Source: Chrysochromulina tobinii (taxonomy: Eukaryota). From it: a DNA stretch of 36,574 bases. Every line of letters starts with the position of its first letter. Position 1 is the stretch's first letter. The notes under the pieces were generated by a model. It saw only the letters and a program-made list of their open reading frames with translations. It ran no database searches and had not been told where the DNA came from. The DNA lies in assembly GCA_001275005.1 (NCBI GenBank), contig JWZX01002989.1, positions 1 to 36,574 on the forward strand, read 5' to 3'. A program made the position numbers and the translations under genes. This document shows, piece by piece, positions 1 to 36,574 of this stretch.

Positions 1-86
1 TCCCCCCTGGCCGGGCTCCTGATGGCTCCGCTGTCTGTCTCTTCACGCGGTGGTTCACGGCCGCTTAACCGTTGGGGTCAAGCGGC

Positions 87-1880
87 ATGATTTCACACTC
101 GACACCTTCACAGAAGGCCCCTACACTTTCCCTGCCCCTGGGGTTCGGAAACAAAAGATGGGGGTCTGGGCTTGAGATGCAGCTCGCAGCTTCGGCGGCG
201 TCTGCTCGTAATGAGATGCAGCAGCTGCAGGCGCAGCATTACCAGCAGTACCAGCAGTACCCGCAGGGCCAGCAGTATCAGCAGTACCAGTACCAGCAGT
301 ACCCGCAGCAGTACCAGCAGTACCAACAGTACCAGCAGTACGCACCGCCGATGTCTTCCATTGCGCCATTTCCAAATGGCGCGCTGCCGCCGCCTGTGTC
401 TGCGTTCGCCTCCCTTAGCCATGGTGCAGCGCCACCGCCCGCGTTCGCCTTCGCCCCACAATTCAGCAATGCCGTGGGGCCACCCCTCCCCTTCGTCACC
501 ACCACCGTCGCCGCCACCTCCATCGCCACCACCGCCATTACCGCCCCCGCCATCACCTCCAACACCGTCGTCGCCTCCTCCTTCTCCGCCCACATCGCCA
601 CCGCACCCAAGCCCGCCTCCTTTTCCCCCGCCCCCATCGCCGCCGCCTTAACCTCCACCGCCATCGCCACCGCCCTCGCCAGCGCCCTCGAGGCCAGGGC
701 GACCGCGGCGACGGCCGAGGGGCTCGCGCTGGTGCCATCGTCGAGCAGTGAGACGGGCTTCAAACGCGTGATCAAGAATCGTGGCAAGTTTGAGACGCGG
801 ATCTTAGAGAACGGCAAGCTGCGCCGCCTTGGCCGCTTTGAGACGCCTGAGGAAGCGGCCATGTGCTACGCGATACACGTTGGGGCGGAGCGAGCGGCGG
901 CAGAGGCGGCGTTGGCGAGGAAAGAAGCTGAGGAAGCGGCCTTGTGCTACACCATGCACGTTGGGGCGCAGCGAGCGGCGGCGGAGGCGGCGGAGTCGCC
1001 AGCGGCGGCGGAGGCGAGGGTCAGAAAGGCTCAGCCGATGACGTCCGAAGAGGCCAGGGCGATCGCGGCGGCCGAGGGGCTCGAGCTGGTGCCGTTCTCG
1101 AGCGGTGAGACGGGCTTCAAGTGCGTGAGCAAGACTTATGGCAAGCTCGGAAACATAAAGTACGCGACGCGCATCAGCGCCAATGGCAAGCTGCGCCATC
1201 TCGGCGTGTTCTCGACTCCGGAGGAGGCGGCCTTGTGCTACGCGAGGTACATCGGGGCGGAGCGAGCAGCGGCGGAGGCGGCGGCGGCGGAGCTGGCGGC
1301 GGCCAAGGCCGCAGCATCGCCGCCGCTCACAGCGGACGAGGCCTGGGCGATCGCGGCGGCCGAGGGGCTCGAGCTGGTGCCGTCGTCGAGCAATGAGACG
1401 GGCTTTAAGTGCGTGAGCAAGAATTGGGGCAAGTACAAGGTGCAGACGAGCGAGAATGGCAAGCTGCGCCACCTCGGCAACTTTTCGACTCCGGAGGAGG
1501 CGGCCTTGGAGTACGCGAGGCACGTTGGGGCGGAGCGAGCGGCGGCGGAGGCGGCGGAGGCGAGGGGCGAAGGGTCGCAGCCGCTCACGGCGGACAATGC
1601 CAGGGCGGCCCTGGCGGCCGAGGCGAAGAGCGAGGCCGAGGCTCAGGCACGACTGTGTGAGCTCGAGGATGAGCTCGACGAAGAGGAGATACTTGTGCTC
1701 GAGACGGCGCTGGGGGTCAAGAGGGTTCCCTCGGCCGCTGCCTTTGTGGCAGCGCTGCAGGCGTGTGATCAGCAAGGCACGTTGGGGCGGAGCGATCGGT
1801 GGAAGAGGCAGCGGAGGCCAGGCACTCCGACCCTCGCGCCGCCAGGTCCCATTTGCGTGATACAGGTCCCTCTTCGCTGA
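87..1880 (+). CDS. AP2/ERF-like DNA-binding repeat protein (three repeats) with Q/Y-rich and Pro/Ala/Thr-rich N-terminus
   Basis: First in-frame ATG is at 87 (the ORF track starts at TTG 72). There are three copies of AEGL(A/E)LVPxSSxETGFKxV...NGKLRxLGxFxTPEEAAxxYAxxxGAERAAAEA at ~715-910, ~1070-1280 and ~1360-1560. The LGxFxTxEEAAxxY motif is characteristic of AP2-type domains. Confidence 0.75.
   Translation: MISHSTPSQKAPTLSLPLGFGNKRWGSGLEMQLAASAASARNEMQQLQAQHYQQYQQYPQGQQYQQYQYQQYPQQYQQYQQYQQYAPPMSSIAPFPNGALPPPVSAFASLSHGAAPPPAFAFAPQFSNAVGPPLPFVTTTVAATSIATTAITAPAITSNTVVASSFSAHIATAPKPASFSPAPIAAALTSTAIATALASALEARATAATAEGLALVPSSSSETGFKRVIKNRGKFETRILENGKLRRLGRFETPEEAAMCYAIHVGAERAAAEAALARKEAEEAALCYTMHVGAQRAAAEAAESPAAAEARVRKAQPMTSEEARAIAAAEGLELVPFSSGETGFKCVSKTYGKLGNIKYATRISANGKLRHLGVFSTPEEAALCYARYIGAERAAAEAAAAELAAAKAAASPPLTADEAWAIAAAEGLELVPSSSNETGFKCVSKNWGKYKVQTSENGKLRHLGNFSTPEEAALEYARHVGAERAAAEAAEARGEGSQPLTADNARAALAAEAKSEAEAQARLCELEDELDEEEILVLETALGVKRVPSAAAFVAALQACDQQGTLGRSDRWKRQRRPGTPTLAPPGPICVIQVPLR
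235..341 (+). repeat. Coding CAG/TAC microsatellite encoding a QQY-rich tract
   Basis: Repeated cagcagtac units within the first CDS. Confidence 0.85.
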
Positions 1881-1910
1881 CGGGACGAGGCAGGCGAATC
1901 GACGCCGAAA

Positions 1911-2360
1911 GGTGAACATGCATGCGAATCCATCGTGATGCCCCGAGGCCAATGGATCGTCGGCAAATGATGAACATCCGGGTTACAGGAAACTATGAGA
2001 AGACACAAGAAGGCGCAGCTCATCTATTGCGAGAGCGACTTCCAGGAAACTAAGAGAACACAGAAGAAGGCGCAGCTCGTCTATTGCGAGAGCGACTTCC
2101 AGGAAACTAAGAGAATACACAAGAAGGCGCAGCTCGTCTATTGCGAGAGCGACTTCCAACGCAAATGGTGAACATGCGAAGCCGTCGTGATGCCCCGAGG
2201 CCGATGGATCGACGGAAAATAGCACGAGGCGGACGGATAGACATGCGAAGCCATCGTGATGCCCACGAGGCCAATGGAGCGCATAACGAGCTGCCGGAGC
2301 CGACGATGCCTGAGGCAGGCGGGTGCTGGGGGAGGTGCTGAGGAAGACATGCGAATCCAC
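1911..2360. repeat. Dispersed ~45-55 bp direct repeats flanking the 57-bp array
   Basis: acatgcgaa(t/g)cc(a/g)tcgtgatgccc..gaggcc(a/g)atgga occurs at ~1915-1957, ~2172-2208 and ~2241-2278, with a partial copy at ~2347-2359. Confidence 0.75.
1986..2157. repeat. 57-bp tandem repeat, 3 copies
   Basis: Unit caggaaacta(t/a)gagaa.aca.aagaaggcgcagctc(a/g)tctattgcgagagcgacttc begins at 1986, 2043 and 2100. Confidence 0.9.
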
Positions 2361-3822
2361 GGGAGCCGCCGGTGCCTATTTGCTATGAGGCCGGCGACCG
2401 CACTGTGCTTGCACAGAGACGACCTGTCCTCATATTGAATTGCGAAGCGGCACGGCAGGTGCTACAGTACATCTACATGTAGAGGAGTAGAGCGGCAGGA
2501 AGGTGCTGGTGTGGTCATGTCTCATGAGTGTGGTGTGTCGTTCCCATGGTCGTTCCGTGTGCGTGGACTCGTGAATTCTTATCGTATATAAAGCTCCCTG
2601 CCCAACCCCATTCGACGTCATAGCTAACCTCGGTAATCCTGGGCTCTATAAAAGCCCTGGGCGCTCGGCCGTCTTACTTTCCTCAATAACGAATCAGGAG
2701 CCTGGAGGCCGGTGCGCGGTGCCAGCCGCCTTCAGCTTCACGCTTGACTCAACGGTCCCTTCTGCTTCTCGGACGTGAGCTCGTTTGTCGTGTTAAGGCT
2801 TTAGGGATTGAATGTTTAGAATGCCCAATGACGCGGGAGCTCGCCATGGCGCGAGTCCCCAGATGGTCCCATATGGACGTTTCCTAATATCTTCTACTTC
2901 TTCGCTTGAGGAGCCGACTCCAAGACAGATTCAGGGACGCACTCTAATCCTACTCTCTATCCGATCATGATGAGGACGACGCAGGGGCGGAATGAGAAGG
3001 ACATAGTTACTCTTCTTCCTGATCGGCTCAACCGATGGCTCCTTGGAGGTGGACACCAATGTGCGATGAGCTGGGCCTCATGGGCTCATGAACGAGTTTG
3101 CGCTTACATGTGGAACCTACGTTGGATCAACCTCAAGGACTCCTTTCCACTTGAATTCCAATTCTCTACGTTGATTTCAACCAGACAGCGGAGCACAAAA
3201 TGTGCATCCCACATGAAGCCACGTGAAGCCACATGATGCATTCACTTTGAGCAGTATTCTACACGTCAGGCATCCGCTCTCGTGAATCCTCTCGTCACCT
3301 GTCTATCACCTGTCACATGAGGTGCCCACGGGCCCAAGTTACCTCGCGCGCGCGCGCGCCTCACGAATGATTCAGCATTCACAATCAGAAGAAATTCCGA
3401 ACAGGGGGTGTGGGGGGCACGACCCGATGGCATACCGATGGCCATCGGATGCCGTCGAGAACCTGTTTCCGATACCCGACCGATCCATTGCGCGATTTCG
3501 GTTCGCGTAACTGCCTAACCGCGTGTCTCGTGCACAACGTGTCGACCCCGTCTTGGATAACCTTACACGGGTTACGCAGAACGGGATTACCGGGGTGACG
3601 GTGTCGGGAACGGGATGATTCATTACAGCCGAGCTGCACGGCTGTCAGTTTAGCGCTGGGCCGCACCGACCGGACCGCTGCGCTGCGCTCGAACGCTCGT
3701 CGCTTTGCTCGCTGCGACTGCTCGCGTCACTTAGCGTCACTGCTCTCTGTGCACTCGCCACCTCACTCGCCCCCCCTCCACCTTCTGGCGCACTGCCCCC
3801 GTACTGCCGTGTTGCGACTCGC

Positions 3823-3862
3823 GAGGGCACCTACATGAGGGCACCTACATGAGGGCACCTAC
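3823..3862. repeat. 14-bp tandem repeat (GAGGGCACCTACAT), ~3 copies
   Basis: Copies start at 3823, 3837 and 3851. Confidence 0.85.
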
Positions 3863-3977
3863 GCGTACGCCACAGCGTCCGTCTTCGCCTCGGCCCTAGC
3901 CCGACGCCGCTCCCTGATGACGTCTGATTGCCTCCGTCATCAGGTACAAGCGTCTTCGCGCCCTAGCCCAACGCCGC

Positions 3978-6476
3978 TCACAACAGCGCGTTCGTCTGCA
4001 CGTTCGCCTGCGCGTTTGCCTGCGCGTTCGCCGCCGCCCCCGCCTCCGAGTTTGACTCCGAAACCGAGTTCGCCTCCTCAGTAGCAGCATCGCTGCCGTG
4101 CGATCGGTTGGCACCGGCGAGCGTTCCGAATCCCACAGGAAGGATCACCGGAATCAGCGACCACGCAGCGAGCATCGGGCGAGGGCGCTCCGCCGCCGAC
4201 ATCTCCGTCTCGGCTGGCACTGGCGACTCTTGCTGCGGCACCGGCGCAGACTTCGGCGCTGTCGCCTGTGGCAGCGCCGCCGTCGCCTCTGCGACAGCCG
4301 CCATTGCCTCTCGCACCGCCGCAGGCACGGCTGGCGTCGCCGTTGGCGCCGCTTCATCCGTCGCCTCTGCCATCGCTTCATCCGTCGCCGGCTTGTGTTC
4401 GGCTGCTGCGTCCAGCAGAGGCTCTGTAAGCGTCGGAGCCGCGGCCGCGATGTCCTCTGCATGGTCCTCAGCTGCCGCATCTGCCGCCGATGCTGCCTCG
4501 CCCAGCGTCACCTCCTCCGCCGTCGGTGCCACGCCTTGCTCCGCCGCCTCCGTCGGTAGGAACACCACCTCACCCACCTGCTCCGCATGCATTGGTTCCA
4601 GCGGTACCGGCGCCTCTGAAAGGGCCAGCGCCTCCGCCGCCACTGGAAACGCTGCGGGCTTGGCCACATCCACATGAGCCAGTACTGCCGCCTCAGCAGC
4701 TGCCGTCGGCTCTGTTGCCGCCACAGCCGTAGCCGCCGCCTCGGCTAGCGACGGAGCCATCGGCAACGCCTTGCAATTCCACTCCTCTGCAGGCTTCGGC
4801 TCGTCCATCTGCTCGTCCTGCAGCTTGTCCTCGAGCTCTGCACCTGGCTCCTCGGGCGCGTCCTCCGGCTCGATCTCGGGTTCAATCTCGGGCATCTCCT
4901 CATCCTCGAGCTCCATCTGGACCTCCGCGAGGGGCTTGATCTCGGGTTCAATCTCGGGTATCTCATCCTCGAGCTCCATCTTGGCCTCCGCGTGGGGCTT
5001 GATCTCAGGCATGATCTCGGGTTTCTCATCCTCATCGAGCTCCTTCTTGTCCTCCGCGAAGGACTCTAGCGATCCAAACTGTCTTGCGTCTGGTGCCGCC
5101 TCGGGTGGCGTGGATGACAGCTCCAGGGCTGGTGCGGTTGCCATGGGCGCCGTTTTGGGCGCCGTCATCGGCGCCATCATCGGCTGCGTCGCCTCCGCCG
5201 CGCCACTTGGCTGCGCGGCAGCTGGCGAGCAGGTCGCCTCGATCACACCATCGGTGCCAGCACCGTCGTAGCCGCTGATGCCGAGACGGAAGGCGCCGTC
5301 GTCGTCGCAACGGCTGCCGAGACGGCGCGCCCGCGCCCAGTCAGTCCATGAAGGGCTCGCATGCAGGCTTGTATGCAAGTTCACGCCACTCGCCGTATTG
5401 CCGTTACGCTCCAACAGCGGCGCTGCCTTGTTGGGCGTCGGGGCAAACCCTGCTTGTGCCTCTGGCGGGGCTGCCGGCGTGGACGCCGTCGCGGTCGTCG
5501 GCGTGGTCGTCGTCGCAGGCGTCGTCGCGGGCGTCGGCATCAGCACATGCGCGGCGGCGGCGGCGGCTGGAATGTGCCCTGCAGCAGCCACCGCCGCCAT
5601 AGTGCTGGCCGCCGGCACCTTCACCGGCGCCTCCTGCGCCTCGGCCGCCGCCGGCACCTCCTCGGCCGCCGGCGGCACCGCCTCGGCCGCCGGCGGCACC
5701 GCCTCGGCCGCCATTGGCACGCGCAGCGGCAGCCCGAAGAGAGGACGCTCCTCATCGATCTTGACGCGGCCGACGAGCGTCGCGAGGGACGGACGGAAGA
5801 TCGGGTCGACGTCGCCGAGGTGGTAGATGGTGCCCGAGATGGTGGTGGCCTCGCGCCCACGCACGCTCACGAGCACGCTCGAGCTCGCGAGCGAGCCGTC
5901 CGCGAGCGTGGGGTGGTTGAACACGCGCCCGCACAGGCAGTAGCCCATCTGACGAAGCTCGGGCTGCACGAGCTGCTCGAGTCGCCACTCGAGGAGAAGA
6001 GACAGGCCGGCCTCCACGCAGTGACGGAGTGCGGGCGGCGCGCGCGTGGGCACGCGAGGGAGCGATCGCCGTGGCTGCTGCTTGGTAGGCGCTGCCGCTC
6101 CGCGCCCCGCTGCACTCGCATGTGCGGGCGGCGGCGGCGGTGCAGAGTCCTGCTCGTCATCGGTCGCGTGGCGGCGCTTGAGGCCGCGCGTACCCGGCTC
6201 GCCCAGCTCGCCCGCCTGCTCTTGCAGGAAGAAGTGCACGCGCGGCGCGATCTTGAGGCAGCCACCAACCTCAACGGCGAGACCGGCGGAGATGAGGTCT
6301 CGGGTTGCTCCACGCAGTGCGGCGAAGGGAGGATCGCCGCGCTCCACGGCCGCACGGCGGAGGGTGATGCCGAGTGAGTGGTCGACGTCGCCGGAAGTCG
6401 TCAGCCACGCGCGGAGCGAGGCGACCAACAAATCGCGTAAATCGATGGCCTCATCCGGAGTCGGAGCACCAGACAT
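3978..6476 (-). CDS. Hypothetical Ala/Glu/Pro-rich low-complexity protein with one small beta-rich globular domain (SANTA-like or DUF6634-like)
   Basis: Long open frame with first ATG at 6476 (MSGAPTPDEA). Globular segment LLLEWRL...LCGRVFNHPTLADG...SSVLVSVRGREATTISGTIYHLG at ~5815-5999. Acidic ELEDE..PEIEPEIKP repeats (60/63-bp period) at ~4860-5045. Confidence 0.6.
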   Translation of the reverse strand: MSGAPTPDEAIDLRDLLVASLRAWLTTSGDVDHSLGITLRRAAVERGDPPFAALRGATRDLISAGLAVEVGGCLKIAPRVHFFLQEQAGELGEPGTRGLKRRHATDDEQDSAPPPPPAHASAAGRGAAAPTKQQPRRSLPRVPTRAPPALRHCVEAGLSLLLEWRLEQLVQPELRQMGYCLCGRVFNHPTLADGSLASSSVLVSVRGREATTISGTIYHLGDVDPIFRPSLATLVGRVKIDEERPLFGLPLRVPMAAEAVPPAAEAVPPAAEEVPAAAEAQEAPVKVPAASTMAAVAAAGHIPAAAAAAHVLMPTPATTPATTTTPTTATASTPAAPPEAQAGFAPTPNKAAPLLERNGNTASGVNLHTSLHASPSWTDWARARRLGSRCDDDGAFRLGISGYDGAGTDGVIEATCSPAAAQPSGAAEATQPMMAPMTAPKTAPMATAPALELSSTPPEAAPDARQFGSLESFAEDKKELDEDEKPEIMPEIKPHAEAKMELEDEIPEIEPEIKPLAEVQMELEDEEMPEIEPEIEPEDAPEEPGAELEDKLQDEQMDEPKPAEEWNCKALPMAPSLAEAAATAVAATEPTAAAEAAVLAHVDVAKPAAFPVAAEALALSEAPVPLEPMHAEQVGEVVFLPTEAAEQGVAPTAEEVTLGEAASAADAAAEDHAEDIAAAAPTLTEPLLDAAAEHKPATDEAMAEATDEAAPTATPAVPAAVREAMAAVAEATAALPQATAPKSAPVPQQESPVPAETEMSAAERPRPMLAAWSLIPVILPVGFGTLAGANRSHGSDAATEEANSVSESNSEAGAAANAQANAQANVQTNALL

Positions 6477-7058
6477 CGCGTCTTCGCGTGTGCAAGAGTG
6501 ACTCGCGGCAGTGCAAGTATCGACTCTCTCCGCGCATGCAAACGGAACCGAAAGAAACAAGTTTTCCGCACCGTTGAATTGTCAAGCGTCAAGTGGTGGT
6601 GTAGAGTGGTTCGAGGGAGACAGGGAGTAGGGTAGTGTAGGCGCTTACATATTGGTGGAAGCTTCAATGCACCACGCAGGGAGTCAGGGACACCGACAGC
6701 TAGTAGCTACAACATCCACAAGCACATGTTCCACGTATCTGATACGTATCTGAGTTACGTTAGTCCGCCGAGGCCGATGTGTCATATTCCGCAACATCTC
6801 GTTAACATCAAGTGCAAGAACGGTCTCGTCGTGCTGCTCGTCCTTGACGTTTCATGTAAGCTCCGATTCGCGGCGAAACCGCGGTTGGTATACCCTAAGT
6901 TGATCTGTAGGGCGTCGGGTAGGCGTCGGGCCCACTTGCACCAGCCGAAGCGCACGAGGATGATAGTCAGTTGACGAGCTCGGCCATGCGGCGGGCGGGC
7001 ACCATTTGCGTCACTGCATGCGCACGACCGAAACAGCGCGCCAAGTTTTGAAGTCAAC

Positions 7059-8025
7059 ATGTTGGACATCGACCTTTTTCGCGTCGACCGGGGCGGCAAC
7101 CCGGACATCGTGCGTGAGTCACAGCGGCGGCGCCACAAGGATGTCTCGCTGGTCGACAAGGTGATCGAGCTTGACACCGAGTGGCGCTCGACCCGCGGCG
7201 GGCTCGACAATGCCAAAAAGGTGTTGAACCAGGTCCAGAAGAAGATTGGCGAGTTCATGAAGAAGAAGGAGAGCCCGCCTCCCGAGCTGATGAAGGAGAA
7301 GCAGGATGCCGATGCCGAAATCACGAAGCTCGAGGCGAAGGAGAAGGAGCTCATCGAGGCGCGCGACAACACGCGCGTGGGCAATCTCGTGCACGAAGAC
7401 GCGCCTCTCGTGGCCGCGCCACCTGCGCAGCGCGGGCTGCCAGCAGACACGCTGCGCCGCTGCCTCATGGCCTCAGGCCTCGCCGAGCCCGTCGCCAGCG
7501 GCACCGTGCCGAGCCGCTCGTGGCGTGCGGTGGGCGACGGCTTGCTGCTCCAGCAGCAGTGGCTCTCTCACGCGCTCGCATTCGTGTCGGCGCGAGGCTT
7601 CGAGTTGCTCCACGCGCCGCTTCAGCCGTGCGCGGACCGGCTCGACAAGCTCGACAAGCTGCGCCGCGGTCGCGGCGAGCAGGGGACTGGTGTCGCTGTG
7701 CTGGCCACACGGCTCGCGACCGATCCGCTCGGCGCGTTGCATGCATGCAGGTGCGCGGATGGCCCATTGCCACTGATGGCGTGGATTGCCTCTGATTGCC
7801 CCTGATTGCCCCTGATTGCCCCTGATTGCAACTGATTGCAACTGATTGCAACTGATGGCGTGGATTGCCCCTCTACTTACCACACTGAGCGCGATGGCTC
7901 GTCTCCTTGCATGCAATGCAGCTGCCTACCGCCCACCGAGCTGCCACGTAGCTATGCCCTTCTGCGACCATATTTGGATAACTCTTCGTCGTCCTCCGCA
8001 GCCCTCGTGAACGGCGGTGGCGGCA

Positions 8026-8063
<38 letters not shown>

Positions 8064-8723
8064 TTGTCACTGCTCATCGACGCGTGCCAGGCGCCGCAGC
8101 TGAGCGCGTCTGTCATCTGTGAAGATGACGGCTCGTGCTGGGAGACTCTTGATGAGTTGATTACGATGGCCGAGCACTTGCATGCGGATCTCATCGGGCG
8201 AGATCGGCTCCAGATCGTCGAGCTCGCAACCACCGAGCTCCGCGCAGTCGAGGCGCGTGCCTATCTGCTGTGTGCCGCGCCACCGCCTAGCACGGCGCCA
8301 CCGCCCAGCACGGCGCCTCCGACCAGCACGGCGCCACCGCCCAGCACGGCGCCACCGCCCAGCACGATACCAGATGCGCCGGTCGCAGCGGCGGGCGGGC
8401 CGCCGCCCAGTACCGGTACTGGTCGTTACGGCATCGAGCTCGCTCGCATCTGGTGTGAACACGAGTACTGTGCGCGTGAACTCGGTGTGAGGTGCGGCTA
8501 CCCGTCGCTGGGCGACACAAGCCGCCGGCACGTGCACACGCTGGGCGCGGACTTGTTCTCACCCGCCGCCTGCCTGCTCGCGCTCGCGGCCGCGGCGCCC
8601 GGTACGGCGCTCGATCACGAGGAGGCGGGTCGCGCCGTGCCGAGCGCTGACCCGCGAGATGCGCTGCCGAGCACCCATCGCGCCACGTGGCTGCCAGAGA
8701 AGCATCGCCAGGGAGCGAGGTAG
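7059..8723 (+). CDS. Seryl-tRNA synthetase-like protein with degenerate catalytic domain; exons 7059-7750 and 7922-8723 (~497 aa)
   Basis: The N-terminus MLDIDLFRVDRGGNPDIVRESQRRR...VDKVIELDTEWR...GNLVHED is a well-conserved eukaryotic cytosolic SerRS arm. GT-AG intron 7751-7921 rejoins in frame (AG+C = Ser). Downstream blocks (ELPRSYA; SCWETLDELITMAEHLHADL; ELARIWCEHEYCARELGVRCG; HVHTLGADL) are collinear with the SerRS catalytic domain but lack motif 2 FRxE and the motif 3 Arg. Confidence 0.8.
7751..7921 (+). other. Spliceosomal intron (GT-AG) with CTGATTGC decamer array
   Basis: gcag|GTGCGCGGATGGCC ... atgcaatgCAG|c. Phase 2, restores the frame between ORFs 7059 and 7836. Confidence 0.85.
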
Positions 8724-9203
8724 AGAGAGATCGCTCCCGCGTCTGCGGAGCTGGCAGCTGCCTCCGAAGTTCCGTCAGTCTTTTCCGAACTGGAACTCCC
8801 CGGGCCGCTCCACCGTCCACGCTACCCGTCTCGCGTCCGTGTGGTCCCGTTAAACACGGGCAACTCACCTGTGCTCGCACAAGAACATCAAACAAGAGAA
8901 ATAGGAATAGAGCAAGCTAACCCGGATACGACGCTGCTCACACCATCACAGTCCGTGCTCTGACGAGTCAACGAGATACACAACTGAGAAGGAGCGCTGT
9001 ACTGAGCACTGGACCCACGTGCGGCTGTGCGGCTCAGCAGGGGCGCGGAGTGCGGTGGGGTGGCCAGCCGGCCACACGCAGCGTGTGCGCCGATCCCGGG
9101 GGCCTCGTAGCAACGTCTTCGGCTCGTGCTCTATCGTAGTAACGTCTTCGGCTCGTTCTCTGTGTCGCTCTGCCGCTCTCTGCCGCTCTCTGCCGCGTCT
9201 CGC

Positions 9204-10406
9204 TCACTTCCACAGCTTCTTGAGCGACGTGTTCTTCTCCGAGTCCTTCTTCATCACCTTGGCGACCGCCATCTCGAAGTCGTCCTGCGTCACGTGCACG
9301 CGCCGCTCGCGCAGCGCGAACATGCCCGCCTCCGTGCAAACGGCCTTGGTCTCGGCCCCGGAGGCCTCGTGCATCGACTTTGCAATCTTGCGAAGGTCGA
9401 TGCCGCGGGTCAGGTTCATCTTGCGACTGTGGATGGTGAGAATGTCGAGGCGCGCGTCCTCGTTCGGGTTCGGGAACTCGATCTTGCGATCGATTCGGCC
9501 CGGCCGCAGCAGCGCTTGGTCGAGGATGTCAATGCGATTCGTGGCCATGACCACTTTAATTTGGTTGGTGGCCTCGAAGCCATCCAGCTGGTTGAGGAGC
9601 TCGAGCATCGTGCGCTGGACCTCCGAGTCGCCGCCGGACTCGCCGTCCTGGCGCGCGCCGCCGATCGAGTCGATCTCGTCCATGAAGATGATCGAGGGCG
9701 CATGCTCGCGCGCCATCACGAAGAGCTCCCGTACCATGCGGGAGCCCTCGCCAATGTACTTTTGGACCAGCTCGCCGCCCGAGACACGGATGAAGGTGCA
9801 ATCCGTGTGGTGGGCGACCGCGCGCGCGAGCAGCGTCTTGCCTGTGCCTGGCGGGCCGTACATGAGCACTCCCTTGGGCTGCGCGATCCCTAGAGACTCG
9901 AAGAGCTCAGGATGCTTGATCGGCAGCTCGATCACCTCCTTGATCTCCTTGATCTGCTTGTCGCAGCCGCCAACCATGTCGTAGGTGGAGTCGGGCACCT
10001 TCTCGACCTTCATGAGCGACACGAGCGGGTCCACCTTGGATGGCAACACCAGGTGCAGCGCGTACGAGTCGTTGCGCAGTGCGACGCGGTCATTGACGTT
10101 GAGCTTGCCGATGTCGATCGACTTGTCGATGTCGACGACGTACTTGCCCTCCGGGTGAACCTTGACGAGCACCTTCTTACGCCCCATGATCGCCACGAGC
10201 TCGCCCACGTACGAGCCCGGCTCCTGCAGCAGCGACAGCTCCTCGCGCAGGTGGCGCACCATGGAGTTCAGCTCATTGCGCTGGGCCTCGAGACGACGTA
10301 GGTTTTGTGTGCGCTCGCGCACGATGACCTCGAGCTCCTCGATCTTGGCGGCGTAGTAGTTCTGGATGCCGCCCGAGGCGGACGTTGGCGCCGCCACCTT
10401 GGCCAT
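9204..10406 (-). CDS. PSMC5: 26S proteasome regulatory AAA-ATPase subunit 8 (Rpt6), 400 aa, intronless
   Basis: [45 protein letters not shown], Walker [47 protein letters not shown] and C-terminal SLKKLWK. ATG at 10406. Confidence 0.97.
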
Positions 10407-10936
10407 GGTCTTGAAGGGAAAGGGGTCGCGGCGCGGCGGGGAGAGGACGTGTGCCTCTTCACGTGTGCGTCGTGTGAAGTGCGAAAGCGAGGGCGCGTGG
10501 CCAGAGGCACAGTGGATGGGGGTGCAGAGCGAGGGGGAGTAGCTGTTCAACACAACGCGATCGGTCAGCCCACATGATGATGGAGGCAAAAAGACGGCCA
10601 GGGCTCGTTCGACACGACCTGGTGCTCCGCTGCCACCCTCGCTCATGTCTTTATTCTATACTTTTTAGCGATACCTTTAGAGCCCGCACCCGAGTTTCAG
10701 ATTGCGCGCCGCTCGGAAAAGCTGACGGCAATTTTACGCGGCGCGACGTATCAACGTACACGAAATTTTTTCAAATTACTGGACTGAGGACTGAGATCGA
10801 TCTCATGACACTCGTGAATACGATTCGACACGACACTTCACTTTGGGCTGGCGCTCACTGGTAGCCTGCAGCAGCAGTCTCGGCTGCAGCCAGGCTCGGT
10901 TCCGGCTCGCCCGCCGGACCGGCGCAGCAGCTCGCG

Positions 10937-13900
10937 ATGCGCTTAGTACTCGGGAGTGCTCGGGCGGTCGCCGTGGTGGCCCCGTCGTCGCAGCAGCGCT
11001 CGCTTCAGCGTCTGACGGCGGCCGCGTTGCACAAGACGGCGACGACCAGCATCTTGCGCCACGGCCAGTGGATAGTCGTGGGGGCCACGCGCCCGGAGCG
11101 CGAGGCGGCGGCGCGGGAGGCTGTTCAGGTCGTGAGGCCTTGGCTGCTCTCGGGCGTCGACGCCTCTGCGACCAGCAGCAGCAGCGGCGGCGGCGCCGTC
11201 GACGGCGGGGGTGGCGGCGGCCTTGGCCTCGACCGCCCCCCGTTGTTGAGCTTGCGCGAGGAGCAGAAGCAGGTGATGCTCAACGGCGCCCACGTGATGG
11301 CCAGCGCGATGGGTGCCGTGGCACTCACGGCGACGAGCGCGGCGGAGGCTGCGCGCACGGCGCTGCTCCTGGCCGCCGTCGTTGCACGCCTTGCGCTGGG
11401 CGCAGGCCCGTCCGGTTTGCATGCAACGCTCGAGACGACGCGCGGCCTCCAGTTTGGCGTGGCCAAGGCGAGCGGCAGCTCGTCCGACGAGAGTCGCCAC
11501 GCGCCCAAGCCGCCCAAGCTCGCCATCTCCGCCAAGGACAAGGAGAGTTCGAAGCTCCCAAGCCCACCCCGACCTCCATCGGAGAAGGAGGACAAGACGA
11601 CCAGGAGTGCACCGAAGCTCAACAGCGCGCGCGGCGCGAGGAAGGCGGCGGACAACAACCCTCTAGGCGGCGGCTCCAGTAGCGCGCGCGGAAAGCCTGC
11701 GGAGAAGAAGAAAGAAGGGGGCGTCTCCGAGAAAGGGACCCCCCGCTCCGCCGCCACGTCGAAGCCGTCGGTGTCGCTGCCACCACCCCAAGACGGAAAG
11801 CCGAGCTCCGCTGCGCCGCCGTCGGGGGCCGGCGGAGGCGCCTCTGCTGCGGCCCCAGCGCCGAGCGCGCGTGCCATGTCGGCGCCAAGTGCCAAATCCA
11901 AGGGACCTACGGCTTCCAAGGGCGCGCCTGAGACGAAGAAGCTCGAATTGTATCTCGAGCCGGAGGTGCCCAAGCCGGCGGGGTTGGTGTACCAACCCAT
12001 CCCGCCCTTGCCCGCAAGCATCAAGAAGCCCCCGGGCGTGCCGATCATCTCGCCGGCGGGCACGCGTCCTCGTGGGCGACAGGACGGCGCGCCATCTCGG
12101 CACGATCTCGCACCCACCGATCGGATCGGGTGGGCGCTCCTCTTCAACTGCTTCAAGGCAAAGTTTGAGGTGCGTCCGAGTGCTCCTTTCTGATGGCCCT
12201 ATCCGAGGACCCTTTCTGATGGCCTCCTCTGATGACGAGCACCGATTGGCTCCCTCATCAGGTGATTTCGGGCGACGCGACGCTGCTCTCGGACCACGAC
12301 CCTTTCGATCTCAAGGGACCCAGATCGGGCACGTCGATCGGTCGTATCAAGATCGCCCCTGCGAAGGGGACCCCTCTGGTCGAGCGCGTCGAGTTTTCGA
12401 ACGACTGGCTCCTGGCCGATCTGCATGGCGTTCAGCATGACTACTACCAAGGCGAGGGCACCATTGATCTCAAGGTGGAGTGGCGCAAGGAGACTGGCGG
12501 TGTCGAGTCGATCATGATTCGCGTGACGCCCTGGCTCGCGTACGCGTGCTCGGTTGGGTGCCGCATGCAGCTGCGCAAGCCGGGTGAGGCCGAAGGTCGC
12601 ACGTGCACGGTGCAGCGCGTGCTGCCGGACGATCGATGCGTGGTGCGGGTCGACGGCCTCTCCGGCACCGACCCTAAAAAGGCAGTCGGTTCGGCCGAAG
12701 ACGTGGTCGATGCCTCGCCCTCCACTTGTGTGCCCACATCGAATCGTCGCTACCCGGCGGGCGCGCGCCTGCTCGTGCTGCACGAGGCAGCGTGCTCTGA
12801 CGCGGTCGTCGAAGATTGGGGAGGCCCAATAGGTGTGCTTGGCACGGCGCTCGGCCCCATCCCTCGCAACTGCCCAAGCATGCATGTGCTCACCACGGCA
12901 CCACGTCCCGGCTGGACAGATCCCAAAGAGTGCCCAAGCATGCATGTGCTCACCACGGCGCCACGTCCCGGCTTGACAGATCCCAAGGAGGGCTCGCGGC
13001 ATCGACTCTGGCTCGCCCAGGGCGGCGCCGTCTTTGGCTGGGTCACTTGCAAGACGACAAGCAACATCAACAACCTGATCCCCTCGGGAATGGAACTACC
13101 CGAAACCCTCCCTTCGGAGCTCAACCCGCTCAGCCCGACAGAGGTCACAGTTCCGGCAATTCAGGCCGAGATTGAGTTCACTGTGGGCAGCCTGATGCAG
13201 GTGCGCGCGCCCACCGGCCACGCATGAAGCGCCGTCCCGAGCGTGCGCGCACTCGAAGCGCCGTTCCGAGCGCCCGCATGATGCACTGCTGCTCACCGAT
13301 CCCTCCCCCGCCCTGATTCGGCAGGTGGTCACCCCCCAACCGCTTGTGATGCGTGCGGGCTGCCATCTCTCGACCGCGCGCGTGGGCGTCCTTCCACTCA
13401 AGACGGAGGTCCGTCTGCTTGAGATCCGGATGCACGACGGCGGGCTGCGTGCCCGGGTCGAGAGGGTCGCTGCCGAAGAAGACGCCGTCGTGATCACCGC
13501 CGACCTGAATGATGTGAATCACAGTGTGCAGCGGTTCACCTCTGCCGCAGAGTACGAGTCCGCACGCTGTTCGTACTGTGACGAGGCTCGGAAGCAGCTT
13601 GAGTATGTAGAGGATGCGATCACGGGATCCGACCTGCCCATCGCCGAACAAGTGATCTACGTCAACACGAGCGAGTACGTCGATGCGGCCAAGAACATGC
13701 GTCCCGAATGGAAGGCCATCAAGGAGGGCATCGATATGGTCGAGGTGCGTCTCCAGCCCACGCAACGCCGTCCCGAGCGCTCGAAGCGCCGTATCGAGCG
13801 CCCGCAAGCACCTTGGCATCTGCTCAGCTGATCCGTCCCCTCCCCCCCCTGGAATCCCCCCCCCCCCTGGTTCACCCTGGGTTGGCAGGTGCTCCTCAAG

Positions 13901-16900
13901 GCTTCGAAGCGCCGTCCCGAGGGCATGCACCTGGCGCAGCCCGGCCTGGTGGTCGCCGGCCCAGGCACGGGCACCACCTGGATGGTTCGTCAGATCGTGC
14001 ACTCGTGCGCGACGAAACTCACCGATTCGGATGCGCTGGGTGAGGGCGGCGTGCGCCTCGTTCCCGTGATCGTCTTCGTGCAGCGCATCGTCCGCCTGCT
14101 GCGCGACACGGGCACTGACCCATGGAACGTCGTCAAGAAGCGGCGCATGATGATCTGGTACATTGAGAATGAGTTCCCTGGCAAGTCCATGAAGCTCTTC
14201 CGCGACTGCCTGTGCCAAGCTTACGACATGCGCGCGCTGGTCATCCTAGTGGACGGTGTGGATGAGGCCGCCTCGCTCAGGCTGCATGTCGAGGAGTTCA
14301 TCCACTACGAGCTCGTGCCCAGTGGGAATCGGTTACTGGTCACCTCGCGTCCGGAGGGCATTACCATGCCCTTGTACCTGACCAACTTCGCCGTGGTCTC
14401 GCTCCGTCCGCTGACGGAGAGCCAGCAGCGTCGGGTGGCGCAATCGCAGATGCGCGGATCGGCGTTCTATGAGCACCTGGTCGCCATCACCGCCGCGCGC
14501 AAGCGGCAGGACGAGCTCTGGCAGGAGCACTACCCCACCGAGGCGGTGCGCACGAAGCTCGAGTCAGTCGAATTCACACCGAGCGCGGCCGATTCTACCG
14601 GTCCCTCGCTCTTGATGCGCACAAGCCCGACGCCCAACAGCGACTCGACGCCACCACTCTCCCCCGTGACGCCTGAGCGCAAGAAGATGCAGATCATGAT
14701 GGCCAAGGGCTCCGAAATCGAGGAGCAGACTGCCATTGATACCCTCGATCAAATCATTCGGTCGGTCGCGACCGAGTCGGGCATGGCGCCCGACGACGTC
14801 GAGAATGCGCTGTCGTGGCTTGACGAATCTTCGGCTGACCGCATGCCGCGGAAGATGGAGATGGAGGAGGACATTGCGGCCTTTGCGCGGCTCGAGCTGC
14901 GCGGCGAGGAGATCTACACTGCCGTGCTGATGAAGCTCATCGACGGCGTCGAGGTCGAGATCGTGTATGGGCCCGACCTCGACGAGAAGGAGAAGCAGCG
15001 CCTTGCGGTCTTCGCGCCCGAACGGCTCGCCGCCATGCTCGACAACAAGGCGAAGCTCACGCTGCTGTACCTCGAGAATCGGTTCGCCAAGTTCGACCCA
15101 ACGCACACGCGCGACATTCTGACGTACCTCAAGATGCGTTACAAGGGGCAGACGCTCTCGTGCGAGTTGCAGCTCATCCACACCGAGATCTTGCAGGTGA
15201 CGGAGCGAATGGACACGTACTCGCACCTGCGCTACTTCCGACTGCAGGCCGCTCTCAAGCTCGAGCCAGGTGCCCTCATGCTGCCCCCTGCCGAGCTCGA
15301 CAAGAAGTTCGAAAAGTCGTTGCTCTTTGCCGAGGAGGCGAGTGGCGTGCCCGTGCTGCTCTCCATGTTCGTCCTCATCCTCGTCTCGGGCGCGGATGAT
15401 CTGGCGGCGCTCCCCACCTCGCGCCTCGAGCTGTACCAGACGGCGACGGACTCGGCGCTGCGCCGGCGCATCAAGCGCACGCTGCAGGTGGCGCCTTTGA
15501 TCGCCTCTGATCGCCTTTGATGGCCTCTGAGTGTACTGGGAGGCCATCTGCTTGCATTTCGGCGCACGGTGCAGGGGGGTGCCCTTGATCCTCCTTGATT
15601 GCCATCGATCGCCACTGATGAGCTTCGTCCGTGTGCAGGCGCCCAAGGAGGACCCCGCGGCGCCCAAAATCAAGAAAGATCAGAGCGACCCCGCCAAGCC
15701 CCTGGCGGCGACGGATCCCAAAGTGGCCGAGGCGGCCAAGGCGGCGGAGGAGAAGGCGGCGGCCGAGAAGGCGGCGGCTGAGAAGGCGAAGGCGGAGGCG
15801 CTTCTGGCGCTCGCGGCCCAGGCGGTGGCGACCAAAGCCGACGAGGGGGCCAAAAAAGGCGTCAAGGAGACGCCGAAGGAGAAGGAGAGGAGGGAGAAGG
15901 AGAAGGAGAAGGAGCTGCTGAAAGAGAAGGCGGCCAAGGAGAAAGAGCGAAAGGCGGCTGCCGGCCAGGCAACGCTCAACCTTGCCGGTGCGATTCCGCA
16001 GAAGCTCGAGCCGTTGAAGGGAGAGGAGTCGGTGGTGGCCGTGCATGCCGTCACGATGAAGATCCTCGAGAAGGTGCGCAACGGCGACAACCTTCGCGAC
16101 TCAATCCAGCGCTACGTGCCCGAAGGCAACAAGCTGCGCCCTTGGGTCAAGGCGCTCGTCGAGACGGCCCTCGAGCCGGCCAACTTGTCGGCGCAGCCGT
16201 GCGGTCTGCGGATGCTCCGACGCATTGCCATCGCCAATCAGGAGGCGGGCAGGCGTGAGTTCTCCTCGAAGGACGTGGCGCTCGTGCTCTGCTCACATGG
16301 CGATGAGCTCATCCTGTGGTTGCGGCTCGAGCAGGTGCGTCCACTGATTGCCTCTGATTGCCTCTGATTGCCTCTGATTGCCACCCTAATCTTTGGATGC
16401 GGCACGAGCAGGTGCGCGGATGGCCTCTTGATGGCCTCTTGATGGCCTCTGATGGTCTCTGATGGCCATCTGATTGCCTATAAAGGCGTCTCATCACGCC
16501 TCCTCCTTTGAGCACGGCTCATGAGCAGAACCAAGAGTACGGCGTCGCGCTCATCAAGATGCTCGAGCCACCGACGGACACGCTCCCGGCGGTGTACCAG
16601 TTCAAGCATCTCTCCTTCCAGGAGGGCTTGTTCGCGGAGCATCTGCTCTCCGTCGTCGAGGACCCTTCCTGGACTGGCTGGGATAACGATGTGGTCGCCG
16701 CCGCCTTTTTGAACAACGCGTACATGAACAACACGTGCCGCATCGCGGCCGGCCAGCTGGGCACCTTGCTGGCCAAGCGGCGCAAGGCTTGGAAGTTTTC
16801 GGTCGTTGAAGGCTCAAGTTTGGGCATTGTGGGCCGGCGTGCGCTCTGGTACTTGCTTGAGGGCAACGAGACGCTGCAGATGCTCGACCTGAGCGGCAAC

Positions 16901-19900
16901 GGTGTCGGATTGGAGGACGGCATGGGCATCGTCAACCTGCTCCGCAGCTGCGCGGCGCTCAAATCGCTCGACTTGTCCGACAACAGCCTCGATACCCTCA
17001 AGCGTTCACAGCTCTCGGCTGTGTGCCGCTCGCTCGGTGGGAACGTGAAGCTGACGGAGCTCAACTTGTCGAACAATCGTCTGGGGTCGGACGGCTGCAA
17101 ATCGATCTGCACCGCGCTGCAGGGGTGCATCTCCCTACGCTACCTCGGCCTGAGTCACAACCAACCGATGCGTGAGATGGCGCTCCCGAATCTTCTCCAG
17201 ACTCACAAGTCGCTCACGGACATTTCGATCGTCGAGGCGGACTCGAAGTGGCTCGACAGCCGCGCCAAGGACAACATTGGGCAAGCACTGCTCCAGAACG
17301 AGGGTGGCAAGCTTTCCTTTTGCGAGTGCGACTCGTTTGCGCTCACTCCGGAGACCAAGTCGCTCATCTGGACCTCTTCTCTCCCGGCGGATGCAGTGCT
17401 CCTCGCGGGGGTGCTCAAGACGAACACGACGCTCACCTCGTTCGCGTCGGCGGCGGGCAACAAGCTCAACGACGCGAGCCGCGCCGCTATCGGGCGGGCG
17501 CTGCTCCAGAACAAGAACGGTCGCGTCGGCTTCTGCGACGAGCTCGGACTGCGCGAGGGGGTCAAGTCGACAGAGATCGACCTCTCCACGTCCTTTCACT
17601 CGGTCGAGGCGTTCATGTTGCTCGCGGGCGTGCTGCGCGCCAACCGCACCCTCACGTCGCTCACGATGAACTCGCTCAAGACCGAGCACATCGAGCCGCT
17701 CGCCGAAGGCCTCCGCTCCAACTCGACGCTCGAGATCTTGAGATTGCAATCCTCATCCAACAAGGCCGGCCCGGGCGGCAAGCTCACGGTCGTGACGCTC
17801 CCAATCCAGCTGCTCAACGGTGCGCTCCAGCAGCCGATCATCGACCTCTCCTCCGCGGGCACCCTTTCGCGCGTCTCGTGCGCCGTCGTGGGCGTGCTCC
17901 TCGCCGAGAACAAGACCGTTCAGACCCTCAAGCTTTCCAAGACAGGCCTCGGCTCGGTCGTGCAGGCCGAGGGCGGCAGCATCATCTTCGATCCGCTCTC
18001 GGGCGGGGAGTCGACCCTCTACCAGCTCGACCTGTCGGAGATGGAGCTCGGCGACAACGGCGGGCGCAAGATTTTTGAGGCGCTCCTCACCGGCCGCTGC
18101 CGACGGATCACATCGCTCATCCTCTCGTCCAACGGCCTCTCGGACGAGACCGCGCGCGTGATGCACCAGCTGCTCCAGAATAACGAGGTGTGCACCCTCA
18201 CCTCGCTCGACCTGTCGCACAACATCATCAACGCGGGCATGCTCTCGCGCGCCATCAAGCGCAACACGACGCTCAAGTTCCTCAACGTCAAGGGTTGCGG
18301 GCTGAGCGAAGAGTCGCTCAGCGACATTGGCGACTACCTGCTGGGCGACGACTGCAAGTGCGTGGATGGCCCCTGATGGCCCTTGACGGCCCCTGATGGC
18401 CACTGATGCCCTCTGGTGCCCACTGATGCCCGCTGATGCCCACTGATGCCCACTGATGCCCACTGATGCCCACTGATGATGGCTGATGGCTGATGATGGC
18501 TGATGATGGCCGCTGACGAGCTCTGATTGCGCCCATCATCAGGTGCCGACTGGGCCAGATCCGATGTGATCTGTTCGAGATCGAAGACGGAGCGACGCAT
18601 CTCGAGCTCATCTCACGCAAGCTCTCGGTCGCCACCTCGCGCGTCCTCTTCGGAGTGCTCAAGCACAACACGTCACTCAAATCCGTCTCCATCCTCGGCT
18701 GCGGCATCGACGCCGAGGGCGCCAAGGCGCTCGAGATGGCGCTCTCGACGAACACCTCGATCACGCTCATCGACTTGTCAGGTAACAAGATCCACACGAG
18801 TTCGGAAGGCGTCCAGGCCCTCACGCGCGCCGTCGAGCGCAACAAGCGGCTCGAGAAGATGATCCTCGACGGGCCCGGCTCCGATCTCGTCTTCAAGGAG
18901 CTCCGCGTCGCCGCGCACCTGAACATGAACGGGAAGCGGCTGCGGCTGCTATCGGGGCGCCGTGATGGGCGCCCTCGTCGCCCCGAACCTCAACCTCACC
19001 GATTTGAACCTCGAGAACAACGAATGCCTCGGACCGGTGGGCGCGAACGCCATCGCGGTCGCCCTCACGCAGCGCCAGTCGACGCTCAAGTACCTCAACC
19101 TCGCCGAATGTGGTCTCGCCGGATCCAGCTCTTGGGAGATCACGACGGCGCGCTCGGAGCGCTCAGCTACTGGCGAGGACGACGAGCCGGTCGGCGGCGC
19201 TCGGAAGGAGGACTTCCTTGAGCCCGAGGCGCCCCTTAAGCGTGAGAAGCGCGTCAAGAACGTCACCAACGCCACCAACGCCACCAAAGGGTCGAAGAGC
19301 GATGCCAAGGTGGACGAGAAGCCCCTCGAGTTCGATAAGTTCAAATCGGATCTGGATATCAAGACGCGCGCGCAGCTGACCGAGCTCATGGTCTCCATTG
19401 GCCAAATCTCGACCCTCGAGTCGTTGACGCTCGACAAGAACGCTCTCGCGGACGCCGAGTCGGCGCTCCTCACCCCGATCGGAAAGCTCTACAATCTGCG
19501 CTCGCTCTCGCTCTGTGGGAATCGTCTGACCGAGGTGCCCTCTTCCATCGGCTCCTTGCGCTCTCTGCAGGAGCTGTTGTTGCGCTCGAACCAGCTCAAC
19601 GAGCTTCCGAACGCCTCGATCGGGCTCCTCGGGTCCCTCGAGAATCTCGATCTCAAAGGCAACCAGCTCACGTACCTGCCCGACTCGATCGGGCAGCTGC
19701 GCACTCTCAAGTCGCTCGATGTGTCCGAGAACAAGCTGACCGAGCTACCGGCTTCCTTCGGCCTGCTTCGCGACACGCTCAAGCTGTCCGTCTCGCGCAA
19801 CCCGCTCCAACGCCCGCCCCTCTCGGTCGCGCGCCAGGGCATCGATGCGATCCGTCGCTACTTCAATGAGCTCAAGAAGAGCGGATCGACGACGAGCCGC

Positions 19901-22624
19901 GCGGCGCGCCTCGTGCTGCTTGGCGCGGGGCTCGCCGGCAAGACGTCGCTACAGCGCGGGCTGCGGCATGGGGCGGCGCGCCCAGCCAAGCTCGACGAAC
20001 GGACGATCCAGCTCGACATCCACACGCTACCCCTTGGCTCGGGCGCCGAGCAAGTCGTTCTCTCGATGTGGGATTTGGCCGGCCAGCCCGAGTACGCTGC
20101 CGGGCTGCAGCCGTACATTGTGCCGGGCTCCCTCTACCTGCTTGCCGTGCCCGCGCAGCTGTGCGCGGACGAGCACTACCCCGATGTGCTCGGCCGCTGG
20201 CTCGACTACCTTCAGGCAGGCGCGCCCGAGGCCGTGGTGCAGGCGGTGCTCACGCACTGCGACGAGCTGTTGCCCGAAGGGACTGCAGGCAAGGGGAACA
20301 TGTCAACGTCCGCGCTCGAGGAGGCATGCGAGCTCCAGGTGCGCTGGGTGAAGGAGAGCATGCGGCGGCACCAGGGCAACCTGCCCGCGGGCTCGAAGAG
20401 GCTGCTCATCCAGGACGCCGTGCCGTGCGTGTGCGCCGTCGCGGGCGGCGACGCTTCCCTCGCCAACCTGCGCTCACGCCTCGAGGCGATCGTGCTGGCG
20501 AAGCCGCCGCTGCTCCCTTGCATCGGAATGGCGATCCCGCGAACGTGGATCCTTGCGATGGGCTTCCTTCGCGCGCTTCGGGACGGTCGAGACCCTGTGG
20601 CCGTCGTCACGCAGAACTCGCAGCCGGAGGCATCGGCCGAGCGAGCCGTGCCGTACGTGCCGCTCGCGGATGCGATCCAGCTCTGGGTCGATGTGGTCGC
20701 CCCCAAGCTGCAGGTCGCGGCCGATGGCCAGGCGATCGAGGATACGCTCCAGGTCCTCGTCAATCAAGGCGAGTTCTTCGCGTCGAGCGGCATCATCTTC
20801 TTGCAGCCCGACTACGTGACGCGGCTACTCAAGCCGCTCGTCGACCATCGCGTCAACAAGGTGAACAAGGTGGCGGAGACGAGCCTTGGCGGGACGACGA
20901 TCCTTGGCTTCACTATCAAGGATCCCGTGCGCGTCGCGCTTCTCTCGTCGGCGGTGTCCACGTTTGTGGGCAAGGGCGACCTGCGCGAGGAGCTGTTGCC
21001 GTTGCTCTGGGAGCCTGTCGGCCTGCATGAGGACGACTACGGCTCAGTCCTCATGATGCTGTGCGCGAGCGGCGTCCTCTTCCTCGCCGAGCACACGCAG
21101 CAGGGGCGCAAGTGGATCATGCCGATGCGCTTGCCCGAGACACAGCCAGCAGAGCAGCTCGCCAAGTGGCATCGTCTGCGCACGTCCCCCGGCATCGAGC
21201 AGCTCGGCGTCGTGTACCCGCTCGGCGCCCTCGCCCCCCCGGGCATCGCCGAGCGGCTCATGTCGCACCTGTACGGGTTCGGCAAGTACCACGCGTTCTG
21301 GAAGGGCGGCACCCTCATCGAGACGCGTGTGCACAATGCGCTGCTGCTCGTCGAGCTGCGCACAAGGGACGGTGGCCAGGACTCGAGAGAAAGGCACCAG
21401 GATTTACACGAGCTCGTCCTCGAGCTGCGCGGGCCCAAAGCCCAGCGGAGCGACCTGTTCGCGCTGATCCTCAACGTGCGCAAGCGGACAGAGGTGCTGC
21501 TGCACGACTTTCCTGGGCTGCTCATCGCGGGCAAGCTCTCGTGCCCGGGGTGCGTCTTTGACGCGAAGCACTCGTTCGACCCGTCGCGCTGGGCCCTCGA
21601 TGAGGTCACTAGCCGTCCGCAGACCTGCCGCAAGTGCTCCGAGAACGTCTCCCTCGAAGGCGTCAAGATCAGCCAGATCGACGAGATGGGGGGAGGTGCG
21701 GAGGAGATTTCGCTCGCGCTGCCCTCGCGCGAGGGGATGAGCGTTATGAATGAGAACAAGTACGTGGGGGAGCTGCTCCGGCTCGGAACCCCAATTGAGG
21801 CGAGACAAGGGATCCACCGGTCTCTCAACGTGTCCGGCAAGCTGCTCTGGGAACGCTTCTCTGAGGGCGAGGAAGCCATCCTCAATGAATTCATGCAGAA
21901 CATTTCGCAGGAGCGTGATGCGATGGGCTGGTCGGACGGCGACTGGCTCCACTACGTCCTCTCGCAGACCGCCGACGAGCGCACGCTGCCTGTGGGCTAC
22001 TCGTCGACCAAACTCGATAAGGGGCACAAGGGCATGGCGCTCGACGACTTTTGCAAGCACCCGATCGCGGTGGGCGCGCGCCTCGACCGCGCCCACGTGC
22101 TCGCGCTGCGACTCTACTCCACCTCGGTCTTCCGATCGATCAACCGGCCGCTTCGCGAGGCGCGTAAGCATCCGTACCCCGCGCTCGTCTCACGCCTCGT
22201 CGACGGCATCGTCAGGCTGCGCGCGTACCAGTCTCAGAGTGATGTTCAGCGCACCTACGAGTTCTGGCGCGGGATGCGGGTCGAGGCGAGTGATGAGTTC
22301 TTCGCGCGCGGCACGACCGAGCTCGCCTTCTCGCCCACAATGCGCACTGAGCGCAAGGTGGCCGAGAGCATGGTCACGAAAGATGGCGCGAACGCGTCCG
22401 TGCTCATTCGGCTCCAGCTGACCATGAAGGAGGCGGGTGCCGATATTTCGTGGCTGAGCGTCTTCCCCGGAGAAGGAGAGTTCCTCTTCCCTCCGGGCAC
22501 GTACGTGGAGCCAAAGCCCTCGCGTGGAGCGACGATCCCTGGCGCGGTCCGCGTCATCGACGGCTTGGTGCACGTCAAGGAGCACCGAATCGAGCAGCTC
22601 GCACCGCGCGAGGCCTCCCCATGA
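10937..22624 (+). CDS. Giant multidomain NLR/ROCO protein (~3550 codons): disordered N-terminus, NACHT-type NTPase with RelA/SpoT-like insertion, RI-like LRRs, typical LRRs, Roc GTPase, COR, CxxC pair and ART-like domain. Exons 10937-12169, 12262-12832, 12980-13200, 13325-13744, 13889-15487, 15639-16334, 16529-18357, 18543-22624, with one apparent +1 frameshift at 18954-18957
   Basis: All seven proposed GT-AG introns join successive ORFs in frame. NACHT motifs: GPGTGTT (Walker A variant), LVILVDGVDE, LLVTSRPEG, VPVLLSM, RLELY, YQFKHLSFQE. LRRs: LxxLDLSxN, LxLxxNQLxxLPxSIGxL. Roc: GAGLAGKTSL, WDLAGQ, VLTHCD. ART-like: LALRLYST, FWRG, GADISWLSVFPGEGEFLFPPGTY. The start codon is uncertain. Confidence 0.75.
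12170..12261 (+). other. Intron 1 of the giant gene (GT-AG)
   Basis: gag|GTGCGT ... catCAG|gtg. Phase 0; contains an in-frame stop and ctgatggcc repeats. Confidence 0.8.
12833..12979 (+). other. Intron 2 of the giant gene (GT-AG, stop-free, contains a 60-bp tandem duplication)
   Basis: atag|GTGTGC ... ttgaCAG|at. Phase 1, giving WGGPIDPKEG. The duplication 12871-12930 / 12931-12990 provides two candidate acceptors (12919 and 12979). Confidence 0.6.
13201..13324 (+). other. Intron 3 of the giant gene (GT-AG)
   Basis: cag|GTGCGC ... cggCAG|gtg. Phase 0. Confidence 0.8.
13745..13888 (+). other. Intron 4 of the giant gene (GT-AG)
   Basis: gag|GTGCGT ... tggCAG|gtg. Phase 0; poly-C tracts near the 3' end. 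Confidence 0.8.
15488..15638 (+). other. Intron 5 of the giant gene (GT-AG)
   Basis: cag|GTGGCG ... gtgtgCAG|gcg. Phase 0; tgatcgcct/tgatggcct repeats. Confidence 0.8.
16335..16528 (+). other. Intron 6 of the giant gene (GT-AG) with an internal AG|GT at 16411/16412
   Basis: cag|GTGCGT ... gagCAG|aac. Phase 0; ctgattgcct and tgatggcct arrays. Confidence 0.75.
18358..18542 (+). other. Intron 7 of the giant gene (GT-AG) with ctgatgccca decamer array
   Basis: aa|GTGCGT ... catCAG|g. Phase 2, yielding DDCKCRLGQIRCDLF, which parallels the earlier FCECDSF and GFCDEL LRR-unit motifs. Confidence 0.85.
19900..21520 (+). other. Roc GTPase and COR domains of the giant gene
   Basis: G1 GAGLAGKTS, G2 T (RTI), G3 WDLAGQ and G4-like THCD, followed by COR-type motifs (IPRTW, IFLQPDYVTRLLKPLVDH, PPGIAERLM, FWKGG). 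Confidence 0.85.
21940..22575 (+). other. C-terminal mono-ADP-ribosyltransferase-like (R-S-E clade) domain of the giant gene
   Basis: ALRLYST..FRSINRPLR, FWRGM, TELAFS, GADISWLSVFPGEGEFLFPP. The ExE motif is retained; the STS/STT motif is atypical. Confidence 0.7.
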
Positions 22625-23500
22625 ACGGTAAGTGAACGGGGCCATCCTGAAGATCATCCTGACGGGAAGGGGGAGCATGCAGGCCCTCTTCTGTGAAAGA
22701 AGACGCCGAGGGCCTGAGCAGCCGCCACGCGGTGACTGATTCGTACTGTCGAAAGCGTCGTAGGGATCCTACGTACGTACGTCGTGTCATCAACATGTTA
22801 TCATCATGTACGCATGCATGCGCCAACATTGGGGCATATCGGTTGGGGTTGTCGCGCATCGCATGGTGAGGCGCCTCCCCTGCGGAAGAGGAGGGCCGTG
22901 AGAATCGGGCCAGCGCTAGCCGCCGTAAGCCGCCGGGCCTATCGCCGGATAGGGGATCATGTCCCGGAAAACGCGAAATTGGCATGGAAACCGGTGTCGT
23001 ATCGTTTTAAGGGTCCGGATTTTTGTTGGCTCGCGCGATCGGCGGCCGCCCTCTCAGGTCCGTCATAGCGGCATATCATGGGCGTGGACCGCGTGGTGCT
23101 CCGTGCTCGGGAACGTGGTGGCTGGTGCCCCCCCCCCCCCCCAGGTGGGTGATGGCGCTGGGCGGCGCGAGCCAACAATGCTCAATGGTGGCGGTGACAC
23201 GTCGATCACCATCAGCGGCACGAGGCTCTCCGATCTGAACAGCATCGCCGGGCGCCAAAACGCGCGACGAGCTTCGCCGGCACTGCGACGCGATCCTCGA
23301 AAACTACGCGGCATTGGCGCTGGCGCATCCGCATCATAGATTCCTGTGCAGACTAGCAGCTCGAGACTAAGCAGCGCAGCAGCAACCTTCGCCCTGTGCA
23401 GCTCAGCAAAGCGTTGGCAGCTCCCTTGGGAGATTCATGTCCCTCGTGCAGGCCGTCGCCGTCCCCTCCCTGGCCGCCGCTGCCAACGCTGCCGGCGCAT

Positions 23501-24859
23501 CTAAGGCGAGTCGACCGCCGCGAAGAGCGATTTGGCCTTAGCAGTGTAATGCGCGGCGTCCAGATGCTGCGCGTGCAGCATCCGGCACATGTGCTGCAGC
23601 AAATTGCGCTGGATCACCACGTATTGGGCGAGGCGCGTGACCTGCTCCGTGCTCATGATGGGACCCCGGGTTGCATTTGCCTGAGCTGCGAGTATCTCAG
23701 CCAGTAAGGCCAGGTCTATCCCCTGCCTTTCTAGTTGCTCATCCACTTCCGTGTGCGTCGGTAGCTGCGTGAGAGTCGCCTGATACTGCTCGCTCAGGAT
23801 TGAGCATGCAAAGTTCGGCGACTTCACCACACATGGTGGGGGCGGCTTAGCCGCAGCGCGCAGGTGGAGCGCGGCGACCGGCGTAAGGAAGGCGAGCTCG
23901 GAAGTTGCGGGAAAGGTGATGGTTGTCTTTGGGGCAGGGGAGGAGGCAGATTTTTCCATGTTGGTGCCGGAAGGAGGAGATGTGGGCGAGGCTAGGGACG
24001 CCGTTGCAGCCACGAACGTCCGAATAGGGCTCGCTTGCACACGCTCCAGCTGCCGCCACTCCGACGCAGCCTTGGCCGATGCCTTCAGATCGTGCGTCAC
24101 CTCCGGAAGTTGGCTCATCGGTAGCGGCGGCCCGTCCTTGGCCTCGGTTAAGATCTGTACGCTTGTGGCCTCGGTTGAGGTCTGTACGCGAACAAGCGAC
24201 GAGTCTCCGACAGATCGCCAGCTCGTGCCAAGCAGCTCAATATAAGAGTGCGCAGGCAGATTGTCGACGTCACTGTCGATGTCAGCGGCGTCAGCTTCCC
24301 GCCAGCCGGCGACTTGTGCGAGGTCATTCTTGTCAATGCCGTCTTGTGGGGAGAAAATGGAGGGATGAAGACCATTGGTGGCGGCCGGAGCCTCAAGAGA
24401 TGGCGACGACAGCGACGTCTCGCCGTTCGTCTCGAGAACATCCAGAAAGTCTTCCAGCATCACGAGCTGCTTTTCGGCCGACTGCCCCACTGCCTCACGG
24501 CAACAATGGGCGGCCCGGTACTTTTGCAGGTGCGAATTTATTCTTTTGCGCGTGTGGACGTCGCTCTCCGAATCAACGCCCATGAGCTGCCGGATGGCCT
24601 CTGGCTTTGCTGATTTCAAGCCAAGCCGCTGCACCGCATCTTCGAAGCGCCGGTGCAAGTCAGCGGTCCAAACGAAGCGGCTCGAGCGGCGGCGCTTTTC
24701 GTCCTGCTCGACCTCGTCACTGCTGCTGCCGTTGCCGTTGCCACTTCCATGAGTCCCAAGTTTGGAATGCAGCCCTCGCTTTGGGCGAGAGCTGGTGCGG
24801 CGACGAGCAGGATAACTTAAGCTGTCGCAATGGGCGGCGGCGGAGGACGAGGAGGACAT
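23501..24859 (-). CDS. GARP/SHAQKYF-class Myb-like transcription factor (~452 aa)
   Basis: RFVWTADLHRRFEDAVQRLGLKSAKPEAIRQLM...RKRINSHLQKYR at ~24515-24680. First ATG at 24859. Confidence 0.85.
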   Translation of the reverse strand: MSSSSSAAAHCDSLSYPARRRTSSRPKRGLHSKLGTHGSGNGNGSSSDEVEQDEKRRRSSRFVWTADLHRRFEDAVQRLGLKSAKPEAIRQLMGVDSESDVHTRKRINSHLQKYRAAHCCREAVGQSAEKQLVMLEDFLDVLETNGETSLSSPSLEAPAATNGLHPSIFSPQDGIDKNDLAQVAGWREADAADIDSDVDNLPAHSYIELLGTSWRSVGDSSLVRVQTSTEATSVQILTEAKDGPPLPMSQLPEVTHDLKASAKAASEWRQLERVQASPIRTFVAATASLASPTSPPSGTNMEKSASSPAPKTTITFPATSELAFLTPVAALHLRAAAKPPPPCVVKSPNFACSILSEQYQATLTQLPTHTEVDEQLERQGIDLALLAEILAAQANATRGPIMSTEQVTRLAQYVVIQRNLLQHMCRMLHAQHLDAAHYTAKAKSLFAAVDSP

Positions 24860-25203
24860 CCTCTCCACGTGTAGGAGCTGCGTGCGTCTCCAGATTGATC
24901 TGATAGCGTGCACCCAAGCTACTCCTGCGGCCGCAGCATCGCACTTCGCAACCCCAAAGGGGAACTCGGTCCCGACGGCGACGCTTGGCAGGCATAAGGA
25001 AAGTTATTTATGGATCGTGTTCCGGCAAATTCAGGTGTGGCGGGAACGCGGTAATCATAAAATATTATAATCGGGACTCAGCGTCCTCGATTACCCCGCG
25101 TCCTGATCTTGTGAATCGGAAACGTGCGCCTAGTCCCTAGTTCACTCAGTCTCAAGTCTGACACTCGCGCTGTTCCCGGCCACTGCGCACTGGCGCTGAC
25201 ATT

Positions 25204-26286
25204 CTACAATATTGCGGCGCTACGCTCGAGCATCGCCAACGCCTCGCGCCGCTCCCGGGCCCGCAGCCGAGCGGTGCGCACCGGCGCGTCCGAGAGCCGG
25301 AGCGCCGCCTCGAGCAGCGCCCGGCCCGCCGCCACGTGCGAGGCTGCCGCCGAGGCCGCGTCGACTGTAGCCTCCAGGGAGGTTTGGCTGGTAGGCACAT
25401 ATCTTGCTGCGATGGCGAGGTGTGTGCGGGCCGCGAGGAGCATGGCGGGAGGCGCGCGCACGGGCGCCGCTACCGCGTGTGCGCGGAGGGGCCCCAGCGC
25501 GTGCGCACGCGCCAGACGCTCGTGCAGCGCCAACGCGTTCGTCGACGCCCTGAGAGCACACGCCTCCCACTGTGCCAAAGCGGCTGGCTCCTTGGCACTC
25601 TGGGACTCTTTAGGAGGCTCCTCGATGAGGCTGGCGGCGGCGTCGGCGAGGAGGAGGCAGATACGGTAGCGAAGCCGGAGCACGGTCACCGAGCCCGAGG
25701 GAAGCGCGTCCAGAGCGACCAACGCTTGCTCCGCCGTCTCCACGCCGCGTATCCTCTCGCCATCGGCCACCAGCTGATTCGCGCGCTCGTGCAGACGTGC
25801 CGCGCGCCCGAGGCTCGCGCTAACGTGCAGGCCGCTCGCTGCGACGAGGCGGCGTGCATCGTTGACGCTCTGAATGCTGCAACGGAGCTTGGTGCCGCTC
25901 GCCGAGCTCACGGCGACATTGGGTCCAGCACCACACATTCCAAAGCACTCGCCGCCATAGACTGCACCCAGCGCTGGCGGGACGAGGTCCTCGATTGCGG
26001 AGAGCACGCGCTCAGCGCCGTTGCGCATGCACGAGAGCGAAGTGCAAACCTTGAACTCGGTGCGCGAGTGAACGCAAAGCTGCTGTCGCGGGCCGCAAAG
26101 CAGTGAGACGAGCCTCCGACGCTGCACAGACTGGATCGTGATGGCGGCGCAATTGCGCGCAGCGACGGATGCGGCTGCCGAGGCAATGCTCAGCTGCCTG
26201 TGCGTGGCCTTCCGATGGACCTTCAGCAGAAGCAAAGCTGCGATGAGCGCCGCGGCGGCGACGGCGACGGTCGCGACACCATGCAT
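25204..26286 (-). CDS. Protein with N-terminal hydrophobic anchor, IQ-like motif, thioredoxin-like [2Fe-2S] ferredoxin domain and helical (TPR-like) C-terminus
   Basis: VCTSLSCMRNGA...ECFGMCGAGPNV (Cx4C...Cx3C) matches the thioredoxin-like ferredoxin ligand pattern. AAITIQSVQRRR is IQ-like. ATG at 26286 (alternative 26352). Confidence 0.65.
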   Translation of the reverse strand: MHGVATVAVAAAALIAALLLLKVHRKATHRQLSIASAAASVAARNCAAITIQSVQRRRLVSLLCGPRQQLCVHSRTEFKVCTSLSCMRNGAERVLSAIEDLVPPALGAVYGGECFGMCGAGPNVAVSSASGTKLRCSIQSVNDARRLVAASGLHVSASLGRAARLHERANQLVADGERIRGVETAEQALVALDALPSGSVTVLRLRYRICLLLADAAASLIEEPPKESQSAKEPAALAQWEACALRASTNALALHERLARAHALGPLRAHAVAAPVRAPPAMLLAARTHLAIAARYVPTSQTSLEATVDAASAAASHVAAGRALLEAALRLSDAPVRTARLRARERREALAMLERSAAIL

Positions 26287-26441
26287 GCACAGAAAATGTT
26301 TTTTCTCAGCGCGAATGTGTGAATGCAAATCGCAGACGCCTTCGCTCAGCATCTGGTGGTTCAATGATTTGATCCACTACCGGTAAAAAGACACCGGGGG
26401 GAGGTAATCTTAATTAATAAGGTGGCGATCGCGGGCGCCAC

Positions 26442-27536
26442 ATGCCAATCCTGTTTTGTCGCGCCGACGACGAAGATGCGGACGACGACGACACGCTGCC
26501 GCGGCCGGCGCTGCCAGTGCCGGATGGCCCGGCAGTGGTCGATGAGAGCATTCCTCCCGCTGATGGCCTCGATTATCTCAAGCGCGTCCGCGCGCAGGCC
26601 GGCACGCTGCCAGACGTGATGAGGATCCCGAGCGAGCAGCAACGGCAGTGGAAGCAAGACTCTGGAGCCTCGCGCAACCCGGGCTCGAATTCTTCGCACC
26701 GTCAGTCGCTCATTGCTGCGCTGGAAGCCGCCGCCTCGGCGCCGCTGGCACCACCGCCGCCTTCGCTGCGACCGCGGGCAGCATTCCAGGAGCAGCTCCT
26801 TGCCGATGTTGCGGAGGTGCGCACGCGCTTGCTCCAGCTGCTTCCCGGATACAAGGGCGCCAAACCACCAGCGGCAGCATCGTGTCCTGATGCATCCGAC
26901 ACGGCGGCATGGGTCGCTTGGAGCCTCGGTGCCGCCAGCGCTGGTGCAGGCAGCAAGGGCAGCGGCGGCGGTGGCGATGGGCATGGTGGCCGTGGTGGCG
27001 GAAGTGGGCGAGCTTGGGCGCGCCCAGCGGCATCGGCGTGGCCGGAGGCGCAACTGCCGACACCGCAGCGCCTCGCTGCCCTCAACACGTCGCGAGCCAT
27101 CGGATTGCTTCGTGGTCTCCTTGTCGCACTCGACGCTGAGCGAGCGACGCTGCCGCCGCCGCTGAACAACCCGTCGCCGCCGACCGCCTCGTCGGCGGAG
27201 CCGGCGGTGCCAGCGCCGTGGGCGGCTGCCCTGGTGGAGGCGGAGGTTGCCCCCAGCGAGCCTCTCGCGCGCTGGGCTTTTGCAGCCTTGATGCGCCTCG
27301 AGAACGCCCACCACGATGCGGACACGGGCGCAGCGGTGCGCGCGCTGTACACGAGTTGCAGCGCCGTGCGCGCCGAGCTGGGCGCGGCTCTGCTGGCGAA
27401 TGGAGGAGCAGCGGCTTCTGCGTGGTCGGCGCTGCCGGCGCCGGCGGCGCGGCGTGTGGCGCGCCTCAACGTTCTCATCACGCTCAGCGGCGGCCTCTTC
27501 GGCCAAGCGCCTCGCGACGAGTGGATGGGCGACTGA
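26442..27536 (+). CDS. GEMIN2: Gemin2 / SMN-interacting protein 1 homologue (364 aa)
   Basis: RPALPV, PPADGLDYLKRVRAQAGTLPDV, WAFAALMRLE...ADTGAAVRAL...C and C-terminal LNVLITLSGGLFGQ are Gemin2/SIP1 hallmarks. Confidence 0.85.
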   Translation: MPILFCRADDEDADDDDTLPRPALPVPDGPAVVDESIPPADGLDYLKRVRAQAGTLPDVMRIPSEQQRQWKQDSGASRNPGSNSSHRQSLIAALEAAASAPLAPPPPSLRPRAAFQEQLLADVAEVRTRLLQLLPGYKGAKPPAAASCPDASDTAAWVAWSLGAASAGAGSKGSGGGGDGHGGRGGGSGRAWARPAASAWPEAQLPTPQRLAALNTSRAIGLLRGLLVALDAERATLPPPLNNPSPPTASSAEPAVPAPWAAALVEAEVAPSEPLARWAFAALMRLENAHHDADTGAAVRALYTSCSAVRAELGAALLANGGAAASAWSALPAPAARRVARLNVLITLSGGLFGQAPRDEWMGD

Positions 27537-27688
27537 TCTCCGTCAATCCGACTAACAGACTCTGATTCGTTCCTTAGTTGTATCCGAATGTGATATGTGT
27601 GATCGGTCGCACATGTAAGTATTGTAGTATTTGAGGTTGTATAATGTAATACATCGTATATTCGCCCTCGGTACGACTACGAGCGCAC

Positions 27689-28915
27689 CAGGGCATGGCT
27701 TGATTCACATGAGTTGAGTTGAGTTAAGAGTTAGTGTGTGATCTTGAGTCGTGAGTTAAGAGGTGCTGTGTGATCTTGAGTTTGAGTTACGAGGTCCTTT
27801 GTGATCTTGAGTTTTGAGTCGCAACTCAATTCGCCCCACACAACGAAACGGACCAATTGTTTCGGATGGCATGCCGATTACTTGCGAGGACCCGTAGTCC
27901 AGAGCGTGCGCGCGATCTCAACACATGCCGCCCCGAAAGCTTCCGAAAGCTAATACCCCCCTGAGTCAAAACTTATCCGCAAATTTCCGAAATAGGAACC
28001 TTGAAAAGGGTGTGCACAGTGTCGACGAACGCAATGGCGCATTTTTCTATAGGAAACGCGCACGACATCGCCTGCCCCGGTGCTGACGTAGCGGCCGACT
28101 CAGAAGAGGTCGCCCCCTGCGAATCCTCTCTGGTCGTCTCCCGTTCTCAGACATGGCTTCCCGCGCCTGCTCAAAGGCGGTAGGCGCGATGTACGCACGC
28201 GGCGCTGGTCCATCAACAGAGAGAGGGTCGGCCATTACCGCGAGCAAGCGGTCGCGTCGCCACGCGTACATTCACGCCGATGGTATCAGAGAATCATCAG
28301 GTCAATCATCGACATGCGCCCAGTGAGCACCCTCGCAATCGTTGTTTTACACCAGCATTCACTCCGATGCTCGGCCCGAGTGGCGGCGCACGCTTCGTGG
28401 ATGTTGAACTCGATATCGGCATGATGCGCTCTGTCCGTCGGGCGAAGAGGGACACTCCGGATCTGACCGCTCTTCGTAGGCCAACGTGGAGCAGATCTTC
28501 TCACGCGCCGGGGGGCTCACCGACCCGAACATCGACCAGGACTACCTTGCCACCCTCGTCGTGGTCCTGGTCGGCTGCAAGAAGAAGGCATTCAAGCCGA
28601 GCTGTGATGCCATTAATGCCAAGTACTACCAGCTCTTTCGTGGCAAGGGAGGGAAGGGACTTGAGGAGGACTGCGAGGAGGACAAGGAAGAGGCAGACGA
28701 AGCCCCGCGGCCTGGCGGGGGGAGCTCGGTGCAGCTGTCGTGACTCCACAAGAACGCAAGATCTTGAGTTGAGGATCTTGAGTTTTGAGTCACGAGGTGT
28801 TGTGTGATCTTGAGTTTGAGTTACAAGGTCCTTTGTGATCTTTGAGTTGAGTAACTCATACATGTGCCTGTGTGATCTTAACTCATGAGTTATTCCTGAA
28901 TCAAGCCATGCCCTG
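27689..28915 (+). mobile_element. Non-autonomous hAT-superfamily DNA transposon (1227 bp)
   Basis: Perfect 19-bp TIRs CAGGGCATGGCTTGATTCA (27689-27707 and 28897-28915). Perfect 8-bp TSD GAGCGCAC (27681-27688 and 28916-28923). Subterminal GTGATCTTGAGT arrays at both ends. Internal ANVEQIFSRAG remnant. Confidence 0.92.
28480..28743 (+). pseudogene. Remnant of hAT transposase C-terminal dimerisation region
   Basis: ANVEQIFSRAGGL resembles the hATC motif (S)xxxERxFSxAG. It is preceded by cttcgtAG (possible acceptor), ends in an acidic tail, and no upstream transposase ORF is present. Confidence 0.6.
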
Positions 28916-29112
28916 GAGCGCACCCCACGCCGGGATAGCCAGGAGGACAACAACGAGACCGCCTCGGTTCAACACGTCAATATCGCTCGACCCACGAGCC
29001 AGCAGCCACGAGGGCCCACTGGCAAGACTTGGCAAGACACTTTGTGCTGAACCTTTGCGGCGTCGGCGTCGTCGGGCGGCAAGCCCCGGTCACGTGTGGC
29101 AGCATCTGGCTC

Positions 29113-30509
29113 TCACTCGAGGTCAGGCCAAGAGCCAGACTTCTTCTTGAAGGTCGCCTCACGCAGTCCGCCCGAGTCGACAGACCATGAGCCCAAGCGC
29201 AGCTGGGCATTGGAGCCGCCCACCCTGGCGCCTCCCTTGCTCATGGCGCCATAACCGCCACGACGCTCGGCGGTGGCGTCCGCATGGGCGGATGCCTGCG
29301 CGGGATCAAGAGCCGGCTGCGGCTCGGCATCGTCATCTGACGAACTCGGCCCGTCGTGGATGGCGAGTCGATCTGCGCGATCTGACGATCTCGGCCTTAA
29401 TCTCGGCCCGTCGTGGATGGCGAGTCGATCTGCGCGATCTGCGCGATCTGCCATGCCCAACACGGAGCCCATCATCATGTTCGAGGACGGTGCGAGAGGC
29501 AGATCCGCGCGCTGTGCAAACCCCTGAGCTTTGGCGAGCGCATCCAAATCGATCGAGAGCCGATGGCTGTCTTCGGCCTGGTCCTCGCACGCCATCCCGA
29601 GAGCACTCAGGCCCCCGGGGTAGCCAAAGCTCATACGATGGTGGCTCACTGCATGGAGCTGATGGCTGCGCTCGACCTGCGAACCGAGAGTAAAGGTGAC
29701 CAAAGGTGAGCAAGGGTGAGCAAAGGTGAGCAAAGGAGGGTTAGAGAGTCAGACGGGAGGGGAGGGCCAGGTGAGTGGCGAGCCAGCATGAAGGGTCAAG
29801 CGGGCGGGTGGCGACTTGCCTGTAGGATGAGTTCCTCCATCAGCAGCGCCACCGCGCCGCCTGTGTCCTCTTCGTCGCCCGCAGGGCCGAGATTATGCCA
29901 TGGTTGATCGGCGGCGGCGAGCACTGTCGCGAACCCTACCGATGATGGTGTTCGACGCCCGCTCTTTTTGCGAAAGGTGGCGTCGCGCATGCCGCCCGAG
30001 TCCGACCACGAGCGCACGGCGGCACGCGCCGACTGCGGCCGCTCGTCCTCGTCGTCATCGACCTCGAGGCCGGTTAGCTGGCGCGCAAAGTTCGCCGACT
30101 TCGGCAACGCCTTCTTCAGCGGCAGCGCCACCAGCAGTCCATTGCTGCTGCTGCTGCCGCCGCCGCCGCCGCCGCCGACGCCGCCGCTACCGAGCTTGCC
30201 GTAGCCACCGCCGCTCTTGACCACCGGTTTGGCTAGGCCGCCGTAGCCACCGCGTGCTGCCACAGGCCGCTCCGTCGCTGGTGCAAGCGCCGCCGCCGAC
30301 GACGGAGCGATTACGTCCATCTGCATAGGTGCACAATCGCCCGCCTTCACGTCCCTCGAGCCAGCGGCTGCGGCCGCGAGAGTGCTGCGGTTGGAGCGCG
30401 GGCTCGCCTCACTGTTGTAGAAACTTTCATGGAAGGAGCACTTGGGCGCCATGTGGGAGTCAACCCGCGCCTTGATGGCTTGCTCGGCAGGAGACTCGTG
30501 CCCGACCAT
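29113..30509 (-). CDS. Hypothetical low-complexity protein with an internally duplicated motif; exons 30509-29820 and 29676-29113 (~417 aa)
   Basis: Two ORFs are joined in frame by a GC-AG intron 29819-29677 (cag|GCAAGT ... ttcgCAG|gtc). Both halves carry RGGYG..K and SWS(V)DSGG(M/L)R(D/E)ATF(R/K)KKSG. Confidence 0.6.
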
Positions 30510-30620
30510 TCATCAGCAGCAATCACAAATCCGCACGCGATTTTAGTCCAATGGAGCTCAGAAGGATTGGCTGAATTGTATTCTGTGGTTCATTCAAAAC
30601 TTCCATATTGCAAGCAATCA

Positions 30621-33214
30621 ATGGTGTTCTCTTTGGTTGCCCTTTGCAGCGCCTTCCTGGCGCCGCAGGCGCCACATCGACTGCCACTCGTTACGCCTCT
30701 AGCCGCGACCGCAGCCATTCGACGTGCTGGCGCCATCGTTCGCATGCGCACGCTCGAATGGCGCTTGTTTGGCGTTGAGGTGCCAGTGCTGGAGTCTGGG
30801 CCTGACAACCTGCTCAACGTGTCGTCGGCGCTGCATCGCGCGGTCGCCCAGCAGCTCAGTCTGGAGCCGGAACGGCTGCCCATCAACAACGTCCACCTCG
30901 TTCGCCAAAGCCTCGACGCGCGGCCGCGTGGAGGGCGTCGCGGCCGCAGCGGCTCAGGGGACAGCGACCGCGACGTGTGCTGGTCGCACGTTGTGGACGT
31001 GACGCTCACGCCCGAGCAGGCGAAGCGCATCAAGGCACAGCCCGGGCGTATCATGCCATCTGCGGAGGAGCGTGTCGCGCCTTTCCTTGTGCCGCCGCCA
31101 CCAAACCAGGCTCTGGACAAGGCGAGCGCGGGTGGCGCAGCAGCCTCCTCGGCGGCATCGCACGTGCTCGTGGTGGGCGCGGGTCCGTGCGGCCTCTTCG
31201 CCGCCCTGACCCTCGCACGCGCGGGCGTGCGCGTCACGCTCCTCGAGAGAGGCAAGCCAGTCGAAGAGCGAGGTCGGAGCATCGGAGCCTTGATCCAGCG
31301 TGGGGTGCTCGACCCAGAGTCCAACTTTTGCTACGGCGAGGGAGGGGCGGGTACGTGCTCCGACGGCTAGCTTGATATGCTCGCGCTTGAGTGCGCCTCG
31401 GAGTGCCCCTCTGAGTGCGCCCGATGGCCTCCACCATCAGGTACGCCATGCCGCCCTAGTTGCCACTGATTGTGATTGATTGCCACTGATGGCCTCCACC
31501 ATCAGGTACGTGGTCCGATGGCAAGCTCACCACACGCATTGGTCGCAACTCGGCGGCCGTGAGGGCGGTCCTGGAGACCTTCGTGCGCTTCGGCGCGCCA
31601 CGTCGCATCCTATACGACGGCAAGCCCCACCTTGGCACCGACGCTCTAGTTAGGTTGCTCAAGCGCTTTCGACAGGAGCTCCTCGGCTTCGGGGCGACAG
31701 TGCGATTTGATTCACGCGTGGATGAGCTCGTGCTCGAGGCGGGTGGGGGCGCGGCGGGGGGGGGAGCTGCGCTCGAGACGGGGAGGGGCGCGGCGGCAGA
31801 GGCACGGGTACGTGGGCGCGTGCTCGGCGTGCGTCTCGCGACCGGCGAGACCATCCTTGCCGATGCCACCCTCCTCGCCGCCGGCCACTCGGCCCGTGAG
31901 CTGTATGAGCAGCTCGTGCAGCTCGGGGCATCGGTGATGCCCAAGGACTTTGCGGTGGGCTTTCGAATCGAGCATCCGCAGACGACGATCAACCGCGCTC
32001 AGTATGGGCCGATGGCAGACTATTGCGAGGACGGTGGCAAGGGAGCTCTACCGCCCGCTTCGTACCGCCTCACAACCACCGTCGCCGAGGACGCCGAGGG
32101 TGGCGACGAGGGCGGCGTCCAGCGCGAGGGTGAGGCCAAGGTCAGTCCCATCAACAAGCTGCGTGGCGGCAAGCCGCGCGGTGGCAAGAGGAGCACCGGC
32201 CGTGCCATTCACACTCCTCTTGCCATTCACACCGGCCGTGCGAAAGCACCCAGTGGCGAGGGCGGTGGCGGTGGCGGCGGTGGCGGTGGCGGCGGTGGCG
32301 GTGGCGGCGAGGCCGATCCCCTAGCACGCGGTGTCTACTCGTTTTGCATGTGCCCGGGCGGTCAGATCGTGCCCACAGCCATTGAGCCTGGACGTCTCTG
32401 TGTCAACGGCATGTCGTATTCGAACCGTGGCTCCAAGTGGGCCAACTCGGCCGTCGTCGTGTCCGTCGGAGCGGCCTTCGGCGACTTTGACGGCTTTGGG
32501 CAGGCTGGCGACGCATCCAAATTAGGGCAGGCTGGCGACGCATCCAAATTAGGGCAGGCTGGCGACGCATCCAAATTAGGAGGTACCCAAGCGGCCGATG
32601 GCGGGGCGACCGCGCCGCCCAAGGCCCTGCCCTCTCATTTGGATGCGACCCCTGTGACCAACGCGCCACCGGCCCCGCTCGCCGGGATGTGGTTTCAGGA
32701 GGAGATGGAACGGCGCGCGGCCCTCATGGGTGGCCCCGGGCTCTTGTGCCCGGTGCAGCGCGTCTCCGACTTTCTGCGTGGCGAGATTTCGTCTGCACCG
32801 CTCCCGCCATCGTCGTACCGGCGTGGCGTCGTGTCGGCGCCGTTGCACGAGCTCTACCCCGCGCCCATCACAGCGGCCATCCGGGTGGCCCTCCGCCGTT
32901 GGGGCCGGTCCATGGAGGGCTTTGACGGCGACGAGGCGCTGCTGCACGGCGTCGAGACCCGCACTTCGGCGCCCGTCCAGATCACGCGCCACGCGCCAAG
33001 CTGCGAGTGCGTCGGGCTGCCCGGTCTCTACCCGGCAGGTGAGGGTGCTGGGTATGCGGGCGGGATCGTCTCCGCGGCGGTCGACGGCATGCGAGTCGCC
33101 GAAGCGTTGCTTGCGAGTGGAGCATTGCGCGCCGAGGATGGCGAGGTGGCCACCGTCGCCGGTGGAGGCACCGTCACCACGAGCGCGACGGGCGGCGACC
33201 GCGACTACGACTAG
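30621..33214 (+). CDS. FAD-dependent oxidoreductase (uncharacterised FAD-dependent dehydrogenase family), probably plastid-targeted; exons 30621-31350 and 31506-33214 (~812 aa)
   Basis: VLVVGAGPCGLFAA...LLERGK, SNFCYGEGGAGTWSDGKLTTRIG (formed across intron 31351-31505), KPHLGTD, AAGHSAR, FAVGFRIEHPQ, YSFCMCPGGQIV, GVETRTSAP, PAGEGAGYAGGIVSAAVDG. The N-terminus MVFSLVALCSAF resembles a signal peptide + AF bipartite plastid presequence. Confidence 0.9.
31351..31505 (+). other. Intron (GT-AG) with an internal AG|GT at 31440/31441
   Basis: Removal restores the conserved GAGTWSDGKL motif. Phase 1. Confidence 0.88.
32498..32580 (+). repeat. 27-bp coding tandem repeat x3 (GQAGDASKL)
   Basis: gggcaggctggcgacgcatccaaatta is repeated three times identically. 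Confidence 0.9.
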
Positions 33215-33531
33215 CCATACTTGAAGTCTTCGGAACGCTACCGGGTAGGTCGATCCGCGCCGCGACGGAGGGGACGCGATGGAGGGCGCGCGCGAGGCAC
33301 GTGGCGAGTTGCTGCGCGCGTTCGCGCCCTGGACCGACTCGGTCTTCTGTGTACAGTACGACCGTGCCCCGGTATTTGCGCCGGTATCGGGTATGCTATT
33401 CGGTAACTACACCAATCGCAAAGGCGCGCACACGGCAGGGACATGCGTCTTCCGTGACTCTGGCGATTCATTTGCAAATGGCATCGGACATAGGCAGCAC
33501 CGTGCTGCTCTGCCTCGGGCTCGGGCCCGGC

Positions 33532-35072
33532 TCAGCACTTCCAAATGCGGCACGTGTTGTCCTTGGAGCCGGTGATGATGGTATCGCCCTCGTAGTTAAA
33601 GGCGGCCGAGAAGATCTCATCCGTGTGCCCCTCGAGCACTTGCATGCAGTCGCCACTCTCGACATCCCAAACGCGGCAGGTGCGGTCCGACGAGGCGGTG
33701 ATGATTTTGTTGCCCTGCGGGTTGAAGGATACCTTCGAGATCTCTCCCTCGTGTCCGATTAGGATCGCTTGGCACGCGCCCGTGGTCGTATTGTACACAC
33801 GCGCCGTGCCATCGGCCGAAGCAGTGACCAGCCGCGTGCCCGCCGTGTTGAACGCCACATCGAGGATCTCGTCATTGTGGCCGCGCAGCGTGTGCAGACA
33901 CTCGCCCGAGCGAACGTTCCACACCTTGCACGTGCGGTCGATCGAGCCCGAGATGCAGAGCTCGCCTGTGAAATCGAACTGCGTCGACGAGATCTCACCG
34001 CGATGGCCCGCGAGCGTCTGGAGGCACGCGCCCGTGCTGCAGTCCCATACTTTGGTGGAGTGGTCGAAGGAGCCCGTGATGATCATGGTGCCCGCCGTGT
34101 TGAAGTTGAGCGAGACGATCTCGGCCGTGTGCCCGAGGAGTGTACACATCTCCGTGCCATGCGCCACATCCCACAGCTTCGCGGTCGAGTCCATCGAGCC
34201 CGTCGCCACGACCGTGCCCGTCGGGTCGAAGGAGAGGCACACGATCTCGGTCGTGTGCCCTCGCAGCGTCTGCAGCAGCTCGCCGGTCGACGAGTCCCAG
34301 ATCTTGGCCGTCTTGTCAAACGAGCCCGTCACCACCTTGTCACCGAACGGGTTGTTGAACGCGATCGCGTACACCACGTTCTTGTGCCCTTCGAGCGTCA
34401 GGAGCTCCTCGCCTGTCAGCGTGTTCCACACCTTGCACGTGCGGTCGTACGAGCCGGTGATGAAGCGGTCGCCGCTCTTGTTGAATGCACAGTTGGTGAG
34501 CGGCAGGATGTGCGCGCGTAGGATCTTGAACAGGTAAAAGTTCTGCGGCAGCTCCGAGGTGTCGATCTTGTCGATCCTGCGCCCCGCGAGAGAGGAGGGG
34601 GGTGGTGAGGCCGGGAAGGCAGCCGTAGAGGCGAAGCGAGGCCGTGGCGGGCTGCAGCGTCGGCAGCGGTGCGTGGCGGCCACGGCGGGCTAGCGCGTGG
34701 GCGCGGCGGCGTGTAGGCAGAGGAGGCGGTGGAGGCGGTGGAGGCTGCGGGCAGAGGTGGGGAGCGCGCACAGCTTGTAGACGAGCTTGAGGAGCTGCGG
34801 CCGGCGGTTTTCGCTGATGAGCGGTTCGGTCCGGATGATCTGGCTGACGAGGGCGTCGACATCCGTGTTGGGGGCGAGCGTGAGCAAGGGGATGTCCTTT
34901 TGCAGCATCTGCACGAGAGGCGAAGGCGTGGGCTCGTCAGCGCCGGGGCATGCACGAGAGCGCAGGAGTGTGACTCGGCGCGGATCGCGCGCGGCGGCAC
35001 CTCGCCATCCTTTTCGTACTCGAGGATGATGCCTGGGGGGTAATAGCGCAGCAGGAAGCGCTTGAGCTTCAT
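33532..35072 (-). CDS. DAW1: Dynein assembly factor with WD repeats 1 (WDR69/ODA16); exons 35072-35001, 34908-34772, 34576-33532 (417 aa)
   Basis: N-terminal [61 protein letters not shown] and eight WD40 repeats ending [14 protein letters not shown] introns 35000-34909 and 34771-34577 join in frame. Confidence 0.95.
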
Positions 35073-35229
35073 CACGCCAGCGGCGCCGACGATAGAGCGT
35101 TGGCCCGCGTCTCGCGGCGCACGGTCGACTGCGCTCGGTTCGTCACGAGACTTTGCAACGAGTCTTGTAGCTGACGAGCAAACATCTCGTCTTCCCACAG
35201 CTCGCGGAAGCAGAAGTGCGTCCACAGCC

Positions 35230-35469
35230 ATGGTAGACGAGGGACAAGCGGCGGCCGATGCCGCCCCGCCAGCGGCGGCCCCCGCGCCGGATTGGGACGC
35301 CGCCGACGCGACCGATGGCCCGACCGATGCCAACCTGGGCGCGGACAAAACCGCCGGCGGCGATAGCTCAGTCGACTCGCCCCCCATCGGCCTCGGCGCG
35401 CCCCGAGTGGAGGGGGCCGCCAGGGCGCCTCCACCGGTCCGCTCGGGGCGGCAGGGCAAGGCTGACGAG
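35230..35469 (+). CDS. Possible first exon of a gene divergent from DAW1 (MVDEGQAAADAAPP...)
   Basis: ATG in good context (gccATGg) 158 bp from the DAW1 start and a gag|GTGCCC donor-like site at 35469/35470. No recognisable domain. Confidence 0.25.
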
Positions 35470-35729
35470 GTGCCCGAGCAGCGCCTGGTCACCCGAACAG
35501 CGCCCGCTGCCGCGCTCCCGCGCGGTTGTGGCGGGCGGCCACGGCCGTTGGCAGTGCACCCGCGGACGCGGCGCGCTAACCCAGGCATCCTCAAATGGCG
35601 TGGTAGGTCAGGCGGCTTGCAAGCTGCCGTACGCCACGACACTGTGGTTACTCGACGCCGTCGCTCGTCACGCGACGGCGGCGTCGAGTGACTTATTCTG
35701 CGTTCCCTTTCGGGGGGCGCGCCAACGGG

Positions 35730-36574
35730 CGCGTCTACCGACAGTGCAGACAACGCCCGCAGCGGCCCCGGGAGCCCTGTACAGTGCGTTTGCGCCGCAG
35801 GCTGCTACGCGCACTCCCACTGCCAGCAAGCGCGTGCGGAAGCGTGCGGCTGCCGCCCGCCGCACGCTCGCTGGCTGCGTGTGCGCCGCAGGCTGCCGCA
35901 CGCCGCACGCCCGCCTAACACCCGCCTAACCCGACCCGTCTGTCGTGTGTGCAGGCTTCAGCCCGAGTCCGAAGTTGTGCCTTATAGGGCGGGAGCGAGC
36001 CGCGGCGCGGAGAGGCGCGGAGAGGTTACGTTACGTTAGTCCGACGGTCGCGGTTCCGATTGGTCGGGCCCGGTGACCGGTGTACGTTGCAATTTGCATG
36101 GCGCGATGGCGGTTTTAACACGATGCGGTGTATTGGTGAAGGCCGGGCGAAACGCGGGTTCGGTCAGCGTTGCAGTGTTCGGTCCGCAGCGCGCGCCAGC
36201 GGGCAGACCGGCGAAATACGAACCACTAGAGACACACACACAGCCAACCTATCTCTTTGGCGGCGCGACCGCCCCCAGTCTCTAAGGACTAAGCGCGCGC
36301 GACCGGGCCGCGACGCCGCCGCAGGACCGCCGCCGCGCCTCTTCGCGCCACACGCTCGCCCTCGAAGGCAATGCCTTCGACTCCGGTGCGGCAGCCTGCG
36401 GCCGCACACGCAGCCGGCAGGCGTTAGGCGGGCGGGCGGCGGGCGGCAGCCGCACGCTTCCCGCACGTGCATTGCTGGCAGTAGGAGTGCGCGTAGCACT
36501 GCCTGCGGCGCAAACGCACTGTATCAGGGCTCCCGGGGCCGCTGGGGGCGTTGTCTGCACTGTCGGTAGACGCG
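35730..36574. mobile_element. Long-inverted-repeat (MITE/foldback/MULE-like) non-autonomous element, right end beyond the window
   Basis: 35730-~35865 is the near-exact reverse complement of ~36435-36574 (cgcgtctaccgacagtgcagacaacgccc.cagcggccccgggagccctg...). Similarity continues with a gap to gcccgcctaac (~35910-35930 vs ~36421-36435). The TSD is not visible. Confidence 0.75.

Follow-up and report, generated by a model that had tools for sequence, protein, structure and literature searches.

The locus and its gene model

The window analysed, i.e., the whole stretch of 36,574 nucleotides of a Chrysochromulina tobinii contig, contains at positions 7059 to 8723 a gene for a catalytically degenerate paralogue of seryl-tRNA synthetase (SerRS), called pseudo-SerRS in the following. 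The gene starts with the ATG at 7059, consists of two exons and ends with base 8723; splicing yields an uninterrupted frame of 497 amino acids. Its parts are, in order of position:

7059–7750, plus strand: exon 1, codons 1–230 plus 2 nt
7059–7373, plus strand: tRNA-binding arm, codons 1–105, with equivalents of Arg9, Gly13, Arg44, Asp51 and Asn58; by its sequence a recent graft
7374–7379, plus strand: junction of the graft, in frame and shortened by two codons relative to both parents
7380–7406, plus strand: hinge at the base of the arm, GNLVHEDAP, of the family type and conserved
7515–7619, plus strand: helix and strand of motif 1, still recognisable; Pro retained in 16/16
7713–7727, plus strand: degenerate serine-binding loop without TSE
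7751–7921, plus strand: intron, GT-AG, 171 nt, with short internal repeats
7922–8723, plus strand: exon 2, stop codon included
7980–8063, plus strand: Ser/poly-Gly tract in the place of motif 2, with in-frame length polymorphism
8280–8369, plus strand: insertion of Pro/Ser/Thr hexapeptide repeats, a variable loop with a 36-nt in-frame length variant
8490–8537, plus strand: loop of fixed length matching the loop of human SerRS in contact with METTL6 and the anticodon stem, Leu427 at 8508
8544–8576, plus strand: degenerate motif 3, with Asn, Thr and Arg lost

An earlier sequence-only reading had described an open frame with a clean intron, and this was borne out: splicing out 7751–7921 (GT..AG) yields a protein which is collinear with its orthologues across the exon junction, and the acceptor context is unchanged in all three strain loci covering that site. 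No in-frame ATG is found upstream of 7059, and pseudo-SerRS thus has no presequence.

Exon 1 gave a Pfam match to Seryl_tRNA_N (PF02403; E 7.8e-22) and matched cytosolic SerRS structures as well. No Pfam match to the class II core (PF00587) was obtained with pseudo-SerRS; exon 2 alone had no Pfam match, and in the PDB only Gly linkers were matched. The family has stayed unannotated because Pfam recognises the arm only. Motif 1 (G-F/Y-x-x-h-x-x-P) is present. In the numbering of the C. tobinii SerRS, E238 of the TSE motif, R267, E269, R282 and F286 of motif 2 (FRxE...R.H.F, a pattern which pseudo-SerRS lacks), and N393, T395 and R401 of motif 3 are absent; all eight residues occur in 53/53 aligned canonical cytosolic enzymes. 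The catalytic loss proposed from the sequence (TSE, motif 2, Arg of motif 3) was hence found at every one of these positions. Beyond the arm, the catalytic domain has about 21% identity to canonical SerRS and 32–50% to members of its own family. The Ser/poly-Gly tract is a local filler; its length varies from strain to strain, and in the orthologues its place is taken by different variable loops. A six-frame profile scan and tblastn revealed no other catalytic exon in the window; alternative splicing which restores motifs 2 and 3 was ruled out, since no further catalytic piece is available there. From these sequence features, it is very probable that pseudo-SerRS would not charge tRNA and would bind tRNAs with a long variable arm.

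Several other genes were noted in the window. A 26S proteasome AAA ATPase (9204–10403, minus strand), presumably RPT6-like, lies tail to tail with pseudo-SerRS and is syntenic in the strain loci L003–L005. The region 12220–22624 (plus strand) is probably one very large multi-exon gene. Its product combines a Roc domain and numerous LRRs with a NACHT domain and a C-terminal ADP-ribosyltransferase-like domain, the latter two weakly matched; this NLR/ROCO-like architecture is unusual for an alga. A protein of the SIP1/Gemin2 family is encoded at 26421–27536 (plus strand), and a WD40 protein at 33535–34689 and 34416–35804 (both minus strand), where part of the N-terminal text recurs in the upstream frame, a sign of additional exons or of a local duplication.

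The active enzyme and the origin of the arm

A canonical cytosolic SerRS does exist in C. tobinii: it is KOO33784, which has its own arm (PF02403, E 5e-24). The canonical protein nearest to the window gene clusters with KOO33784 and with the SerRS of C. parva, which points to a Chrysochromulina-like haptophyte as the source. Its transcript was present among RNA contigs from cultures containing the window DNA. The arm is present in 8/8 aligned haptophyte active enzymes. In P0053 and relatives, which are haptophyte canonical SerRS, a C-terminal Dpy-30-type domain was observed, and in some copies an HMA-like domain; the dead paralogue has neither.

The strong conservation of the arm of pseudo-SerRS, noticed in the sequence-only reading, is real, as far as identity to the active enzyme is concerned, but it is not the state of the family. 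Within residues 1–104, 99 of 104 are identical to the C. tobinii SerRS (95% over codons 1–105), while identity of the window arm to the family's own arms is 26–50% and that of the orthologue arms to the active enzyme arm 26–38%. On the DNA level, 16 differences in 321 nt (7058–7378) were counted against the canonical transcript contig, which diverges from the window before the ATG and runs on as canonical sequence after 7378; among the 10 changed codons listed in the arm, 6 are silent. In an arm tree the window and the C. tobinii SerRS were joined (98/90), apart from the other 15 arms (100/99). When the window arm was forced to group with the pseudo-SerRS arms, the log-likelihood was lower by 13.6, with an AU test p of 0.068 over 104 columns, i.e., this topology was not formally rejected; the claim of a graft is based on the 95% protein identity and the DNA identity and not on the AU test. 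On these grounds, the arm is a recent copy of that of the active cytosolic SerRS. It was likely acquired from the active gene by gene conversion or template switching. Since the identity results from a recent graft, it cannot be used to argue for long-standing selection on tRNA binding.

An assembler-made chimera or a decaying pseudogene would be another explanation for such a gene. It is very improbable and already largely refuted. The same junction was encountered in P0116, in L005 and in 9/9 sequences of the P0115 cluster; the copies show allelic differences, and the changes fixed in the grafted arm are common to them. Recurrence in independent assemblies with different alleles makes an assembly artefact unlikely. 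Since the graft has been retained in at least 11 sequences, a genuine tRNA(Ser) arm is presumably tolerated in this protein or of advantage to it.

The evidence from RNA could be counted in favour of decay. Contigs of four RNA runs cover both exons and the region beyond the stop codon thinly; none contains the splice joint, the uncovered parts being uninformative, and two extend into the intron. One contig has the window-specific letters of the arm. A ranking of expression is not possible from these contigs. In run X15, canonical and window-type arm variants were observed at 7091–7218 with similar contig depth, which could be due to expression of the paralogue or to a converted allele.

Against decay, selection on the coding region was apparent. 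In comparison with the strain locus L005, 9 synonymous and 4 nonsynonymous changes were found (pN/pS 0.16, p 0.0015), and every indel among four strain loci is a multiple of three and in frame. These values are strain-level only, since the metagenome scan yielded 5 loci out of 41 candidate stretches, all from near-identical strains. The coding region of pseudo-SerRS is under purifying selection. At the level of strains, the selection check suggested earlier thus pointed to constraint, and decay, which had been named as the alternative, is contradicted by this value as well as by conserved orthologues with open frames in a family of 31–52% identity.

Relatives in other haptophytes

A search for orthologues in other haptophytes had been proposed, and at least 16 near full-length relatives were found besides the window protein, with identities of 31–52% to P0008; the catalytic losses are common to all. 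More divergent members extend the family to Diacronema. Two proteins of the family are named, Diacronema lutheri KAG8467382 and a protein of Prymnesium polylepis from EukProt, an entry which is presumably transcriptome-derived; the others are environmental proteins, probably from haptophytes. Residue counts given here refer to 15 near-full-length relatives (plus the window protein where stated); P0177, partial proteins and two more divergent members are additional, and P0231, whose frame is apparently disturbed, was excluded from the counts, as were the partial proteins. A protein search targeted at the catalytic domain returned 7 proteins, one of them new. From the ESM Atlas only clusters of ordinary SerRS were obtained, none above 0.89.

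The full catalytic set is present in none of the 15 orthologues or the window protein. R282 and N393 occur in 0/15 orthologues, and R267, E269 and R401 in 1/15 each, in poorly alignable stretches. Identity of the family to canonical catalytic domains is 18–22%. Collinearity with SerRS, as had been noted, extends over the entire protein: a family profile aligned with cytosolic SerRS from one end to the other (E 9e-44). A first model of the orthologue P0008 had canonical sequences in its alignment and was remade without them; with an alignment of 30 family sequences only, the pLDDT was 82.9, and SerRS was the best structural match of the model (Z 27.6, rmsd 3.0, 346 residues aligned). The fold evidence is that of P0008, which stands in for the window protein. 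The class II SerRS fold is, according to this model, intact over the whole length of the family protein. Best matches in sequence and fold were to cytosolic SerRS, in agreement with the designation as a cytosolic-type paralogue.

In trees of the catalytic domain the family forms one clade (support 99–100), in which the Diacronema pair branches first, a position subject to long-branch warnings; the pair shares the change of Ser359 to Arg, which supports its placement inside the family. With pseudo-SerRS and haptophyte canonical SerRS as one clade, the AU test gave p 0.44, and the tree is thus compatible with more than one parent lineage within cytosolic SerRS. A Logan protein of 387 aa, P0171, is a cytosolic-type SerRS without TxE, motif 2 and the Arg of motif 3; it falls outside the haptophyte family in the tree and has a Leu in the same loop (see below for this loop). 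By its sequence, P0171 is possibly an independent dead paralogue of another protist.

In the literature searched, with few subscription papers among it, a dead cytosolic SerRS of haptophytes is nowhere described. The family is real, conserved and apparently undescribed.

Conserved surfaces, possible function and known systems

Mean column conservation was compared between 17 family members and 53 canonical enzymes. Only four regions of the family equal or approach canonical conservation: the N-terminal helices (0.68 versus 0.74), the hinge (0.69 versus 0.68), the stretch 240–262 (0.71 versus 0.62) and the loop 376–392 (0.67 versus 0.58). Conservation of motif 2 has collapsed (0.31 versus 0.90), and that of motif 3 is also much lower. 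The beta-hairpin before TSE belongs to the SerRS dimer interface; in the family it is variable (0.41 versus 0.86) and is replaced by helices in the P0008 model. The coiled coil is Ala-rich and poorly conserved. In the old active-site pocket, new invariants have appeared, namely S359 to Arg in 14/16 and N362 to Cys in 15/16; the residues of a DD-x-S-x-W motif are family-specific as well.

These invariants would fit a role unrelated to tRNA, such as a scaffold, a DNA- or mRNA-binding protein, or a protein in which the Arg, the Cys and DD-x-S-x-W make up a novel ligand site, with the graft being a neutral accident; the state of the coiled coil would be in accord with this. Such a role is quite improbable, however, since nearly all members have kept the architecture of the arm and the arginines facing the tRNA. 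R9 is present in 13/15 orthologues and R44 in 15/15; the corresponding residues of human SerRS contact phosphates of the variable arm, as reported in PMC4666401. In the same account, mutation of D51 abolished charging, and N58 is described as invariant. Asp51 was found in 3/15 orthologues and Asn58 in 0/15; the grafted window arm has the equivalents of Arg9, Arg44, Asp51 and Asn58, all four.

The retained arm fold with R9 and R44 would also suit a general chaperone or sensor of tRNA(Ser) or tRNA(Sec), which protects, channels (e.g., in the selenocysteine pathway) or regulates these tRNAs and has no special link to m3C. Haptophytes have large selenoproteomes, which was counted in its favour. 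The graft is compatible with any tRNA-binding role, and tRNA(Sec) is gripped by the same SerRS arm, according to PMC4666401. This reading of the sequence is rather unlikely, because it leaves unexplained why the loop 376–392 is better conserved than in the active haptophyte enzymes.

It is this loop which may point to another function. In the structure of METTL6, SerRS and tRNA, as reported in PMC11479938, METTL6 contacts two SerRS loops only, K12/G13 and M416/M417; the M416/M417 double mutant abolishes methylation, ATP and serine are dispensable, and both protomers are touched by each tRNA. Stimulation of Trm140 by yeast Ses1 is reported in PMC5311504. At the first loop, Gly is present in the window protein and in 11/15 orthologues. 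The second does not vary in length among 17/17 family members, and 16/17 have a Leu, Met or Val there; it is longer in the two members of Pavlovales type, one of which has no hydrophobic residue at this place. In the haptophyte active enzymes the hydrophobic residue is found in 0/8, and three loop lengths occur; in other canonical SerRS it is found in 17/45 and missing in 28/45 (plants, many fungi, green algae), so that lack of it does not disqualify an enzyme as a METTL6 helper. Alignment with human M416 requires a shift of one residue, and the second Met is absent in the family; since the family is a single clade, the residue counts are not independent, and for both reasons the match is a lead rather than proof.

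[quoted passage not shown] After duplication, labour would have been divided, the active enzyme keeping catalysis and the copy a surface facing the methyltransferase. The paralogue would grip the long variable arm without aminoacylation, and the tRNA(Ser) would be handed over for formation of m3C32; in the C. tobinii copy, the graft may have restored the full grip. As a candidate role, partnership with a tRNA-modifying enzyme, which was among the options of the sequence-only reading, gains support from the sequence of the METTL6-contact loop. Against a methyltransferase role it can be said that the conserved patches could equally represent structural packing, that the orthologue arms have lost Asp51 and Asn58, and that the dimer hairpin is eroded.

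Erosion of the hairpin bears also on a SLIMP-like subunit, i.e., a heterodimer with the active SerRS in which the arm is lent across the dimer and serylation is tuned. A dead site with an arm is the design of SLIMP (PMC10570016, as far as described there), motif 1 helix and Pro are retained, and a copy of the active enzyme's arm would fit a shared substrate. By analogy, such a subunit is nevertheless unlikely: the active haptophyte SerRS has a full arm (the match to PF02403 given above), the reciprocal loss by which SLIMP becomes necessary is missing, and the region of the beta-hairpin is variable, and helical in the model. The heterodimer proposed earlier is weakened by these two points, the arm kept in the active enzyme and the eroded hairpin. 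A complex prediction of C. tobinii SerRS with P0008, a non-cognate stand-in and with alignments unused, gave a score of 0.00, which speaks neither for nor against a heterodimer.

If the methyltransferase helper is considered further, a broader scheme, possible though doubtful, could be drawn from the sequences. The SerRS jobs would have been split between two genes before the divergence of Pavlovales and Prymnesiophyceae, with the active enzyme losing the METTL6-docking loop and the dead paralogue becoming a dedicated selector of tRNA(Ser) for m3C32; a worn arm could be renewed when gene conversion copies precisely this domain from the active gene, and P0171 may be convergent. A METTL6 helper would explain the retention of a dead synthetase, and would be a natural separation-of-function mutant, in which charging of tRNA is uncoupled from its modification. 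The graft represents a natural domain swap, and versions with the old and the new arm could be compared for tRNA specificity.

With canonical cytosolic SerRS (KOO33784; PDB 6gir, 8p1y, 4l87) the dead paralogue shares homology over the full length, the fold and a 95% identical arm, but it has lost TSE and motifs 2 and 3, which the canonical enzyme has, and also lacks the C-terminal Dpy-30 domain of the haptophyte enzyme. Among other reused class II folds, aa:CP ligases are not known to have the arm. HisZ, aa:CP ligases and the HisRS-like domain of GCN2 demonstrate reuse of the fold beyond charging (described in PMC9437257); they differ in their parent enzymes, and aa:CP ligases are active. Non-charging paralogues of aminoacyl-tRNA synthetases were among the lower fold matches of the P0008 model. 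In the available text of the same review of duplicated synthetases, the functions of SerRS paralogues are confined to SLIMP and aa:CP ligases (PMC9437257). The cytosolic SerRS as a cofactor of METTL6 or Trm140, as presented in PMC11479938 and PMC5311504, has in common with the paralogue the arm arginines, a counterpart of the K12/G13 loop and a candidate counterpart of the M416/M417 loop, and aminoacylation is not needed; in human and yeast this cofactor is a moonlighting active enzyme, whereas here it would be a separate dead paralogue.

A close parallel is the SLIMP/SerRS2-alpha heterodimer of invertebrate mitochondria. According to the accounts in PMC10570016 and PMC10817482, a collapsed active site, retention of the fold and of the tRNA-binding coiled coil, and fast evolution together with retention across a whole lineage are shared. 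The partner of SLIMP has lost its coiled coil, which SLIMP complements (PMC10570016), whereas the haptophyte active enzyme has an arm. SLIMP is bilaterian and derived from the mitochondrial SerRS2; the haptophyte paralogue matches cytosolic SerRS best, in sequence and fold, and differs further by having no presequence, an eroded dimer hairpin and, in one lineage, an arm re-grafted from the active gene. The suggestion of an independent analogue derived from a cytosolic enzyme agrees with these matches and with the haptophyte, non-SerRS2 affiliation. The family would be a second, independent SerRS-derived pseudo-enzyme of eukaryotes, cytosolic and in a major algal phylum; it resembles the design of SLIMP but is of cytosolic type and independent origin, and is not a SLIMP.

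What the first reader, a model, noticed from the sequence alone, without database searches (positions are those of the whole stretch)
10937..22624. Giant NACHT-LRR + Roc-COR + ADP-ribosyltransferase fusion: a candidate single-chain algal immune or cell-death receptor
Seen: eight exons splice in frame (seven GT-AG introns) into a ~3550-codon frame carrying, in order, NACHT motifs, many RI-like LRRs, typical LRRs, Roc, COR, a CxxC...CxxC pair and an ART-like domain. Known: NACHT-LRR proteins (NLRs) are innate-immune sensors, ROCO proteins (LRRK2-like) are GTP-dependent dimer switches usually coupled to kinases or death domains, and R-S-E ARTs are toxin or effector enzymes. Inference: two normally separate signalling switches are wired to an enzymatic effector in one polypeptide, possibly for antiviral or programmed-cell-death signalling. 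I do not know of a described protein with this architecture.
Basis: partly seen in the sequence, partly recalled or inferred. Interest (0 to 1): 0.9.

Follow-up and report, generated by a model that had tools for sequence, protein, structure and literature searches.

The report
Giant NLR–Roco fusion in an alga
One spliced, transcribed algal gene encodes a 3,549-residue protein that joins an immune-receptor-type NACHT-LRR half to an LRRK2-type GTPase half and an ADP-ribosyltransferase-like tail; it likely works as a GTP-switched signalling receptor whose NACHT part has probably lost ATPase activity, and that part hides a domain predicted to have the fold of bacterial alarmone synthetases.

Summary
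Real, and one gene. RNA contigs show seven GT-AG introns (4 of 4 runs). The apparent frame break at 18954 is an extra base in the assembly, absent in 8 of 8 runs. The frame is 3,549 aa: NACHT-type NTPase, RI-like LRRs, typical LRRs, Roc-COR, CxxC pair, R-S-E-type ART domain. Eleven 90%-identity clusters share the whole order, including named Chrysochromulina paralogs. (1) This copy is partly disarmed: Walker A has Thr for Lys (Lys in 143 of 150 relatives) and the middle ART triad position is non-canonical, while Roc G1-G4 is intact. (2) A ~190-aa insert inside the NACHT helical domain has a predicted fold matching RelA/SpoT synthetase domains (Z 8.2-8.7; no sequence-level support). Its motifs are eroded here but kept in most paralogs. 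The LRRs are conserved, not hypervariable, and neighbours are housekeeping genes, so immunity is plausible but unshown. Best reading: a Roco GTPase switch with a pseudo-NACHT-LRR sensor arm and an ART-like output. I found no description of this architecture in print. New variant of a known kind.

The parts
10937..22624 (+). Whole gene, 8 exons, 3,549 aa (start codon inferred)
10937..12169 (+). Exon 1: low-complexity Ala/Ser/Pro/Lys-rich N-terminus; conserved region begins near 12056
   Evidence: no Pfam hit
12262..12832 (+). Exon 2: conserved uncharacterised region (about 45% identity to paralogs)
   Evidence: no Pfam hit; Atlas blank on the ortholog
12833..12979 (+). Intron 2: in frame, stop-free, 147 nt, invisible as a frame break
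   Evidence: joint in 4 of 4 RNA runs
12980..13200 (+). Exon 3
13325..13744 (+). Exon 4: conserved uncharacterised region before the NTPase
13934..14563 (+). NACHT-type nucleotide-binding domain and first part of helical domain 1 (exon 5, 13889-15487); Walker A with Thr for Lys, Walker B intact
14714..15268 (+). Insert with predicted RelA/SpoT synthetase-like fold, motifs partly eroded in this copy
15287..15478 (+). Second part of NACHT helical domain 1, resuming after the insert
   Evidence: NLRP9, NLRP3 and NOD2 align across the insert
15639..16858 (+). Charged linker, then winged-helix/HD2 region (exon 6, 15639-16334, and start of exon 7, 16529-18357)
   Evidence: motif label recalled
16859..19129 (+). 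Ribonuclease-inhibitor-like LRR array (exons 7-8)
   Evidence: Pfam LRR_6
18954..18954 (+). Extra base in the window assembly (false frame break)
   Evidence: left out in 8 of 8 runs; P0105 reads through
19379..19870 (+). Typical LRRs preceding Roc
   Evidence: Pfam LRR_14 E 1e-17, LRR_8
19871..20500 (+). Roc GTPase domain, G1-G4 intact
20528..21655 (+). COR-A and COR-B, ending in the CxxC...CxxC pair (21533-21655)
21788..22570 (+). R-S-E-type ADP-ribosyltransferase-like domain; Arg and Glu-x-Glu present, middle triad position non-canonical

Best explanation
A single spliced gene encodes a 3,549-aa Roco-family protein in which a NACHT-LRR unit is fused in front of an LRR-Roc-COR unit with an ART-like tail; the Roc-COR GTPase is likely the working switch, the NACHT-LRR half likely serves as a non-hydrolysing sensor and autoinhibitory arm, and the tail would deliver an NAD-dependent output that is probably weakened in this copy. 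SHOWN: one open spliced frame, transcription in culture, domain order, intact Roc G1-G4, Thr for Lys in Walker A, 2 of 3 ART triad positions, a paralog family with the same order. PREDICTED: COR fold; RelA/SpoT-like fold of the insert. INFERRED: a ligand binds the LRRs and releases the clamp, Roc-COR goes through its GTP-linked dimer/monomer cycle (as in C. tepidum Roco and LRRK2), and this exposes the ART domain, which sits where Roco proteins carry their kinase, death or TIR effector. Paralogs keep different subsets of the four catalytic sites, so they may act together. I put the served process at about 45% defence or cell-death signalling, 35% cytoskeletal or trafficking signalling, 20% other.
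For: Single chain. 15 of 100 NTPase-bearing proteins of 900 aa or more have NTPase+Roc+COR+ART, collapsing to 11 clusters; many of the other 85 are exon-bounded fragments. Roc motifs are intact and near-invariant across 23 rows; Roc is 84% identical to the ortholog. Roc-COR fold: Foldseek E 1.2e-18 to LRRK1; VIA Z 21.2 to LRRK2 (465 aligned, rmsd 4.8) and Z 14.6 to the isolated COR domain. Walker A Lys in 143 of 150 covering rows and Thr in 7, all in this ortholog group, which is one side of a branch with SH-aLRT 100. The NTPase is still 81-89% conserved in orthologs, which fits a retained non-catalytic role. Effector-after-COR syntax: PMC8195603 section 15.
Against: No activity, ligand or target was tested. 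Some P-loop proteins bind nucleotide without the canonical Lys (recalled), so 'non-hydrolysing' is inferred. The ART middle position is proline here against serine in 22 of 24 rows, so this copy may have no enzymatic output; the ART part of the model has low confidence. No single RNA contig spans the gene. The runs may come from one campaign and include the source culture.
Confidence: 0.5

Rival explanations
1. A canonical immune or cell-death receptor with both switches active: pathogen sensing triggers NACHT oligomerisation, Roc-COR relays it, and the ART kills or arrests the cell.
For: NLR-like fold (NLRP9 Z 8.7, NLRP3 8.5, NOD2 8.5). At least four further Chrysochromulina tobinii loci of the family. 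Bacterial LRR-Roc-COR-effector proteins are proposed counter-invader systems (PMC8195603). Brown algal ROCOs are candidate immune receptors (PMC11378527). NACHT and LRR genes are highly transcribed in virus-recovered cells of another haptophyte (PMC12489294).
Against: Walker A lysine absent and ART triad incomplete in this copy. LRRs are 68-85% identical to the ortholog, and 15 near-identical fragments show 0-3 LRR differences each, unlike rapidly evolving immune LRRs. Housekeeping neighbours. Present as spliced RNA in 6 of 6 culture RNA runs laid, with no infection on record.
Confidence: 0.25
2. A largely non-enzymatic structural or cytoskeletal scaffold (flagellum, haptonema, trafficking), in which only the Roc GTPase matters and the NACHT, synthetase-like and ART domains are relics or binding surfaces.
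For: Three of four enzyme-like modules are eroded in this copy. Of 25 wider relatives scanned, 3 carry formin FH2 plus parvulin and 3 carry EF-hands. A profile of relatives' LRRs matches axonemal LRR proteins and structural maternal NLRPs as well as ribonuclease inhibitor. Strong conservation, no diversification.
Against: The family keeps the full R-S-E triad in 15 of 24 rows, and the insert's Asp and Glu in 41 of 55 rows, which suggests enzymatic selection in the family. RI-like LRR matches are generic.
Confidence: 0.22
3. Two adjacent genes (NACHT-LRR and LRR-Roc-COR-ART), or a frameshifted pseudogene.
For: The window sequence itself has a frame break near 18954. In the two DNA runs the contig lacking the base makes up only about half the summed depth at that place.
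Against: RNA contigs cross the site without the extra base in 6 of 6 runs; P0105 reads through; 11 clusters of homologs are single chains.
Confidence: 0.03

Closest known systems
Roco proteins (LRRK1/LRRK2, C. tepidum Roco, brown algal LRR-ROC-COR)
   Same: LRR-Roc-COR core with intact G1-G4 and the same predicted fold; effector directly after COR
   Different: An entire NACHT-LRR unit lies N-terminal; the effector is ART-like, not kinase, death or TIR. Neither NACHT nor ADP-ribosyl occurs in the main text of the brown-algal ROCO survey; NACHT does not occur in the Roco review.
NLRs of the NACHT clade (NLRP3, NLRP9, NOD2)
   Same: NBD-HD1-WHD followed by RI-like LRRs; structural match across the module; 10 of 25 wider relatives pass the Pfam NACHT cut-off
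   Different: Walker A Thr; ~190-aa insert within HD1; no recognised N-terminal death, TIR or CC domain; LRRs continue into Roc-COR-ART
Bacterial AP-GTPase (Roc)-COR counter-invader proteins (Kaur et al. 2021, PMC8195603)
   Same: LRR + Roc + COR + variable C-terminal effector; one listed protein, VFJ72898.1, has Roc+COR+NACHT in one chain
   Different: That protein has the reverse order and no ART. None of the 38 ART mentions in that source-data file is on a Roc-COR protein. Their LRRs evolve fast; these do not.
R-S-E (ARTC-clade) mono-ADP-ribosyltransferases
   Same: Pfam ART and ADPrib_exo_Tox above cut-off; Arg and Glu-x-Glu in place
   Different: Intracellular tail of a giant GTPase; middle triad position non-canonical in this copy; activity untested
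RelA/SpoT synthetase domain, small alarmone synthetases and CapRel
   Same: Predicted fold of the insert matches SpoT, Rel, CapRel and a small alarmone synthetase (Z 8.7, 8.6, 8.4, 8.2); relatives keep a Lys-Asp-Arg-Asn-His-Arg-Glu set in a similar order (motif roles recalled)
   Different: No sequence-level match; embedded within a NACHT helical domain; first half of the motifs eroded in this copy. The RSH survey lists plastid-type long RSHs for haptophytes (PMC3153485, passages).

Membership tests
Roco proteins | Roc domain with G1-G4 motifs | tested here: met
   Pfam Roc E 4.9e-9; motifs intact
Roco proteins | COR domain directly after Roc | tested here: met
   No Pfam COR hit on this protein, but COR-B passes cut-off in homolog P0023; fold match to LRRK1/2 and to isolated COR, Z 14.6 over model 223-598
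Roco proteins | GTP binding/hydrolysis and COR-mediated dimer cycle | not testable with these tools
   needs biochemistry
NACHT-clade STAND NTPases / NLRs | NACHT profile above curated cut-off | tested here: inconclusive
   20.8 bits against 26.7 for this protein; 10 of 25 relatives pass
NACHT-clade STAND NTPases / NLRs | Walker A lysine | tested here: not met
   Thr here; Lys in 143 of 150 rows. Filed as NACHT-derived, likely pseudo-NTPase, not as a canonical NLR.
NACHT-clade STAND NTPases / NLRs | Walker B acidic residues | tested here: met
NACHT-clade STAND NTPases / NLRs | NBD-HD1-WHD followed by LRRs | tested here: met
   VIA matches to NLRP9, NLRP3, NOD2 spanning the insert; WHD motif located (label recalled); LRR_6
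NACHT-clade STAND NTPases / NLRs | N-terminal signalling domain (death fold, TIR, CC, HeLo) | tested here: inconclusive
   No Pfam hit; Atlas blank; region not folded
NACHT-clade STAND NTPases / NLRs | Ligand-triggered oligomerisation | not testable with these tools
   needs experiment
R-S-E ADP-ribosyltransferases | Profile match above cut-off | tested here: met
   ART 26.4 bits (cut-off 22.3), ADPrib_exo_Tox 26.5 (23.4)
R-S-E ADP-ribosyltransferases | Complete Arg-Ser-Glu triad | tested here: not met
   Arg and Glu present, middle position non-canonical in this copy; complete in 15 of 24 family rows including the orthologs
R-S-E ADP-ribosyltransferases | ART fold | tested here: inconclusive
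   low-confidence part of a 917-aa model; domain not folded alone
R-S-E ADP-ribosyltransferases | NAD-dependent transferase activity | not testable with these tools
   needs assay
RelA/SpoT synthetase (SYNTH) domains | SYNTH nucleotidyltransferase fold | tested here: met
   Four RSH entries among the top 17 rows, all on model residues 270-482; Z 8.2-8.7, 112-144 aligned, rmsd 3.4-5.0. Z is only just above the tool's caution level.
RelA/SpoT synthetase (SYNTH) domains | Sequence-profile match to RSH proteins | tested here: not met
   No RelA_SpoT hit in Pfam, NCBIfam or PADLOC; own profile does not detect E. coli RelA or SpoT
RelA/SpoT synthetase (SYNTH) domains | Full catalytic motif set | tested here: not met
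   This copy lacks 2 of 7 family-conserved positions and matches only the second half of the family profile; most paralogs keep all seven
RelA/SpoT synthetase (SYNTH) domains | Pyrophosphoryl transfer activity | not testable with these tools
   needs assay

The most novel reading that the evidence does not exclude
A haptophyte family of single-chain defence receptors carries two switches (NACHT ATPase, Roc GTPase) and two nucleotide-modifying outputs (an alarmone-synthetase-type domain inserted into the NACHT lid, and an ADP-ribosyltransferase). Paralogs such as P0023, P0026 and P0027 keep all four motif sets; the window's gene is a partly disarmed partner or decoy. NACHT activation would directly gate alarmone synthesis or tRNA pyrophosphorylation in a eukaryotic cytosol, a CapRel-like strategy inside an NLR.
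Probability: 0.18. Interest if true: 0.9.

Novelty: new variant of a known kind. Interest (0 to 1): 0.66.

Why it matters
NLRs and Roco GTPases are studied as separate signalling switches. Here they are one conserved polypeptide in a unicellular alga, with an ART-like domain in the Roco effector slot. That gives concrete candidates for intracellular sensing in haptophytes, whose antiviral mechanisms are largely open (PMC12489294), and a natural kinase-free system for asking what Roc-COR controls. The predicted RelA/SpoT-like insert inside the NACHT module occurs in most long relatives examined (73 of 100 have an insert over 200 aa). If active, it would be a new output chemistry for eukaryotic NLR-type proteins. 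The gene is also a case where one assembly error and one in-frame intron break the annotation.

Tried and rejected
A seventh intron bridging the frames near 18950: many GT-AG pairs fit arithmetically, none has the donor or repeat signature of the real introns, and RNA contigs cross the site unspliced. Pfam COR on this protein: no hit. Sequence-level support for the RelA/SpoT-like insert: none in Pfam, NCBIfam or PADLOC; the 60 rows shown of 150 in a PDB profile search were LRR/NLR proteins; tblastn of two relatives against plasmids and phages found nothing; my profile of 34 inserts scored E. coli SpoT at -2.8 bits with 21 of 100 shuffles as high, and did not hit RelA (90). No ART structure appeared among the listed rows of either fold search of the C-terminal model, where Roc-COR fills the list; this is not evidence against the fold. 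Foldseek on the NACHT model gave mostly weak AAA+ matches. The Atlas gave no usable hit for the N-terminal region of the ortholog. The scan's earlier findings held nothing. No whole genome is held, so paralogs in the window's own assembly were not counted. The careful NBD tree did not finish; the quick tree of 70 rows was used. No complex prediction was run.

Full report
1. Gene structure. The + strand holds a chain of long frames from 10865 to 22624. From the window alone I could place six introns with GTG donors, CAG acceptors and shared repeat words. They left a coding length of 3n+1 and two overlapping frames near 18929-19221. Nineteen public runs hold half or more of the sampled words; I laid 8 of them (6 RNA, 2 DNA). 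In one search all seven joints appear in 4 of 4 RNA runs with GT..AG ends, including an in-frame, stop-free 147-nt intron (12833-12979). Base 18954 is left out in 8 of 8 runs. In five RNA runs that form accounts for all depth at the site; in X15 for 28.2 of 33.2; in the two DNA runs for about half. There the long contig has the same depth as its neighbours, so the surplus is probably a short look-alike from elsewhere, but I could not see it and a second allele is not strictly excluded. Independently, P0105 (98.9% identical, environmental) reads through the site. The spliced frame is 3,549 aa without internal stop. No RNA contig spans the gene. Spliced contigs from three runs tile it with overlaps (11256-16328 plus 30 bases, 15750-20847, 20562-23011), and RNA contigs break near 15760 and 20830 where DNA contigs break too. 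The runs may be one campaign. The start codon is inferred: RNA contigs reach about 10870 by length. The organism is likely a Chrysochromulina-type haptophyte, inferred from the named paralogs.

2. Domains. Pfam gives NACHT below cut-off (20.8 bits), LRR_6, LRR_8/14, Roc (E 4.9e-9) and ART; on the isolated tail, ART and ADPrib_exo_Tox both pass their cut-offs. A model of Roc-to-end (pLDDT 66.7) matches LRRK1, LRRK2 and bacterial Roc-COR (Foldseek E 1.2e-18; VIA Z 21.2, isolated COR Z 14.6). The CxxC pair falls within the range aligned to the end of LRRK2's COR, so it is probably the tail of COR-B and not a separate module (inference). A model of exon 5 (pLDDT 74.6) aligns to NLRP9, NLRP3 and NOD2 on both sides of a ~190-residue insert. 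The insert itself matches four RelA/SpoT-family synthetase structures (SpoT Z 8.7, Rel 8.6, CapRel 8.4, small alarmone synthetase 8.2; 112-144 residues). These Z values are modest, and every sequence-level test of that assignment was negative. What favours it: four entries fall on the same segment, and relatives conserve Lys 36, Asp 44, Arg 38, Asn 53, His 52, Arg 55 and Glu 42 of 55 rows (19 redundant rows dropped from 74) in an order resembling synthetase motifs (motif roles recalled). The N-terminal 800 residues include two conserved regions of unknown type.

3. State of the catalytic sites in this copy. Roc G1-G4 is intact. Walker B is intact, but Walker A has Thr where 143 of 150 covering rows have Lys; all 7 Thr rows are this gene's near-copies or orthologs (redundant rows included), and they form one side of a well-supported branch in a quick tree. 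The insert lacks 2 of the 7 conserved positions and matches only the second half of the family profile. The ART has Arg and Glu-x-Glu, but proline where 22 of 24 rows have serine; the complete triad is present in 15 of 24 rows, including the orthologs (4 redundant and 2 incomplete rows dropped; 6 proteins without the ART helix were not aligned).

4. Family. Colinear full-length homologs of 2,900-4,100 aa were found. 15 of 100 long NTPase-bearing proteins have NTPase+Roc+COR+ART, in 11 clusters at 90% identity. Named members are all Chrysochromulina (KOO31139.1, KOO34003.1, KOO22124.1 partial, KOO24656.1 fragment, a C. parva 3,593-aa model), annotated only as LRR, small-GTP-binding, hypothetical or NACHT proteins; the rest are unnamed, so the taxonomic range is unknown. 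Paralogs keep different subsets of sites: P0023, P0026 and P0027 keep all four sets, while P0029 and P0030 have lost the ART Glu. Identity to the ortholog P0020 is 81% (NBD), 68% (RI-LRR), 85% (typical LRR), 84% (Roc), 65% (ART) and 45% (insert); 15 near-identical fragments differ at 0-3 LRR positions each. The wider NTPase family (781 representatives) is fused to formin, EF-hand and other domains.

5. Mechanism. I commit, at 0.5, to a Roco switch with a pseudo-NACHT-LRR sensor arm and an ART-like output. The chain, the order and the motif states are shown; the COR and insert folds are predicted; ligand sensing, the GTP-linked dimer cycle and effector exposure are inferred from Roco and NLR biology. 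A fully armed immune receptor (0.25) fits the paralogs better than this gene. A structural or cytoskeletal scaffold (0.22) fits the erosion, the conservation and the relatives' fusions. Two genes or a pseudogene (0.03) is refuted by the reads.

6. Literature. Full-text searches: Roco+NACHT+haptophyte, 0 papers; Roc+COR+NACHT+ADP-ribosyltransferase+algae, 0; RelA SpoT+NACHT+alarmone+eukaryotes+nucleotidyltransferase, 0. Searches were seen as listings and showed no such fusion in titles or abstract starts. Read as passages: PMC11378527, PMC6337361, PMC12489294, PMC3153485, PMC7159879, PMC9334734. PMC8195603: passages, section 15, and term searches of its supplements (one file not searched, one cut). 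That paper describes bacterial LRR-Roc-COR proteins with at least 24 effector types and lists one Roc+COR+NACHT protein, but no COR+ART. A review of ART evolution that I recall discussing eukaryotic ART fusions is not held and may bear on novelty; subscription journals were not searched.

7. Verdict. Observation confirmed, with the frame break explained as an assembly error. Interpretation partly supported. The protein is a member of the Roco family; it works like, but is not filed as, a canonical NLR, an active R-S-E ART or an RSH synthetase, because a defining feature of each failed in this copy. New variant of a known kind; interest 0.66.

Noticed in passing
window 9207-10655 (-): 26S proteasome AAA ATPase subunit, head-to-head with the giant gene across about 500 bp; a shared promoter region is possible.
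   Followed up: partly
window introns 12170-18542: The introns carry short repeated words also found at many other loci of the genome (very high summed depth and many loose ends in DNA runs); possibly a spreading intron or repeat family.
   Followed up: no
window 16940 and 22245: All 8 runs differ from the window at these two coding positions (both change the residue): further assembly errors or strain differences.
   Followed up: partly
window 16335-16528: Intron 6 contains a second donor-like copy near 16413, and three RNA runs have a low-depth contig inside the intron (16404): possible alternative splicing or retention.
   Followed up: no
P0223, P0240, P0247; P0190, P0293, P0225; P0221; P0248: The same NTPase family occurs fused to formin FH2 plus parvulin, EF-hands, an F5/8 lectin domain or a phosphotransferase; several of these also carry the insert. 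A mobile, undescribed eukaryotic STAND module; 781 representatives at E<=0.001.
   Followed up: partly
P0029, P0030: These paralogs keep Walker A and all seven insert positions but have altered Roc switch motifs and have lost the ART catalytic Glu: the mirror image of the window's gene.
   Followed up: partly
window 6975-7802 (+), 23504-25003 (-), 26421-27533 (+), 30237-33211 (+), 33535-34689 (-): Seryl-tRNA synthetase N-terminal domain, Myb-like protein, SIP1/Gemin2, FAD-dependent protein and WD40 protein: ordinary housekeeping neighbours.
   Followed up: no
window 69-1877 (+), 3978-6581 (-), 25207-26376 (-), 34419-35804 (-): Long open frames with no Pfam hit at E<=0.001; not examined further.
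   Followed up: no

What the first reader, a model, noticed from the sequence alone, without database searches (positions are those of the whole stretch)
14820..15240. RelA/SpoT-type nucleotidyltransferase-like domain inserted inside the NACHT module
Seen: between the NACHT sensor region (VTSRPEG...LRPLTESQQ) and the NACHT helical motifs (VPVLLSM, RLELY) lies a ~290-aa insert ending in LLYLENRF...THTRDILTYL...SCELQLIH. Known: RelA/SpoT synthetase-fold domains show the pattern KNRF/Y...GYR(D/S)...ExQ. Inference: a degenerate copy (the upstream catalytic Asp and GY appear lost) could act as an integrated nucleotide-sensing or decoy domain, as in integrated-domain NLRs.
Basis: inference. Interest (0 to 1): 0.7.

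Follow-up and report, generated by a model that had tools for sequence, protein, structure and literature searches.

The report
Dead alarmone synthetase inside algal NLR
A giant immune-receptor-like gene, likely from a haptophyte alga, carries inside its NACHT switch domain a module predicted to have the fold of bacterial stress-alarm (RelA/SpoT) enzymes, which is likely inactive in this copy but keeps its catalytic-type residues in many related proteins, a layout the literature searches did not find described.

Summary
Confirmed and extended. The insert lies in one exon of a spliced gene of about 3,550 codons (NACHT-LRR-Roc-ART). It adds about 268 residues inside helical domain 1 of the NACHT, just before the GxP motif. 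No Pfam, PDB-sequence or profile test is significant. An alignment-based model (pLDDT 83) matches RelA/SpoT synthetases best in two fold searches (first 7 VIA rows, Z 11.4-8.7). The insert is family-wide: 37 of 57 retrieved proteins carry it, always at this site where context is visible. Named members come from Chrysochromulina and Prymnesium. Thirteen of 28 that span the domain keep all four synthetase-type motifs. The window copy lost the first Lys, the guanine-stacking aromatic and probably the Asp, and its NACHT Walker A reads GTT, not GKT. It most likely is a retained pseudo-synthetase acting allosterically on the NACHT. RelA/SpoT-NLR fusions are known in fungi and bacteria as terminal effectors; embedding inside the NACHT was not found in print. 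No activity is shown.

The parts
10937..22624 (+). Giant gene, about 3,550 aa, 8 exons: N-terminal region - NACHT with insert - LRRs - Roc - COR-like region - ART
   Evidence: L001 single ORF of 3,395 aa, open at 5' end; 7 GT..AG introns in RNA contigs; Pfam LRR, Roc, ART. The start at 10937 is inferred from the ORF list; length estimate.
13889..15487 (+). Single exon holding the NACHT nucleotide-binding core, the whole insert and the GxP motif
   Evidence: Splice joints 13742/13887 (+2) and 15482/15634 (+5); L001 alignment
13958..13978 (+). NACHT Walker A with Lys replaced by Thr (GPGTGTT)
   Evidence: 4 of 31 family Walker A motifs read GTT (window and orthologues P0003, P0005, P0006); 27 of 31 read GKT
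14246..14359 (+). NACHT Walker B (LVDGVDE) and sensor-1 (VTSRPEG)
   Evidence: Sequence; Pfam NACHT E 3.4e-4, below the curated cut-off
14450..14719 (+). Start of the insert: helix continuing HD1, then a low-complexity linker
   Evidence: Alignment; the most variable part among strain variants
14720..15241 (+). RelA/SpoT synthetase-fold domain, degenerate (pseudo-synthetase)
   Evidence: Model pLDDT 83.1; Foldseek; VIA; motif table
15344..15436 (+). Return to NACHT HD1: GxP motif (GVPVLLSM) and RLELY helix
16607..16624 (+). Winged-helix HLSFQE motif of the NACHT module
   Evidence: Sequence; the motif label is recalled knowledge of NACHT proteins
19922..20266 (+). Roc GTPase domain with intact P-loop (GAGLAGKT)
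   Evidence: Pfam Roc E 4.8e-9; coordinates
22055..22498 (+). C-terminal ADP-ribosyltransferase-like domain, the likely effector
   Evidence: Pfam ART 22.5 bits against cut-off 22.3; 22.1 bits on the full protein; R, S and ExE-type residues visible (motif reading recalled)

Best explanation
The insert is a predicted RelA/SpoT synthetase-fold domain that sits inside the NACHT module of a giant NLR-like protein, is likely catalytically dead in this copy, and likely acts as a built-in allosteric brace on the NACHT rather than as an enzyme. Shown: position, splicing, family-wide presence, motif loss here, motif retention in paralogues, and the Walker A Lys-to-Thr change. Predicted: the fold. Inferred: an ancestral haptophyte NACHT gained the domain in a loop of helical domain 1, beside the GxP motif that lines the nucleotide pocket, so NACHT activation could gate a pyrophosphate-transfer enzyme. 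Several paralogue lineages then lost catalysis but kept the domain. In the window's lineage both the synthetase site and the NACHT P-loop decayed. That leaves a sensor- or scaffold-type receptor whose output is likely the C-terminal Roc-COR-ART part or a partner paralogue.
For: Fold: the first 7 VIA rows are RSH enzymes (SpoT 7qps Z 11.4, rmsd 3.1 over 110; CapRel 10.8; Rel 10.7; SAS2 10.6), and the first non-RSH row is Z 8.3. Every listed Foldseek row down to rank 27 is RSH/SAS, best E 4.1e-4. Position: 22 of 37 domain-bearing proteins show Walker B upstream, 33 of 37 show GxP downstream and 21 show both; none of the 15 without Walker B has the domain more than 450 aa from its start. Motifs: 13 of 35 non-redundant members (13 of 28 that span the domain) keep KxPxRxxxK, DxxRxR, T(H/R)(F/Y)R and Ex(Q/E); the window has none of the first three. 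Retention: the core is 87.5% identical over 64 aa to orthologue P0004, against 77.6% over 701 aa downstream. Degenerate forms fall in at least three separate subfamilies of the NACHT tree. Precedent: the top structural hit is a pseudo-synthetase described as a regulatory domain that does not bind GDP (PMC9974481 passages). In some plant pairs the sensor NLR tolerates P-loop mutation (PMC9528088 passages).
Against: No sequence test reaches significance. Pfam PF04607 gave no hit in 18 proteins; PDB profile searches found no RSH; profile-profile P = 0.094, score 16.0 against 7.5-12.5 for 20 column shuffles and 11.6 reversed. Foldseek TM-scores are only about 0.3-0.4, and other Pol-beta-like transferases reach Z 8.3, so the family call is less sure than the superfamily call. 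The model rests on a 37-row alignment dominated by paralogues; the window sequence alone folded at pLDDT 38.7. The window keeps Arg, Glu, Gln and His of the core, an Asp one residue off register and an RxxxK, so inactivity is not proven. The whole domain (71.5%) is no more conserved than its flank. The tree root is unsure and the outgroup branch is very long. No allosteric role, partner or immune function was tested. Searches were seeded with this insert, so the fixed position is partly ascertained.
Confidence: 0.6

Rival explanations
1. The pseudo-domain is a ligand sensor or decoy: it binds a nucleotide signal or a pathogen protein aimed at active synthetases and so triggers the receptor.
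For: The acceptor-side strands and helix are the best-conserved part (87.5%). Motif-bearing paralogues exist that a pathogen could target, e.g. C. tobinii KOO31139.1. The viral fold library lists a RelA/SpoT-named protein of a giant virus, weakly (Fadolivirus, E 0.094). Plant integrated domains are proposed decoys.
Against: The guanine-stacking aromatic is Thr here, and a pseudo-synthetase lacking it did not bind GDP. Strain variants show only 2 amino-acid changes each in the domain against 5 and 3 silent ones, so there is no sign of arms-race diversification, though counts are small. No ligand or viral partner was identified.
Confidence: 0.2
2. The window copy is still an active, atypical nucleotidyl- or pyrophosphoryl-transferase with a shifted catalytic register.
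For: RxxxK (RMPRK; RMSSK in P0004), an acidic residue six before the conserved Arg (D here, E in P0022 and P0023), and R, ExQ and H are retained.
Against: The first Lys is replaced by acidic residues. The RxxxK is missing in P0022 and P0023. The gap from that Lys to the Asp is 6 residues, against 13 in E. coli RelA and over 20 in motif-bearing paralogues. The aromatic of GY is lost.
Confidence: 0.1
3. The insert is a Pol-beta-superfamily fold of another family, or only a structural relic that became irremovable once embedded, with no regulatory role.
For: TdT and TENT-type enzymes score Z 7-8.3; sequence profiles are not significant; degeneration is common in the family.
Against: RSH rows lead both fold searches. 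The profile alignment puts DVLRCR on DVRAVR and ELQ on EIQ unprompted. The core is conserved above its flank.
Confidence: 0.1

Closest known systems
Fungal RelA_SpoT-NACHT NLRs (Dyrka 2014, PMC4986451; Sordariales survey PMC12258605; passages read)
   Same: A RelA/SpoT synthetase domain and a NACHT in one polypeptide.
   Different: There the domain is an N-terminal effector, with WD40 or unannotated C-termini in the examples seen. Here it is embedded inside HD1, is missed by PF04607, and the protein continues with LRR-Roc-ART.
Bacterial NACHT proteins with alarmone-synthetase effectors (Kibby et al., bioRxiv 10.1101/2022.07.19.500537; passages)
   Same: Alarmone synthetases are listed among NACHT effectors; the Walker A Lys was needed for defence in bNACHT01.
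   Different: The described layout is N-terminal effector, central NACHT, C-terminal sensor. The window copy lacks that Lys, and no prokaryotic relative of this insert was found.
Pseudo-synthetase of Acinetobacter baumannii SpoT (PDB 7qps/7qpr; PMC9974481, passages)
   Same: Top structural match; a dead synthetase fold kept as a regulatory domain, with the guanine-stacking Tyr and catalytic Asp lost.
   Different: It regulates an adjacent (p)ppGpp hydrolase; here there is no hydrolase and the neighbour is a NACHT.
Plant integrated-domain sensor NLRs such as RRS1, RGA5, Pik-1 (PMC9528088, passages)
   Same: A non-canonical domain inside an NLR; the P-loop is dispensable in some sensors.
   Different: Plant domains are described at the C-terminus, N-terminus or before the NOD. 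Here the domain is within the NACHT module and shared by a whole family.
Algal plastid-type RSH enzymes (PMC6881373, passages and supplements searched)
   Same: Haptophytes have RSH synthetase domains.
   Different: The Chrysochromulina entries seen carry canonical KDY..NGY..EIQ motifs. The supplements hold no NACHT and no KOO31139.
LRR-Roco proteins of brown algae (PMC11378527, search listing and abstract start only)
   Same: LRR-Roc-COR proteins proposed as algal immune receptors.
   Different: The window protein adds a NACHT with the insert and an ART; whether that paper mentions such forms was not read beyond a zero count for NACHT.

Membership tests
RelA/SpoT synthetase domain (PF04607) | Synthetase fold (Pol-beta-like mixed sheet with RSH helices) | tested here: met
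   Predicted model; first 7 VIA rows RSH, Z 11.4-8.7; Foldseek best rows SAS
RelA/SpoT synthetase domain (PF04607) | Pfam profile match | tested here: not met
   No PF04607 hit for the window or 17 relatives; own RSH profile best E 0.18
RelA/SpoT synthetase domain (PF04607) | ATP-binding basic motif RxKxxxSxxxK | tested here: not met
   Window has LDESSADRMPRK, first Arg and Lys absent; 13 of 35 relatives have KxPxRxxxK but none was seen with the leading Arg
RelA/SpoT synthetase domain (PF04607) | Catalytic Asp five residues before a conserved Arg | tested here: inconclusive
   Ile at that site and Asp one residue earlier in the window; Asp in place in 15 of 35 relatives
RelA/SpoT synthetase domain (PF04607) | Guanine-stacking Tyr of the GY motif | tested here: not met
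   Thr in the window; Phe or Tyr in 26 of 35 relatives
RelA/SpoT synthetase domain (PF04607) | ExQ motif | tested here: met
   ELQ in the window; ExQ in 10 and ExE in 13 of 35
RelA/SpoT synthetase domain (PF04607) | Pyrophosphate transfer activity | not testable with these tools
   Needs an assay
NACHT-type NLR | Walker A GxxGxGK[ST] | tested here: not met
   GPGTGTT in the window and 3 orthologues; GPGTGKT in 27 of 31
NACHT-type NLR | Walker B, sensor-1, HD1 GxP and winged-helix His motif in order | tested here: met
   LVDGVDE, VTSRP, GVP, HLSFQE; Pfam NACHT E 3.4e-4, under the cut-off
NACHT-type NLR | C-terminal LRR array | tested here: met
   Pfam LRR families above cut-off
NACHT-type NLR | Ligand-triggered oligomerisation and immune output | not testable with these tools
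   Needs experiments
Roco protein | Roc followed by COR | tested here: inconclusive
   Roc met (E 4.8e-9); no COR hit for the window protein; COR-B E 2.4e-5, under cut-off, in paralogue P0038
Integrated-decoy NLR | Integrated domain binds or is modified by a pathogen factor | not testable with these tools
   No ligand known

The most novel reading that the evidence does not exclude
Haptophyte algae have a family of NLR-Roco receptors in which an alarmone-type pyrophosphotransferase is built into the NACHT switch and fires on activation. It would make (p)ppGpp or (p)ppApp, or modify tRNA, in the eukaryotic cytosol as an immune or death output. Doubly dead paralogues like this one would serve as paired sensors or brakes.
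Probability: 0.3. Interest if true: 0.88.

Novelty: new variant of a known kind. Interest (0 to 1): 0.66.

Why it matters
It shows that the NACHT helical domain tolerates a whole enzyme domain next to its nucleotide pocket. It exposes a hidden RelA/SpoT-derived lineage that Pfam misses, in what are likely immune receptors of bloom-forming algae whose defences are barely described. It gives a direct test of alarmone-type signalling outside plastids in a eukaryote: a motif-bearing paralogue (C. tobinii KOO31139.1) and this degenerate copy form a natural active-versus-dead pair.

Tried and rejected
Intron or mis-assembly: rejected. Broken gene: the apparent frameshift at 18954 is an extra G in the window, absent from 4 of 4 loci and 4 of 4 RNA runs. 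Single-sequence fold: uninformative, pLDDT 38.7. Sequence searches of solved structures gave no RSH: 0, 2, 0 and 1 rows at E<=10, all unrelated. PHROGs: nothing under E 0.008 in 8 proteins. ESM Atlas: PF04607 clusters appeared at 0.84 (17% of members) and 0.82 (93%, haptophyte), both under 0.9, so leads only. Pattern scans for the family in viral contigs and prokaryotic genomes found none; each used one narrow pattern, so absence is weak. The viral fold library gave no match at E<=0.001. Profile-profile against 22 mostly long-RSH sequences was not significant. No whole genome is held, so paralogues in this genome could not be counted. Literature: 10 searches found no description of an RSH domain inside a NACHT or of this haptophyte family. 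Jimmy 2020 (PMC7229694), Wojciechowski 2022 (bioRxiv 2022.03.16.484565), the wheat NLR preprint (bioRxiv 339424) and PMC10434055 were searched by passage and added nothing decisive. Supplements of the Kibby preprint are closed and its journal version is not held; their architecture tables could list this family.

Full report
THE GENE. The window is eukaryotic. The finding lies in a gene on the + strand from about 10937 to 22624. Locus L001 matches the window in eight blocks without the intervening stretches and holds one ORF of 3,395 aa open at its 5' end. RNA contigs from 4 of 4 runs laid skip seven GT..AG introns; one joint shows in 3 of the 4. Fourteen of 18 listed runs that hold the exon are RNA libraries. 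The extra G at 18954 is absent from all four loci and all four RNA runs, so the gene is intact. Pfam finds NACHT (E 3.4e-4, under cut-off), LRRs, Roc and a borderline ART domain. A paralogue with the same layout is C. tobinii KOO31139.1, and another relative is from Prymnesium polylepis. That the window itself is a haptophyte is an inference from these.

THE INSERT. Sensor-1 to GxP spans 334 residues against 66 in the insert-free relative P0020 and 296-525 in four paralogues. The insert thus sits inside helical domain 1, just before GxP. That GxP lines the nucleotide pocket is recalled knowledge of STAND proteins.

THE FAMILY. A phmmer search of the insert against 1.84 billion representatives gave 17 hits; 13 match its C-terminal half at E 1.4e-5 to 7.3e-4. 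Two further searches gave 17 and 23 proteins. Of 57 proteins examined, 37 carry the core. Of those, 22 show Walker B upstream, 33 show GxP downstream and 21 show both. The 15 without Walker B all have the domain within 450 aa of their start, and the 4 without GxP end within 46 aa. No stand-alone form was seen, but the searches were seeded with this insert and many hits are fragments.

THE FOLD. The window sequence alone did not fold. With a 37-row alignment, residues 14720-15370 folded at pLDDT 83.1, pTM 0.72. Foldseek ranks small alarmone synthetases first (2be3 E 4.1e-4, 5ded E 8.8e-4). All listed rows to rank 27 are RSH, though TM-scores are only about 0.3-0.4. The wide VIA search gives seven RSH rows first: SpoT Z 11.4 (rmsd 3.1, 110 aligned), CapRel 10.8, Rel 10.7, SAS2 10.6, Rel 9.5, RelP 8.8, RelA 8.7; TdT follows at 8.3. 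Sequence methods do not confirm it: no PF04607 hit, no PDB hit, and a profile-profile P of 0.094, above 20 of 20 shuffles and in the right register.

CATALYTIC RESIDUES. Read against E. coli RelA, paralogue P0028 has KDPVRIHEK for KHIYSIWRK, DVLRCR for DVRAVR, THFRN for NGYQS, ELQ for EIQ and a HxY helix. The first of these pairings was made by eye; the automatic alignment placed RelA's first motif elsewhere. Of 35 non-redundant members (P0030 and P0038 dropped as duplicates of P0078), 13 keep all four motifs; 7 are fragments lacking the first half, so 13 of 28. None was seen with the Arg that precedes the first Lys in RelA, and many have ExE, so even these are not proven enzymes. The window keeps Arg, ExQ and His but lost the first Lys and the aromatic (Thr), and has Ile where the Asp aligns. 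An Asp one residue earlier and an RxxxK leave a small chance of a shifted site. The A. baumannii SpoT pseudo-synthetase, the best structural match, lost the equivalent Tyr and Asp, does not bind GDP, and is described as regulatory (PMC9974481).

A SECOND LOSS. The window's NACHT Walker A reads GPGTGTT, as in three orthologues; 27 of 31 relatives read GPGTGKT. In a tree of 31 NACHT cores the GTT rows form a clade (100/100) on a long branch, apart from motif-bearing subfamilies and from two other degenerate groups. Repeated loss with retention is the simplest reading, but the root is unsure.

CONSTRAINT. The C-terminal core is 87.5% identical to orthologue P0004 over 64 aa, against 77.6% over 701 aa downstream; the whole domain is 71.5%. 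Two strain variants each show 2 replacement changes against 5 and 3 silent ones in the domain. The counts are small but argue against decay and against rapid diversification.

MECHANISM. Most likely (0.6) the domain is a retained pseudo-enzyme that braces or tunes the NACHT in a sensor- or scaffold-type paralogue, with output through Roc-COR-ART or a partner. My separate odds are about 0.93 for the RSH fold and 0.85 for inactivity here; the allosteric role is inference by analogy. Rivals: ligand sensor or decoy 0.2, still-active shifted enzyme 0.1, other fold family or relic 0.1.

WHAT IS KNOWN. RelA_SpoT is a rare N-terminal domain of fungal NLRs, and alarmone synthetases are listed as effectors of bacterial NACHTs. 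Plant integrated domains are placed at the termini or before the NOD. The algal RSH survey has no NACHT and no KOO31139 in its text or supplements. Ten full-text searches found no report of an RSH domain inside a NACHT. The library lacks most subscription papers, and closed supplements could list the family. All papers were seen as listings, passages or supplement hits; none was read whole. Earlier scan notes hold no look-alike of this stretch.

VERDICT. A real feature and a correct fold call: a new architectural variant of a known pairing, interest 0.66. The testable prize is whether the motif-bearing paralogues are active.

Noticed in passing
window 18954: One extra G relative to 4 loci and 4 RNA runs; it falsely splits the giant gene before the Roc-ART part, so it is likely an assembly error.
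   Followed up: yes
window 13958-13978: NACHT Walker A Lys replaced by Thr in this orthologue group only, while the Roc P-loop is intact.
   Followed up: yes
window 12262-13744: A family-conserved region upstream of the NACHT with no Pfam hit here; paralogues P0045, P0049 and P0052 have SH3_3 hits in their N-terminal parts. Candidate undescribed domain.
   Followed up: no
window 22055-22498: C-terminal ART-like domain after Roc-COR; a similar C-terminal sequence is visible in C. tobinii KOO31139.1. A NACHT-LRR-Roco-ART layout is itself unusual.
   Followed up: partly
P0049 (2,173 aa): Two NACHT Walker B motifs in one protein, the second followed by the insert; P0053 has LRRs upstream of its insert-bearing NACHT.
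   Followed up: no
window introns, e.g. 15488-15638, 16335-16528, 18358-18542: Introns are filled with short degenerate repeats; intron 12833-12979 holds near-duplicate segments resembling the exon junction.
   Followed up: no
window 9204-10646 (-), 23501-24913 (-), 30429-33214 (+), 33532-34683 (-): Neighbours look ordinary: a proteasome AAA ATPase, a Myb-like protein, an FAD-dependent protein and a WD40 protein.
   Followed up: no
ESM Atlas: A 67-member eukaryotic cluster labelled haptophyte (taxon known for 1 member) with PF04607 on 93% of members; a possible source lineage of the insert, score 0.82 only.
   Followed up: no
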